A stretch of 64,000 bases of DNA. It comes from Macrostomum lignano (taxonomy: Eukaryota). The DNA is taken from NCBI GenBank assembly GCA_002269645.1, contig NIVC01000166.1, forward strand, positions 186,001 to 250,000, given 5' to 3'. Position numbers and translations under genes: made by a program. The notes under the pieces are model-generated. The model was not told the origin of the DNA and searched no databases. It saw only the letters and a list, made by a program, of their open reading frames with translations. This document shows, in pieces, positions 1 through 64,000 of the stretch; position 1 is the first letter of the stretch, and each line of letters starts with the position of its first letter.

Positions 1-946
1 ACTCCAGTTGCTGAATATGGTAAGTGACAGAAATTGTTGAAACGAAATCAAATTCAATGCTTTATTTTTGTTTAACAGAATGCTGCACTGACTTCACAAA
101 CGATTGAACTTCTTCAACTTTTCATAGGCTCGACTAGGAGAGGGGGCTGTTCCAGTAAAATATCCTGTAAAATGCTATAATTCCATAACACTTAAAAAAA
201 GAAGAAAATACTTTTTCTTGGCTCTTTACTTGTCAACACACGGAGTAGACGACGTTCAGATAGGTAGCAAATGTGGAAACCTTGCAGTCGAAGTAGCCAT
301 GATGACCCACTCCATTTTTATACATTAATCAGCTGTCAACTCCTCAAGCTGTCTTTCATTACGGCTGTGGCTAAATTCAAATCAAGCAGGAAATGGAAAT
401 GCATAGCCAATGAACGCAGAGTTGAGGTGAATAGCTTCTACGGACTGGCTGAGACTGGACTGGTCCAGTGATGAAAAAATGTTTTATATGAAGAATATAA
501 AAACATACCTGCCTACCGACAGACCATTTTTAGTATACGGAAGTAGCGGATATCATATTAAGATGCTCGGTATCTGAAACAGAATCTAAACAGCTATTTG
601 AAAACCTCGAAAATATGGTGGTGAGTAAATTCTGCGGGGCCTGGCGCTTCTTCTTAAAACCGGGCAGAATAATTTACGATTTCATCCTTTTAAAAGCTCT
701 TCAGCCTGAATAATGACGTGGGTAAAAATTCAAAGAATAATTTCTCACATCCCTCGAAGTATAGGAATAAGATAAAATTTTAATAATCACAGGATGGCTG
801 TAAGCCACCCTGATGCCACGCCTAAGACGACAAAATCCCACAACCATCGCTGAGGGAACTCTGCCTATTCCGCTGTCTTCTGAGCACATACAGTCGCGCT
901 AATGCGACTGTATTCATCATCAATTAGAATTTAATATCCTCCATTG

Positions 947-2031
947 ACTAGACCTCCGCATCCTCATTAACTCGACCTCCGCATCCTCATCAACTAGACC
1001 TCCGCATCCTCATCAACTAGTCAGCATCCTTCATTAACTAGACCTCACCATCCTCATCAACTAGACCTCATCATCCTCATCAACTGGTCAGCATCCTCAT
1101 CAACTGGACCTCCGCATCCTCATTAACTAGACCTCCGCATCCTCATCAACTAGTCAGCATCCTTCATCAACTAGACCTCACCATCCTCATCAACTAGACC
1201 TCATCATCCTCATTAACTAGACCTCCGCATCCTCATCAACTAGACCTCCGCATCCTCATTAACTAGACCTCCGCATCCTCATCAACTAGACCTCCGCATC
1301 CTCATTAACTAGACCTCCGCATCCTCATCAACTAGACCTCCGCATCCTCATTAACTAGACCTCCGCATCCTCATCAACTAGACCTCCGCATCCTCATTAA
1401 CTAGACCTCCGCATCCTCATCAACTAGACCTCCGCATCCTCATTAACTAGACCTCCGCATCCTCATCAACTAGTCAGCATCCTTCATCAACTAGACCTCA
1501 CCATCCTCATCAACTAGACCTCATCATCCTCATTAACTAGACCTCCGCATCCTCATCAACTAGACCTCCGCATCCTCATTAACTAGACCTCCGCATCCTC
1601 ATCAACTAGACCTCCGCATCCTCATTAACTAGACCTCCGCATCCTCATCAACTAGACCTCCGCATCCTCATTAACTAGACCTCCGCATCCTCATCAACTA
1701 GACCTCCGCATCCTCATTAACTAGACCTCCGCATCCTCATTAACTAGACCTCCGCATCCTCATCAATTAGTCAGCATCCTTCATCAACTAGACCTCACCA
1801 TCCTCATCAACTAGACCTCATCATCCTCATTAACTAGACCTCCGCATCCTCATCAACTAGACCTCATCATCCTCATTAACTAGACCTCCGCATCCTCATC
1901 AACTTGACGCTCAGCATCCTTCATCAACTAGACCTCATTATATCCTCATCGACTAGTCAGCGGCCAGCATCTTTCATCAACTAGACCTCAGCATCTTTAT
2001 CAGCTAGACACTCATCATCCTTCATCAACTA
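947..2031. repeat. Tandem satellite, ~23-bp unit (AACTAGACCTCCGCATCCTCATC/T) with variant units
   Basis: The unit is directly visible and repeated over about 1.1 kb, degenerating at both ends. Confidence 0.95.
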
Positions 2032-2477
2032 CGAGTATCTAACACTTCAACGAAGTTGCTGAATCGATTCAATAAATGATATACTTAGTATATCATTGAT
2101 CAAACTCTAGACTTAATCCCAGTCTCAATAATCCCGGTTACTGAAAGATAAATTCCGTCTCTGACAGGTCAAGGACGCCAAAACAGCGTAGGCGAACTTC
2201 AATGCACTTTTAGTCTATACGCTTTTATTAACATCGAATGCAGGCCCAGCCCAAGCATGTCATAAAAGGTAATTAGATTCAGTGGACAAACAAGAATTCT
2301 ACCTACATTCGTTACAACAAAATTATCATCAATTAAAGGAACTGAGTAAACAGTCCCACGCGTTGGAAGTTCAGGCCTGCATTAGCAAATCCCACTTGAG
2401 CGTCTGCAAACTTACTCACAGAGTTAAAGGAGCTCTAAAAGCTAGTCAAATATTGTAACTCTATCCATCCATTCCAG

Positions 2478-3530
2478 TCAAACGCATCTTCGACTAGCGC
2501 ATCGCTTGAGGCCTATGAAATCTTCTACAGACTTGTGTTTTCCTGGCTCTTTCCACTGCTGATGCTGTTCGGAACCTGGGGAAATTTCTCCTGCCTGCTG
2601 GTGCTGTTAAAGAGGCCCAAGTGCTTTCCACTCTCAGTGAGGCTCAGCATGCTCATCTGTTGCGTTATCGATTTTTTACTAGTCTCTGTCAAGTCAGTGA
2701 CGCACTATCTATCCCCCAACGTGATGGGAACCATTCTAATGGTGCACGACTACAGAAAGAACACGAGCCACTTTGTGTGCATCGTTTATTACGCCGTCAC
2801 CTTCTGGCTGCTGCACGGCAGTCCCTTCATCCGGCTGGGGCTGTGCTTTCACTCGCTGGCGGTCACGCTGGCCCCGCTAAGGCAGGCCAGTCTGCTTCGG
2901 AAGCGGAATGTGATCATCTACCAGCTAGTGCTGCTCCTGCTCAGCTTTGTGCCATGCATCCGGGTAGCCAGCTCGTTCTGGTCCACCAGATCAGACCGTT
3001 GTCTGTTCCGCAACGATTCAATTGAAGTTTTCTATCGGATTTTCACTGTTTTTGTGAGCAGACTTTTTGTTGTCTGCTGTCTGCTGGTTACGCTGCTGAT
3101 TATCTTGATTAGCATGAGGCGCACGAGGCAACAACTTGGCGGCTCGGTGGTCTCTGGGGTCAGGAGCGGGCCGCAGACAAAGACTGTCACCAGCATCTTT
3201 GTTTCGACCAGTCTGATCTTTTTTGCTTGCGAAATGCCCTACAATGTGGCCAGGGCCCTGGCCAACCTAGAGCTGGTCAAGGAAAGTGTTTCCATAAAGC
3301 AGACGCTGCTCATGCTAAACAACCTGCTGTACCTGAATCCGGCGCTAAACTGGATGCCCTACCTGATTGGCCGCAAGTTTCGACGCTTGTACACCGAGTT
3401 TTACAGCTGCAACAAGTGCTGCCGAAGCAGAGCAACCAACGTCCATGGACAGAGACGCGAGCATATTCTGATGCCAGAGAGCTCTGTTCAAAGAAATAAT
3501 CTTGATAATGAGCAGGTGTACACTTACTGA
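2478..3530 (+). CDS. Class A (rhodopsin-like) peptide-type GPCR, divergent; main coding exon
   Basis: ORF 2535-3530 has seven hydrophobic segments: TM1 'LLMLFGTWGN', TM6 'LIFFACEMPY', TM7 'LYLNPALNWMPY'. The frame stays open upstream to an acceptor (ccattccAG, 2476-77), adding SNASSTSASLEAYEIFYRL with an N-glycosylation sequon. The start exon was not located. Confidence 0.75.
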   Translation, partial: SNASSTSASLEAYEIFYRLVFSWLFPLLMLFGTWGNFSCLLVLLKRPKCFPLSVRLSMLICCVIDFLLVSVKSVTHYLSPNVMGTILMVHDYRKNTSHFVCIVYYAVTFWLLHGSPFIRLGLCFHSLAVTLAPLRQASLLRKRNVIIYQLVLLLLSFVPCIRVASSFWSTRSDRCLFRNDSIEVFYRIFTVFVSRLFVVCCLLVTLLIILISMRRTRQQLGGSVVSGVRSGPQTKTVTSIFVSTSLIFFACEMPYNVARALANLELVKESVSIKQTLLMLNNLLYLNPALNWMPYLIGRKFRRLYTEFYSCNKCCRSRATNVHGQRREHILMPESSVQRNNLDNEQVYTY

Positions 3531-3893
3531 CTGCTGAGACTGAAGTAATTTCCGTGCTGTTTGATGACCATGAGCTCAAAAAGCAATTAAATAGACAGTT
3601 TGAAATCTTAAAATGTTATCTGCGAAACCATCTATTAGCTCTTACGGCAAAATATCCCCTGTAGCACCGTCCCATTCTCCTGTCTTTCTCCCATAGTGAG
3701 GAGTCTTGCTTCTATTGCAATTTTATTCTCTATGAACCCCTTTTACTCGTAGTATCATAGTTAACAGATTTGCTTGCCTCTTTCTTTTTATTTTATTTAT
3801 TTTTTACGTCATTTTATCTGCTAATAAAATGCTTCATTTTAAATGTTTTCTAATCTCTACTATTAAAACAATAATTATAAAAAATAATAATTT

Positions 3894-4140
3894 ATTACAC
3901 CTACCCTAATAGGGAGATGTCCAACCGACAACTCAGCCGCAGTTATTGCTGCGCACGGTTGTTCAGTCCAAGGACTGGGGAGTCGCCACACACCCTCAAA
4001 TACCCCAGCTAATGCTGTCACCCATTTTACAGCTGATTGAACTGAAGCAATACAGAGTTAAGTGTCTTGCTCAAGGACACAAATTGTTCCGATTGGGGTC
4101 GAGAATCGAACCCTCGACCTTTCGGTCATGAGTCCGTCCG
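3894..4140 (-). mobile_element. tRNA-derived SINE with CORE-like central domain, 5'-truncated copy
   Basis: Same sequence as the copies at 27774, 39128 and 41415. The reverse strand carries a B-box-like GGTTCGATTCTC and the block gtccttgagcaagacacttaac...cagctgtaaaatggg. Confidence 0.75.
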
Positions 4141-4797
4141 TCTCTGTACATGAGCGAGTACATGATTTCCTTTTCTCTATGTCTCCCGCCAAACTTGCGC
4201 GATCCCCCCTTCTCACCCAGTCTTCTCACCCACATTTTTCACTGTTATTACTTCTATTTCTACGATTTCACCTACAGTGTACATGCACTCACCCACTCTT
4301 TCCCCAACTGCTCACGCAACTCCCCTATTGTTGGCTCTCTTTCCCCGCCGCATACTATTTTCTTCCGTTATATTACTCTAAGTACACATCTTCATACATT
4401 GTCCTCCCTAATCCTTCCTAAGTTTCTACGTCGTAGTTGGTTCGCACAGCCTTGCACACCCCATTTGCACATTTTTTATCTACTGTTCAACCCGTTACTT
4501 TCCTATTTCCTGGTTTGCTCCTTTGTTCTCTGACCCTCTATCTCTACCGGACCCCCGAATTGCGTCACTGTCTACTCGAATGCGCCCACCTCCCTCCAAA
4601 TCTTCATTCTCCCTCATTTACGAGCGTATCACGGGTGACCCGAAAGATAAAATTTTTTTTAGAAACAGGTCAGTGACGTCAGAAGACCGGGGCCGATCAG
4701 AAAGAGGGAATCATGGCAACGACCTTTGAGAGCATCTCGTGACCAACTAAACACCTTTTGAACACCAATGAAAGTATGCGTAAGGAAGTCTAAAAAC

Positions 4798-5160
4798 CTG
4801 CCTACTGATCACCCTGATGGTGATTCTGGCTAGTGTGAAGGGCACCCGCAAGCAGCTGGGTGGCTCGGTCACCACATACGGAGGTTCACGACTTGGCTGT
4901 CAGACAAAGATCGTGACAAAAATCTTTGGCTCGAACGGCCTCATCTTCTTTGCTTGTGAGAGTCCTTACAGCATTATGAGAGCCCTGGTCAACCTGAATA
5001 CCGTAGAGGAAAGTGAAGAACTATTCGATATATGTTGTTCTCATGAATATGCTCTGGTGTACCTCAATTCCGTGCTATACTGGCTAACTCTTACCTCATC
5101 GGAATAAATTTTCGTCAGAAGTACTTGGAAATATATCGCTGCGAAAAATGTCATCATTGA
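4798..5160 (+). pseudogene. Partial, frameshifted paralogue of the upstream GPCR (TM5-C-terminus)
   Basis: 'ILASVKGTRKQLGGSV...QTKIVTKIF...LIFFACESPY' aligns with 'ILISMRRTRQQLGGSV...QTKTVTSIF...LIFFACEMPY'. After a frameshift near 5090 another frame reads YLIGINFRQKYLEIYRCEKC, matching YLIGRKFRRLYTEFYSCNKC. No N-terminal half is seen. Confidence 0.8.
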
Positions 5161-6143
5161 TAGTTTATTTTTGGAACTCTGAATACTACTTCAGATAATT
5201 CTAGAATAGGAAACTGACGTAAAAACTTGTATCTCCAGCGCATTTTTGGTGAATAGAAATGATTTCTAATGTAGGAAACAATTTCGAAAAATACGCAAAA
5301 TCGTCTGCCGTATTTAAAACAAAACATTTAAATCAGATAAAAGTAAGTAAGTTTCATAGGCGAGCTGACGATACTCATAGGCGAGCTGACGATATAGCAA
5401 GAGGCGCATGCAGTGCAAGATGTCAGGAAACAAAATAGTACATAACGAGCTACTTCATAGAAGGTGAAAAGGTTCGTATTGTCAGTGGCATTCATTTTGA
5501 AATAGCTATAAGCAAAACGAGAAACGAGTTAAAGCGCGATCAAAGTTAGTGCACCACGAAAGCAAAAGCACTATAATAGTTTTTATAGTAATTACGATGC
5601 TCTCGATTGAAGCACGAGGGTCTTTTGATGAATGAAAACAGTAGCACTTAATTCAAAATTACGTAGCTTCATTCATTTGTAGCTAGAAAAATTCCATAAT
5701 CACTTCTTGACAAATAGGTAAAGGATACAGAATAATAAAAAGCCTCTCGAGGTTAACAGGCGTCACATCGTCGACAGGTGTGAGCCACGTGCCAAAAAGT
5801 CACTGACATTAAGCAATTTAGCAGATACTCAGTCGTTTAAGTCATTTTCATAGTTTCAATCATTGCTGATTTAAAGATAGAGCGAAAGAGCTTTGACAAT
5901 TTCACAAAAACTTCTTTGCAAGTGACACTTAATTACTGAATAAATATAAATTGGCTGCTTTTATTGTTTGCAAACATGCAGAAAACTTAGTCTTTCCTTA
6001 GAGCTAGCCATGTCTAATAAAAAATAATGATGTCAAGACGTCATAATTATGAGTTCACCTATCTGTAGGTAGCAGAAAGTAGTTAAAAATTAGCATAAAG
6101 ATGTCTAATTAGTTATTTTACAATCACACAGTTTCGAAGAGGT

Positions 6144-9100
6144 CTATCGTAGAGGTGGAAACCTCAGTCTTTTCCTATTTGTCGATCGGTAGCACGCGAT
6201 CGTCCTGTTTTCATTGGTTGCTGCTGTGGTGTGCGATGCGAACGGCAACACTGACATCAGGTCGTCGTTCATCAAATCGAACTGGTTAATAAGTATGTTG
6301 CACAGCGTCGGAATGAATCTTCCAGAACACATGCTCCCTTTGACAACACTATGGATGTACAGACAGTCCTCATGTTGACCTACGTTTAGGTCGCCGACGC
6401 TTCGAGCCTCTGTTCGCGCCTGAACATTGCCTCGGTTTGCTTGAACAATAAAAACCTTGGGCTTGTTTTTCAGCTGCGGGCACATTCTGAACTGTTTGTA
6501 CACATTTTTCAGTGAGACGCGACTTCCGTCAGCTGAGTAAACGTAGCCCTGCTCTCCGTGCGACAGGATGCAAAGAACAAGGGCGTCCTCCTCAGCGTAC
6601 TCTTCTGGCTGCCGGTCAATCGTCAGGAGGTGACCGAAGGTCTCATGAGACGGGTTATTCAAGCTGAGGACGTCGAAGCCTAGCCGACTAAAGCAAATAT
6701 AAAATCTATCGTCCATGAGAGATCGCGGTGGAAGATTTGTCTCTGGTGGAAAATTAGTGACTTGTATTAGGATGGCTCTTCCGCGACGTGCACTTTGCAT
6801 CGGATAGTACGGAGAAGAATCTGGATCGTCTGGACCACCGCCATCATCGCCACCACCGCCACCACCTCCACCACCACCACCGCCACCATCGCCACCACCA
6901 CCACCGCCACCATCGCCACCACCACCACCGCCATCTCCGCCGTGGCCGTTGCCTCTGTCGCTTGGCTCCTCCACAGGAGAGTTGGATGGATCGCCGCTCT
7001 CTTCAGGTTGGTAGCCGCAGCCGGTTTCGCTATCAATACTTAATCCACTTTCGCTTCCTTCGCTTGTTGGAGCGCGCTGTAATCTAAAATTATAATATTT
7101 TTATTGCCTGTGTTTGAATACTAATCCAAAGTAACTACGAGATCAATATGCAATAGCAAATAACTTACATCAAGCGTGAACAGTTGAGGTGACCCGAAAA
7201 CTTCGCCCATTGATAAGCGTTCATATTCCTCTCTCCGGTCAGGCGCCAATAGTTCGCGTCTTTCATCAACTCTCCGAATATTTCAATGACCTCGATGTGC
7301 CCGCAGCGAGCAGCCCAGATCAGAGGTGTGTTGCCGAAGAAATCTTTCAGCCATAAATTTGCTCCGAAGTCACACAACATTTTGAAAGTTCCTGCGTGTC
7401 CCTTTTTCGCTGCGTGGACGGCAGCTGAGTATTTAAACACGTCCTGAAAAACAATTAGCATTTTCTTAGGGTTTCATTCATACCAAAAAGGTTTAAATTT
7501 TTAACCTCACCTGGCAATCTATATCAGCTTGCATTTTGATGAGCTGCTCCAAAACAGATTTCTGGTCATTTATGGCCGCCAGAATCAGAGGGGTTTGTCG
7601 AAGATTATTTTCTCTATTTACTTCTGTCGTCATAGTGCTGGCGTTGTTTCTCAATATTTTCTCAAACGCTATCAGGACTTCTTTGTGGCCTTTGAGGGCG
7701 GCCCACGAAATGGCTGTCCGGCCCATTACATCCTGGACACTGACCAGGGATGTGTCAGAATTTCTATTGAGCAGCGATAGTACCAGGTCATGTTTGCCTC
7801 TGGCGGATGCGATTGTTAGCAGAGTCTGATTCAAAATCCCAAACTTCTGGGCTGTATTCTCCTGAGATCTGCACAGGGCTGCAAGCTGCGCGTCCGACCA
7901 CTTATCCGGGGACGCAGAGCTGAATATCCTAATTTGTGATGCGATAGATGGATGTAATGGATGTGATACGAGTATCTTTCACTTTTGATAGCCCCAGATG
8001 TATAGCATTTTATTTGTCTATCTAATAAAATAACAATTAAAACATCAAATGGAATTTTATTATCAATGGTTGCTAATAAAGTTTGTACTTAAGAGATTAA
8101 AGCAGTGGTATCTGCGGATGTCTAAAACCAAGAAACAGTGACAATAACTTACTGCACATCGTCAGATGCAGCGCTATTTAAGAAGAATTTCTTGGTCAGA
8201 CTGGTGACTGCAGAAGCTTCAGTACCGAATTTTTCGGATCCACCTTTCATCTCGGGCATGCCCAGCCGCCTGTTCACCTCTGCCACCACGTTCACAATGT
8301 GCTCTTTGTTGAATTTTTCCTCTTGAACGACGGAGCATAGAACCTCAGCAAGCGATCCATTCTCTCCTAGTGAGCCACCGCGGCAGAGAAGAAAGTCTTT
8401 CTCAGGAATTTTAAACGACGTCTCTTCCAGCGGGCAGGCGTTCAGGGTTTCAGGCTGCTGCTCAGTCTGAACAAAGAAGATCTTCGGTTTGCCCTTTAGA
8501 AAGGAGCACTGGTTAACTCGGAACCTGGCCACGATGTCTCTTACTTCGACCTCTTCACCGTCGCTAGCGAAGAAGCTGGCACCGGTCCCGTGTCCGATGA
8601 TGAAGCACACGAAGCTGCCCATGTCGCGGAGATCGGACCTGACTATTTTGTTGACCGCTGCAAAGATGTCAGCGCTAGTAGGCTTACTTGTGCATGGTTG
8701 GATTGTAAAACCAAGGTTTTCGAAGGTGTCGGTAATTCTTTTAACTTCCTTCTGTTGATTGTGGCTTGAGCTGCGATTGTAGGTCTCGACACTTATTACC
8801 AAGCACAGGCCTTTTGCCGTAATGCTCTCTGCGTATATGTCGCTTTCCGGCTTGTTTGAAGTTGAACTAAATGAAAATGTGCAAAATAGATTTCCATATA
8901 TTTTCACCACAATGATTCGAAAGATTCAAATTTTAGCAAAGATTTGTGTGAAGCTGACTTACGCGACAACTTGCTCTTCGCCAATCCTAACATGCGAATG
9001 AGCCCCATCAAACTGTAGCTCATGTTCCTCTTGGCCTTCCGTTTCAAACGCAGGAACCTTGCACGTCAGTCCTCCTTGTTCTGGTTTAGAAAAATATTTA

Positions 9101-10358
9101 AGTTAGTACTAGATGTACGTCACCTGGTGCCAGTGGCCAAAATGCCAGGTCAATTCGATATTCAAGCCTTGTACGAGCTAGAAAGCCAGAAAAGTTAGGA
9201 ATCGAAAAGTCGGGAAAAACATGCATGTGATTGCTTTACCTTGATCATAAATGAGAGGATGCTTCATCAATTCGATAGCCAGCATCCGGTCACTCGGTTG
9301 TTTTTCAGTGCATTTGTTATAGAAATCTTTCAGATTAGCCGAGCAACTTTCCGGAAGCACTGGAGCCCCCTGCCGTTCCACCCGGCGAACAATGGCCAGC
9401 ATGTTCTTGCACTCCCAGTAGGGCCGTTTGGCGATCACCATCTGGTAGATCACGCAGCCGAACGCCCACACATCGGAGGCGCAGCTATAGGGAGGGTCCT
9501 CGGTCTCAGAAGACAGGAACATCTCAGGCGCCATGAAGTGCGGGTCGCCTCTCTCCCCAGTGGACGGATGCTCCGTTACTGTTTGGAGAATCTGGATGGC
9601 CAGACCGAAATTGACGATCACAATTCGATCGCCCGGACAAACGAGCACCGTCTTGCAGTTGATGTTGCGGTGAATCACCGGATCGTTGAGGCCGTGCAAA
9701 TATGAAAGGGCGTCGCATATCTGAAATCAGTCGGTGATTCAGGATTTTAATATCGTTGTTTAAATAAGAATAGTGTAAGAAAGCAGCCGAACACGTTTTT
9801 AAAATAATTGCCAATTTTTACTGTTAATTTTCTTATCCGCGTTTAAATAAGTGGTCATGGACTTCTTAGTGAAGTCGTGTATTTTTCTATTAGCTCATTA
9901 GCTCGTAGAAGTCATTAAGACCCTTCGAGTACCCTTCAAGCCCTGGCTGGGTTCATGGCAAAAAAAACTTTTGATAATGTACAATTTTGCAATTATTTAT
10001 TACGCACCTGTCTTGTAAGATTACAAATGCTCTTCTCCGGCAAGCCTTGTTGGGCGGTGATATGCCGTTCCAGAGTTACCGGTCCCGAAAGCAAGCTCAT
10101 CTGTACGGTCACGCACATCTGCTCCTTGTCCACCATGATGCGTTTGAATTTGACCACGTTTTTGTGATCCAATGCACACAGTTTCTTAGCCTCTTTGTCG
10201 CAAGCCTTAGTCAGAGTTTCTAGCTTATCATGAGCTCCAGCTTCGACAAGATGCCATGGCAGGCGGATTTGTTTTACAGCCTGCAGTTGCTCTGCCTCGC
10301 CCACCGCTTCGGCGTAAGTTTCGCCTCGATCGCCTCTCGATAGAAGCTCCCGGACCAT
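6144..10358 (-). CDS. Pseudokinase - caspase-like - 6x ankyrin - Gly-rich - caspase-like fusion protein (1095 aa), 7 exons
   Basis: Exons 10358-10008, 9720-9240, 9080-8963, 8866-8153, 7919-7511, 7443-7169, 7083-6144. All introns are GT-AG with phases 0,1,2,2,0,2, joining into one 3288-nt frame. Kinase motifs: AVK, HRN, NFG, APE, DVWAFG. Caspase motifs: IGHG/KPKIFFVQTEQ and LSHG/KPKVFIVQANRG. Ankyrin example: TPLIWAARCGH. Confidence 0.85.
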
Positions 10359-11635
10359 TGCTTGGCTTAGGGGAGAGTTTCAAAACAGTGTTTTACAGCT
10401 TCATGTGAGCTTCAAATTTACCTGCAATTTTTTGCTAGTGCAGTTAATGTTTAACTGCAGTGTCTCTGCTTAGCCGTAAGAAAGTGGCAAGGCTTTTTAA
10501 AAGCTGTCTAGCTATAGTGTCATTGGTAGCAAGCTTACTCTGCCAAATAGAGGCTTGTTTCTCTTGCCATTATAATACCTTATCTGTCTTTTCTCTTTTC
10601 TACCCCTATTTTTGTAGCGCTGTCCAATAATATTTGGTTCTGTATGAAGAATTAAGTACAGTCTAGACAAGTACTTGCGTTGTAGGGTATAGACTGGGAG
10701 AGAAGTAATCTGGGGGAGGGTTAATGTACATTAAGTACAGCACATTGCTGTCAGGCAGCATTCTGGAGAGTTTTACACACTGCTTTGCATATCAAATTGA
10801 AAAGAAAAGAAAAATAGTACAGCAAGAGTTGCATTTCATACCCATTTGTGCAAATGTTGTCTCTTGGCTCTCATGCCATTTTATAGCCAGCAATTCTTAG
10901 AACCTGATCTCGTAGCATGGAGGCTTAAAACCAACTGGTTTGTAGTTAGAAATTTGGTACCTTATTCTACTGTACAGCGCTTTCCGCTTAGCTAGCTAGT
11001 GCAGCCAGTCCCTATCTGTCCTATTTTAGAAAAAAACAGTCATTTGGTATATGAATAATAGCTAATTTCTCACTTAATAGTAGCTATATGTGAGTTCGCT
11101 ATTGGTAATTTCAACTAGCGGCCGTTGCTCACAGAAGCTAGTTGCAAACTTTTTTTGCCTGTAAAAAACTGTTGAAACATAACAACTAGTGAGAATTAAA
11201 CAATCGCAAGTGCGACTGTTTGTGGCTTAAATACAAGGTAAGAAGCTTCACGACAAGTGCTTATTTGCTAATCGTACCAGCTTTTGTAGTTTCAAGCGAC
11301 ATGTAGCCCCTGTCAGTGACTCCAGGGGGAGGCGTGGCGGGCCACATCATCCACGCCGAGTCACACTGCCCACAGGCGGAGTAGGAGGTGCTGCTGCTAG
11401 CGCTGCAAACGGGGAGGACAGACATGGGCTCGGCGCTTGTTAAACTGCCTTCTGGCAGTTTAACCGCGCACGCTCAAGCCTTCACACACGCTCTGTGACG
11501 TGACGCTGCATGATACTGTTTTATTATCGTGTATGCATATAGGCTATCTGGGGTTAAATAATTATCCTATCTGTCGCTTTGTCCGAAGATATTTACGTTG
11601 GCAAAAGACCGCAACCAATTTTCCTTTACTTCAGC
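10359..11635. promoter_or_regulatory. Shared divergent (bidirectional) upstream region with probable non-coding first exons
   Basis: 1.28 kb separates two outward-facing ATGs. The + ATG sits 2 nt after an acceptor (tttacttcAG, 11633-34), and a candidate donor AAG/gtaaga lies near 11238. Promoter activity is inferred from the layout only. Confidence 0.5.
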
Positions 11636-14600
11636 ATGGTCAAAAACTACTCAATCGGGGAACAGATCGGTCGAGGCGAGTTTGCTAGTGTCCATGCCGT
11701 CACCATCAAGGACCGGAGCCCAACAGCCACTTGTGTAAAGCTGATCAAACTGCCAACGAACTCTGAGCAAGTCTTAGACAAAAAAGAGCTCACTGAATTG
11801 GTAGAAAAACACAAGCCACTCAGAGAACTGAAACACCGGAACTTGGTTCAAATTGAAGACCTTCATGTCATTCAACAAGACTACTCTATCGCAGTGTTCA
11901 TGGAGCGGTTTCAAGGAAAAACATTGGAATATTTACTGAAAACGAAGGGTGCCATCACCCAAGAAGATAAGATTCGGCACTACTCCAAGCAGGTGAGCAC
12001 TGCATGGATTTCTATGACGTGTTAATTCACAAGCCCCATAACCAAACAGTCTCTGACTTATTTCTAATTAATTAGTTGGTTTTTTATTTAATTAAGCACA
12101 ATTCTCAACTTCTCTGCAGATCTGTGAAGCTTTGAAGTATCTCCACCACGACTTAAAGGACCTCGTCATTCACAGAAACATCTGCAGTAAAACAGTTATG
12201 ATAGACGACAACGATTTAGTTAAGTTAATTGACTTTGGCATATCCATTCAGCTGATGGATGCGGTGAGCCATCAGGTGACGCAGTGTCCGAGAGGCCACC
12301 CGAACTACATGGCTCCAGAGTTGTTCTTGGAGGAATCCAGCTCTAAATTCCAGAGCCTCTACAGTCGGGGCTCAGACATCTGGGCTTTCGGTTGCGTTGT
12401 GTACGAGATGACCACTGGTGCGAAGCCGCTTGGAGATTGCAAAAATATGCTGGCCATAGTTAACAAAATCAAATATCACGGAGCTCCAAACCTACCGGAG
12501 GCGAGCTCTGAGCAGCTGAGAGACTTCTATAAAGGCTGCATGAGAATGAATAGGAAAGAGAGAATGTCGGCAGCAGATCTGCTACGACACGAGTTTCTCA
12601 GTCCTGGTATGCAATTTTATGGTTTTTTGAGCTACATGTATATTTTTCACTGTTTTTTGGCTAGTTGTTACCTAATATAAGCTCTCTTTTAGTATATGAC
12701 AAACACTGGGACAATGTCCGTCTGCTGAGCAGAGGAGGCTTCGCAGAAATTCACGAGGCTCTCACGGACAAGGGTATCCGTTGCGCCGTAAAAACTCTGA
12801 AGCTGCCCCTTCAACTCGGTGATCAACGTGACAAAGTGCAGAGAGAAACCGATCGAGCTATTGAAAGCGAGATGAACCTGTGCAGATTACGGCATGACAA
12901 CATCGTAAAGATCTTTGACATTGTGCAGCCAGAAATTGCCACGGTTGTTGTGTTCATGGAGCTGCTGGATGGCAAAACTTTGGAATTGGTGATAGATGGA
13001 AAACCACTGGATGAGGGAATGATTCGTCTTTTCGCTTCACAAGTAAGCATGAATACTGAGTTGAATAATCAGGTTTGCTCATTATCCTGATCGCATTACT
13101 TTTGTTTACTCATATTTCAGATCTGCAGCGCACTTAGCTACATGCACAATCAACCAGAAAAATCAGCCGTGATTCACAGAGACCTCAACTGCTCAAATAT
13201 CGTGATTCTAGATGATAACAAAGTCAAGTTGATTGATTTTGGCTTATCGCACAGGCTAGGATCGTCGATTAGTCACAGCACCGCCTCGTCAGTGAAGGGC
13301 ACGCTGAACTTCATGGCGCCGGAGCTACTGGGTGACGACGAAAAAATTGTGTACAGCACAGCATCAGATGTCTGGGCATTCGGTTGCGCCGTCTACCAGA
13401 TGGCCACTGGAGAGCGGCCGTTCGAGAAAATTAAAAACCTAAATCGTCTTATTCGCACTCTGAAAGAGCAAGGCGCCCCATTATTGCCAGATTCTTGTTC
13501 GAGTCTGCTGAAAGATTTCTATGCCAGTTGCGTTATGCGCCAGCGCTCGGAGAGGGCGTCCGCTATAACGTTGATGAAGCACGAGTTTCTGACTTTCAAG
13601 TAAGTCTGCTTGCATTTTGTCTATTAAAGTTCATATTTTTGTATCAACGATGGCTCTGTATTTTTGTACTTTTAGTCGAGCATATTGTTTCTTTTAATTC
13701 CTTTAATTAGAGCCTCGGAGTACGAGGATGAAGACCGATACGAATCCAGTGCTAGCCAGAAAGGAATGTGCGCAATCATTGACATGCTCCCATCTGGCTC
13801 GGACTCAAAACTCTCTGCTAAAATCAGCAAAAGTTTAGAAAAGTTCGATTTCATCGTCAAGTCGCTACCAGACGCAACCTGTCAAACCGCTTGGAGCTTC
13901 ATCGGGGACATCGCAAACAGTCAAGAGCTTGCAGACTCGAAATGCTTTGTTTGTTTTGTTATAGCTTCCGGTTCGAACGGACAACTGTACTCAGCTGACA
14001 ATGATGAGAGCATTGAAATCAGAGATCTGCTTGCCAGGTTTCGCTCTAGCCAGTGTCCCAGTCTGAAGGACAAGCCGAAGCTTTTCTTCATTCAGGCCGC
14101 GCAACCGGCCAGTGCAGCCGCCGGCTTGGACGAATCCACGACGCGAATTCGAGACGATGACTTTCTGGTTTGCATCAACGATGCCGACCTGGATTCATCG
14201 TTTGTCGGGATATTGTGCACTGTTTTAGAAGAGGACAAATTTAGCGACCTAGACATTGAAGGAGTTGTGGATGTGGTGAACGATCGCCTAAAACTGGAAC
14301 CGTTGGTTAAAGCGAAAAACCGGGCACTTAAATCCATGTCGGAAGCAGTTTCCACTTTGACGAAGAAATTTTACCTGAAGCCGGAACGGGTGAAACCGGA
14401 TCCCAGGTGAGCTTTTTCGTTGTTTTAGAGGCTTATTGAGAAGAATGCACAAAAATTAGCTAAATCAGCAACACTAATTTCTGGTATTCGAGGAGCACTT
14501 CATCCTGCAGACAAACAAGTTTCCAGTACCACCACCGAATTAACCTACTTTGTAACCTACTATTATTAACCTACTTTAACCTACTTTATTAGGTTAAAGT

Positions 14601-17547
14601 AGGTTAGGTTAGGTTAAAGTAGGTTAATATTAACCTACTTTAACCTACTCAATGAAACGATTGGGCCCGATGATGCCATTTTGATCACTTCCACCACAAG
14701 AGCTTTATTTAAAACAGTTGTTTAGTGAATAGGATCGAGGGATTTCTTATTCTTCCCATTGATTCATAATGTTTAGCAGAGAAAGATAACGAATATTTCA
14801 GAGCGGAGTCGCCAGAAAAGTGGGACGATATACAATTGAAGAGGCTAATAGAGGAGGAGGCAAGTCAATGCGCGAACCCGGACTTCACCAGCAAAAAGTA
14901 CGGCCCGTTGGGACAGACGCTGCTGTCAATCGCAGCTGACAAGGAAAGCAGCGAGTTAGTCAAGCTTGCGCTCCAGACAGCGACCACTGTTCCATCCATT
15001 CACTCGGATCTCGATGTGATGGGCAGGACGGCCCTTTCCTGCGCCGCAGCCAAAGGATCAGACGCGGTTCTGGCCGCTTTCGAGCAGGCATTCATCGATG
15101 CGGCCGATGTTCAGAAATCAGTGGTTAACGAAGCCAACTATATGCGCCAAACTCCTATCATTGTGGCAGCCAAGCAAAACAGGACGAATGTTCTCGAGAA
15201 GTTGGTCCGGATGGGAGCGTATATCAATCAGAAGGTGAGGCTGTGTTGATACCCACTAGTTTTACTCAACTATCACAAAAATGTCCTATCAACTCTGAAT
15301 CACAAAAACAGACAGAGACAGAAAGAAACAATGCATGATAGAACCCAAAGGCTGATTCAGTTCAAGAAGCAACTTTATCGCCTTTATCAAAGAGCTCAGG
15401 AACTTATACAGCGCAGACACATCCGCCCGGCCTCTGCACGACCAAGCATGATGTTCTCTTTTACTGCCTCGATGACGGCCTTCTTAAAGCTATTGAGATG
15501 AAACAAATACGTTTGCGTTTTTGCGATTGCCTATTTGCTTTCAGGTTGAGATTTTAGGAATTTTGAGACGCTTTAGTCCCGGTTCCGTCAGCAAGCTCTA
15601 CTGCAGCATGGCCGGTTCCAAGGACCAGGCTGCCAAAATTTAATTTTCAAAACAGTCGATTCTGTTTCGAAGTGTAGAACCCTTTTGCACTTTTTCCGTA
15701 TTTCAAGCACCTGGCAGGCAATTCGAATTCTTCCGATCAACTTGCTGGCTTCATGCTGCTCACATAATCCTTATCCAGATGCATCTTGCGGCAAAACGTT
15801 TGAAGGGTTTTAACTCTGGGTCTATAGTCGTCTGATCTGTATGACCTTTAACATTTGTAAACATTAGATATTTGGCTACAAGTGGCCACTGGACAGTTAG
15901 TGTTTATGACGTATGGCGTCTCTACGCTCGTACATTTCATTATATTTGAGTTCGTACAAATTCTGCACATGCAGCTTATATATGAATTTACATTTCAGGA
16001 TATTGTAGAAGCCACCGCATTGATCTACGCGGCTAAATTCGGATTTGTTGACGCGGTGCGCAAGCTGCTGGAACTCGGCGCCGATGCTGCTCTCGCAGAC
16101 CGTTCGGATCAAACACCGCTAATTTGGGCAGCTCGCTGTGGCCACACCGATGTTATCAACGCTCTATCTGAAAAGCTCAATAGTCTGGAGCTCTGGAACC
16201 ACAGGAGCACGCGGTTGCGCAACTTAACCGCGCTTGAATGGGCTAAGCTCTGCGGCCATGACGCCACTGCGGACAGGATTCAGCAGATGTAAGTAATTGG
16301 CGACGTAATTTTTGTTCCAATGGCTGAAAGCTCTGTAGAAATCTGCACCTCCTGCTTTCATGGGCGTAAGAAATTGGCCGTCACGAGGGTCCTCCCTTTC
16401 CACCAGACCATTTAAAGTTTTTTTCGTGAATATCCCCTAAGCTAGTAAACTTTTTTCCTGTCTTGAACCCTCACAATGACACGCATTAAGCCATCCATGA
16501 TCCTGTTAAGCCGTTAAGAAGAAGTTTTTAATCATTTAAATATTTTAAATGATCGATGCAAACTATTTCAGAATTCAACAGATAACCGGAGCGACACAGG
16601 AGGCGGAAGCCACTACCGACCCACAATCAAGGGGTGGCGGTGGCGGTGGTGACGGTCCCAGTAGTGAAGCGACAGGAACTTCCGCCGGAGGAAGCGGCGG
16701 CGGAGCCGTTGGTGGAGGAGGTGGTGCTGATGAAGTTGGTGGAAGGGGTGCCGGTGGCGGAGGTGCCGGTGGCGGAGGTGGCAGTGGCAGTGGTGCCGGT
16801 GGCGGAGGTGCCGGTGGCGGAGGTGGTGGTGGCGGAGGTGGTGGTGGCTGGCCTATTTACCATATGAACAGCCCAGTCAGAGGCCTAGCAATAGTTATCA
16901 GTCGGAACACGATTCCACCAAATGCAGGTTTTCAGAACATACATTGGGTGCCGGATCAGCAGACTCAATCTTTTGTCGGTTGTTTAAGCGACCTACGCTT
17001 CGATTTCTTAGTGCTACCAAATATTCCGAGAAACCTTTATTATAATCTCCGAACCACGGTACTCAATTGGCCGACGTATACCATCTCTGATTCTCTTCTC
17101 CTCTGCCTGATGTCTTATGGCGAACACGGCCGAGTGTATGACTGCAATGGAGAGCGTGTTGAGCTGGAAACAATGTTTCGACAGTTCAGAGAGTGTCCGC
17201 TGCTCTCTGGTAAGCCGAAAATATTCATGGTCGATGCTGGTCGCGACATTCCTCATGAGAGACTGGTGTTGGAGCAGGCAATTCAGGAGAACGCGGGCCA
17301 GCACCAGGACTGTATTTACATTTACAGTGTTGTAAAAGGAAACGCCTGCTACCAAGAGGTAGAGAACGGCTTTTGCTTCATGCAGTCCATGGTGAATTTA
17401 CTGCGCTGGCCAAGTTTCGATTCAGCCACTGAAGATTTTGCGTCCTTTCTGACGAAAGTCGTCAGCGACGTGTCGAACAAGTGCACAGCAAAGCAGATTG
17501 TCTGCCACACGAGCACCTTGCAGCGTCATATCATTTTTGGAAATTAA
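11636..17547 (+). CDS. Pseudokinase - kinase - caspase-like - 6x ankyrin - Gly-rich - caspase-like fusion protein (1355 aa), 8 exons
   Basis: Exons 11636-11992, 12120-12606, 12693-13042, 13121-13599, 13711-14406, 14802-15234, 15999-16288, 16572-17547. All introns are GT-AG with phases 0,1,0,2,2,0,2, giving one 4068-nt frame. Kinase 1 has HRNICSKT/DFG. Kinase 2 has AVK/HRDLNCSN/DFG/APE. Caspase motifs: IASG/KPKLFFIQAAQ and MSYG/KPKIFMVDAGR. Confidence 0.87.
14540..14650. repeat. Short AACCTACTTT / AAAGTAGGTT direct and inverted repeat cluster in an intron
   Basis: The motif repeats about 7 times forward and about 3 times as reverse complement. Confidence 0.7.
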
Positions 17548-18709
17548 CCCGAGAACTCGTAATTTTTATGACGCTGATCCTGTAAGGTAAAATGCATAAA
17601 GTATATTTACTTTTATAATTTCATCTGGTGACAGTGTCTCGTTATTTTCATCCAGTTGCTTTTCCTCCAACTATCTAAAAATTGTTTTAATGTGGTGATC
17701 CAATATAAACCCAGATGATACTACTTCAAACTAATCAAACAGACCCGTGTGGCAGTGAGAAAACAAATTTAAGTTAAGCCTAAATCCTAACCGACGACTG
17801 ATATTATAATTTTCGTATACTGCGCACTTCGATTGCTTGTTGGGTTTTAACATTAACATTTATTGTTGTTATCTTTTGTTTTTTCGATGCTTTTATGATG
17901 ACGTCAATGTATACATTTGATTCACCTACATATCCTACTTTGTATACTGAATGATTTTTTTGTATGTTTTAAAAAAATTGTTATAGACAAAGCAGTTTAA
18001 CATAATTAAATCTTTATTAGGAATAATGTATTGAACTCAAAAAGTTGTGTATTAGATTGCATCTACAAACTACATGTAATTGGAACTTGCAATGCCCCTG
18101 AATATACAGCCGCTGGTTTTGTTTGCTAATGAGGGACAGAGGCTCCCTCCATCGTGTGAATTTCCCGCCGAAACTATACGGAAAATGTTACAATTTTATA
18201 CCGCACCCAATTTGTTTGAATGCGCCGCACCCCCACCCCCTTTTACTAAAAATACAAGAACGTTTTTTCACCCGTGAATTCTAACTTGGCCCTTGCTGGC
18301 AGCGCTCATTTTTTTCTCTAATAATACCTAAGTAACTGACGGATCTTTCCAATATAGTTTTTCGTATTAGCTAGAATCGGAAAAGCAAGTGCAAATTGGC
18401 TGGGTGGGAAAACCAAGTCGTGCAGTAGTTTTGCTTCAGGGCGCCAAATGAGTGCCTGCGGCGCCAATATGAGTGCCTGCGGCGCTAAAATGCTAAATTG
18501 AGTGCGGCGCCAAAATGAGGCTAGTGCTAACAGCACCGCTTTTCAAAATAATGTAGGAATTTAGCCATGTAGACTTCTTGGCTTTGTCCCCCACTATAAA
18601 ATCCATGGTGACGCCCCTGGCTGTAATTATCTTAAAAAGTGCTAATTAAAAATCAATCTTATAATATCTTAAAAATCTGGGGACCCCACATACAGGTGGT
18701 GAGACATGT

Positions 18710-19161
18710 CAGTGGCGTATACTCGAGAATTTTATTTGCAGGATTTGCAACATTACAGAGACCAGTATTTGGTCTCTAGGTTAATACCTCGATCGCTTGT
18801 TGGGCGCCCCTGTCTCTTGGTGGGTGCCCCTGTCTCTTGGTGGGCGCCCCTGTCTCTTGGTGGGCGCCCCTGTCTCTTGGTGGGCGCCCCTGTCTCTTGG
18901 TGGGCGCCCCTGTCTCTTGGTGGGCGCCCCTGTCTCTTGGTGGGCGCCCCTGTCTCTTGGTGGGCGCCCCTGTCTCTTGGTGGGCGCCCCTGTCTCTTGG
19001 TGGGCGCCCCTGATCTCTTCTAACAAGAGAAGGTAATTAAACACGAGCCCCTCTGTCATTCGTCAAGCTCGCGGTTACCTCTTATTTAGTTTCTTAGGGA
19101 TTACAATTATTATAAGGGGCAATTGGGGGGGCACCTCCACCCTAAGCTGCGTACGCCACTG
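18710..19161. mobile_element. Non-autonomous hAT-type element (MITE) with an internal 20-bp minisatellite
   Basis: TIRs CAGTGGCGTA (18710) and TACGCCACTG (19161). A perfect 8-bp TSD, AGACATGT, lies on both sides. Internal array (TGGGCGCCCCTGTCTCTTGG)n spans about 18797-19012. Confidence 0.9.
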
Positions 19162-19489
19162 AGACATGTACAGCAGTAAGTTTTATTCTGCTGTACTTGT
19201 AAATATACCGGCATAATGTACTGCACATGTACACTGCAGTCTTTCACAAGCACTTGGACGATCGATTTAGTCTCATCTGTATTGTGTTCCAAAAGTGCAA
19301 TGTACCTATACGAACATGTACTCTCAAGGACATCAAAAGTTTTTGGATTCTAAATTTAAATGTACTAGCTCTCGCTCCATGACCTCTGGTTTATTGATTC
19401 CCTGAGCAACCGCATTCATTTGGGGTTGTGAAACGAAAAATTGGCCATGTGTGTTTTGTCGCCATGAGGGCCAACCCCCAATAAGGCGC

Positions 19490-19760
19490 AGGGAGTGTAC
19501 ATATGCCTGATGATTAGAAAGACAGTCAGGGCCGCTGGTACACCCTGTGTGAGCTTTGTGTTAGACGTGACTGTGTACGCTCGTATAATATTAGCTTGCT
19601 TGTATGTGCATCAGGAGAGTCAGTGGAATGGGAGGAATTGCCTCAGCGCTGGTTGTGGGGCGATATCGCAAAAGAAGTTTCGCCAGATTTTTGCGAATAT
19701 TATTATTACAATTATATTATGTATAATATTATGTATAATATTATTATTATTATTACATTT
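19490..19760 (+). repeat. Dispersed repeat, also present at about 42975-43160
   Basis: Both sites share gtaca(ta)tgcctga...gtcagggccg...tacacc(c)ctgtgtgagc...ctcagcgctggttgt and end in ATT-rich tails. Confidence 0.55.
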
Positions 19761-20132
19761 TTGTTACATTTTTGTACAAATATTATTGCATCTGAATATT
19801 ATCGTATTATTTATATTTTAGCGAACGCTGAGCTTTTTGGTTGGACCGTGGACCGATTTGCTCAGCTGCCATCGGTTGGGATTTTTTTCCAATTTTAATA
19901 CGAATGTACATGCAGAGTTTATGCAACACCGCCAGATCCACATCCCCAGTGAAAACTCTGCAGCTTCTGACGAAAACTTAGACGAAAACCCCAGTTTTTG
20001 TGTCCTTTTTGTATTACTCTTCTTTAATCCTTCACATTTCGGGACTTGAGTGGATATAGAATTTCTTCGTTAGTTTTCTAACTTTTACTCGCCATAACTC
20101 CTCAAACTCCCATCGATGACGGTCTACATATC

Positions 20133-23100
20133 TGATGTGTTTGGAAATGAAATCGTAGTGTTTTTTCGTAAAGTAATTTGTATATTTATTTTCACTCCGA
20201 AGAGTGGAATCGTAGGCAAGCGCAGTTCTGAGAAAACAAAGTTCGTCTGGGCCGTCTCTCTTTCTAGAGAGCAAACGTTAGGAGGTTAGGCCATAGATGT
20301 GCTTCAACTAAACCACACATCATCTTCCCCCTCCTCAAGAGAGTCTCATTCTTATAGTTCTTCGATTAGCCGTCTTGGGGGTATGCCTTTATTCATTCGA
20401 CCAGATCGCCGGGCTTGCGGGTGCTGGACCCTTGTGGTGGGCTCCAGGTCAATGTCGACCGTCGACGCCTGGGCCGGCCTGAAGGGAACCAGGTTCCGTG
20501 CAGTCCAAACTTTTCCATTGTCGAGGCGATAGGTGAATCTGCCCAAAACTTCTTGAATGAGGAAGGGTGACGTAAATGGTGATTTGCCTTTCGGCACATG
20601 TGGGAGTCGGATGCGCACCATGTCGCCCAGTTTGAAATGTTGCCGAGTACTCGTTCCCGCTCCAGTTGCTTGCGGGTCGCTAGAATCGCAGCTCTTTAGC
20701 TCCTCCGCAATTGGCTTCTCAATTTCTAGTTTACGGGGCTGAAACTTTGTTCGGATATCCCGCCCTAGCAGCAGTCGTGCTGGTGAGTCGCCGTCTTCGT
20801 TAGGCGTCGTCCGATAGCTGCAGATGACTTGCTGCATTCCCTCTTCGAAGCTTCTCTTATCCGTTTCAAAGGTTTGCGCAGCATGCTTAAGTGTCCGGTT
20901 AAAAACTTCTACTTTACCATTTCTTCTTGGCTCATATAGCGGAACGCAGTCATGCCTGATGTCGCGCGAGGCGAGGAAGTTTTTCATTTCAGTGGAGACG
21001 AAGCTGCTTCCATTGTCGGACACCAGGACATCCGGGTTTCCAAAACGGTCGAATGTTTCCGTCAGCCACTTGATAATCTTCGCCGATCTGATGTCTCCAG
21101 TCAGGAGAATTTCTGGGTAGGACGAGTAGTAGTCTATCAAGGCAACAATAAATCGCTGAGTTTGAGGAGCTATCGCGAATGGGCCAGAGATGTCGATTGC
21201 CAGCTTTGACCACGGGCGCTCAGGCTTTTGTATAGAATTCCCGTCTGGTACAATGACTCTATGGGACTTTGCGCTGTCCTGACAAGCTAGGCAATGCTTG
21301 ACGTAGTTATTGATCGCTCTGTCCATACCTGGCCACCAGTAAGCAGATCGCAGGAGACGCTTCATCCTCACAATGCCGGGGTGTCCTTCATGCGCGCGTT
21401 TTAGTATTTGCGGTTGTAGTTTAGAAGGCGGCACAATTTGTTCGCCACGAAATAAAATGTTCTTGTCAATCGTCAGTTCATCCTGGACTTGTCGAAAGGC
21501 ACTAGCTTCCGATCGTTTGTCGATAGGTCTGGAGAGTCGCGTAGCTTCCATTACAATCTGCAATAGCTCATCGGTCTTCGTCAGTTCTTGCAAGTTCTGC
21601 ATATTTATGTTAATTGCACTGCTGACTGCAAGGATGCTCTTGACCATATTTTCGTTGTCCATATCGACATCTCTTATTCCGTCGTTAATGGGGAGCCGCG
21701 AAAGGGCATCAGCCACCTTGTTGGTGCTTCCTGGCTTGTAGATAATATCGTAACTGAATTCGGACAGTCTTACAAGCCAGCGAGTGAATTTAGCTGATTT
21801 TGTCTTATTAGTGTGGTGTCGAAGAAGACTTGTGAGCGCTGAATGATCGGTCTGCAGGGTGAACTGCCGTCCAAGCAGATATTTGGCAAAATGCTCACAT
21901 GCCCAGACGCAAGCGAGGGCTTCGCGCTCGTTCACTGCGTAGTTTCGTTCCCTATCAGACAGTGTGTGTGACGCGAAAGAGATAGGTACTTCGTTACCAT
22001 TCGGCTGTCGTTGCGAAAGGACCGCTCCTATTCCAACATCTGATGCGTCTGTTGTCAGGATCGTCGGCAAGTTTGGGTCAAAAATAGCCAGTTCAAGGCG
22101 TTCGTGGAGCAGCGACTTCACTCGTTCGAAGGCTTTTTACTGCTTTTCTCCCCAGATAAACCTCTGGTGCTTTCTTGTCAACATTCGTAGGGGCTCTGTA
22201 ACGTTAGCCAAGCCTGGCAGGAAGTTCGAATGGTAGTTGATCAATCCAAGGAAGGATCGAAGTTCTTCGGAATTCTTCGGTGCCGGTGTATTCTTGATAG
22301 CCTCTAGCTTCGCGGGGTCGGACTCGACGTTCCCAAGTTCGTTGATAATGTAGCCAAGGAAAGGCACTCGTTCTTTTCGGAGTATTGACTTGGCGGTGTT
22401 GATTCGGAAGTCTTTTTCGTGCAGCAACTTCAGAACCTTCCTTAGTTCTTCGTCGTGCTCCGCGATGGTCTTTCCGAAAACGAGAATATCGTCAATGTAT
22501 GCAATCGTGTGATCACAACCAACTAGTGTGTTGCTAACGCATCGTTGAAATACGGATGCGGAGTCCACCAAGCCCATTGGCAGTCTATTGTAGGCATAGA
22601 GTCCGATCGGGGTTGCAGTTGTGGTTAAATGCTTGCTTTCTTTGTCCAGCTCAATGTGGAAGTAGGCGCGCTTTAAATCAATCTTAGACTTGTAGCGGGC
22701 GCCTCGGAGCTTCAGAAAGAGGTCGTTGATGTTTGGTACGGGGTACCGGTCAGGGACTACAAACTTGTTCAGGTGCGACAGGTCAGTTGTAATCCGTACG
22801 CTTCCGTCGGCTTTCCACACGGTAACCAAACCGTTGACCCACGAACTTTTCTCGATTGGGCTCCAGATTCCGCATTCCTCCATTTGCTTGATCTCTGTGA
22901 TGGCAGCCTCTTGGCGGGCAAACGGAATTGTCCTAGTGGGGATGCACTTGGGAATTGCATCAGAGCGAATTGTAATTTTATGTGTGTGGTCCGGGAAGGT
23001 TCCCAGTGACTCCTCGGACAACTTAGGAAATTGTTTTTTGACCTCGCTGAATTGGTCAGAAATGGCTGAAACCTGCATCGATGATCCGTCGAACTTCAGT

Positions 23101-24558
23101 CCCAGGAAGTTGATGAGATCCAGTCCGACAATTGCTTTCAGGCGATCCTGCGTGACGAACAAATTCGCTTCGACTGAACGATCTAGGAGCCTCACATTTG
23201 CTGTGATACAACCAAGGACGTCCGATATGCTAGAGTTGTCGTAATTCACAAGAGAAGAGGATATCGGCTTGATTTTGCACTCTGGCCAAATGCGCTTGAG
23301 GTCGGACTTTCGGATAGTCGATACTTCGGCAGCCGTGTCGAGAAGAGCGCTGTAGCTGCCTCTCTTGCCTACAAGGGTGACTTCGACGGACGGCGCCTCG
23401 TGTCTGCTGACCAGTCTCACCTTCTCGCGGACATGGTTGACGCTCTTCTTCTGGGTTCTCCTCTGGGATATTATACACTGCGCTGCAAAATGGTTAGGTT
23501 TGCCACATCCTTTGCACAATTTTCCAAGGGCTGGACACTTTGGGTCACGATAGAGATGAGTGTTGGATCCGCAACCCATGCACTGCTTATTATGTTGTTT
23601 TCCCTTGTCAAAGCGTGCGGGTGGGGCACCGGCATCTGCTTTCCGTCGACGTGGCGGCCCACTTTTAGAGCTCGGCTGGCTTTGCACTTGCTGAACTGGG
23701 GCTGGAGCGCCGCTTCGGATTATCTGGCCGGTCTCGGTGGCTGCTTCATCGGCCCGCATAGCGGTCAGAAACGTCTGCAGATCGATGGCTTGCTCAGTTA
23801 ATAGCTTCTCCTGGGTGCTCTTTGACGCGCAGCCGATGACAAGCTGCATTGCCAGTTGGCGGTCTTCGCCGGCTCCGTACTCGCAGTCCGTGATTAGCGT
23901 GCGAAGGGCAGTAAAGTAGTCATTTACCGACTCGCCCGTTTCTTGCTTGCGGCGTCGAAACTCATATTCGGCTCGGACGGGGTTTTTCGCCGTGAAAATA
24001 TTGGCTTCAGCTCATCGACATACTCTGTGAAGCTGGAGTTCTCTTTGTCCTTCACGCAGTGTGCGTAGAGAATTCGTCTTCCTTCAGACCCCAAAGACGT
24101 ACGCAGAAATGCTTTCTTAAAAGCCTCCGAGAGCTGTGTGCCTGTTGTCGTCTCTGTAAGGTAGTAGAAATCCGATACCTCTCTTTGCCAGATGTCCCAC
24201 TTGGTTGTCGGATCGCCAGGTAGCTCCAGAAACTTGGACGGTTGTGGTATTGAGACGCGGATTGCTTGGTGATTCGTCGTCGAGGCCAATGGTTCTTGGC
24301 TCGTATTCGGCTTTCCTACCGACGGTGGCGTCTTTGGCGGCATCGGTTCGCAAATCCTCGTCGCCAATTGATGTGTTTGGAAATGAAATCGTAGTGTTTT
24401 TTCGTAAAGTAATTTGTATATTTATTTTCACTCCGAAGAGTGGAATCGTAGGCAAGCGCAGTTCTGAGAAAACAAAGTTCGTCTGGGCCGTCTCTCTTTC
24501 TAGAGAGCAAACGTTAGGAGGTTAGGCCATAGATGTGCTTCGACTAAACCACACATCA
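20133..24558 (-). mobile_element. Full-length Ty3/Gypsy LTR retrotransposon, Mag-like
   Basis: 190-bp LTRs at 20133-20322 and 24369-24558 with TGATGTGT...ACACATCA ends and one mismatch seen. 5-bp TSD ATATC. PBS TGGCGACGAGGAT matches a tRNA-Ser(GCU)-type 3' end. PPT is GAGGAGGGGGAAGA. Two Gag CCHC knuckles; domain order PR-RT-RH-IN. Confidence 0.95.
20352..24343 (-). pseudogene. gag-pol of the LTR element, with one frameshift (~23995) and one in-frame TAA (22139-22137)
   Basis: Motifs: protease LLDTAA, RT YIDDIL, RNase H TTDAS, integrase HHCC and D-D-E (AIDIS, VSDNG, KVEVFN). Changing frame near 23995 restores 'TAKNPVRAEYEFRRRKQETGES'. The frame continues in phase after the stop (KAFERVKSLL). 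Confidence 0.9.
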
Positions 24559-26691
24559 ATATCTATATCTTCTCAACGCAACTTGAAATTAAGACATGAG
24601 ATATGACAGTTGCTACGTGTAGATGTAAACCCAAATTTCTTCCCACATATCTAGTATCGCACCCAGTGGTACTATTAATTTGCTATTAAAAATTCGAAAC
24701 ACTGCACGTACATACGTAAATAAGCCGCGAATTTTCCCTCCCTCATTTATAAACAGCAACGCTAAAAGTAGCGCCTTTAATTACAAGCCTTTGAGGGCCA
24801 AATTTGGCTTCCGAAACTCACTAGATCCTTATAAGCAGAGATTTTAGATTTTTCTTAGCTCTGAGTAACCTACCATACCATCAGAAATATATCTTGCTAA
24901 AACTAAAACGCTAATATTAGTAGTAAGTAGTATAACAATAACATTGGTTGGTGCCCGTGAGTCGTGGGTGGACATCGGTAAAAAATTACAAGTTAAACGG
25001 TAATTTAAATTTAATGTTGGCAAGCCTGCAGAAAATCTTAAAGCAAATCATAAAAGCAGTAGCATCTGAAACCAGTTATTTACTCCCGCGACTATCTGTT
25101 TTTTAAGTTTGAACACCTCAGCAGCCCGAGATTCTTTATATGCATAGCAAATTTGTTTTAACCGTAAAACAATTTTAAATGCTGTTAATTACTTCGAAGA
25201 AAATGTACAAATCATCATCATGATTTTTGCAGCAGGTGCACCATTCACGTTAGCATTACATGAGTTTTTTGGACAGGGCTCTTATTTGTGCGAAATCGTT
25301 TTAAACTGTTGTGTTTAATTATTAGAACCAAAAATTGAAACCTCAACATAAACATTTTTTAGTTTAAAAAAACAAATCGAAATATTTAAAGGTCATGACT
25401 TTAAGCTCTAAAGAGTTGGGTAATTTGATGAGGTAAGTACTTATGATTTTATATCATTATTATAGCTTGTTTTAGTGTATACTTTAGTAATTGCCCTCCA
25501 TAAGCATTTTTAAAACTATTCTCACTGACATGTGACAGAAATCACTGAGGGTGAGAGCAGTTTTAAAAATCTGGTATGTGGTCTCCTTAGACCTTTTTCT
25601 CCTTATCCAGTTCTTATTTTTCCTTAAACTTTCATTGAACTTGGGGATTTTTAATGTCTAAATCTTCTTATTTTCAGCCAATTAAGAATCTAATTCCCTT
25701 TTATAATTAGTTATATTAAGATATTTAATGCCCTGCTAAACAAATTGCAACCTTAATGAATTGTTTACAAAGCAATTCAATGTGTTGGGTATTGTTATTG
25801 GCTATTGGATCAATTCACTAAAGTCATATCAATTTGGCCTATGATTAAAAATGTGCAAGCTGTGCCAATCCCCATGCTAGTCAGCTCAACAGGTGCAGTA
25901 TAAAGTAGCTACTCAGTTAATCAACTTTAGGCCTATGTTAGATACATGCAAATTCAGTGACAAACAAATTTGGCTACAGAAATTTAACATAAAAATTTTT
26001 GGCAAAAGCAAATTTGGTAACAATCTAGGCAAATTTAGCAAACATCTCTTTATAGCTAAGACATTTTAAAGCAAATTACAATTAATAAAGGCTTCTTAAA
26101 ATGCTTGTAAAAGTTTATAAATGTAAAATAATTGTCACATAAGGGTGTCAAAATAACTAAAAAGTGTTTTGTTACATAGGACATCTCGCATATTCAAGAA
26201 TGTGGTATGTAGTATATGTGAGCCATAGTCAGGATGATGTACATTAAGCTGGAAATTTCTGGCATACAATTGAAAATTGTACTTTTTTTGGTGTACAATT
26301 GGCGTAAAAAAATGAGGCAAAATATATTTGGCGTACCTTTTGGCGTGACACCGTGGCGTAAATACGCCAAGCAGTGTACACCCAGGATGAAATTCTTGCA
26401 CGAAAATTGCAACGTGTTTTTGTTTTCAGGAAAAAAATTGCAAAAAATTGCGCACCTGTACGGGCTAAAAAAATGGGACAAAAATTGCGAATTATTTTGC
26501 AACTGTTTGCACAGTTTAAATTTATAAATTATTGACTTTACTGTATTAAATCTAGAATTACTACAAAAGTGTAACATTTATAGTTTGTTATTTACGAACT
26601 GTTCAAATTTAAAATTCTCTACTTAAAAAAACAAAGATAATCAGTTTAATATTTATTGTAACGAGTCATCAAAAAATGCAAGTATGCACTT

Positions 26692-27159
26692 CACCAATTT
26701 TGAAGAAACTGCACACAAACTTGCACCAATATCTATATATAACATTGATGAATTTTCATAAAAAATCTCCATGCAATTAGAAATAACAAGCTGAGTTGTC
26801 CAACACCTTCAGAGCAAATGGACAGCTCTCACATTGACTTCTTTAACTGGCACAGTGCAGCTCGTGCAGCATCACCGACCAGTCATGTGAGTCAGCCAGT
26901 CATTCAAGAATAAATGATAGAATTCTTGTCAAGTTCATTCACTTTTCTGCTTGTGACACTTGCCTATTCAGTTGGTGATGCTGCACGAGCTGCACTGTGC
27001 CAGTTAAAGAAGTCAATGTGAGAGCTGTCCATTTGCTCTGAAGGTGTTGGACAACTTAGCTTGTTATTTCTAATTGCATGGAGATTTTTTTATGAAAATT
27101 CATCAATGTTGTGTGCAGATATTGGTGCAAGTTTGTGTGCAGTTTCTTCAAAATTGGTG
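26692..27159. mobile_element. Fold-back / MITE-like element with ~185-bp near-perfect inverted arms
   Basis: 26692-26876 is the reverse complement of 26974-27159 (for example gcacagtgcagctcgtgcagcatcacc / ggtgatgctgcacgagctgcactgtgc). Spacer is about 97 bp. No TSD recognised. Confidence 0.85.
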
Positions 27160-27773
27160 CCAGTTCGTAGGAGTAATTCAGTGATACAGAGAACTTTTGG
27201 AATGACCCTTGTATTCTATAATATATGTAGGTTTCTTGAAAAATATTTATCTTAGATATATATATATATATCTAGAGACTAGAGAGGCATTTAGCCTAAA
27301 AGTATAATTATATATTTTATTAAAAATGTATGTATATTTATAGCTAATGCTTTAATAATATTAAAAACAATATTTTGCTAGCCAATAGCTTTTATGTCTA
27401 GTTTCTTTTTTATTATAGAACCATGTCTATCTTACATACATGCGCAACTGCTGGCCGACCTGGCCGATCTGGCCACTGTAAATTGTGGTGGACCAGGGGT
27501 AAGTCGCAAAAATGCCCAACCTAAAGAATACAGACGGAGTACTAATTAGATGACGAGGCATTTAGCCCTAATAAGACAGTCATAGTTACTCCTGCCGTTT
27601 ACCCAAAATTGCGTTAAGGTTTCTTGTACAGGTAAGTCGCATTTTTGGTCGAAAAGTAAGTCGCATGGCCAGTGTAAATCAGGGGGGTTGCGCATGTATG
27701 TCTTAGATAGCAATAAAGATAACCAAGCCAATTTCACTTGGATTCAAAATTTCATTTCTTAAAGTTTGCAAAA

Positions 27774-28110
27774 GGGGGTTGTAGCCTAGAGGTCAAAGTG
27801 TTAGACTTATGACTAAAAGGTTAGGGGTTAAATTCCTGAATCTTACTAGAACAATTTGTCCTTGAGCAAGACACTCAACTCTGCATTGCTTTAGTTCACC
27901 CAGCTATAAAATGGGTGCTAGCATTAGCTGGGATAATTGAGGGTGTGTGTGGCAACCCCCTAGTCCTTGGACTGAACAGCTATATATAGCCTTCAGATGT
28001 GCCATGCAATAGCTATGGCTAAGCTGTTGGTTGCACATCTGCTTATTATGGCAGATATAATCAATTATTATAATTGTTATTATTATTATTATTATTAATA
28101 TTATTATTGT
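27774..28110 (+). mobile_element. tRNA-derived CORE-like SINE, full length with (TTA)n tail
   Basis: A-box-like TAGCCTAGAGG and a degenerate B box, followed by the central block ccttgagcaagacactcaac...cagctataaaatggg and an ATT-rich tail. Confidence 0.75.
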
Positions 28111-28311
28111 TAATATTGCAATATAGAACTTATAAAGGTTGAATTTAGCCAAAATAGTAATTAAAAAATATAGTATCAAAGTAACAATCTTTAAATTTTT
28201 CTAAGATTTCTTAGTTGAATATTCCTAACTACATATTGTGTAATACTAGTGCCAATGTGAAAGGAAAATAAAATTATTTAAAAAAATTTTCTTTCTTCAC
28301 AAAACTTTTAG

Positions 28312-31300
28312 CCTGCTTACTTTGGACCAGTGTGCCAATAATACTTTTGAAAACATTGGTCAGCAAGTGCAGAAGTATTTTACTAAACAAGATGGATTCA
28401 AGGTTGGCACTGCTTTGGTAAGTAGAAGAATGCTTCATATGCCATTTTTTATATTTTAATAGTAGAATTTGAGTTCAATTGTTAAAGGCAGGTGGGTGAA
28501 AGGTTGTGAAGGGAGGTGGGTAAAGGGAGGTGGATGAAGGGAGATGGAATGATGGATGAAGGGTGGAGGGTAAAGGGAGGTGGGTGAAGGGAGGTGGGTG
28601 AATGGAGGTGGTAAAGGGAGGTGGGTGAAAGGAGGTGGTAAATGGAGGTGTTAAGGGGAGGTAGGTGAAGGGAGGTGGTGAAGGGAGGTGGGTGAAAGGA
28701 GGTGGTGAAGGAAGGTGGGGGAAGGGAGGTGGTGAAGGGAGGTGGGTGAAAGGAGGTGGTGAATGGAGGTGTTGAAGGGAGGTAGGTGAAGGGAGGTGGT
28801 GAAGGGAGGTGGGGGAAGGGAGGTGGGGGAAGGGAGGTGGTGAAGGGAGGTGGGTGAAAGGAGGTGGTGAAGGGAGGTGGGTGAAAGGAGGTGGTAAAGG
28901 GAGGTAGGTAAAGGGAGGTGGTGAAAAGAGGTGGGTGAAAGGTGGTGAAGGGAGGTGGGTGAATGGAGGTGGTGAAGGGAGGTAGGTAAAGGGAGGTGGT
29001 GAAAAGAGGTGGGTGAAAGAAGGTGGGGGAAGGGAGGTGGTGAAGGGAGGTGGGTGAATGGAGGTGGTGAAGGGAGGTAGGTAAAGGGAGGTGGTGAAAA
29101 GAGGTGGGTGAAAGAAGGTGGGGGAAGGGAGGTGGTGAAGGGAGGTGGTGAAGGGAGGTGGTGAAGGGAGGTGGGTGAAAGGAGGTGGTGAATGGAGGTG
29201 TTGAAGGGAGGTAGGTGAAGGGAGGTGGTGAAGGGAGGTGGGGGAAGGGAGGTGGGGGAAGGGAGGTGGTGAAGGGAGGTGGGTGAAAGGAGGTGGTGAA
29301 GGGAGGTGGGTGAAAGGAGGTGGTAAAGGGAGGTAGGTAAAGGGAGGTGGTGAAAAGAGGTGGGTGAAAGGTGGTGAAGGGAGGTGGGTGAATGGAGGTG
29401 GTGAAGGGAGGTAGGTAAAGGGAGGTAGGTAAAGGGAGGTGGTGAAAAGAGGTGGGTGAAAGGTGGTGAAGGGAGGTGGGTGAATGGAGGTGGTGAAGGG
29501 AGGTAGGTAAAGGGAGGTGGTGAAAAGAGGTGGGTGAAAGGAGCTGGGGGAAGGGAGGTGGGTGAACGGAAGTGAGGTTAAAAATGAACACCGACAGTTT
29601 TTGCATTCTCATCTCGCATTCGCTTCGGCAGGTGTTGCTCCTGCAGAACCCCGATCTGCTGCCTAATCGGATGCAACAGCTGGTGGCTCTCTACCTGCTC
29701 TGGGAGTTGACCCGAGTTGACCCGCCCAATGTGAACCCATTTCAACCCGCGTTTGTTTACGCCATGCGATCGGACGAGAACGATACGAGGCATTTTCGCG
29801 TTCCCTGCCTGCCGCTGCAGGAGCGCGTGTTATTGTACAGCCTGCTGCAGAGCACCCACGCCAGCGGCCAGCCTTCTAGGGAACTCTTGAAGAAAACCCC
29901 TCAGCAGGTTTGTAAAACTGTTGGTGTCTGTCATCTTGAAATGCACGAGTCAGTGTTTCATTAATCATTACGAGGCAATAAATCAGCCTCAAACCTAAAT
30001 AAATCATATATCTGCAACCAAAAATCATCATTCAGAAACCATAAATCATCATTCAGAAACCATAAATCATCATTCAGAAACCATAAATCATCATTCAAAA
30101 ACCATAAATCATCATTCAAAAACCATAAATCATCATTCAGAAACCATAAATCATCATTCAAAAACCATAAATCATCATTCAGAAACCATAAATCATCACT
30201 CAAAAACCATAAATCATCATTCAGAAACCATAAATCATCATTCAGAAACCATAAATCATCATTCAAAAACCATAAATCATCATTCAGAAACCATAAATCA
30301 TCACTCAAAAACCATAAATCATCATTCAGAAACCATAAATAATCATTCAAAAACCATAAATCATCATTCAAAAACCATAAATCATCATTCAGAAACCATA
30401 AATCATCATTCAAAAACCATAAATCATCATTCAGAACCATAAATCGTCATTAAAAAGCCATAAATCATCCTTCAGAAACCATAAATCATCATTCAGACGC
30501 TATAAATTATCCCCAAATCACCGCAGATAGCCAACAGTGTATTCCCGCCCAACGTGATTCCCAGCGAGCTGGACCTGAGTTTCCTAGAAAGCCCATACGC
30601 GGAGCGGGCCAAGGAGATGCCGGTGGTGAGTCGGGTTGCTATGCCGTGCGTCCTGTCCGATCCCGAGCGCCGTCTGGCCTCGATGGAATCTTACAGCGGC
30701 TCGGGCAGCTCTGCGGAGGCCCAGCGCCAGGTGCTGGACTCGCTGCTCACCGGTGATCAGGCAGCTGTCCGATCTCACCTGCGGCCGGAGTTTCTCCTGC
30801 TAGCGCCGCCGCTGCACAGCGTCGGGATCGAGGACGAGCTCGTGTGGATGTCGCCGACTGGCCTTGAGCACACCGCTCAGTGGGACGCCTCTATGTGCCA
30901 GAGCGGCTCTTCCGGGGGTGAGTGACATTTGAAGGTCAAACTAGTTATTTTCTAAGCTGCTAAAATGCTACAGGTGTCGAATCTCACCCAACATCACCTG
31001 AGAATCTCACCCAACCCCACCTGAGAATCTCATCCAACCCTATCTGAGAATCTCACCAGAATCTCACCCAATCCCACGTGAGAATCTCACCCAACCCCAT
31101 CTGAGAATCTCACCCAACCCCATCTGAGAATCTCACCCAACCCCATCTGAGAATCTCACCCAACCCCATCTGAGAATCTCACCCAACCCCATCTGAGAAT
31201 CTCACCCAATCCCCACGTGAGAATCTCACCCAACCCCATCTGAGAATCTCACCCAACCCCATCTGAGAATCTCACCCAACCTCGTCTAATCTCACCCAAC

Positions 31301-32001
31301 CCCACCTGTGAATCTCACCCAACCTCACCTGAGAATCTCACCCAACCCCTATCCTCCCAGCCGAGACCCGGAAGCTGATGGTGCGGGCCTTCAAGCAGAC
31401 TCTGCAACAGTCGCAGATTCGCCAGCTAAACGAGGCCATCTCCCAGGATCCCAAGCTGATCAGCCTAAGCGGCATGTCTCCATCCCGGCTGCCCGAACTG
31501 GTTGAGCACAATCCCCTGGTTGCTATCGAGGTGCTGCTCACCTTGATGAAGGCCAGCTCGCCCCAAGTCACAGACTATTTCTCTGTCCTAGTGAACATGG
31601 AGATGTCCCTGCACAGCATGGAGGTTGTCAACCGCCTGACAACCAGTGTTGAACTGCCTGCGGAGTTCATCCACCTGTACATCAGCAACTGCATATCGTC
31701 GTGCGAGTCAACCAAGGACAAGTACATGCAGAACAGGCTGGTCAGGCTGGTGTGCGTGTTCCTGCAGTCGCTGATCCGCAATAAGATTATTGACGTCAAG
31801 AATATCTACATCGAGGTGCAGGCTTTCTGCATCGAGTTCAACCGCATCCGGGAGGCTGCTGGCTTGTTCCGGCTGCTAAAATCCTTGGAGTCCAGCGATG
31901 GCAGCGTCGACTCCGCCGCCGCTTCTGCCGCTCTGGCTGCTGGCGGCGGCGGCCCGGGTTCGAATCCGCCTAGCGCCGCCACCACGCCTTCGAAGCCGTA
32001 G
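28312..32001 (+). CDS. CNOT11: CCR4-NOT subunit 11 (C2orf29-like); first coding exon not located
   Basis: Exons 28312-28417, 29632-29907, 30527-30917 and 31361-32001 join in frame. They read [18 protein letters not shown]...ALYLLWE...NPF, ELLKKTP, DELVWM...QWDASMC and [13 protein letters not shown]...[14 protein letters not shown]...[21 protein letters not shown]...FCIEF, all recognisable CNOT11 motifs. Confidence 0.93.
28485..29575. repeat. G-rich purine satellite (GGAGGTGGTGAAG / GGAGGTGGGTGAA variants) in a CNOT11 intron
   Basis: Directly visible; the + strand is almost free of C for about 1.1 kb. Confidence 0.95.
30015..30500. repeat. 21-bp satellite (AAACCATAAATCATCATTCAG) in a CNOT11 intron
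   Basis: More than 20 tandem units visible. Confidence 0.95.
30985..31350. repeat. 23-bp satellite (CTGAGAATCTCACCCAACCCCAT) in a CNOT11 intron
   Basis: About 15 tandem units visible. Confidence 0.95.
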
Positions 32002-32094
32002 GCTGTATGTTTGGGGGACTCTGGGCGGAACATGTTTTTTGTTGTTTATTATTTCACTTACCTAGTAAAACCTATAGGCCATAATAATAAGCTA

Positions 32095-32345
32095 AGCCAT
32101 TCTAAGAATCCTCCTGTAAACCATTTTCTAAGAATCTTCCTATAAATAAAACATTTTCTAATCGTCTCAACGAGCCATTTTCTAAGAATCGTCCCAATTA
32201 ACTATTTTCTAAGAGTCGTCCTATAAACCATTTTCTAAGAATTATCCCAATCTGCCATTTTCCAAAAATCTTCCTATAAGCCAGTTTCTAAGAATCGTCA
32301 TATAAACAGTTTTCTAGGAATCGCTCTATAAAAATTTTCTAAGAA
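32095..32345. repeat. Degenerate ~25-bp repeat (CCATTTTCTAAGAATC...)
   Basis: The TTTTCTAAGAATC core recurs about 9 times. Confidence 0.75.
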
Positions 32346-32864
32346 TCCTCCCTTGAGTTTCGAGTTGAAGTATCTCTGTTGTTTTCTCTGCTTTTGCATC
32401 TGTTAATGTTTGAGTTCAAAACCCCTGAATTAAAATGCATGTACCTGACACGGCATTTTGTAAGCATCTAGATACTTGAAGTAGTTAAGGTGTAACTAGG
32501 CTGTTAGTAATATAAATTAATTGTTATGATAGGTTCTGTCGTTCTATTTACTGCTTGACTTCTTTGCATTGCTGATTTGTATTTCTGAATGATAATAACG
32601 TTAAAACTTCTTCTAGTTTTACCCGTGTTCAACTCACTGTCTGTCTAAAATCTTGTTGTCTATTGCCCCATCCTGACTGTTGACATACTCCTTAGTACGA
32701 GTATTTTATAAGGAAAATTTAAAATAAACAATAAATCATCAGTGCAACATTGAGATTTGGTTTGTGTACATCTCCCTTATCGCCTCTAGTGTTTGTGAAA
32801 ACCTTATGAATATTTTTATTGTCGATTTTTTCTATCTAAAAGATTTTAACTTGGTGTGCCATCT

Positions 32865-33650
32865 AAGGGTGAGATTTCGGTTTGAGGCTGTACTATCTAT
32901 CTCAGGGTGAGATTTCGGTTTGAGGCTGTGCTATCTATCTCAGGGTGAGATTTCAGTTTGAGGCTGTACTATCTATCTCAGGGTAAGATTTCGGTTTGAG
33001 GCTGTGCTATCTATCTCAGGGTAAGATTTCGGTTTGAGGCTGTACTATCTATCTCAGGGTGAGATTTCTGTTTGAGGCTGTACTATCTATCTCAGGGTGA
33101 GATTTCAGTTTAAGGCTGTACTATCTATCTCAGGGTAAGATTTCGGTTTAAGGCTGTACTATCTATCTCAGGGTGAGATTTCGGTTTGAGGCTGTACTAT
33201 CTATCTCAGGGTGAGATTTCGGTTTGAGGCTGTACTATCTATCTCAGGGTGAGATTTCGGTTTAAGGCTGTACTATCTATCTCAGGGTGAGATTTCGGTT
33301 TGAGGCTGTACTATCTATCTCAGGGTGAGATTTCCGTTTGAGGCTGTACTATCTATTTCAGGGTGAGATTTCGGTTTGAGGCTGTGCTATCTATCTCAGG
33401 GTGAGATTTCGGTTTGAGGCTGTACTATCTATCTCAGGGTGAGATTTCGGTTTGAGGCTGTACTATCTATCTCAGGGTGAGATTTCGGTTTGAGGCTGTA
33501 CTATCTATCTCAGGGTGAGATTTCGGTTTGAGGCTGTACTATCTATCTCAGGGTGAGATTTCGGTTTGAGGCTGTACTATCTATCTCAGGGTGAGATTTC
33601 TGTTTGGGTCTGTACTATCTCAGGGTGAGACTTCCATTTGAGGTTGTTCT
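32865..33650. repeat. 38-bp satellite (CAGGGTGAGATTTCGGTTTGAGGCTGTACTATCTATCT)
   Basis: About 20 highly similar tandem units. Confidence 0.95.
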
Positions 33651-34264
33651 ATTTCAGATTTAAATCGTCTTTTGAAATCAATGTGATACGTATAGAAATA
33701 ATTTCTTTTTGTGATCCTTGTGTGATTTTGAATCTTGTTGATTTAATAGAGATTTTCTGCTTTGAGTCTATAAGTCTCATCAATTATTTCTCACGTGCTA
33801 CGTGACAAGCGCTGCGAAAGAAATCAACAAGTGTCAATTCAATAATTCACTGAGACGGACTTTTACTATGTTTTGAAAGACCTCAATGAAACATAGCGTG
33901 AAACATAAGAATATCCTTACAAATTCTGGACTTCTGTAATAGAACTGGAATGCTTGTTGGACAGACTAAAAACAATTGCTATAATAAAAAGCTCAGGCCG
34001 TTTAGTTCAAAATGTTGGTTTAGCCGCTTGGCTGAGGCATTGGGGTTGGAAATGAGGTAAAAAAACATTTTTTAGGAGCTTTAGAACTTATAGTGGTGAT
34101 ATTTTTCGGATTTTTTCTCAATAAATTCATTTGTGTTCTGTGTTAACTGGATCTTTATTCGCAATGATGCGATGCTTAGGGACCAGGGGGTGTCTAAAAC
34201 CACCTGAATTGCCCATGAGCGACAGGTGTAGAATTATAGGGTTTAGCTATCAGCTAATCAGCTA

Positions 34265-34826
34265 ACATCTGAAGATTTAGCCATCAACCCACACCTGAAG
34301 GTTTAGCCGTCAGCCCACACCTGAAGGTTCAGTCATCAACCCACACCTGAAGGTTTAGCCGTCAGCCCACACCTGAAGATTTAGCCATCAGCCCACACCT
34401 GAAGCATCTTAGGGTTCAGCCATCAACCCACACCTGAAGATTTAGCCATCAACCCACACCTGAAGATTTAGCCATCAACCCACACCTGAAGATTTAGCCA
34501 TCAACACACACCTGAGGTTCAACCATCGAACCACATCTGAAGGTTCAGCCATCAACCCACATCTGAAGGTTCAGCCATCAACCCACACCTGAAGGTTCAG
34601 CCATCAACCCACACCTGAAGGTTTAGCCATCAGCCAACACCTGAAGATTTAGCCATCAGCCCACATCTGAAGGTTTAGCCATCAGCCCAAACCTGAGGTT
34701 CAACCATCGAACCACATCTGAAGGTTCAGCCATCGACCCACATCTGAAGGTTTAGCCATCAGCCCAAACCTGAGGTTCAGCCATCAGCCCGCGCCTGAAG
34801 GTTTAGCCATCAACCCACACCTGAAG
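34265..34826. repeat. 26-bp satellite (AACCCACACCTGAAGGTTTAGCCATC)
   Basis: About 21 tandem units visible. Confidence 0.95.
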
Positions 34827-34881
34827 GAGCATACAAACAAAAACGAATTGGCACAGTTTCGCTTGCACAGCCAGTCGGCAG

Positions 34882-36640
34882 TCACACAGCCCTGGCGGAC
34901 AGCAGCAAGCTGGGATCCAGAGCTCGGCAGAACACCCTCCGAAACAGGCGAGCCTCCGCCGAGTTCAAATTGTATGGCGCCTCGGTGGTGTACAGCCGCT
35001 CAGTCACCGACGGCATCCGGCCAAATCGACCGCCGGCCGAGGCGGCGGCTGCGGCAGCGGCTGCCACCCCGGCAAAGTCCGGCCCGGCTCTGGCCTGAAT
35101 GTCGCGGCCTTTGGCGACAAGGGGGCGGCGATCCCGGCACAGGCCGCTCAGGCCCGTCAGCTGCACTCGGCGGCGGGCGGCGGTCGGTGTCGCCTCGGGC
35201 ACCGGCACTGGCGGCATCGCGGCTGAGTCCACGCCTTTGGGCGGGGGGAGGAATGGGTAACCGATTGGGATCAATAACATACATGTAATGGGATTAATAA
35301 CATAATATCGTCAATAACACAGTGAGATCAATAACAGAATGGGGATCAATAAACTTCTAGTGATTAATAATCTACTGGGGATCAATAACATATGGGATCA
35401 ATAATCTACTGGGATCAATAACATAAGGGGATTAATAAACTTATTGGGATCAATAATTAAATCTGTTGATATCAATAAATCAATTGGGATCAATAAATCT
35501 ATTGGGATCAATAAATCAATTGGGATCAATAAATCTATTGGGATCAATAAATCAATTGGGATCAATAATCGATCGAACATATCCCTATCTCTCTCTCACC
35601 CTTCAACGCAGCCGGAACGTCAAAATCCCAGCCTTCAGCAGCAGCTGCTGGGCCGACTCCGCTGCTCCTCTGCTGCTGCACCGCGGCCCGCCTCTCATCG
35701 TCTCCGTTGTCGCCATAGTCTGAGCCGGTCGCCTCCGCGGCGGCCGCAATTCCCTCCAGAGCCGCCCGACGGTGCTGCATGGCCGCCTCCAGTCCGGGTT
35801 CGACTCCCGTGCCGGCGGCGCCGGCACTGGCGCCCGACCGCATGGCCTGCAGTTCGCGCTCCTTCTGCTGCTCGAGCAGCACACAGCGGGTGAGCTCTGA
35901 CTGGCGAGCGCGCATTCGCGACATGGCGGAGTCGTAGGTGCTGTGCGTCAGCATCGAGGCGCTGGCGGCGTCCGCGTCCACCGTGCGGCCCGGGCGGGAT
36001 GCCTGCGGCGGATTGTTGGGTTGGTAATTGGCCAACATCTTTTTGAGCAGTTTGAGTGAGTAGGTTATTAGATCATCCTTGAGTAGTTTGAGTGAGTAGG
36101 TAATTAGATCCTCCTTGAGTAGTTTGAGTGAGTGGATAATTATATCATATCGAGTAGTTTGAGTGAGTAGGTAATTACATCATCCTTGAGTAGCTCGTAG
36201 TTTGGGTGAGTAGGTAATTAGATCATCCTTGAGTAGTTTGAGTGAGTGGATAATTATATCATATCGAGTAGTTTGAGTGAGTAGATAATTTCATCATCCT
36301 TGAGTAGTTTGGTTAATTGGAAAGCTGACCATTGGTTTTGCCAGCAAGGAAGATCATTTAGGTTTTGTGAATGCAGCTCAAGTCTGACTTATCGCTCACC
36401 AACTCGCTGGATTCCGCCGTGAAGCACCGTCTTCCATTGCCATTCTTCAGTATTGATCTGCAGGTGCTCTGCTCAACTGTGGCAGCCTGCATGGTGCGGT
36501 CCTGGCTCGCCGCTGTGCCCTGCTGCTGCTGCTGCTGCTGCTGCTTGAGCAACTGAGTTTGTTCAAATGACAGAGCAGCCCTAATCTCGTTATCGGTGTA
36601 AGCTGCGGAGCGATTGTCAAGTATTGGTGATATTGGCTTA
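34882..36640 (-). CDS. Uncharacterised low-complexity protein (poly-Q/poly-A, coiled-coil patch); 3' exons only
   Basis: Exons 36640-36400, 36038-35600 and 35234-34882 join in frame via GT-AG introns (phases 0, 1) and have GC-rich codons. 5' exon not found; no family recognised. Confidence 0.55.
35270..35575. repeat. ~18-bp intronic satellite (GGGATCAATAAATCT/AATT)
   Basis: Tandem units visible inside the intron 35599-35235. Confidence 0.85.
36045..36312. repeat. ~36-bp intronic satellite (GAGTAGTTTGAGTGAGTAGGTAATTAGATCATCCTT)
   Basis: About 7 tandem units inside the intron 36399-36039. Confidence 0.85.
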
Positions 36641-36973
36641 CTGGCGAAACTTAATCAACAGGTAAATAATAAGGATCAATAGCAGTTGATTCAAGAAAAG
36701 CTAGCAATAATCAACAATCTCCCATTAGGCACCAGTGCACTTGGAGGATTTGTTCAGTTGATAAACTGCCAGAGAGCAAGGACACGAAATTCGTCACCCA
36801 AGGGGCTTGGGTTGCCGTGAAATTCTCAGCTATGAGGGTCAACCCCAATGCTCAGCTCAGAAACATGAAGAATTAGGCACAATCGGTAGACCCTTTATCG
36901 TTGAAGAGAACAGGTAAACCCTATGGTGATTGGTTCCATTGCTATCTGGCGATTTTTGTTTTTATTGATCGAT

Positions 36974-38145
36974 TCAGTTGAAATCAGAATTAGTTCGCCA
37001 ATAGTAGAGATAGTGCTGGATGGATAGGGTCCTGGATAGGGACAGCTCCGAGCAGTCGATGAGAAGAGGCTGTTTCGGAATCACTTTATTTGGGCCGCTC
37101 ATGAGAAGATGCCCTTGGACACAGGATGTGTGAAGGTCCTTCACAACTTGGCGGAGCGGCTGAGGATGGTCTTGGTGCAGCTGAATGTTGTGCGGGTAGG
37201 AGTGGAGGCTGAGGAAGTGGTGAGCAGAGGAGGAGAGCGAAGGAGCGGATGAGGAGCCCCTCAAGAGCCTCAAGATGCGATAGTCGGACGCGTTGTCGTT
37301 GAGTTCCCCTGCCCTTTTTCAATCCATACACAAGAAGTACTCAGAGAAGTTCAATCGGGATGCTCACCGGTGGCGGCCTCGTCTCCGGAGAAAATCCGAT
37401 AGCCAGCTGTTGACGTCATCTCGCCCTCGATGATCCCGCAGCTGTCGCTGACGCTGCTGCCGCGAGTGTCAACAGCTCGACGCTGCTGCATAAGCGAGCT
37501 GGAGCTGCCTCTCCTGGCGGCGGCAATGATCGACTCGGTGCACGCCTCGTCCGCGTCCTCGGCCTCAGCCTCCTCGTTGGCTTCCTCATCGTCTTCATCC
37601 TCGAGAGTTTCCTCGTCATCGGCCGATGACTCCTCTTCATCAACTTCGGCTTCTTCGCTCTGTTCCTCCTCCTCCTCCTCGTCCTCCTCCTGAATGTCGG
37701 GAGCAAAGCTCACCCGATCGCCGCCACCGCTGGACAGCAGCGCCGCCGCGGCCTCCTCAACATCCTCGTCTGGCTCGCCGGCCTCGCAGAGAATCGCCCG
37801 CATTCGCTGGTAGATGGCCCGGTCCATCGAGCGCCTGCGTCTGGGCAGATAAGGCGGAGGCTGCGGCGGAGTTCTGATGGTGCACGAGGTCAGAGAGTCG
37901 ATCATGAGCGGATCGGGAGACTGCCGGTCCGGCGACTGCGATTTTATTGGCTGGTCCTGCTGCTCCTGCTGCTCCTGTTGCTCCTGCTCCTGAGACTGTA
38001 CAAGCCTGTGAAACTCCTCGCAAGGAATCCTCAGCAGGTGATAGCCCCGACGACATGCCTGATTAGAGTCCACCTCGTACGAGGCCAACTGAAACTGCTG
38101 CAGATCACTGCTAAGATAATTAGTTGACATCACGGTGGCTAGCAA
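36974..38145 (-). CDS. Uncharacterised protein with a long acidic (E/D) tract
   Basis: ORF 38145-37368 and ORF 37308-36974 join in frame through a 59-nt GT-AG intron. AATAAA lies just after the stop. The acceptor is pyrimidine-poor, so the join is tentative. Confidence 0.5.
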
Positions 38146-38747
38146 TGTTTGATAGAAACAAATTATTTTTGGTGAGATACTATGCCATTTTGAGACTAAT
38201 AAAGAGACAACACAGGGTCGTTACGAGCTCAAATTGATTGATGATGACGCCATAGACAAGTGGCCTACCGTCTTTGCGATCTAGCTTGAGCAGCGGGCAA
38301 TTATAGTTAGACGCTTGTGAAACCTGGTTAAGTTAGCTCGCAGACATGAGGCAATCAATTCTGACAATTGTATTGCTGCTTTTAAACCGTTTATTCGCTA
38401 TCAGGCAAGAGACACTCTCATAGTTATCCTTGCATACAGCGAATGGGTCCTTAGTCTTTCTGCGTTGTGCGGTCTGTATTTTTTGACGAGGAAGTATAGA
38501 GCCATGGAGGGCATGAGTTTATCTATTGTTATGTCCAAATTCGGCTGCCCCTGTCTAACCTGATTTCTAATCGGTGTCATTTTGTCTATGGCCTTAGTCT
38601 ATGGATTCCTGGCTGAGCCCCAGATGATGAGACCATAGGACTGTCATCTCCTCCATCCGACCCATAGCATATCTTCAAACAATTGACATTGTCCTACAGC
38701 CAGAGCTGACGGCAAGTCTGCACATTTCGCTCACTCCTGAACACAGG

Positions 38748-39062
38748 ATGTACAGCAGCCCTGACTTTCAACTTATTAAATTCATTGTGAAAGCGCAAAA
38801 GAGTTCAAAAGGGTCAGGATTTTCATCTGCAGAAGGCGGCTGTACTTCTTGTACTCGTATCAAAGCTACGAGGCTTCTTTTAGTAGTTGCTATGGTTTTT
38901 ATGTTCTTTTTTCTACAAATTTTCACGCTCATGTTAGACTTTATATCGTTCTCTAACTGTTTCAAGGACGATTATCTGGGACGACAAAAATATCTGGGGC
39001 TCGTGCTAAATGCAAATCAGCTTCATCTTCTAAAGATTAGTATTAAACATGCTGGACTATGA
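38748..39062 (+). pseudogene. Possible GPCR TM6-TM7 relic
   Basis: 'RIKATRLLLVVAMVFMFFFLQIF' resembles the ICL3/TM6 pattern of peptide GPCRs. No intact upstream helices found. Confidence 0.3.
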
Positions 39063-39127
39063 AATATATTTTTAGCATTGCATACACTGTAGATAGCGAT
39101 TGGCTCATATGGTGATTTAAGATTATT

Positions 39128-39397
39128 GATAATAATAATAATAATTGATTACACCTGCCCCAACGGGCAGATGTGCAACCGACAGCTCAGCCGCAGCTAT
39201 TGCACGGCGCATCTGAAGGCTGCGTACGGCTCCAGGGACTGGGGGGTCGCCACACACATCCTCAATTACCCCAGCTAATGAACTGAAGCAATGCAGAGTT
39301 GAGTCTTACTCAAGGACAAAAATCTTTCTGTGGGATCGGGAATCGAACCCCCAACCTTCAAGTCGCGAGTCCAACCCGCTGACCACTAGGTTATAGA
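39128..39397 (-). mobile_element. tRNA-derived CORE-like SINE
   Basis: The reverse strand reads TAACCTAGTGG (A box) ... GGTTCGATTCCC (B box), then the shared body and an (ATT)n tail. Confidence 0.78.
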
Positions 39398-39663
39398 TTA
39401 TTGCTGGCTGCTATAGTCACGGGACCATAGTTTTTGTGTTTTGTATTGGTATTGTGGTTCCCTTAACTTTGTCAAAACTGATGAATTTACTATCATGCGA
39501 GCATACAGATGCGCATGATTCTCAAGCTATCTATAGAGCCGTGATCAGCAACCCAGAACAGTCTATGGACAAAGCGCCCAGTCAAGACTGCCAAGTCTGC
39601 AAGCTTTCCCCTATTTGACAGCTAAAAGTGGCAGTTGTTGCGTAGCAGCGGCCCTCGTCATTC

Positions 39664-40392
39664 ATGCCGGCAGACTCCCTGACTGTCAGACTGCAGCTGG
39701 ACGAATCCGAGTCAAGCGTCGGCATGCCAACAGCCGAGCCGATCCTCATCAAGCTGCTGTGCAGCACCAAGCAGACGGACAGCGCTGAAGACCACGCTGA
39801 CGGCAACAGCAGCTGCGGCGACTGCAGCAGCCGGTGCAGCAGCAACCATAACAACAACAACAGCGGCAACTCCCGCGCCACCAACAGGTCCTCGGCAGCT
39901 GGAGACGCCAGCAGGAGCAGCAGCTTGGCGGTGCAGAAGCGGCTGCAAAATGAGCAGCTTCGCCAGGACCTGGCCAAGCAGCTCGACACTCGACTGCACG
40001 ACATCGGCGGGCCGATCAGCGCCGAGTGGTCGGCCATCAAGCAGTTCGTCAGCTCGGAGATTCAAGCCAACCTTGGCGACAAGCTCCGGTCGGATGTCGA
40101 GTCCCTCATGGAACATCCGCATCTCCGCAAGATGGTGCGAGAGCTGCAGGCGGAGCGGCCGGAGTCCGCGACTCAGACCGACATGCTGGACCGGATGACG
40201 GCGTCGCTGTTGCCGAAAGTCCGACGAAATCATCGACAGTTTCTAGACAGATTAAACAGGCGCGTCTCCCAGATGCTGGTGCAGCTCATGCACAATGACC
40301 AGATGGTGACCGTCATTGATGATGAACAGCTCATTAACGATCTGTTCAAGCTGTCCTCCGGCAGCGACGAGGACACTTCGAGGACTGCTTGA
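39664..40392 (+). CDS. Uncharacterised 242-aa protein, helical C-terminal half
   Basis: ATG-to-TGA ORF with a strong GC3 bias like neighbouring host genes. AATAAA lies about 110 bp downstream. No family recognised. Confidence 0.65.
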   Translation: MPADSLTVRLQLDESESSVGMPTAEPILIKLLCSTKQTDSAEDHADGNSSCGDCSSRCSSNHNNNNSGNSRATNRSSAAGDASRSSSLAVQKRLQNEQLRQDLAKQLDTRLHDIGGPISAEWSAIKQFVSSEIQANLGDKLRSDVESLMEHPHLRKMVRELQAERPESATQTDMLDRMTASLLPKVRRNHRQFLDRLNRRVSQMLVQLMHNDQMVTVIDDEQLINDLFKLSSGSDEDTSRTA

Positions 40393-41414
40393 GGCGCGCT
40401 GAACTTATCCAGCATCAGCTTGAACTATAGTCAGAGTACTGAGCTCAATTTTCGATTGTAAGTCTTCAAAAACAAACGCGTTACTGATTTGGTCGTGCTG
40501 AATTCAATAAAAAGCAAATTCAAATTCGTGCCCAACGTCGATAAACAAGTACACGCAGAGAAGTCTGTTAGTAATACAAATTTTTTTTGCGTGTTTTAAG
40601 GCAGTTATTATTTGTTTTACCAATATTCTTCGTTGGCGCTAATTTGAATCGCATTTATTTAACTACCGGTTCTGAGTGAACCAAGAGGCCAGCAACTAAT
40701 GCAGGCAAATATTTAAAATTTAGCATTTTGTTTGTTTACCTTGACTTTATTTATCGCATCAAAATGGTTCGGTCTTATTGAAATATCTACATAACTGTCC
40801 ATCCTCGATAGCAGATCAGTGACTTTTCCATCCGGTATGTAGCTTTTCATTCGACACTCGTCGTTGATTGGCTGATCCAAAGTCGCCAGACGTACAGTGA
40901 CCCGCAAGCTAAATAAATGAAACCTTAATGAAATGAAACCTTTATTTACGACCTAAATAAATGAAACCCAGTTACCAGTTGCTAAATAGCCGGCCTTGTC
41001 AGTCGCGATAGGTTTAGAATTTGTTTCTGAAAAAGCCTCGTAATGAAAAGTTTACGACATTTATCTCATATTATATTTCGGATAAGAAGGTTTGTCTTTG
41101 TTATACTTTTTCTTTGTTACACGGAGCTTTTCATTGGCATTGAAACTCGTTTTGGGACGAAAAATTTCTGATTTTGAAACTTTTTCACTTTTTCCAACCT
41201 CTACTTTTATTTAAACTCTTCAATAATAACAAAAAAGCTTTGTTTTAAATAGTAAACCATCAAAGATCCATATGTGAACAATATTTTTGCAAGTCTAAAT
41301 TCGTTTAATCTTGAAGTTCATTCCCTGACGATACGAAACTGGTGTAATTATAAACAGAACAACATATATACTTTATTTAACGTGTATACTTTATTTTCAA
41401 TAAATAATAGTTAG

Positions 41415-41690
41415 AGGTTGTATGCAGCCTTGTGGTTAAGAGCGTGGGACTCAAGACTAAAAGGTCGGGGGTTCGATTTTCGATCACTCTGAACAATTTG
41501 TGTCCTTGAGCAGGACACTTAACTCTGCATTGCTTCAGTTCACCCAGCTGTAAAATGGGTGCCAGCTTTAGCTGGGGTAATTGAGGGTGTGTGGCGACCC
41601 CCCAGTCCTTGGACTGAACAGCCGTACGCAGCCTTCAGATGCCAATAGCTGCGGCTGAGCTGTCGGTTGCACATCTACCCTTTAGTTGAC
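41415..41690 (+). mobile_element. tRNA-derived CORE-like SINE
   Basis: Head CAGCCTTGTGGTTAAG...GGTTCGATTT, then gtccttgagcaggacacttaac...ctgtaaaatggg and the shared 3' body. Confidence 0.78.
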
Positions 41691-42294
41691 ATTATGACAG
41701 GATTTCAGCTATCACCAAAGCAACTTTTGATTTATCCGCATCTTAGTCGAGTAGCTCTAAAAAGATAGCTCCTACATTTCGCAAAATGGTTCCTTTTTAC
41801 ATTTCGCAACTGGCGCAATATGAAAAGCCTCAAAGAAGTTCAGAAGCGGCGGAGTTAGGAATTGAATCAATTTCTGGAATATGCTTTGTAGTTGTTATAA
41901 TGTAATCATATTTAACTTTACAGATCCGAAACGGATTTTGTAGCTGGAATATTTCATTTTTGCACCTTGTTAAGCATTAAAGCTCAACCATTGAAACCGA
42001 GTAGATCGCGGCAGTCGTATTTTGCACGTTGATAAAATGGAGTTGAGACCGACTCTGTACCTCGCAGTAAATCTGAGCGTCTTTGAAGCCTCACTGGGAT
42101 GCCATTTTTTCCAACATCATTTTGCAAGATCATTTTGTTGGGCCAATTCAATTTAATATTTGAACAACTAACCTCCAATAAAATTTTTGCAGGATCTTAC
42201 AAGTTTAAGATAGATTCCTAAGAGTTTGTCAGCTAAGAATCATAGAGAACCATGGAGTCAGACTTGAATAATATCGCACCGTCCCTCCAGCCTC

Positions 42295-43635
42295 TTAGTC
42301 CAGCAATCCTTGACCTGCGGTCGTCTCCTCGACGCCCTCCTCAATGACATCTTGTTGAATATCTTGAGCCCGACTAGATGACACAGCAGACGACGAAGGT
42401 GTCTTAGCGGCGGCGGCGGCCGCACTACTGGACGTCGGTGGACGGCGCTTGCGGTTGGCCGCGCCGATTCGGCCGCCAGCGATCGGCTTCAGCGAGTCCA
42501 GCTGCTGCTGGTGCTGCTCCAGCTGGCCTTTCTCGACGACGATTTCCACGTTAGTGACCGATCTGCCGTCTCGGTTGGACAGCCAGCAGAGCGCCGTCTG
42601 GCAGATCAGCGCCAGGATGACGGCCAGGCCGACGCAGACGTAGGCAGTGCCGTTCGAGCTCGAGAAAGCGCAAGCTTCGGGCGGTCGGATGGTCACCGGG
42701 TCACTGTGGAAATTTACAATTTGAATTTGCGCCAAATTCTAGTGAGAGTATAACAAGCCCAGATTATTAAGTAGCTCGTATTTGGACACTTGGTTGTGAA
42801 TAAAGTGGGCCAAACGCGTAAGAAAAGTACAATATTTGGAATGCAATCGGGGCGAATATTTCGAAATACGTCGCTAGCAGTCTACAGCAGTTGTCCATGG
42901 CCAATGGACAAAACTTTACTGTTTGTCCTGGCTTACATCTTTTTTCTCAATCTCTGATCAGACAGCCAAAGCAAGGGTACATGCCTGACTATTGGAAAGT
43001 CAGGGCCGATGTACACCCCTGTGTGAGCGTGTGCATGAGCCCGTGCCTGCCTACAGTATTGGCGCGCTTTTGCGCTCAGGAATCAGCGGAATGGGCAGAA
43101 CTCAGCGCTGGTTGTTCCGCGGGGCCACTGCCCTCCTGCAGTTATTATTATATTATTAACCTAGAAGATTCTAGGTTTTTTCATGATTAAAAGTCTTAGA
43201 CCAGACAAGCAGACAAAATTCTCACCTGGTCGAGAACTCATTGACAGAGTCGTTAGCGCTCGACCTTGACGGCTGCAATTTGTTGGCAGTTTTTATTTGG
43301 GCTGAGTTAGCAAAGCCCAATATTGTGAGTAGTACAGCAAGGATGGCAGCCGAGTGCTGAGCCACTTGGAAGGCCAATCGACGTCTCTGAGCAGTGCTTG
43401 AGTCGTTGCTACCTTGAGTCAGCGCAGAGCTGCACGCGGCCGTCACACCGACCAGGCCAGACAGGAGCACCAGGCCGGGACTCAGCGACCTGGCAACATC
43501 GGTGACAGCCGCTGACTGAGCCTGCTGGCGGTCGCAGCTGCTGAAGATGGCGCTGAGAGCCAGAGACAGGCTGAGCGCGCAGCAGCACAGCGCAGAGATC
43601 AGCTCTGGAGCCAAAAACCGATCCTGAGGCATCAC
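42295..43635 (-). CDS. Four-TM membrane protein (MS4A/CD20- or tetraspan-like topology), 2 exons
   Basis: Exons 43635-43226 and 42703-42295 join in phase 2. Four hydrophobic segments: ISALCCCALSLSLALSAIF, PGLVLLSGLVGVTAAC, AAILAVLLTILGFA, YVCVGLAVILALICQTALCWL. The family label is tentative. Confidence 0.6.
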
Positions 43636-45173
43636 GCGTCTCTGCTAACTATACAAGCGTTTGCTGTCCAGAGAGAAATAATACAAGCTTTAGGAAGGCC
43701 GTGTGATTCACTCACGTGTGCATAAATATCCGCCGGCTGGACACCCAAACTTAGCTGCTATCTGGCTGGTAAAGCGCTGGGCAGCATTGGTTGGAATTTT
43801 AATAATTGTAAAGATCAGCTATCGGTGTTTAGCCATCTGGACAGAGACTTGCCAGGCAATGAAGATGAAGTTTGTGCATTTGGTTGTTGCTAAAGAATAT
43901 TCTAGTTTGCATATGCTATGCCAATTTGGAATCTAAATTTCAGCAATTCTTACTTTAGTTCCACCACAATATTTGCTAAACATCGCTTAGGTTTAGTTCA
44001 GTCTAAATCAGTGGCGTCTGATACTATAGACTTATAGCCTGACCCTGCTTACTCTGTCTTCGCATCGCACTCGCTATAGGGAAGTAAGGGTTACATTAAA
44101 ATACAGCGCTCAAATCTGTCATTTTCTATGCAATTTAGCTATCCATCTCACTTCGCTTGGTCCCAACATGTTCTTGATATTTCTATTTTTATTGGTTATT
44201 GTTCACCCTAATATTGGCCATCCACCAACTCCAGACCTGAACAATCCCGTCGAATCCTCACTTTTTCTTCGTTTTCCTCAAGCGTCGTATCTATTTTTAG
44301 CCACAGTTGCATGACGTCATACCACCGGGAACGAATTTGAGAGAGTTTGTAGTGGCAACGGCTTAAAAGGAAAACTTTTGAGCACATCTGAAGGCTCTTA
44401 TACATGTGTTAACTGGGGAATTTGTGCCTAAATATCCTCAGTACTGTTGGTTCTTCCCGGAGTGGGACTACATAAACATGCATACCGCCGGCTGAGAGCA
44501 TCTGAGTATTTAGAAACCATCGAGCAACTGTTCCTTCATGCTACTCACAGTAGTCGATTCTAGCACAGCTAGAGATGATTTACCCTGTTGAGAAGTCTGC
44601 ATAATTTTGCTAAGGGTACTTATTTTGAGACCTAAAGTTAGGATTAGGTATGATTATTTTGGAAGGCCTTGCCTTCGAAGTATGGTCATAATCTTTATAT
44701 ATCTGACACCTAGCGTTTAGCACTTCCGCATTCCAGGAGTTTTTCGCCTAAAAATGACAGCGAAAGGGGAAAATTTGATAAGAATTTCGATTGGTCATGA
44801 AAGGCTGTATTGAAAAATGAACAGAATTAGCTAACCATGAGGATGTAAACAATTTAATAAATATATATTTAGCAAAGATAAAGCTTAAATAAGCCGCACT
44901 CAATGGCGGCGCCAGTGTTAATAAGCTATGCCTTTTTTCTACTCCTGTACGTTATTCTGCCTTATTGTGTCTCTCATGTGCTGATTGTGCTAGCCGAGCT
45001 CAGTCTGGCTCCTAGGTAGACAGAGCTGGCATCGCAGATGCTATATAGTAGAAAAGCTGGGTGCATGTGCATCTAGGCATACAAAACAGAGAAAAAACTA
45101 GGCAGAAGTTGCCTCTTTAACAGAGAACTTTAGAGAATCGTAAGAGAGAAAAACCAGAGCATCAAGAGTCGCA

Positions 45174-45851
45174 ATGATTCACGTTGCAATCAGTATCTGT
45201 CTGCTAATCTCTGTGGAGCTCATTGGTAAGTGTTCCAGCAGCCATTGCTGTCAATTATACTCGTCCAGCCGAAAGACGCAACCGGAGGCCAGCAAGCAAG
45301 CAGAATTTTCTATTTTTCTACAAGTGTCAGCTGTTCCGTGTTTTCTGTGTATTTTCTATGAAAAAATTCAATATTTTCTGGACCTTCAAAGTAGTGCTAC
45401 CATTGAAAATGAGCTTGCAGGGTCAACTGAGGCAGCGGACTGCTCAACAATCACCTGCGACAACGGCGGCACCTGCAACAATCACACAGACAGTCCGCCC
45501 TGCCTCTGCCCGCTGCCCTACATCGCACCGTACTGCGAATCAGCTGCAGACTACTGCTTCACCCTGCAGCCTGACAAGCGCATCACTAAGCTGCCTGTGT
45601 GCCTGAATGGCGGCAACTGCACTCTGGCGTACACCGATCCGTACTTTAACTGCAGCTGTCCTGATGGCTTCACAGGTGTGAAAATGCGATTGCATGCAAG
45701 TCTTGTGTGACAGACGCTTGAAAAAAAATTCAAGTAGATTATTAGTTCAATTAGGCACCAAGCTGAGTGAAATATTGAAGTTTGATTTGAAGCTTGTATG
45801 TACGGGCGTACTCTGTCTTCGATATCTTTGTTTGTGCCTGACTGACTGTCC

Positions 45852-45949
<98 letters not shown>

Positions 45950-45950
45950 A

Positions 45951-45997
<47 letters not shown>

Positions 45998-46479
45998 GTG
46001 TCTGTCTGTCTGTCTGCCTGCGTCTGTCTGAACATGAAACTAGCTGCAGTGACATAGCGTGATAAAATACTATCATAAGCACTCACATTTGCTCAGGTTG
46101 GCGCTGCGAGGTACGAGTTGGAGAGGAGGAGACTACAGAATTTTCTACTACCACAACAACCACTGCTGCTACTGAACAGAGTAAGCCACTTTCTAGCACC
46201 AATTGCAGTTCAGAATCTTAAGCATCTAATGGCAGTCACTTACAGTAGTTATGTCTTTCTTTCTTTCCATGTTTCTAAGGTACAGCCAGCGAGCAGAGCC
46301 AAATCTCTACAGTGGTGGTCATAGCGACTGCCTGTGTTGCAAGCTTGCTGACTGGTGCTGTCATCGTGGTAGGCGGTTACTTGATTCGCTCCCGTCGCCA
46401 CAAAATTCCTCAAATAAAGAAACCCGAAACTACCGGTACGGGGAACTCGAAAGCACATATAAGTGAATCCTATAATTAG
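45174..46479 (+). CDS. Type I membrane protein with 2 EGF-like domains (paralogue A)
   Basis: Exons 45174-45225, 45421-45675, 46097-46180 and 46280-46479, all phase 1. Signal peptide, then CDNGGTC...[12 protein letters not shown] and CLNGGNC...[12 protein letters not shown], a Thr-rich stalk, [27 protein letters not shown] and RSRRHK. The exact 3' end is uncertain. Confidence 0.8.
45845..46030. repeat. (GTCT)n microsatellite; further copies at ~49565-49632 and ~50505-50545
   Basis: Directly visible. Confidence 0.95.
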
Positions 46480-47129
46480 CAGTACAGTGGATGCGGTTCC
46501 ACGACCATCGCTGGAGGCAATTCTGCCCATTCCGCTGACTCCGGAGCACATGCAAGCGCGCCAATACACACGCTCACACAGGGTGTACACCTTCTAATCG
46601 TCAGGCATGTACAGTCTCTACGTGCCTTGGAACTTGGATTTTCAGCTTATGCTATTCAAAGAAGCAAGCTTATTTTAAATGACGACTGTTTCGTTAAAAT
46701 TTGTTGGAAAGTAAAACAGTGTTCTGCATCGCAACTAATCAAGGTCGAATTTGACGTACAAATTGTCTACAATATAGAATTTGCAAGTCTAATCAACTTG
46801 ATTTGATTACTATTATTTCCATCTGCTAAAGCTAAATTGTTTTGTTATTGTGAACGGCTCTTCAGGCACAATTTCAATTTGCTTTGATGGGTGTTTTTTT
46901 TAAAGACCCGATGTGAATTTTATTTGCTGTCTGTCTGTAATCTGCACACGAACAATTTTTCTATTTAATCAATGTAGTTTAATTAAATTGTTATCAAATA
47001 AATCTGCTATACCATCAGTTCTGATAATCTCCTACTAATTCACGTTTACTGTAAATCTTCAATAGTGTTTTTGTACGGAAAAAAAATTTGATTCATAAAT
47101 ACATGTATTTTACCGCAAAAGTTTTTGAA

Positions 47130-47850
47130 CGGGAATAGCTGGATACTGGACACGGGAACAGCTGGATACTGCAGGGTCACGGGAACAGCTGGATACTGCA
47201 GGGACACGGGAACAGCTGGATACTGCAGGGACACGGGAACAGCTGGATACTGCAGGGACACAGGAACAGCTGGATACTGCAGGGACACGGGAACAGCTGG
47301 ATACTGCAGGGACACGGGAACAGCTGGATACTGCAGGGACACGGGAACAGCTGGATACTGCAGGGACACGGGAACAGCTGGATACTGCAGGGACACGGGA
47401 ACAGCTGGATACTGCAGGGACACGGGAACAGCTGGATACTGCAGGGACACGGGAACAGCTGGATACTGCAGGGACACGGGAACAGCTGGATACTGCAGGG
47501 ACACGGGAACAGCTGGATACTGCAGGGACACAGGAACAGCTGGATACTGCAGGGACACGGGAACAGCTGGATACTGCAGGGACACGGGAACAGCTGGATA
47601 CTGCAGGGACACGGGAACAGCTGGATACTGGAGGGACACGGGAACAGCTGGATACTGCAGGGACACGGGAACAGCTGGATACTGCAGGGACACGGGAACA
47701 GTTGGATACTGCAGGGACATGGGAACAGCTGGATACTGGAGGGACACGGGAACAGCTGGATACTGCAGGGACACGGGAACAGTTGGATACTGCAGGGACA
47801 TGGGAACAGCTGGATACTGCAGGGACACGGGAACAGCTGGATACTGGACA
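47130..47850. repeat. 27-bp satellite (GGGACACGGGAACAGCTGGATACTGCA)
   Basis: About 26 near-identical units. Confidence 0.95.
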
Positions 47851-49124
47851 CGGCAAGTTCGAAGATGCTAAGTGACGGTGTAATGATGGTGAATGATCGA
47901 TGTGACATTTTGTTATTAAGAAACAGTCTTAGTCCGTTTCTTGTCACTGCAGCCTCTGATGTCCCGCCACTTGCCCACGTTCTCCATTGTTTTCAAACAG
48001 GAAATTAATTTTCCATAGAACGCTTCTCGCTATTCACCTTAATGTGGACAGGTTTTTGCCTGAGATCGATCATCCTGTGAAGCCCATGAAACTTCATTCC
48101 GTGCGACCGATAGAATTAGAGAGCTGACGTGTGCAGTACAAAGGAAAATTGTTGTGGCAAGTAAGCATTTGCTTCTGTACCTTTTCTCTAGGGCGAATGG
48201 AAGATCTTCCGCTACTGAGCGGATTTCGGCTGGGTAGAGCAAATCCGCCTCGACAAGGTAGCCGATTGGAGCGCCATCGTCAAGGGCAGGAAAGCGGCAG
48301 TCGGACCAGGGCAGATCCGAAAACTTTCAAGACCTTCAGTAGACTAATTTACCACTTCGCAGTTCACAAAGTTCACAAAGTTCACCAAGACAATAAACCC
48401 AGAAAAATAATCAACGTTGCAGCAACGCTACATATCAAACGGCAACTGTGCTGCCAGGCAAATAATTTGGATTTTGTAGTTACTGAATAACCGGTTCAAA
48501 AATACGGCAAATAAAGCCGGGCGGGAAGCAGAAAAACAAAAATCTAAAAGTGAGAATATGAAAAAAATATTTTAATTGGTAACATTGGCAGGCTAGTGTG
48601 TTAAGGACGAGGCGGAAGTAGATTGAGATGGAGCCCGGAGCTCTTCCAGATTAAGCAGGTGCAAAGCAAGGCGATGCAAGTCACACAACAGCCCGCACTC
48701 CGCAAGTTCGCAGAGGTTTAAAGAAAACGCCTATAATTCAGCCACTATTGTTAAGCAAGCAGCTGTCTACCCCCCACCCCCCAGACTCTCTCTAATAGAG
48801 CCTCCCCATCCCATGGCCTGAAGGATGTTTATAATACGAAAAATATATCACAATAGAGACAGCAGCTATAAATAGCTTGAAGGTGTACAAAGTTGACAGC
48901 CAAATTGTGCACACGAACGCTTCTATTGTGTAAATAGAAAATTTCTATTGGCGGACAGAGCCGGGCCCACATTGCTGATGCCGACTATGAGCAGAAAAAA
49001 TAGAAAAAAACACTTTATACATGCACATACTTTAGAGCTGCGTAAACAAGCGACAAAATAGCTGCGAGAAGAGAACTTCATCTCAGAACGGAGCAACCCT
49101 GAGCAGCAGAGATTTCAAACAGCC

Positions 49125-49564
49125 ATGCAAGCGTCAGGAATAATTGCAAATTTAGCCTTAATTGCACTTTGTCTGTCTGCCTTCAACGGAATAATTGGTA
49201 AGTTTTCAAGTCTAGGTATAAAGAGTCAAGTTTTGTGTTAATAGAGCACGATTTTTATTGACATTAAAAACGAATTTGCAGGGCCAACTGAGGCAGCGGA
49301 CTGCTCAACAGTCACCTGCCACAACGGCGGCACCTGCAACAACTTTACAGTCAGCCCGCCCTGCCTCTGTCCACTGCCCTACATCGCACCTTACTGCTCA
49401 GCTGCTGCAGACTACTGCTTCACCCTGCAGCCTGACAAGGGCATCAACGCACTGCCTGTGTGCCTGAATGGCGGCACCTGCACTCTGGCCTACACCGATC
49501 CGTACTTTAACTGCAGCTGTCCTGATAGCCACACAGGTTAATGAGCTAATGCCTAGTCTGTTTC

Positions 49565-49633
<69 letters not shown>

Positions 49634-50225
49634 TCTTACGCTACAAAGCAATTAGAATACACTAATGGTGTACAAAACCACAAAGCAATGCACATGTGAT
49701 CCAGCAAAAATTCGCCTATATTTGATGGTGTTTACTGTCTGACTGAGGCTCTGGCATCGCCACCCACTTTAATTTCACTTCTATTGTCTAAAATTGTGCA
49801 CAGATGTGCGCTGCAATGCAACGGTAACAACCACAGCGCCCGTGTCTACGACTACAGAGCCGGGATTAACAGGCGGCGAAATAGTGGCGATTGTGATTTG
49901 CATTACTTTCGCTGTCGCGGGCGTTGTAATTGTGATATTGATTTTCTGCAAAGTCATTCCTGTACCAGAGTCATGCACTCTGTGCATTGATAGTTGTCGC
50001 AGTTCCTGCAAATGCCAGTGCGAATGCTGCCAATGCGAATGCTGCCAATGCGAATACTGCCAGTGCGAGTGCGAATGCCGCAGATCGGTAAGCACAGAAT
50101 GCACTCTGTATAGTGAGCCCGATTCAAATTGGTTCTCACAATCTGATTCACCAATTGCAACTTCAGGAAGTCAACCCAGAACCGGAAACCGAGAAAGTCT
50201 GATGAAACGAAAATTGTACTTTTGA
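49125..50225 (+). CDS. Type I membrane protein with 2 EGF-like domains and a Cys-rich cytoplasmic tail (paralogue B)
   Basis: Exons 49125-49197, 49282-49536 and 49804-50225, phase 1. The EGF exon is nearly identical to paralogue A. TM IVAIVICITFAVAGVVIVILIFC, followed by CKCQCECCQCECCQCEYCQCECEC. Confidence 0.8.
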
Positions 50226-50502
50226 AACCGTATCTAACCGTGCGCAGACGTTTGAATAGGTAAACAATAACTTTGTATATACCGGTAAATTTGCTTTTCA
50301 AAACTGATTTTTAAATCATAATCTCATTTTGTTTTTCTTTTTTTTTGGCTTACTGTTTAGACTGTGTACTTTGATATTTTTAGGATGTGCGCATGCGAAA
50401 AATACACTGATTTGACAACCAGTTTGTTCCATAACCACTGAGTTGTGCTTCTTCTCCAAACTTTCAAATAGCTAGACTTTTACTGCTTGTTTTCCTGTCT
50501 TG

Positions 50503-50545
<43 letters not shown>

Positions 50546-50559
50546 AGTGTGCCAACATC

Positions 50560-52100
50560 CAGCGGGTTGCTGTCTCGTCCAGGGATGGCAGTCTGGAAGC
50601 CCCTCCCTGATGTTAAGTGTGGGGAGGTGGGTGCACGCTAGACCAGATGAAACTCGCGTACGTGATTCTGGGCCGGAGGATGCCGGTGTAATCCAACGGA
50701 CCGTTTTCGGGGAGAGGCTCGAGGTTTGCCCGATGGCTCTGCGCACCAATGATGCTGTCAATGTGCGTCGTCCAGCGCAGATCATGCGTTAGCGTCACAC
50801 GTACCGAGATACTTGACCTCCTTCTCGAAGGGGATGTTTCTACCATAAACAGTTGAGGTTTTGCATCTCCCATGCACGCTCGGCGCTTGGTGAAGATGAC
50901 AACGACTGTTTTTGCGATGCTGATTTTTAAGCCATGCTGTGTGGCCCAGTCAGCCGCCTTGCTGGCAAATTGCTGCATCAGGTTGCGTAGCCTCGCCCTG
51001 GGGGCCGAACTAGCTAGCACACTCGTTCACTAGGCCGAAACTTCACATTTCCAAAAAATCATTTAGCAGCCTCTTTTACTAGGCCGAAACTTATGAAAGA
51101 GTGCAGTGCACTAGCCATTTCGGCAATGTCAAAGTGAAAGAGGCTGCTAAAATGTTTTTCGGCAATGTAAAGTTTTCGGCCTAGTGAAACCACCCCGCCC
51201 CCGTGATGCTGCTGGGAATGTCAGCGGTCAGAAGTTCGTCCATGACGAGATTCCACAGAAATGGAGTGAGCACGCCGTTTTTGGGGCCACCTTTTATCGG
51301 GTGCAGGTAGCGCCCATAAGCGTGGAAGTGCGACATATACATTTTGCGGACCATAAAATCAATTTGTTCCCGTTGGTGTCAGGGCGATTTGAACGGCTTA
51401 AACGAATTTGCCGCCAGCTGGAGCGGTGGGCGGAAAGCAAAAGAAGTAGGCGGTCGCTGGGTCGCTGTGGTCATCGACCACATACTCCGGGCCATCAACC
51501 TGCAGAAAGCAGGTGGAGAATAGTAGATTAAGCAAGCCTTCACGATCAGCATTGGTAGTGTAGGTTACCATCCAGGTGCAGAAGGGAGTTGCACTGAGCG
51601 AGCATGTCGTGCCTGGAGGAACTTGGCTGACCAGCCGAGTCGTGGAGTGCTGCCCATCGAGGCTGGCGCAGTAGGCCTTCCAGGTGGTCTTCTTATCCCT
51701 TGTATGGTGCTTTTGTGAGTCCTTAGTGCAGGCAGAGTAGTAGTTCTCCTAGTCGTTCGAGCCGTTGCAGCCGGCGGGTGTTTTTCTTCATGCGAGTGAG
51801 CTCAGGACTCCACCAGGAATTCAATTTAGGGGCCTCAGCGCGTATGGCGGGGTTCAGGATCTCAACGAGGGAGTTCTCTGCGAGAACCTGTCCAGTCGGC
51901 CTTCAGGTTGAAGCGGTTTCGGCTCTCCAGGCGGGCTCCGTCGGAGCTGATGCTGTACTGGATGTACGAGTGGTCGGAAAGCGAGGGGATATCATCCATA
52001 CATGTAAGCAGCCAGTTGTGGACCTGATTAAGGGGTTTTTAGAAATGAGAGTGAGATCAGTAACCTCTCGCTTTAGGTGGGTGATGCAGGCTTTCAGGTG
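50560..52100 (-). mobile_element. Decayed non-LTR retrotransposon (APE + RT; R1/LOA-like) with internal deletions
   Basis: Fragments in shifting frames: SDHSYIQY and WWSPEL (endonuclease end/linker), GGPKNGVLTPFLWNLVMDELL (RT), [33 protein letters not shown]. Confidence 0.75.
51026..51188. mobile_element. Small TIR element inserted in the LINE RT
   Basis: TTCACTAGGCCGAAA at the left end and TTTCGGCCTAGTGAA at the right, plus internal inverted gcagcctcttt / aaagaggctgc. No TSD seen. Confidence 0.7.
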
Positions 52101-53096
52101 GGTAATATTGGCTTTCAGGTGGGTAATGCAGGCTTTCAGGTGGGTAAAATTGCTCATATTTTTTCTCTATGACTTTGCTTACGGTCTACTTTGATTTTTT
52201 AAAGATTTGCGCATGCGAATAATACACATATGATATCTATTTTTTTCCATATTTTATCAGTCATTTTGTCTGTCTGTCCGTCTTAAAATTCGTTCACACC
52301 GATCAAAATCTTAGCTTCTGTTAAGCAATGGAGAGATAGCCATATCAATTTTTACGATCGTACTTTCTGTGTATCTGGCATAACAGCCAAGTCAAGTGCA
52401 ATTTTACCTATCAGAACGCTTCTCAATGTTACCCCATTGTGCCGCAATGACAACGATCTGGATATAAAAGGCCAAATCAAGTGCGACCGAAAGCAACTCA
52501 ACAGTAAAACGGCTGCCGCACGAGCCAGAATATCCGCTGGGGAGAAGCAGCGATTGATGGACGCAGTTGAGCGAGGAGAATACTGCTTGGACTTGGCAGA
52601 GTGAGTAGAAGGCATGAGGGGGCTTCTGGGACAAAATTTTTCACCTCCTCCATAATCCCATTAAATCCATCCATATTATCCCTGACAGAATCAGAAAAAA
52701 AGGGGGGTCGCACTCGCTCACAAAACGTCCTCCATAATCCCATTAAATCCATCCATATTATCCCTGACAGAATCATGAACAAGGGGAGGGGCCGCACTTG
52801 CTCCGAAAACTTCGAACTTAATCCCATTAAATCCATCCATATTATCCCTGACAGAATCAGAGCAGGTGTCCACTGATACCTGTTATGCTCACTGTGGACA
52901 CTTGTTATGCTCACTGACACAGACATAATCCACCAACATCCACCCATAGCATCTTCGAAACAATCAGAAAATAATCTGCATTCTTCTCCCATGGGGCCCA
53001 CATTCAATCCGAAGCGTTGAAACCAGATCCCTAAGACTTTAAATCCCCTAACCCAGGGTCCTTACCCTTTGAAAAAAAAATAAATTCTCAATAAAA

Positions 53097-53333
53097 ATGT
53101 TTCCAGTTGTCTCTCCAGGTTCTTATTACAAAGCGCACGAGCCTAACTACAAGAGTAAGTACCGATGCAAACTAGAATGCAACGAATACATGAGAAAATA
53201 TTGGCCCGATGTTGATATCAATGTCCCTAATATTAATAAAGCACTTAAATCTCACTGGTTTGAAAAACACGGAGTAGTCATTAACGATTTTGACAGCTAT
53301 TATAACTTTGCTGAAGTTATAAGACAGTTGTAA
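53097..53333 (+). CDS. Small hypothetical protein (78 aa), probably viral
   Basis: ATG in the same AAAAATG context as the Polinton genes. No homology recognised. Confidence 0.4.
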   Translation: MFPVVSPGSYYKAHEPNYKSKYRCKLECNEYMRKYWPDVDINVPNINKALKSHWFEKHGVVINDFDSYYNFAEVIRQL

Positions 53334-53689
53334 TTTTTCTCACATTCTCTCAATGATCAACGTCAATACGAACTCTTCACCGTTGAAATCAACACCCACT
53401 ACTATAAGGAGTACTATATAGGAGTACTATATGCTAGGACTACTATTAGTAGATAATGAGTTTTTGTTTGCGACAAATATCCGACAAACTGTCGGATTTT
53501 TTTTGCTCAACAAAAACTGTCGGAAAACTGCCGGAAAACTGTCGGAAAACTGTCGGAAAACCACCTCAAATACTGGGAAATTCACTGTCGATGTACGCAG
53601 TCTCTATTTGGCGTGTGCAATGCAAATCCCCCTCCCGGTTCTCTCTTCTCCCAAACACCCGCTAATCCAGCTGAATTTTCTTACTTGAA

Positions 53690-54139
53690 TCATTCTGCTC
53701 TCTCAACCCCCAGCTCTTTCAACAGTCTTCCTAATTCTTTACTTGGTGCGTGCAACGCAAAGCCCACCCCTTCTCCCAAACCAACCCCCAACCCCAACTT
53801 TGTTTTACCAAAAATAACAGCTTTAACTAGCTTCCGAGCGATCGACTCACGAAATCCGCTTGAAGCCCCTATATTGTCTAGTCTCTTAAGCATTTCTTTG
53901 TCCCAGCGATTCTTCTCCTCAGGAAAATCTCTATATTTAACGTCGTGCCACATGCAGACAGAGTCTAGCTCGTTCACAGGCTCATGCCCAGGATGTGGAT
54001 TATTGTTTTTATCTAACTGTATTTCAAGTGGATTCAAAGGCCCGCAATATTTATAGCCGGGAAGTGTCCAGCCTTTGTTTGGACGAGGAAGCTTTTCTAT
54101 CAGTCCATGTGAATCTATTTTACCACCAGAGCGCTGCAT
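53690..54139 (-). CDS. Parvovirus-VP1u-like phospholipase A2 (adintovirus PLA2X type), 149 aa
   Basis: TLPGYKYCGP Ca2+-binding loop, DSVCMWHDVKY catalytic His-Asp and downstream DKEML. ATG at 54139 in an A-rich context. Confidence 0.85.
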   Translation of the reverse strand: MQRSGGKIDSHGLIEKLPRPNKGWTLPGYKYCGPLNPLEIQLDKNNNPHPGHEPVNELDSVCMWHDVKYRDFPEEKNRWDKEMLKRLDNIGASSGFRESIARKLVKAVIFGKTKLGLGVGLGEGVGFALHAPSKELGRLLKELGVERAE

Positions 54140-54169
54140 TATTTTATTTAAAATTTTCTTTTTAAATAA

Positions 54170-55207
54170 ATGACAGATCAGAAACTTAAAAAACTCTACT
54201 ACAGCGACAAAGGATTCTTTGTAGGCAAAAATGCTGTTAGTAAACTCATGGAGCTGAGTAAAGAGCCAAAAGCTACAGTAGAAAAATGGCTCTCTAAGCA
54301 GGCTGTCTTTCAAGTCTATTTCCCACCAGTAAAATTTGAAAGGCCCCATTTCAGTATTTATAAACCTAATGAAGCGCACCAAGCAGATCTTTTGTTTCTC
54401 CCCAACGACTCAGGCTACAAGTATGCTCTTACAATTATTGACATTGCTTCCAGATATAAGGAAGCTCGCCCACTCAAGACGAAGAAGTCAGAGGTTGTTG
54501 CCAGTGCACTGCAAGATATTTATAAAAACTCTCCGCTCACATACCCCCAAATCTTTATGACCGACCCGGGTAAGGAATTCATGGGTGTAGTGAAATCCCT
54601 TATGGAAAAGAAAAACACAGAGATTCGCTATGGCAGAACAAACTTGCACAGAGACCAGGCTTTTGTGGAAAGATTCAATCTAACTCTAGCCAAGAGGCTA
54701 TTCACTAAGCAGACAGCTGAAGAGCTGAAACTAAAAAGTGGTCAGTACTATACCAAGTGGTCAGACCGGCTCCCCACTGTTATAGAGCAACTGAACAATG
54801 AAGTCACACGCATGACTGGATTGAAACCATCCCATGCAATTAAACAAGACACTGTCGAACTTAAGGCATCTCATAGAACAGACAACAACACGACAACCCC
54901 ACACAACACACACAACACAAAACACACCTCGAACTACCCTAAGCTTCCAGGAGTTGAATCACCATACATACTGACAAACTCTGAGTTTCTACGCTTTTTA
55001 TATCTACCTGGAGAGCTAGAGAAGGACACCAAAAGAAGAGCTACAGATCCATACTTCAGCCTTGATGTACATAAAATAGACAGACATTTTACCTCCGACT
55101 CTGGAGAATATTACTTTTTATCTCAAGCCTTTAACCATAAATCCCCCACGCGGTCATTCACTAGAGCTGAACTCCTAGTGATACCAGCTGACACGGAAAT
55201 TAATTAA
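54170..55207 (+). CDS. Retroviral-like (rve) integrase of the Polinton
   Basis: HQADLLF...YALTIIDIASRY, MTDPGKEF and AFVERFNLTL give an intact D-D-E; the ORF is uninterrupted. Confidence 0.93.
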   Translation: MTDQKLKKLYYSDKGFFVGKNAVSKLMELSKEPKATVEKWLSKQAVFQVYFPPVKFERPHFSIYKPNEAHQADLLFLPNDSGYKYALTIIDIASRYKEARPLKTKKSEVVASALQDIYKNSPLTYPQIFMTDPGKEFMGVVKSLMEKKNTEIRYGRTNLHRDQAFVERFNLTLAKRLFTKQTAEELKLKSGQYYTKWSDRLPTVIEQLNNEVTRMTGLKPSHAIKQDTVELKASHRTDNNTTTPHNTHNTKHTSNYPKLPGVESPYILTNSEFLRFLYLPGELEKDTKRRATDPYFSLDVHKIDRHFTSDSGEYYFLSQAFNHKSPTRSFTRAELLVIPADTEIN

Positions 55208-55223
55208 AATATTAAAATAAAAA

Positions 55224-55680
55224 ATGACAAAGATTGAAACCAGAACCATCAATAAACTCAATAAAATCATTGAATCAAAGAAACCAGGTCTTATATCAAT
55301 TAAAGGTATCAAAGTAAAAATCGATCCCACGCAGCAAATAGTTCAATGTAATGAGCAAAGACACAGCATCACAGATGAAAAGTTAGGAGGAATCCTACCA
55401 TTAGCAGCTCTTATCCCGATTATTGCAGGCGCTGTAAGTGCCGCAGGTGGTGTAGCTGGAGGTGTAGCAACTGCTGTTAAAGCTGGGAATGATAGAGCTT
55501 CACCAGCTAGAATTGCAAAAGATTGCAAGAGACAAAGGTATAACAATTAAGGCAGGAGAGGGCTGCCCTGATTTTGATGATTGTGATGATTGTGAGCATG
55601 AAAATTCTGTAAGCAAGTCTGACATTGTCAAAGCCATCATGACACTGCACAATGCTGGGTTTACAATAATGCGCATGTGA
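55224..55680 (+). CDS. Putative core protein with an adenovirus pX-like hydrophobic motif; frameshift at ~55490
   Basis: LGGILPLAALIPIIAGAVSAAGGVAGGVATAV. The overlapping frame continues IELHQLELQKIARDKG. Confidence 0.55.
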
Positions 55681-55804
55681 TGAGGTTTAAAACCCCACTT
55701 TATCCAGCTTCATAAACCTAACACTACTTATAGGATGTAGAAACAGTTCAACTTTTCTATCAGGGTGGTCACCCTCAAATTTTTTTTTTATTTTAGAGAA
55801 AAAA

Positions 55805-58800
55805 ATGCCAAAAGCTAATCCAGCAAAAGATTTAGTCAACAAATATTTTTCGTCTCATTTAAGGCGTCTCATTTCAAGACAAAAGTAATTCACTAAGAGA
55901 AGCATGCAAACAAAAGTTCAACACCGACCCTGGTCACCTGGGAAGCTATGAAAAACAGTTGGAAATCATCAATCAATTAGAATCAAACCAGTATGCGCCT
56001 ATAAAAAATTCTGCAAAGGAACACCAAGAGAGGAGTCGCAACTTAGTTAACAAATATGAAACTCTCACTGGTGAAAAAGCAAAGTACCCACAAAATAAGC
56101 AGGAACAAGAGAAATTAGAGCAATTAATCCATTTAAAAGAGTCGGAGCTTGCCACTGAAGAGATTAATTTTGCACAGAGGAAGTTTACAGAACATTACAT
56201 AGAGTACACAATCCCAATTAACGGCACCAACGGTACCACCGCAAATATCTACGACTATAAAGACAGCATTCAATCAGTTGTTGATCACACACTCAAAACA
56301 CGCAAGACCTTTAAACTACAGATATCATTCAAGATTGCGTTTTATATGCCTGCAAAACCCACTGAGCATCTCGAGTATTACATGACAACAAAGGCAAAGC
56401 CATTCACCCCTACAGACACACTGGATCCTTTCCTTCAAGATGTCACTAAGAAAATTGAAGCGTTTACATCCAGAGGTTCCGGATGGGTCGTAGGAGGGAT
56501 TCAAAGAGCACTGTCATGGTCATGAAATATGACCCACTTAAAGCCTCCTCTTATATAGAGCTCCCGATAAGCTAGCCGGTAAAAAAGCTTGCATAAATGT
56601 TAAAAATAAAGACAATTGCTGTGCTCTATGGGCAGTTCTTTCTGCACTTCTTCATGATAGTGTCCCTCACCACCCCGAAAGAACCTCAAATTATCAAAAT
56701 TATTTCAACTACTATCTCATCGAATGCGAAAAGAAGGGAATCAGGTTTGACAAAGGAGGCTTGGCGATCTCTCAGATCCCAAAGCTAGAAGAAGTGTTTA
56801 ATAACAAAATTAGAATCACAGTCTTTGAGTGGAGTGAAAAACTGAGAAAGTTCAACCGGTCAGATGTAGCAAAGACGTTTTAGATCCGAGGGGAAAAGGC
56901 GGACTGAAGTGGATCTTCTAGTGATTGGTAATTTACTAGAGGAGGCTCACTATGTTTGGATTAAAGATCTTTCAAGACTCATTCACAAGCAGTTGAATAA
57001 TCATCACGAGGCTGTTGCCATCTGCCGCTTGTGCCTTAAGCATTACAGTGGACCTGAACGCTTTGAAAAGCTAACAGAGCATGAATTATCATGCGAGGAT
57101 CACCCGACAAACTGCTCTCTTCCTTCAGCTGAAGAGAAGTATCTCCGTTTAAGAACTATCACAAGATGGAGAAGCTCCCATTTGTTGTATATGCTGATTT
57201 CGAATGCTCAATCGTGCCGAAACTCAAAAACAAACTCAACTCAAAAACAAACTCCAACTCAAAAACAAACTCAAACTCAAAAACATGTCCCCAATTCAGT
57301 AGCATATGCCTTTATTAATACAAAAGGACTTGTTGAGTATAATCATTTCTTTGGAGAGCAGTGTGTGGAGCAGTTTATTGCCAGAATGTTAGAGTTGCAA
57401 AAATTGATTAGCACCCTTCAACCTGTTCCAATAATGATGACTGAGGAGGATGAAAGCAATTTCCTATCAGCAACTCATTGCCACATCTGCAGGAAACAGT
57501 TAACTTGCACTAATATTAAAAACCCGACCGTTAGGGACCACTGCCACTTTACTGGGAAATTTAGAGGTGCAGCGCATAACACCTGTAATCTAAAGCTAAA
57601 ATCGAACATTCATGATCTAACGATATTTTGTCACAACGCAAAGAACTATGACATGCATTTAATAGTTGAAAAAATCGGCATGATTCCAGACATACACCTT
57701 GACTGCATCGCAGAGAACAAGGAGAAGTTTAAGTGTGTTGATATTAAACAGGATAATTCGGGTAAAGGTGAAGGTTCGGGTACAGGTAAAATAAGACTGA
57801 AGGATTCATATCAATTTCTAGCTGCCAGTCTAGACGAACTAAGCAAGAATCTAAAAGATGAACAATGTACATATACAAAGATGTTTGCAAGTAAAATTAA
57901 CAACACTGATGAATCATTTAAACTTTTAAGAAAGAAAGGCTTCTACCCCTATGAAAATATTACTGGGTATCACGTATTTGAAGAAGGTTTACCACCACAG
58001 GAGAAGTTCTTTTCAAAGCTAACAGACTCTGGAATCTCTGACAAAGACTATGAGCACGCGAAGCATGTCTATAATTACTTTAATTGTCAAAACTTCTTCC
58101 AGTATCACCTGCTTTACCTCTTCACAGATGTGTTTCTGCTGGCTGATGTGTTTGAAACCTTCAGATACACCTGGTACACAGCATATGGCCTCGATCCAGC
58201 ACATTATGTGTCTCTGCCTGCCACTAGCTGGGAATCTTTGCTTAAAATGAAATGGGATCAAGATCCAGATTGGTACATTGAACTTCTTACAGACATTGAC
58301 ATGTACAATTTTGTCGAATCGTCAAAGCGAGGGGGAATCTCAATTTGCGTTAACAGGTATGCAAAAGCAAACAATCCCTACATTGAATCTTACAATAAGG
58401 AGCAGCCCTCAAACTACATTACTTACTTGGACGCTAATAATCTCTACGGGTGGGCGATGAGTCAAGATCTTCCAGTTAGAGATTTTCGATGGCTACCCTC
58501 ATCAGAATTAAATGGGACTTTTCATTGGCTGCCATTTATGAGGTTGATGTTTACATTCCACCAGAGCTTCACGACTATTTCTCTGACTTTCCACCCTTCC
58601 CAGAGAACATCAAGTGCCCGAAAATAATCGAAACTCCCAATGATAATAATGGAACTTGGCACCTGTCAGGAACAGAAAAAGAACATACAGAGAAACTAAC
58701 ACAGAATCTAAACAACAAGACACGTTACAAAATCCATTACAAACTGCTTCAGTATTTTATCTCACTTGGTTGCAGGGTCACCAAAGTTCACAGGGCTCTT

Positions 58801-59703
58801 ACATTTACAGAGGAAGCGTGGATGAAACCCTACATTGATAAGAACACCCAGTTTAGGACCAAAGCAACCAACGACTTTGACAAGAACCTCTTTAAGTTGG
58901 CCAACAACTCTGTCTATGGCAAGACTCTTGAGAATGAGCGGAAAAGAACAAACCTGAAACTTGTTACCTCATCAGAGCCTGCTGTTATTCAGGCAAATAT
59001 GTCAAAGCCAACATTCAAAGAACTCCATATCTTTAATAGCTACTTAGGTGTGATCATATTTTACAAAACCAAGGTGACGCTGCGCAAGCCGATCTATACA
59101 GGTGTCACTGTTCTCGACGAATCAAAACGTCTGATGTACCAGTTCTTCTATGGCATGAAGCAGCAGTACAAGGATAAAATGAAACTCTTGTACACTGACA
59201 CAGACAGTTTTATTATGGACATTCAAACAGAAGACATTTATCAGGACATGCTGCAGCAAAAAGATTTGTTTGACTTGTCTGAGTATGATGAATCTTTCAG
59301 GACACAGAATGGCGATCAAGTGTTTGACGCCACTAACAAGAAAGTGATTGGGAAAATGAAGGACGAGATTGCTGGTGACATAATCACTGAATTCATTGGG
59401 TTGAGAGCAAAGTCCTATTTTATAAAATGTGAGTCGTCAGACCCAATCAAAAAATCAAAGGGAATTCCGAAACGTGTAGTTAGGAAGGAAATTAATGAAG
59501 CTGAATACAGAGACGCCTTGAATTGCAACAAAAAGACATCACATGAGTTCTCAAAGCTACAATCTAAAAACCATATTATTCACACAATTCAGCAAAAGAA
59601 GATTGGGCTGTCAGGTGCAGATAACAAGAGATTCATTTTTGATGACAATATCAACAGTCTACCGTTCGGGCACTGGAGGTTGGGTTTAGGAGGTGGAGAC
59701 TAG
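55805..59703 (+). pseudogene. Protein-primed family B DNA polymerase with an Endonuclease VII-like insert; multiple frameshifts
   Basis: Motifs: GSGW, CINVKNKD, YADFE (ExoI, in an alternative frame near 57190), CHIC...VRDHCHFTGKFRGAAHNTCN, HNAKNYD, KGFYPYE, DVFLLADVFE, YLDANNLYGWAM, KLANNSVYGKT, YTDTDS. The pieces lie in different frames. Confidence 0.93.
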
Positions 59704-59742
59704 GTTTAGGTTTAAGAGAAAGTTTAATAAACCTCATAAAAA

Positions 59743-60136
59743 ATGACGACAAATAACTTTCTTGAAGATTTGGCTAACGAACTGAAAGTTTAGAGGAATA
59801 TTTATGAGGGACACTCTGCCTGATTTTCCTCTAAGAAAGGAATGTGGCATCATGAACTTTGACACCACCGATAAGCCAGGATCTCATTGGGTTTGCTGGG
59901 TGATTGATCCCGATCGCAAGCACAAGTGTTATTACTTCGATAGCTATGGGACGGCAGTACCAGAAGAGCTAAGAAATTATATGAAGGGAAAAAATAATAA
60001 AAAAATTTATCGCTCAGACTTTATTCTCCAAGGTCTTAGCAGTGATATTTGCGGTGAGCTGTGCATGACTGTTTTGTATGCAATGACCAAAACACGAAAG
60101 ACCTACAAGGAAATTATTCGTACCTGTGTTTCATAG
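59743..60136 (+). CDS. Adenain-like cysteine maturation protease; frameshift at ~59788
   Basis: FRGIFMRDTLP, GSHWVC, YYFDSYG and ILQ...DICGELC supply His, Asp, Gln and Cys. ATG 59743 is in another frame from the body. Confidence 0.88.
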
Positions 60137-60139
60137 GGT

Positions 60140-60846
60140 TCATTGTGCATTTCTCGTTGTACTTCTCGTTGTCCTTCTTTCCACATAATGTTGAAGAACT
60201 TTCTCGAGTTCATTTCTCAGCTGACTCATGTCATCAGTACCGACCATGTTCAAGTTCATTCGAATTGATTGTTCATAAAGATCCTGAATGGTTTTGAACT
60301 CATCCTCTGAAATGAACTTATCCTCGATTGCCCTTGAAATGTACCCTATGATTGATGTGTGCACCCCTTTCTCTTTACTTGCTTCTCCTGTAGCTGCTTT
60401 AGTTTTTTTCGCCTGTTTCGCGCTAATGCTCCAGTAATTGCTGAAATAAGTCCACATGCAGCACCAGCAGAGCCGAGTGGGATTGCGATTGGGGCTGTGA
60501 TGACTGGCAACACTGAGACAGCTGCAGCAGATCCAGATAGAACAGACACAGATCCTAGAATCATATTGCTGTAGTCGAAAAATTTACAGTGGTTGTCATA
60601 GCGCTTAATTTTCTTTGTGTTGTGGAAAATATTTTTTTCAAGATCATCGCGCATTTTTTGAATCTCCACCAGTCGAAACTGTTGAGAGTTACATGTGATG
60701 ACGGGGTAGAGTTTTTGTTGCTCATATTGGGGTGCACTAGGTGCTGTGGGTGCTGTGGGAGCATTCGGTGCCATTGGGTTTGGTGCTGTCGGTATTTTAG
60801 GTTCAGCATATTGAGACTGATCGTATAGAGAATTTTGTTGGGCCAT
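60140..60846 (-). CDS. Polinton membrane protein (GasderminX-like pattern) with N-terminal PTAP/PSAP/LYPxI motifs; frameshift at ~60400
   Basis: IPTAP...APTAPTAPSAP...KLYPVI, FRLVEI, then two hydrophobic helices and a basic patch. In the shifted frame: YISRAIEDKFISEDEFKTI. Confidence 0.65.
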
Positions 60847-60884
60847 TTTTTTCTCTAGAAAAAATAATAAAAAAAATTATAAAA

Positions 60885-61627
60885 CTATCCGGTTGAAAGA
60901 TCTGTTTTCTTTTTGATAATTTCATCTGCAGAAATGACCGGACGAGCAGCAGATTCTGCTTCATCAATAGCAATATCACGAAGATTGAGTGTTCTCTCCA
61001 GACGATTAAGCCTCCTTAGTATTTTACCCCAAGAGCTATACATTCCGTTTAGATAGCTACTGTGTGATACATCGTTTCTCTTTAATGCTTCAAGTCTTTC
61101 TTTAATTCTATCATGCAACGATGTTGACTGGTTCATGAACTCTTCTAAATTATTGACTTTAACTGTGTTGGTTGCGACGTTTTCTTTAATTCTATCATGC
61201 AACGCTGTTGACTGGTTCATGAACTCTTCTAAATTATTTACTTTAGCTGTGTTTGTGAAAACTCCTCCTTCAAGAATACGCATCCGTCTATCAATGGAAT
61301 TTGATGAAGATTAACTGATGATCTCAAGCCGTTGATTAGCGAGACTATCGAAGTTATTTCTGACCTTAGTTCATTAGTGCTGTGATCAAACTGCGCATAA
61401 AGCTTATCACTTTCAAATTTCTGCCTAGCTACTTTAAGCCTGAGATCTTCCATGTTTATTTGCAACTGGTGCATGGAGCGCTCTAGGGCTTTTAGTCTGT
61501 TTTTATTCAGTTTGATCTCTGGGATCTTTTCGTCGCTGTTGATATATCGCCTGTCAAGGATGGATATCTGAGCTGATGTAAGAGCGCTGTTGCCAGAAAT
61601 GGATTCACCTGCAAAGTTTATCGACAT
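60885..61627 (-). CDS. Coiled-coil hypothetical protein(s), probably one gene with a frameshift near 61270; contains an ~80-bp internal duplication
   Basis: Two overlapping ORFs with heptad-like content. KVNNLEEFMNQST-LHDRIKE occurs twice. Confidence 0.5.
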
Positions 61628-61643
61628 CTTTTAATAGCAAATT

Positions 61644-62443
61644 TTAAATTACAGTTCTTTTTTCTTTGCTGATAATCACAAACTGGTAAGGCTGATTCCA
61701 CTTGTCATAGCAAAGATTAACGAATTCCTCTTGTGAAATCTTTCTGCTTGAGTTTTTTGTTGGATTTATGAAATAGGCAGGCGCAATGACCTCATTGTAA
61801 AATCTTTTTAACCTGTCCTGTGGAATGGTTGGAAACAGGAGAATCAGATTGCAGTTCCCACGAATTGTTTTGTTCGGGAGCTCGAACCAATTCTGTGCAA
61901 TGTAAATTACATTACAATTGTTATGTCGCCCTCTTGTAAAATAGTTTTCTATCTGCTTCTGTGGGCCTGTCATACAATCATCAAAGACGATCAAATGCTT
62001 TCTCCCTTTTCTAGCTCATCTGGTTGGGGTAGAAGTTTGGTCTTTGGATCAGCCTGTGGATCTCCATAGGTGAACACTTTAATGTTCTGCCATTTTTCAT
62101 TGTCTTTGAGGTGCTTTGCATATTCGGCAGCTACAATTTCAGGGTTACTGGGAAGGCTCATTTGGTTATTAAAACATGCAATAATGTCCTCTTTGTTCAG
62201 CTTGTTTTGCAATCCAGAAATCAGCATTCTATACTCATCTTGATACAGTGTGGGAGAGTAGATGTGCAGAGTGTCATAGTCGATAAATCCAGGTCTAAGA
62301 AGCATGTTAAAGACTCTGAATGTTTTACCTGAACCTGATGAACCAACAACAATGCATCTGAAGTGACTCGGAATTGACTCGTGATGAGAAAACTTAATCT
62401 GATTACGCGTCCAGTGAGGATTGAAGTCGTTTGAAAAGTCCAT
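61644..62443 (-). CDS. A32/FtsK-like genome packaging ATPase; frameshift at ~61995
   Basis: Walker A IVVGSSGSGKT. Walker B IVFDDCM, GRHNN and IAQN lie in the second frame. Confidence 0.9.
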
Positions 62444-62483
62444 TTTTTTCTATGATGAAAAAAATAATTAAATAATAAATAAT

Positions 62484-62548
62484 TTAGATGTGTCATTTTG
62501 GGACTTAGATGTGTCATTTTGGGACTTAGATGTGTCATTTTGGGACTA
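62484..62548. repeat. 21-bp x3 intergenic repeat (TTAGATGTGTCATTTTGGGAC)
   Basis: Directly visible between two Polinton genes. Confidence 0.85.
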
Positions 62549-62590
62549 GTCTTGTACCTTTACATTTCTTGTACCCTCGGAAAGTACCCT

Positions 62591-62968
62591 TTAGTCAAAT
62601 TTGAAACCACTTCCTTTTTTAATGCTAGCTTTCATCTTCTCATAGACTGCAGGGTCCACACTGTCTGGGTTTGGGGCCAGCGGAGCCAGAGGTTGAATCT
62701 CTTGTTTAGGTGTTACAGTATCCTTTATCTTTTTGGCTGCTGTGGCTACACTGCCAGCCGCTTCGGCAACGTTCTTGATGTTCTCTTTGTTCTCTCCAAT
62801 GACCTTAAAAATCTTGGCCCCCTGAGCGATCAAATCGGCAAGGCCATTCCCAGAGCGTTCTTTTCTTGGATAGTGGCCTGCAGGGAAAAGTCCAGATCCG
62901 CGTTTAATAAGATTAAGTTCCTCTTTGTCGTAGTATTTGTCCACGTCTTTCTCAAAAATAATCGGCAT
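62591..62968 (-). CDS. Small basic protein with repeated GxG motifs and an amphipathic helix (possible protease-processed virion protein)
   Basis: KRGSGLF, RSGNGLADLIAQGAKIFKVIGE, KKGSGFKF. ATG at 62968. Confidence 0.55.
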   Translation of the reverse strand: MPIIFEKDVDKYYDKEELNLIKRGSGLFPAGHYPRKERSGNGLADLIAQGAKIFKVIGENKENIKNVAEAAGSVATAAKKIKDTVTPKQEIQPLAPLAPNPDSVDPAVYEKMKASIKKGSGFKFD

Positions 62969-62984
62969 CTTTTTAAATAGAAAT

Positions 62985-64000
62985 TTATTTTTTGTTGAAC
63001 CGCGAAAGCAGAAGCTCTCTCGCCCTCTTATCGATGTATTTTCTCTCAAGCATTTTGTCCAGGATGTTGACAAATTCTTTTCTATTTTCATCTTTCATTC
63101 CGGTCTTTGCCGCTCCTAGAAGAACCGCTACTCGCTTGTAGATTTCAGAAATTCCTTTTCCAGTTGCGGGCGGTTGGTCTTGGGGTTGTGGAGTTGGTTG
63201 GGCTTGTAGCTGCTGGGGAGGTGATGCAAAAGACTGCTCACTTTCAGAGATGGAACTGTCATGTGGTGCCTGTCTTTGTTGAGGTGTGAAAACTCTTTGC
63301 TTGATTCTATTCATTCGATCTGGAGAGTGTTGTTCTAAGTGTTGCCAGTCTGTTGGGTTTTGTTTCTTATATTCAGCTACTTTCAAAGGGTCTAACTGCT
63401 CGAGTTGACTGAGTACTTGTTCTTCTGTGGAATGTTGCTGCTGTGGTTGTGGTTGTTGTTGTTGCTGTTGTTGTTGTTGTTGTTGTTGTTGTTCTAGATA
63501 TTTTATGACTTCCGCCTGATCTGGCAAATCGAACCATTGTTTAAAGTGTTTGTACTTTTTGAATCTAGTCAGGTTGACACCGTTATCATACATAAGTTTC
63601 AGGACTTCTGGGGCCTTTAGTATTTCTATATCTCTAGCAAGAGAAAAAGTCACTAGATCTTTGTAGTTCTTTAGCTGCTTGTCCGAGATTCTCTCTTGGT
63701 TCTTAGTCATAAAATTCAGTAAGGTTTCTGTGAAAGGAATGCTCTTAGTTTCCGAGCCTTTGACAACAGAAATATGTTTCTTATTTATGTCGATATAATA
63801 TTCCACTGGTTCATTATAAATATTTTTTCTCCACATACTTATTCCAAATACATATTTCCCATCATGTTCTACACGCTCTACTGGTCCAAAAATGTTATCT
63901 GTCACTTTTAGTTGCTGTTGTTGTGGTTGTGATTGATGTGGTTGTGGTTGTTGTGGTTGCGGTTGTGTCTGTGGTTGCGGCTGTATCTGTGGTGCTTCTG
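62985..64000 (-). CDS. Polinton conserved (PZ-like) protein with poly-Q tracts, 5'-partial
   Basis: C-terminal KRVAVLLGAAKTG...EFVNILDKML..KYI resembles a conserved Polinton motif. The frame is open to the window edge (EAPQIQPQPQ...). Confidence 0.6.
   Translation of the reverse strand, partial: EAPQIQPQPQTQPQPQQPQPHQSQPQQQQLKVTDNIFGPVERVEHDGKYVFGISMWRKNIYNEPVEYYIDINKKHISVVKGSETKSIPFTETLLNFMTKNQERISDKQLKNYKDLVTFSLARDIEILKAPEVLKLMYDNGVNLTRFKKYKHFKQWFDLPDQAEVIKYLEQQQQQQQQQQQQQPQPQQQHSTEEQVLSQLEQLDPLKVAEYKKQNPTDWQHLEQHSPDRMNRIKQRVFTPQQRQAPHDSSISESEQSFASPPQQLQAQPTPQPQDQPPATGKGISEIYKRVAVLLGAAKTGMKDENRKEFVNILDKMLERKYIDKRARELLLSRFNKK

Follow-up and report, generated by a model that had tools for sequence, protein, structure and literature searches.

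Two head-to-head kinase–caspase–ankyrin fusion genes of Macrostomum lignano whose caspase folds lack the catalytic cysteine

The window, a stretch of 64,000 nucleotides of Macrostomum lignano DNA, contains two intact, constrained paralogous genes that adjoin head-to-head and diverge from a 1.28-kb spacer. Each gene fuses kinase-like, caspase-like and ankyrin domains in one long protein, and both fall within a branch, specific to Macrostomum, of the flatworm 'ANK caspases', the pro-domain of which is an ankyrin array. This description, taken with all its parts, is very likely to be correct. In the Macrostomum branch, a kinase-like domain and a degenerate caspase fold are located upstream of the ankyrin array. 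The proteins of the pair are probably not cell-death proteases, because no caspase fold keeps the catalytic cysteine. By analogy with cFLIP, they may instead be non-proteolytic regulators or scaffolds of live paralogs, a reading to which we assign a probability of roughly 0.45.

The plus gene was modeled by enumerating GT-AG introns that preserve the reading frame. The independent rebuild of both models yielded a plus gene of eight exons encoding 1355 residues and a minus gene of seven exons encoding 1095 residues, in agreement with the sequence-only reading, which had spliced separate open reading frames into two divergent fusion proteins of these lengths. Each open reading frame matches Pfam Pkinase, Peptidase_C14 or Ank with E-values of about 1e-5 to 1e-32. 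All 13 introns of the two genes are GT-AG, and the spacer measures 1277 bp, as had been proposed. The intron phases of the plus gene are 0, 1, 0, 2, 2, 0 and 2. The features of the locus are:

11636..17547, plus strand: coding span of the plus gene (pseudokinase K1, kinase K2, pseudocaspase, ankyrin repeats, Gly-rich linker, pseudocaspase)
11636-11992, 12120-12606, 12693-13042, 13121-13599, plus strand: exons 1–4 of the plus gene
13711-14406, 14802-15234, 15999-16288, 16572-17547, plus strand: exons 5–8 of the plus gene
11636..12606, plus strand: K1, exons 1–2 (Pfam Pkinase, E 1.5e-10 and 8.4e-27)
12693..13599, plus strand: K2, exons 3–4 (Pfam, E 6e-7 and 8e-32; aligned to PLK2)
13711..14406, plus strand: middle pseudocaspase, exon 5 (Pfam Peptidase_C14, E 3e-18; aligned to human caspase-3)
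14802..16288, plus strand: ankyrin-repeat region, exons 6–7 (Pfam Ank_2, E 2e-11 and 8e-13)
16572..17547, plus strand: exon 8, linker and C-terminal pseudocaspase (Pfam, E 4.6e-17; aligned to caspase-3)
10359..11635, no strand: divergent intergenic spacer between the two ATGs
6144..10358, minus strand: coding span of the minus gene (pseudokinase, linker mini-exon, pseudocaspase, ankyrin repeats, poly-Gly linker, pseudocaspase)
10358-10008, 9720-9240, 9080-8963, 8866-8153, minus strand: exons 1–4 of the minus gene
7919-7511, 7443-7169, 7083-6144, minus strand: exons 5–7 of the minus gene
9240..10358, minus strand: pseudokinase, exons 1–2 (10358-10008, 9720-9240; Pfam Pkinase, E 8e-5 and 8.6e-21)
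8963..9080, minus strand: 118-nt linker mini-exon, present in P0122 and flanked by phase-1 and phase-2 introns
8153..8866, minus strand: middle pseudocaspase (Pfam, E 4e-22; aligned to caspase-3)
7169..7919, minus strand: ankyrin-repeat region, exons 5–6 (Pfam Ank_2, E 2.5e-11 and 5.8e-10)
6144..7083, minus strand: exon 7, acidic/poly-Gly linker and C-terminal pseudocaspase (Pfam, E 1.6e-17)

The mini-exon 9080-8963 was located only through the database protein P0122. Two acceptors of the minus gene, 7929 and 7920, are positioned 9 nt apart, and P0122 takes 7929. Comparison of the junctions bears out the earlier claim that the two genes share domain order and intron positions. The common introns are positioned inside each kinase at 'Q|IC' (phase 0), at the kinase end (phase 1), before the middle caspase fold (phase 2), between caspase fold and ankyrin repeats (phase 2), inside the ankyrin region (phase 0), and between ankyrin repeats and linker (phase 2). 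The same positions recur in a second pair of genes, P0179 and P0005.

It is very improbable that the two genes are an annotation artefact, in which separate kinase, caspase, ankyrin and caspase genes or pseudogene fragments merely seem to splice. Such an artefact could explain why public models of the pair conflict over the last intron and the (GGN)n stretch. The UniRef models P0121 and P0122, which are 97% identical to the minus gene, read into the last intron and stop at 'SRLM*'. P0001 is 97% identical to the plus gene, with matched segments ending at its first six exon boundaries, and enters the Gly region in a different frame. Both last-intron donors are 'AT|GTAAGT'; therefore, an unspliced transcript ends at once with Met-stop. 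None of the database models of the window's own minus gene is uninterrupted through the (GGN)n stretch.

Against an artefact, the same introns are present in transcript-based models; RNA-seq and transcriptome assemblies were the sole inputs of the GenBank annotation of NIVC (PMC5730564). A second copy of the locus (L001, GenBank NIVC01000006.1) has called genes that begin at both predicted ATGs. Its plus homologue is annotated as 1356 residues from the same ATG as in the window, a length that cannot be reached without the last exon. When mapped to the second copy and cut at position 9973, the minus exon model reproduces the annotated 846 residues exactly, with introns that sum to the annotated 879 nt. 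The 846-residue model implies all six introns of the minus gene, including the splice from ankyrin repeats to linker. GenBank splits this homologue inside (GGN)n into pieces of 846 and 243 residues. The pieces share a reading frame, the 27 nt that separate them contain no stop, and both are reproduced by the minus model. Judged from frame and length, the minus transcript is probably continuous through the repeat. P0152 is the GenBank partial protein for minus exon 7 on the second copy. P0179 (GenBank PAA89054.1), a full-length model derived from transcripts, has the same eight-exon layout. The whole architecture is present in P0179 and in P0005 from UniRef, and the intron positions are identical in four paralogs. 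Since transcript-based models exist, separate or unexpressed genes are for the most part not what was found.

The best protein matches of the locus are from M. lignano. The second copy is collinear with the window and 93–98% identical to it, and the reading frames are unbroken in both copies. No indel is present in 6090 exon columns, whereas the 1861 intron columns contain 15 events, a rate at which 49 exon indels would be expected (P(0) ~ 5e-22). Minus exon 7 has no indels over 940 bp, and the mini-exon differs by one substitution and no indels. The dN/dS between the copies is 0.32 (45 synonymous and 51 non-synonymous changes; binomial P = 1e-7), and not near 1, the value that the sequence-only reading had named as evidence against functional genes. 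The middle caspase region of the minus gene has a dN/dS of 0.86; however, per-domain values are based on just 3–18 changes each.

The catalytic cysteine is replaced in all four caspase folds of the pair, which upholds the view that they are dead as proteases. In the middle fold of the plus protein, Ser replaces the catalytic His and Ala the Cys (QAAQP), and the L3 loop is shortened. The C-terminal fold has Tyr for His and Gly for Cys (DAGRD), and follows a Gly/Ala/Ser-rich linker with a (GGN)n repeat (about 16572-16860). An AlphaFold2 model of this fold (pLDDT 83, pTM 0.84) has caspase-8, -3 and -7 as its best Foldseek matches (TM 0.80–0.84, E 1e-19). The minus protein retains His in both folds. 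Its middle fold (GHG) has Glu for Cys (QTEQQ) and a shortened L3 loop, and caspase-3/6/7 and caspase-8 match it best among PDB sequences (E 7e-16). Its C-terminal fold (SHG) has Asn for Cys (QANRG) and is best matched by caspase-2, with 'fivQAnRG' aligned to 'ffiQAcRG'. Judging by these residues, neither protein is likely to cleave substrates. Relaxed constraint on a portion of each protein would also account for the missing catalytic residues. The ankyrin region of the plus protein is about 230 residues long and contains roughly seven repeats.

Two of the three kinase domains of the pair, K1 and that of the minus protein, are pseudokinases according to motifs read from the translations. Both have HRN for HRD and Thr for the catalytic-loop Asn; K1 retains DFG, which is NFG in the minus protein. 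The Thr is present in all four paralogs with a kinase of this subfamily. By its motifs, K1 is a pseudokinase of the subfamily's own type, and it clusters with the kinase domains of the minus protein, P0005 and P0179 with 100% bootstrap. The sequence-only reading had proposed a single active kinase. K2 is indeed the only kinase domain of the pair with the β3 Lys, αC Glu, HRD, catalytic-loop Asn and DFG; however, its catalytic-loop Lys is missing (HRDLNCSN), which is also the case in P0004, P0005 and P0007. Because of this lack and of the Thr in the paralogs, it is not certain that the pair has one live kinase. The interpretation of the tandem kinases as an internal duplication was rejected: K2 is 57% identical to the kinases of P0004 and 41% to K1, a split with 100% bootstrap that, on this sequence comparison, places K2 in another M. 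lignano kinase subfamily. K2 is flanked by phase-1 and phase-2 introns, exactly at the position of the mini-exon in the paralogs.

The architecture is not wholly new. A 2024 study described ANK caspases in flatworms and placed as their sister a single M. lignano caspase that has a kinase-like pro-domain (Genome Biol Evol 2024, evae204; PMC11463336). According to the portion of that paper available to us, ANK caspases are restricted to parasitic flatworms; by contrast, M. lignano has several of them. The kinase-bearing protein of the paper, of which the same portion indicates this kind of architecture, is probably P0179. P0005 and P0179 also overturn the earlier claim that no known animal protein combines these domains. 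Like the window pair, the ANK caspases of the paper have an ankyrin array immediately before a caspase domain, but the portion available contains no mention of dead sites, a second degenerate caspase fold, tandem kinases or head-to-head pairing. M. lignano ANK caspases rank first among the matches to a profile of the C-terminal domain and are its nearest relatives. All M. lignano relatives examined keep His and Cys (SHG plus QxCR) in this domain, unlike the window pair. The new observations are the Cys-less state of all four folds, the two dead kinase domains next to an intact K2 from another subfamily at the mini-exon position, and the second pair. The kinase–caspase–ankyrin–caspase family was found only in M. 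lignano.

The second pair, at locus L003, consists of P0179 on the plus and P0005 on the minus strand, arranged head-to-head with the same architecture and exon structure. Their C-terminal caspases keep SHG plus QSCRD or QACRG and are apparently live. The existence of this pair favors functional pairing, although segmental duplication of the pair gives the same picture. Quartet-informative sites, 26 for minus with P0005 and plus with P0179 vs 14 and 15, fit duplication of the pair as a unit. In the tree of the C-terminal caspases, minus and plus are placed together (89% bootstrap), contradicting the middle-domain tree.

The sequence-only reading had interpreted the pair as an obligate, co-regulated heterodimer similar to plant sensor/helper pairs, in which ankyrins bind a ligand or effector, caspase folds dimerise and K2 provides the output, with no control of proteolytic caspases. 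This is unlikely, even though the head-to-head arrangement is present at two paralogous loci and absent from those of P0007 and P0194, which are related single genes. Only one kinase domain of the pair is motif-complete, and it was gained by the partner of the kinase-dead gene; moreover, the two copies differ less in the spacer than in the 3′ flank (2.0% vs 5.1% divergence, P = 1.5e-5). However, the quartet counts suggest that the pair was copied as one unit; the arrangement would then be inherited and uninformative on coupling. Spacer structure is not conserved: the second copy has a 1374-bp LTR/TRIM-like insertion, located 22 bp upstream of the plus ATG, that supplies the 5′ UTR exon of P0001. 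Comparison of the spacers of the two pairs revealed no sequence in common, and nothing indicates that the ankyrins act as sensors.

It is similarly doubtful that the genes are functionally independent members of a lineage-specific expansion, with the divergent layout a relic of inverted tandem duplication and the dead sites resulting from slow decay or from sub- or neo-functionalisation. The repertoire of kinase, ankyrin, caspase and Mab-21 domain combinations in M. lignano is large and shuffled, related genes occur singly, the partners are only about 35–42% identical per domain, and some per-domain dN/dS values are high, as in the minus middle region. These points are opposed by the overall purifying selection, the absence of exon indels, and the retention of the arrangement at two loci after long divergence.

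The preferred reading, that of regulators or scaffolds, is modeled on cFLIP-L, the best-understood dead caspase fold, which modulates live caspase-8 by heterodimerising with it and adjoins its live paralogs in the genome. The caspase folds of the pair might associate through the caspase dimer interface, plus with minus or with the second fold of the same chain, which the flexible Gly linker would permit. Alternatively, the dead folds could bind the live caspase domains of P0005 and P0179 or other ANK caspases. Such pairing would tune caspase activation, and K2 could add a phosphorylation input or output. Family membership is the basis on which a role in regulated cell death or immunity may be proposed. 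The likeness to cFLIP, a Cys-less caspase fold maintained under selection, is an analogy that does not imply homology beyond the caspase fold: cFLIP has two DED and one pseudocaspase fold, whereas the window proteins have no DED and combine kinase-like domains and ankyrin repeats with two dead folds in each chain.

Other known systems share single features with the pair. Plant head-to-head sensor/helper NLR pairs also consist of two paralogous multi-domain genes with a short spacer and one more degenerate partner; however, the window pair has no NB-ARC, LRR or integrated decoy, and the likeness is one of gene arrangement only. RIPK4/ANKK1 and DAPK1 combine a Ser/Thr-kinase fold with ankyrin repeats, and the window proteins share their link to cell death through their other domains. 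By contrast, the kinase found here is not specifically RIPK- or DAPK-like; its best PDB sequence matches, at about 1e-24, are PLK2, MAP3K5, STK24 and PAK, which point to no clear family. The window proteins also lack a death domain, and nothing in RIPK4/ANKK1 or DAPK1 corresponds to their caspase folds. The plus protein lacks the FERM/SH2 or plant-type context of JAK JH2-JH1 and plant tandem kinase proteins, and its K2 is no duplicate of K1, but it shares with them a dead kinase immediately followed by a motif-complete one. The 'SP|V..WD' junction of its tandem kinases is also present in P0004.

The region between 6.1 and 17.5 kb of the window contains two divergently arranged fusion genes that are real and under constraint and that profile matches place in the ankyrin (ANK) caspase radiation of Macrostomum lignano. 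Its six-frame open reading frames form two series in which every piece has a Pfam match (E-values of 8e-5 to 8e-32). The domain order is Pkinase (two pieces), Peptidase_C14, Ank (two pieces), and Peptidase_C14 on the minus strand, and Pkinase (four pieces, corresponding to two domains), Peptidase_C14, Ank (two pieces), and Peptidase_C14 on the plus strand. GT-AG introns compatible with the reading frame were enumerated exhaustively between adjacent pieces, and those with consensus splice sites were picked. The plus gene obtained in this way has eight exons and encodes 1355 residues, whereas the minus gene has seven exons and encodes 1095 residues once a 118-nt mini-exon at 9080–8963, taken from the M. 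lignano database protein P0122, is added. Models of the minus gene with 1043 or 1062 residues, which differ at the kinase-to-caspase junction, were rejected because P0122 shows the mini-exon. The independent rebuild reproduced the protein lengths of the sequence-only reading and all 13 of its GT-AG junctions; the divergent spacer, previously put at 1.28 kb, measures 1277 bp between the two start codons.

Positions of the two genes and of the repeats before their C-terminal caspase folds
6144–10358, minus strand: minus gene
6834–6933, minus gene: (GGN)n coding repeat, microsatellite-like, 40–60 Gly, before the C-terminal caspase fold
11636–17547, plus strand: plus gene
16739–16848, plus gene: (GGN)n coding repeat, microsatellite-like, 40–60 Gly, before the C-terminal caspase fold

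The closest protein matches of both genes are all from M. lignano. Protein P0001 is 97% identical to the product of the plus gene, and its matched segments stop at the first six predicted exon boundaries; P0121 and P0122 are 97% identical to the product of the minus gene. A profile of the C-terminal caspase domain identified P0152, a GenBank protein labelled "partial", the 243 residues of which correspond to the last exon of the minus gene. The contig of P0152 holds locus L001 (GCA_002269645.1, NIVC01000006.1), which is collinear with the window at 93–98% nucleotide identity and is therefore a second copy of the locus in a partly duplicated genome. The GenBank annotation of the assembly is based only on genome-guided RNA-seq and transcriptome assemblies, with open reading frames called by TransDecoder (Wudarski et al. 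2017, PMC5730564). One gene called in L001 starts at the position of the plus-gene start codon and encodes 1356 residues, a correspondence based on start and length only. This length requires the last exon, because the product without it would have about 1030 residues. The second called gene starts at the position of the minus-gene start codon and encodes 846 residues. When the exon model of the minus gene is placed on L001 and truncated where the annotation stops, it yields exactly 846 residues, and its six introns total 879 nt, the figure implied by the annotation. Therefore, the transcript-based model spans the ANK-to-linker intron. The 846- and 243-residue pieces of L001 lie in one frame, separated by 27 nt within the (GGN)n repeat, and the split looks like a break in transcript assembly, not a gene boundary. 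The (GGN)n repeat of the minus gene has the same length in both copies of the locus.

Two features of the splice sites may affect the annotated products. The last-intron donors of both genes read AT/GTAAGT (7165–7170 and 16286–16294), so that translation of an unspliced transcript would terminate immediately in Met-stop, as it does in the UniRef models P0121 and P0122; this ending could be an annotation artefact or a genuine short isoform without the C-terminal pseudocaspase. The caspase-to-ANK intron of the minus gene has two AG acceptors 9 nt apart (7920–7929); the one at 7929 is used by P0122 and the GenBank model and adds three residues (QIF), and that at 7920 fits the paralog alignment. 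No mention of the gene identifiers Mlig003293, Mlig030125, Mlig026099, and PAA89054 was found in the literature.

Window positions 4507–15450 were aligned with L001. There are no indel events in 6090 exon columns and 15 in 1861 intron columns; exons with the indel rate of the introns should show 49 events, and the probability of none is approximately 5e-22. By substitutions, exons diverge by 1.5–1.7%, introns by 2.4–2.9%, the spacer by 2.0%, and the 3' flank by 5.1%. The reading frames are open in both copies, and dN/dS is 0.32 (Nei-Gojobori; 45 synonymous and 51 non-synonymous changes; binomial P = 1e-7), with noisy per-domain values of 0.16 to 0.86 derived from 3–18 changes each. The difference in indels between exons and introns, the open frames, and the dN/dS indicate that the genes are not decaying pseudogenes. 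The combination of no expression and a dN/dS near 1, which had been anticipated as grounds for dismissing the genes, is not what was observed, given this ratio and the transcript-derived models of the L001 copy.

The four caspase domains of the window match Pfam Peptidase_C14 with E-values of about 3e-18 to 4e-22. The best matches of the two minus-gene domains among PDB sequences are caspase-2, -3/-7, and -8; since these are true caspases, an affinity to paracaspases or metacaspases was rejected. The AlphaFold2 model of the C-terminal domain of the plus gene, the most degenerate of the four, has a pLDDT of 83 and a pTM of 0.84, and its TM-scores against caspase-8, -3, and -7 are 0.80–0.84. The four folds were aligned to human caspase-3 and limpet caspase-3.

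Active sites of the caspase folds in this alignment (residue at the His position; residue at the Cys position; motif at the Cys position)
Plus gene, middle fold: Ser; Ala; QAAQP
Plus gene, C-terminal fold: Tyr; Gly; DAGRD
Minus gene, middle fold: His; Glu; QTEQQ
Minus gene, C-terminal fold: His; Asn; QANRG

The catalytic Cys is kept in none of the four folds, and the His-Cys dyad of peptidase family C14A (SHG ... QACxG) is absent from all of them; judged by these motifs, the folds are pseudocaspases and not active C14A members. The Asp-binding S1 pocket, scored at the positions of caspase-3 Arg64, Gln161, and Arg207, is incomplete in each fold. Both middle folds have a shortened L3 loop and lack the second Arg. 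The C-terminal fold of the minus gene retains the first Arg and the Gln, and its L3 segment with the second Arg is deleted; in that of the plus gene, the three positions are occupied by His, Asp, and Gln. The paralog P0005 has the Gln and the second Arg in alignment, with an Arg near the first position.

The kinase domain of the minus gene has the motifs HRN...T and NFG, and the first kinase domain of the plus gene (K1) has HRN...T with DFG kept; neither has the full motif set of an active kinase. In the second kinase domain of the plus gene (K2), the beta3 Lys, alphaC Glu, HRD, catalytic-loop Asn, and DFG are all present, but the Lys of the catalytic loop is missing (HRDLNCSN), an absence shared with the related kinases of P0004, P0005, and P0007. 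At most one kinase domain of the pair is likely to be active, which agrees with the single active kinase of the sequence-only reading to the extent that only K2 is motif-complete, leaving aside the catalytic-loop Lys. K2 shares 57% of its residues with the kinases of P0004 (ANK, kinase, kinase), 52% with the P0007 kinase, and only 41% with K1, from which it is split with 100% bootstrap support. An origin of K2 as an internal duplicate of K1 was rejected, because K2 groups with the P0004/P0007 kinase subfamily. Its two exons (12693–13599, 829 nt in total) are bounded by phase-1 and phase-2 introns and occupy the site of the short linker mini-exon in the minus gene, P0179, and P0005; phases were compared for the minus gene, and those flanking its mini-exon are the same. 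The K1–K2 junction SP/VYDKHWD resembles the tandem junction SP/VFRDSWD of P0004. It is plausible that K2 was gained by exon shuffling.

An exhaustive profile search with the C-terminal caspase domain places M. lignano proteins first. P0179 (PAA89054.1, 1072 residues) has the kinase, pseudocaspase, ANK, and caspase order of the window genes; the sequence-only reading had known of no animal protein with this combination. The search also found the M. lignano ANK caspases P0183, P0194, P0326, P0204, and P0238. P0179, P0183, P0194, P0204, and P0238 are among the strongest matches, mostly above ordinary single-domain caspases. Both window genes have the ANK-caspase layout: two exons with Ank_2 matches come directly before the linker and the C-terminal caspase fold. 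SHG and QxCR are kept in P0179 and the five ANK caspases, and the C-terminal caspase of P0005 keeps SHG and QSCRD. On these motifs, the window pair is the exception in the family, having lost the catalytic Cys that the relatives examined keep. The clade of ANK caspases has been described as sister to the DED caspases, with the DED machinery of the extrinsic pathway lost in flatworms, and ANK caspases were stated to be restricted to parasitic flatworms (PMC11463336). Several ANK caspases of M. lignano contradict this restriction, and the published view is corrected: a free-living model flatworm has a whole radiation of them, one branch of which is fused to kinase-like and pseudocaspase domains and occurs in divergent pairs, in catalytically live and dead versions. 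The ANK/kinase kind of caspase is already in the literature and barely described: PMC11463336 includes an M. lignano caspase with a kinase-like pro-domain, probably P0179, and its text makes no reference to a second caspase fold, tandem kinases, dead sites, or the pairing of genes. Outside M. lignano, no protein with both kinase and C14 domains is among the matches listed.

Other domain combinations were encountered in the search. P0238 (PAA93319.1, 2111 residues) combines a Mab-21/cGAS-like domain, ankyrin repeats, and a caspase that is live by its motifs, and P0015, also from M. lignano, has Mab-21_C, kinase, and ankyrin in one protein; the two point to wider domain shuffling among immune- or death-type modules. 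P0195 from the jellyfish Sanderia malayensis (EukProt model) has the order ANK, caspase, ANK, caspase. Approximately 33 of the 147 best non-query matches have at least two caspase domains; they are protein models from insects, mites, and fish, and are possibly merged.

P0179 is positioned head-to-head with P0005 on the opposite strand at locus L003 (NIVC01000166.1:124892–150261). GenBank annotates only the first 559 residues of P0005 there (kinase and C14); the UniRef model of 1073 residues maps fully to the locus, and the remaining exons (ANK, linker, and live-looking caspase) are intact downstream (L003 5930–3437, minus strand). Introns of P0179 and P0005 are at the positions found in the window genes, including those around the mini-exon that separates the kinase from the middle fold. 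The linkers of this second pair are Ser/Pro/Gly-rich, not (GGN)n. The head-to-head arrangement is found at two paralogous loci. The loci of P0007 (ANK, kinase, pseudocaspase) and of the plain ANK caspase P0194 have no partner within 10 kb, nor, by annotation only, has that of P0183, another plain ANK caspase. In the tree of the middle fold, the minus gene groups with P0005 (98% bootstrap), and a quartet of all domains has 26 informative sites for minus with P0005 and plus with P0179, versus 14 and 15 for the other groupings. The tree of the C-terminal fold groups the minus and plus genes (89% bootstrap), which may reflect long-branch attraction of two dead domains or gene conversion. Copying of an ancestral divergent pair as a unit would be the most economical reading; the tree of the middle fold supports it, and that of the C-terminal fold does not.

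The L001 copy carries an insertion of 1374 bp (L001 3960–5333), located 22 bp before the plus-gene start codon. Its TG...CA ends, 4-bp GCAA target duplication, terminal direct repeats of approximately 170 bp, and internal tandem repeats identify it by sequence as a small LTR/TRIM-like element. In the window, the site is empty (11608–11614). The unusual N-terminal extension of P0001 comes from translation of a 5' UTR exon located within the element. Because the element is in L001 only, the two copies differ in the structure of the promoter region, which weakens arguments from a shared spacer; where the spacers can be aligned, they are still better conserved than the 3' flank. A comparison of the spacers of the window pair and the second pair found no common sequence, and their CpG content is unremarkable. 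A heterodimer of the two proteins with ankyrins as sensors, as the sequence-only reading proposed and here taken as obligate, is possible but rather unlikely. It is possible that the arrangement is purely historical, an account under which its presence at two paralogous loci would reflect descent.

Based on motifs, all caspase folds of the window are dead and one kinase is motif-complete, and a paralogous pair with live-looking caspases exists. The preferred reading, given a probability of roughly 0.45, is that neither protein is proteolytic and both act as partners of live caspase domains, in the manner of cFLIP-L on caspase-8. Through the flexible Gly linker, the C-terminal fold would be able to contact either the middle fold or a partner, and K2 would supply regulation. 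cFLIP has tandem DEDs and one pseudocaspase domain and heterodimerises with caspase-8. By contrast, Pfam finds no DED on any window exon, and the likeness proposed is one of working like cFLIP, not of membership in its family. A more elaborate scheme, which we consider improbable, is that a divergent two-gene module of Macrostomum for cell death or immunity (kinase-like, pseudocaspase, ankyrin, and caspase domains) was duplicated into the live pair P0005/P0179 and the dead window pair, and that the dead pair, in mixed complexes, sets the activation threshold of the live pair via the acquired K2. If this were true, the live/dead module would unite, in an animal, an equivalent of paired sensor/executor receptors with control of the cFLIP type. 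The activation of caspases is usually explained by CARD or DED recruitment domains. Since RNAi and transgenesis are feasible in M. lignano, the locus is a genetically tractable entry point that could reveal what controls ANK caspases, how pseudo-enzymes emerge beside their live paralogs, and how new death or immune signalling proteins are assembled by exon shuffling.

The remainder of the window contains the following features.

Other features of the window
936–2031, 18796–19019, 28490–31349, 32861–34827, and 47129–47846: satellite or minisatellite arrays, periods of 20–46 bp
2535–3530 and 4817–5107: rhodopsin-type 7TM-like open reading frame and fragmentary second copy (weak Pfam match, E = 2e-4)
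20352–24367, minus strand: LTR-retrotransposon interior with long open reading frames
20352–22121, minus strand: RNase H and integrase of the LTR retrotransposon
22137–23849, minus strand: reverse transcriptase of the LTR retrotransposon
23924–24367, minus strand: putative gag open reading frame of the LTR retrotransposon
31378–32001: CNOT11-domain exon (E = 4e-52)
53600–64000: Maverick/Polinton-like element
54170–55207: rve integrase of the Maverick/Polinton-like element
56909–58627 and 58489–59703: protein-primed B-family DNA polymerase of the Maverick/Polinton-like element, two overlapping open reading frames

The split of the Maverick/Polinton-like polymerase is probably a frameshift, and the element has further open reading frames on the minus strand. 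The 7TM-like open reading frame and its fragment are located just downstream of the minus gene. The satellite and minisatellite arrays give rise to strong GC-skew spikes and spurious long repeat open reading frames.

Follow-up and report, generated by a model that had tools for sequence, protein, structure and literature searches.

Human cFLIP-L, the product of CFLAR in the CFLAR-CASP10-CASP8 gene cluster, has a caspase fold that lacks the catalytic Cys; it descends from a duplicated active caspase gene and has been kept by selection, with active paralogues at hand to pair with. In C. elegans, the caspase homologues CSP-2 and CSP-3 are without protease activity and restrain the auto-activation of CED-3. 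Coral caspase-X has an inactive N-terminal caspase domain that is predicted to pack on an active one, as in cFLIP:caspase-8, and killing rose once the inactive domain was removed (PMC4715348). The same inactive-plus-active layout is found in mammalian caspase-16 (PMC12198278). A study that did not detect FADD in flatworms placed a single kinase-caspase of M. lignano as sister to the flatworm ANK caspases, which it called restricted to parasitic species (PMC11463336).

Our analysis showed that two head-to-head multi-exon genes in Macrostomum lignano nuclear DNA, at positions 6144-17547 of the window (the whole stretch of 64,000 nucleotides analysed), encode two caspase-fold (C14) domains each. 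The minus-strand gene (6144..10358; exons 10358-10008, 9720-9240, 8828-8153, 7919-7511, 7443-7169 and 7083-6144) encodes 1043 aa in six exons, in the order kinase-like domain, C14-A, ankyrin block, poly-Gly linker and C14-B. The plus-strand gene (11636..17547; exons 11636-11992, 12120-12606, 12693-13042, 13121-13599, 13711-14406, 14802-15234, 15999-16288 and 16572-17547) encodes 1355 aa in eight exons, in the order kinase-like domain 1, kinase domain 2, C14-A, ankyrin block, Gly-rich linker and C14-B. The spliceosomal introns, five in the minus gene and seven in the plus gene, are all GT-AG, the junctions of the minus gene preserve frame, and with these gene models the motifs of both genes fall in clean reading frames. 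The 1.28 kb between the two divergent start codons (10359..11635) is presumed from the head-to-head layout to be a shared bidirectional promoter, and this layout recurs in a second genomic copy of the window pair (L001) and in the paralogues P0003/P0041 at another locus (L002). Annotated nuclear proteins of M. lignano match both window genes at 97-99% identity; the minus gene is 97% identical to the UniProt models P0001/P0002, and P0004/P0005 are copies of the plus gene (98% and 93% identity in kinase 2). Locus tags of the window genes were not found in the searched literature. Nearby sequence includes the cellular gene CNOT11, transposon remains and minisatellites.

All four C14 domains match Pfam Peptidase_C14 (PF00656) above its cut-off of 21.4 bits (64.4, 79.5, 66.7 and 62.9 bits; E 4.6e-17 to 4e-22). 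The register of the catalytic positions was set by phmmer alignments to solved caspases, which therefore show the Cys position to be taken by Glu, Asn, Ala and Gly, and the His position by His, His, Ser and Tyr, in minus A, minus B, plus A and plus B, respectively. In minus C14-A (8153..8828, minus strand, one exon; E 4e-22), 'kpkiffvqteqq' aligns to caspase-8 'kpkvffiqacqg', the motifs being IGHG (IIGHGTG, 8601-8581) and QTEQQ (VQTEQQ, 8472-8455); in minus C14-B (6147..6821, minus strand; E 1.6e-17), 'kpkvfivqanrg' aligns to caspase-2 'kpkmffiqacrg', with LSHG (ILSHGEQ, 6569-6549) and QANRG (VQANRG, 6446-6429). In plus C14-A (13711..14406, plus strand; E 3.1e-18), 'kpklffiqaaqp' aligns to caspase-7 'kpklffiqacrg' and 'viasgs' to 'llshge', with IASG (VIASGSN, 13958-13978) and QAAQP (IQAAQP, 14090-14107); in plus C14-B (16849..17544, plus strand; E 4.6e-17), 'lmsyge..kpkifmvdag' aligns to caspase-3/8 'ilshgd..kpkvffiqac', with MSYG (LMSYGEH, 17107-17127) and DAGRD (VDAGRD, 17230-17247), Gln-Ala-Cys having become Asp-Ala-Gly. 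Loss of the Cys is not explained by chance or misalignment, since in the same family alignment SHG and QAC/QSC are intact in six B domains of paralogues, encoded by five further M. lignano genes. As the first-pass annotation had noted, the domains keep the KPK strand as well as a C-terminal one (TSLTKKFFL, STNRKRLRF, STLTKKFYL, STLQRHIIF), and the strands that build the caspase dimer interface are retained. The two AlphaFold-modelled domains, minus B (AF2 pLDDT 82.5, pTM 0.85) and plus A (pLDDT 80.2, pTM 0.82), match caspase-7/3/6 (Foldseek: E 4e-18 and TM 0.76-0.84 to caspase-7 for minus B; E 2e-17 and TM 0.74-0.81 to caspase-7/procaspase-7 for plus A). For three of the four domains, the second genomic copy has identical dead motifs; plus B would lie past the end of that locus. 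These results confirm the earlier claim that the catalytic cysteine is missing from all four caspase-fold domains: the motifs it quoted are present, all four domains are genuine homologues by their Pfam C14 matches, and the fold is recovered in the two models. It had also described a gene-specific His pattern, which stands in so far as the minus gene keeps the His and the plus gene loses it; across the family, however, the position tracks lineage in domain A (His in minus and P0003, Ser in plus, Cys in P0041), and in domain B all members but the plus gene keep it.

Both genes also carry kinase-like and ankyrin modules, which went unmentioned in the first-pass annotation. The minus kinase-like domain (9241..10358, minus strand; Pfam Pkinase over two exons) has HRN for HRD (VIHRNIN, 9678-9658) and NFG for DFG (9615-9598), while plus kinase-like domain 1 (11636..12605, plus strand) has HRN (12165-12185) and keeps DFG; both are predicted pseudokinases. 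Together with P0041 (HRQ), this makes three of the five kinase-like domains of the family that have lost the HRD aspartate. Plus kinase domain 2 (12606..13599, plus strand; VIHRDLNCSN, 13169-13198; IDFGLS, 13232-13249) is the only one in which HRD, the catalytic-loop Asn and DFG occur together. The minus domain, plus kinase-like domain 1 and the P0041 domain have a preserved kinase fold, beta-3 Lys and APE beside the missing HRD aspartate, as do pseudokinases that are joined to signalling scaffolds; unlike in those proteins, a specific kinase family could not be assigned, the best solved matches being of generic PLK/PAK/MAP3K/STE20 type (E ~1e-24 to 1e-26) and RIPK being absent among the 60 kinase matches listed. 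The minus ankyrin block (7169..7919, minus strand; Pfam Ank_2/Ank), encoded by two exons with a 67-nt intron between them, is 47-52% identical to the ankyrin blocks of P0003 and P0041; the plus block (14802..16288, plus strand; Pfam) spans two exons and a 764-nt intron. Domain B is directly preceded in the minus gene by a poly-Gly/Asp linker of 38 aa, nearly all Gly (6834..6947, minus strand), and Gly/Ser/Pro-rich linkers lie at the equivalent place in the plus gene (a low-complexity stretch at 16585..16848, plus strand), P0003, P0041 and P0056.

At least seven distinct genes of M. lignano encode ankyrin-caspases, and every one found other than the window pair has an intact dyad (SHG and QAC/QSC in domain B of P0003, P0041, P0045/P0065, P0056/P0189 and P0103). 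P0003 and P0041 have the kinase-ankyrin-two-caspase architecture of the window pair, and domain A is dead in all four of these kinase-bearing paralogues: P0003 shares His and Glu at the dyad positions with minus A, and in P0041 Cys and His are swapped between the two. The four genes form a clade whose outgroups have an intact domain B. Judged by sequence, domain A is an old pseudocaspase and domain B the working protease domain of the family, putatively active in its other members. The family appears to be one of ankyrin-prodomain caspases with kinase-like N-termini, restricted to Macrostomum; the A-domain profile matched nothing outside this genus, and its tandem duplication is probably independent of that in caspase-X and caspase-16. 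The domain-A trees (100% bootstrap for the split of minus and P0003 from plus and P0041) indicate that a head-to-head pair, whose B domains are intact to this day in P0003/P0041, was duplicated as a block to give the window pair, and the kinase tree groups minus with P0003 at 60%. If so, the Cys was lost separately in the two window B domains, to Asn and to Gly. Alternatively, there may have been a single loss in a shared ancestor of minus and plus, a grouping that the B tree supports at 47% and the Ank+B tree at 20%; the B and ankyrin trees do not decide between the pairings.

These observations lead us to favour, at a probability of roughly 55%, the reading that selection has kept the window genes as paralogues without catalytic activity, which modulate or scaffold the active pair P0003/P0041. 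That the copies became redundant after duplication and are drifting towards pseudogenes, catalytic loss being a functionless first step, is improbable. In favour of decay, recent duplicates are many in M. lignano, one being L001 itself, which lies in synteny with the window on a 1.1-Mb contig at 96-98% DNA identity; the Cys is lost in both window B domains, and plus B has lost five active-site residues in all and tends to change faster than its live counterpart (37 vs 25 changes, p = 0.13, with P0056 as outgroup; 47 vs 19, p = 6e-4, when a less clean outgroup is used), which fits relaxed constraint. For the C14 domains alone, moreover, window and L001 differ by 9 synonymous and 17 nonsynonymous changes, a dN/dS of ~0.55 that is not significantly below 1 (p = 0.11). 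Against decay, the L001 copy of the minus gene is open and gapless, the start of the window's minus gene agrees with the NCBI model in L001, and the NCBI model of the plus copy starts as in the window (1356 aa). At a synonymous divergence of ~3%, 1043 and at least 934 codons are open in both copies; the 1977 codons contain neither an indel nor a stop, and none of the twelve GT-AG introns is lost. The 45 synonymous and 50 nonsynonymous changes (22% synonymous expected under neutrality) give omega values of 0.29 and 0.34 (pooled ~0.3, p = 6.7e-8), and exons are 96-99% identical vs 93-96% for long, largely intron/flank blocks. Dead domain A has been held at an omega of 0.18 since the much older split of minus and P0003, minus B shows no extra decay (25 vs 27 changes in P0003 B, outgroup P0056), domain dN is 0.61-0.70 for dead-vs-live and 0.60 for live-vs-live pairs, and both modelled domains fold confidently. 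The window genes still read open, can be spliced and evolve under purifying selection. Viral FLIPs are a general precedent for viral decoys, and the wording 'host caspases' in the first-pass annotation implied a virus, but such an origin is ruled out by the five and seven spliceosomal introns, the 97-99% identity to nuclear proteins, the synteny with the 1.1-Mb M. lignano contig and the presence of CNOT11, transposon remains and minisatellites nearby.

It is very unlikely that these proteins are cryptic enzymes that cleave, or catalyse another reaction, through a different nucleophile or residue pair. The His and Glu at the dyad positions of minus A are conserved in P0003, Cys and His are both present, if swapped, in P0041 A, and minus B still has its His and its first S1 Arg (PPRS, 6731-6708) as well as the Gln of QAC. 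However, in minus A, minus B and plus B the residue that took the place of the Cys has neither a Cys nor a Ser beside it, and in plus A there is just a Ser, five residues downstream. The His is also gone from both plus domains, all A domains lack the S1 arginines, as does plus B (Ile and Gln at the two sites), and the A domains and minus B have shorter substrate loops (in minus B by six residues past the second S1 Arg site in the family alignment); we know of no caspase that works without its Cys. A doubtful alternative is a self-contained scaffold, in which A and B of one chain fold together across the Gly linker as a caspase-like pseudo-dimer that signals via its kinase/pseudokinase and ankyrin modules, without dealings with the active paralogues. 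Both A and B keep the C-terminal strand of the dimer interface, a long Gly-rich tether stands right before B throughout the family, plus kinase 2 retains HRD, Asn and DFG, and the inactive:active pairing predicted in coral caspase-X is intramolecular (PMC4715348). This would leave unexplained why the nucleophile was lost in both partners of one pair and not in the other, and it is compatible with, rather than exclusive of, modulation of P0003/P0041, the reading we prefer.

The window proteins share with cFLIP-L a caspase fold that lacks the Cys, an origin by gene duplication, retention by selection and putatively active paralogues to pair with, but they lack death-effector domains and have kinase-like and ankyrin modules instead, carry two pseudocaspase domains per chain, for which heterodimerisation is a proposal of ours, have effector-type caspases (3/7, insect caspase-1) as their closest solved and database relatives by sequence, and are encoded by dead genes that adjoin each other rather than live paralogues. 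CSP-2 and CSP-3 are small and partial caspase-like chains, whereas the window proteins are multidomain, with two complete folds besides kinase and ankyrin modules. An N-terminal dyad-less caspase domain followed by a second one, as in caspase-X and caspase-16, is the layout of P0003/P0041; in both window genes, by contrast, the second domain is also dead, and the two are set apart by an ankyrin block plus a Gly-rich linker and follow on one or two kinase-like domains. As in the flatworm ANK caspases, ankyrin repeats directly precede a caspase domain in this family, and the M. lignano kinase-caspase described with those proteins evidently belongs to it; that study (PMC11463336) is silent on catalytic residues, the internal second caspase domain, paired loci and dead members, and it confined ANK caspases to parasitic species, whereas at least seven ankyrin-caspase genes are counted here in M. 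lignano.

As the sister pair P0003/P0041 keeps one working-looking caspase site, the window proteins are probably non-cutting regulators, as cFLIP is for caspase-8, and P0003 and P0041, with their like architecture and intact His-Cys in domain B, are concrete candidates for the 'real caspase' that, as the first-pass annotation proposed, may be tuned. The caspase folds would then act as dimerisation or docking modules, their putative partners being each other, domain A of their own chain or domain B of the active paralogues, while the ankyrin block and the kinase-like domains would recruit the protein and only plus kinase 2 looks capable of phosphorylation. By analogy, the window pair resembles a step beyond cFLIP, coral caspase-X and caspase-16, and its pairing would set the threshold for a caspase activation platform specific to flatworms, much as in cFLIP-L/caspase-8.

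Our analysis showed that the two divergent genes of the window, the minus gene (10358 down to 6144, - strand; six exons, 1043 aa) and the plus gene (11636 to 17547, + strand; eight exons, 1355 aa), encode four caspase-fold (C14) domains that all lack the catalytic cysteine, one N-terminal (A) and one C-terminal (B) in each chain. All four match Pfam PF00656 at 62.9-79.5 bits against a cut-off of 21.4 bits (E about 1.6e-17 to 4e-22), and phmmer aligned them with caspases in the PDB at E 7e-12 to 5e-16. Recovery of the fold, which the first-pass annotation had named as a check, was borne out by prediction for the two of the four domains that were modelled, minus B and plus A. Their AlphaFold models (pLDDT 82.5 and pTM 0.85 for minus B; pLDDT 80.2 and pTM 0.82 for plus A) resemble caspase-7, -3 and -6 (E near 1e-17, TM roughly 0.75-0.8), with Foldseek values of E 4e-18 and TM 0.76-0.84 for minus B on caspase-7 and E 2e-17 and TM 0.74-0.81 for plus A.

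The absence of the catalytic Cys, first read from the raw sequence, was confirmed in alignments with solved caspases, which set the motifs exactly on SHG and QACxG. The Cys position is occupied by Glu in minus A (QTEQQ), Asn in minus B (QANRG), Ala in plus A (QAAQP) and Gly in plus B (DAGRD). The SHG His is present in both minus-gene domains (IGHG in A, LSHG in B) and is replaced in the plus gene by Ser in A (IASG) and by Tyr in B (MSYG). The earlier claim also hung on there being no substitute nucleophile; neither Cys nor Ser adjoins the old Cys position in three of the domains (minus A, minus B and plus B), and plus A has only a Ser, five residues downstream. Of the two arginines in the S1 pocket, which secure the P1 Asp, neither remains in the A domains or in plus B; in minus B the first is present and the second position is ambiguous, with a six-residue deletion adjoining it. 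The C-terminal strand is retained in all four domains, and dimerisation via this strand is how caspases are activated and regulated.

The locus is eukaryotic DNA, its introns short and the ORFs on both strands of exon size, and canonical GT-AG junctions join the exons into two clean reading frames, whose start codons point apart with 1.28 kb between them. Both genes have the same order of Pfam modules (kinase, C14-A, ankyrin repeats, a poly-Gly or Gly-rich linker, C14-B), with one protein-kinase domain in the minus gene and two in the plus gene, and no third kinase/C14/ankyrin/C14 gene was found elsewhere within the 64-kb window. Macrostomum lignano entries share 97-99% identity with the proteins, and a second locus of the assembly, L001 (contig NIVC01000006.1, GCA_002269645.1), carries both genes in like arrangement, its DNA being 96-98% identical. 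It follows that the window represents another copy of a nuclear locus of the flatworm, either allelic or homeologous, and the viral origin implied by the mention of "host caspases" in the first-pass annotation has to be given up. The NCBI models in L001 share their start codons with ours, the plus gene being 1356 aa there; the minus-gene model (6557-10732, vs 10358-6144 in the window) is broken at the poly-Gly tract into 846 aa and 243 aa, despite a last exon that is open and aligns without gaps. All four UniProt models (P0001 and P0002 for the minus gene, P0004 and P0005 for the plus gene) lack domain B: P0001, P0002 and P0005 end ahead of the Gly-rich tract, and P0004 crosses it in another frame. 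The current split or shortened database models thus conceal domain B of both window genes, a record that is corrected here.

The rest of the window holds mobile elements, repeats and parts of other genes. Two long ORFs at 20352-23849 (-), of 589 and 570 aa and with reverse transcriptase, RNase H and integrase, are the pol of an LTR retrotransposon, with an apparent break between 22121 and 22137. The stretch 54170-59703 (+) has an ORF for an integrase core (rve) and, after it, one with DNA_pol_B_2 and Endonuclease_7 matches, a combination typical of Maverick/Polinton-type DNA transposons. An exon-sized ORF at 31378-32001 (+), with a strong match to CNOT11 (CCR4-NOT subunit 11; E 3.6e-52), represents a cellular housekeeping gene that lies downstream of the gene pair. 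Weak sub-threshold matches at 2535-3530 (+; rhodopsin-type 7TM receptor, E 2e-4) and 62985-63905 (-; TRPM2-like domain, E 1.7e-4) may be exons of other genes. Minisatellite arrays of 20-38-bp units, in up to 47 copies, lie at 947-2031, 18796-19019, 28490-29574, 29999-30511, 30979-31349, 32861-33652, 34257-34827 and 47129-47846; the 23-bp array at 947-2031 also adjoins the genes in L001, and the G-rich 27-bp array at 28490-29574 is the cause of a GC-skew spike (+0.63) and of a spurious 376-aa ORF.

An exhaustive profile search, name look-ups and a check for the ankyrin block characteristic of the family together revealed a family of at least seven distinct ankyrin-caspase genes in M. lignano. 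The full kinase, A, ankyrin, B layout is also found in two further genes, P0003 and P0041, while the kinase-less members P0056/P0189, P0103 and P0045/P0065 have different N-termini; the ankyrin block of the window genes, with its Ank_2/Ank matches between A and B, is common to P0003, P0041, P0056, P0103 and P0045. Domain B of all these other members has SHG, QAC or QSC (QSCRD in P0003, QACRG in P0041) and both S1 arginines, and none of the four kinase-bearing genes has a live domain A, the Cys position reading QTE, QAA, QAE or QTH, so that a dead A with a live B is the family ground state. Among the family members found, B is dead too in the window genes only. P0056/P0189 (PAA59752.1, PAA80948.1) and P0103 (PAA93319.1) show, ahead of the ankyrin block, a weak Mab-21_C (cGAS/Mab-21-like) match close to the Pfam threshold (E 1.6e-4 and 2.7e-5), and they have an intact caspase site; the Mab-21 region of P0056 had no match among PDB sequences, and a sensor-caspase fusion is a possible, weak lead.

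Profile and homology searches found no protein of the kinase/A/ankyrin/B architecture outside Macrostomum. The nearest relatives of A and B there, in a retrieved set without parasite ANK caspases, are ordinary effector-type caspases with about 25-31% identity, and a profile search with domain A gave ordinary single-domain caspases only (best E 1.5e-19). Tandem caspases of cricket, oribatid mite, fish and amphioxus were rejected as family members: they come from unrelated taxa and lack the family's ankyrin block, and their high scores are the sum over two ordinary caspase domains.

P0003 and P0041 are also head-to-head neighbours, at the locus L002 (NIVC01000166.1:124892-150261), where the P0003-like gene (about 3437-7997, -) and P0041 (about 10291-15367, +) both encode kinase, C14, ankyrin and C14 modules with an intact His-Cys dyad in B; the NCBI model of the minus-strand gene is a 559-aa kinase and C14 fragment only. 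In domain A of P0041 (L002, about 12434-13093) the dyad is swapped, with Cys in place of the His (IIGCGSN) and His in place of the Cys (VQTHRD), and minus A and P0003 A have in common a His and a Glu at the two dyad positions. The domain-A tree splits minus and P0003 from plus and P0041 in 100% of bootstraps, and the kinase tree joins minus and P0003 in 60%. The B-domain and ankyrin trees were set aside as guides to live and dead counterparts, the pairings not being separated in them; domain A is clear and the kinase weaker. With the intact-B genes as outgroups, the four kinase-bearing genes form one clade in 100% of bootstraps. The simplest history would start from a head-to-head pair whose B domains were live and which was duplicated as a block, followed by separate losses of the Cys in the window B domains, to Asn in one and to Gly in the other. 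A single earlier loss, ahead of the divergence of minus and plus genes, is also possible given the unsettled pairings of the B and ankyrin trees. Under block duplication with separate losses, the window pair would be a dead copy of the live pair P0003/P0041.

Comparison of the window with L001 indicates that the dead genes are kept. All 12 comparable exons are free of gaps and stops, the 45 synonymous and 50 nonsynonymous changes represent a synonymous excess (p = 6.7e-8), with omega at 0.29 (minus gene) and 0.34 (plus gene). The dead motifs of minus A, minus B and plus A are unchanged in L001, plus B lying beyond its end, and the C14 domains taken alone offer too few changes to show selection (9 synonymous and 17 nonsynonymous; p = 0.11). 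Across the older split between minus A and P0003 A, omega is 0.18 (dN 0.29, dS 1.64). Synonymous sites of the B domains are saturated against the older paralogues, where unique changes number 25 in minus B vs 27 in P0003 B, with no faster change in minus B, and 37 in plus B vs 25 in P0041 B (p = 0.13), plus B tending to be faster. The data fit selected proteins that are predicted to be non-catalytic, with some relaxation in plus B.

Decay is seen among the kinase domains too. The HRD and DFG positions and the catalytic-loop Asn read HRN, NFG and Thr in the minus gene; plus kinase 1 has HRN and Thr and P0041 has HRQ and Thr, both with DFG kept, and P0003 keeps HRD and DFG and has Thr for Asn. 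Only plus kinase 2 has all three, and the catalytic Asp is missing from two of the three kinase domains of the window pair; the Gly-rich loops are degenerate in all kinase domains compared. With HRN, NFG and two dead C14 domains, the minus-gene protein is thus predicted from its sequence to be dead in all three enzyme folds. A RIPK-type kinase, which would link to caspase-8 biology, was rejected as a specific assignment, with none among the 60 matches listed; the best solved kinases among those listed are generic (PLK2, PAK, MAP3K2/5, STK24, WNK; E 1e-22 to 3e-26) and point to no particular kinase family.

The window domains differ from active caspases (C14A) in having Glu, Asn, Ala or Gly for the catalytic Cys of QACxG. 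Regulatory pseudocaspases are known mainly from cFLIP, which has tandem death-effector domains, whereas the window proteins have kinase, C14 and Ank matches only and no DED match in Pfam; cFLIP heterodimerises with an active caspase paralogue, and active paralogues of the window genes exist as candidate partners. Ankyrin repeats directly N-terminal to a caspase domain are shared with the ANK caspases of platyhelminths, and two caspase folds per chain, the N-terminal one inactive, with the caspase-X/caspase-16 type, whose intact C-terminal dyad is absent in the window genes (QANRG, DAGRD) and present in P0003 and P0041. In coral caspase-X the inactive N-terminal domain is predicted to pack against its active neighbour in the manner of cFLIP:caspase-8, and its deletion led to more killing (PMC4715348); caspase-16 has the same inactive-plus-active layout (PMC12198278). 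One M. lignano kinase-caspase has been placed as sister to the ankyrin-prodomain caspases of parasitic flatworms in a study that did not detect FADD in flatworms and makes no mention of catalytic residues, a second caspase domain, paired loci or dead members (PMC11463336). A literature search with the window-gene locus tags found nothing. Pseudocaspases and dead-plus-live tandem caspases are thus already-known kinds; new here are the combination of a pseudokinase and two dead caspase folds in one chain, and a dead gene pair that mirrors a live one.

Dimerisation via the kept C-terminal strand, together with the precedents of caspase-X and caspase-16, the non-detection of FADD in flatworms and the grouping of one M. 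lignano kinase-caspase beside the ankyrin-prodomain caspases, leads us to read the live pair as a putative lineage-specific caspase platform, in which domain A would act as an internal regulatory partner and recruitment of the protein would fall to the ankyrin and kinase-like modules. The window pair would be its non-cutting counterpart, modulating or scaffolding the platform; the pairing could be intramolecular, could join the two window proteins to each other, or could involve the live pair. It is possible, at a probability of about 0.3, that the dead block duplicate forms mixed complexes with the live pair and so sets the threshold at which a flatworm-specific caspase platform, independent of FADD, is activated.

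The presence of the family in M. lignano corrects the record that ankyrin-caspases are confined to parasitic flatworms. It is found in three states, with a caspase only behind the ankyrin block, with a dead and a live domain, and with two dead domains and kinase domains decaying in parallel. These states, at two gene-pair loci of like layout, offer a compact natural experiment in the passage from protease to regulator, in an animal for which RNAi and transgenesis are established. If the proposed live pair/dead pair system is true, whole duplicated gene pairs would represent an independent reinvention of caspase-8/cFLIP logic.
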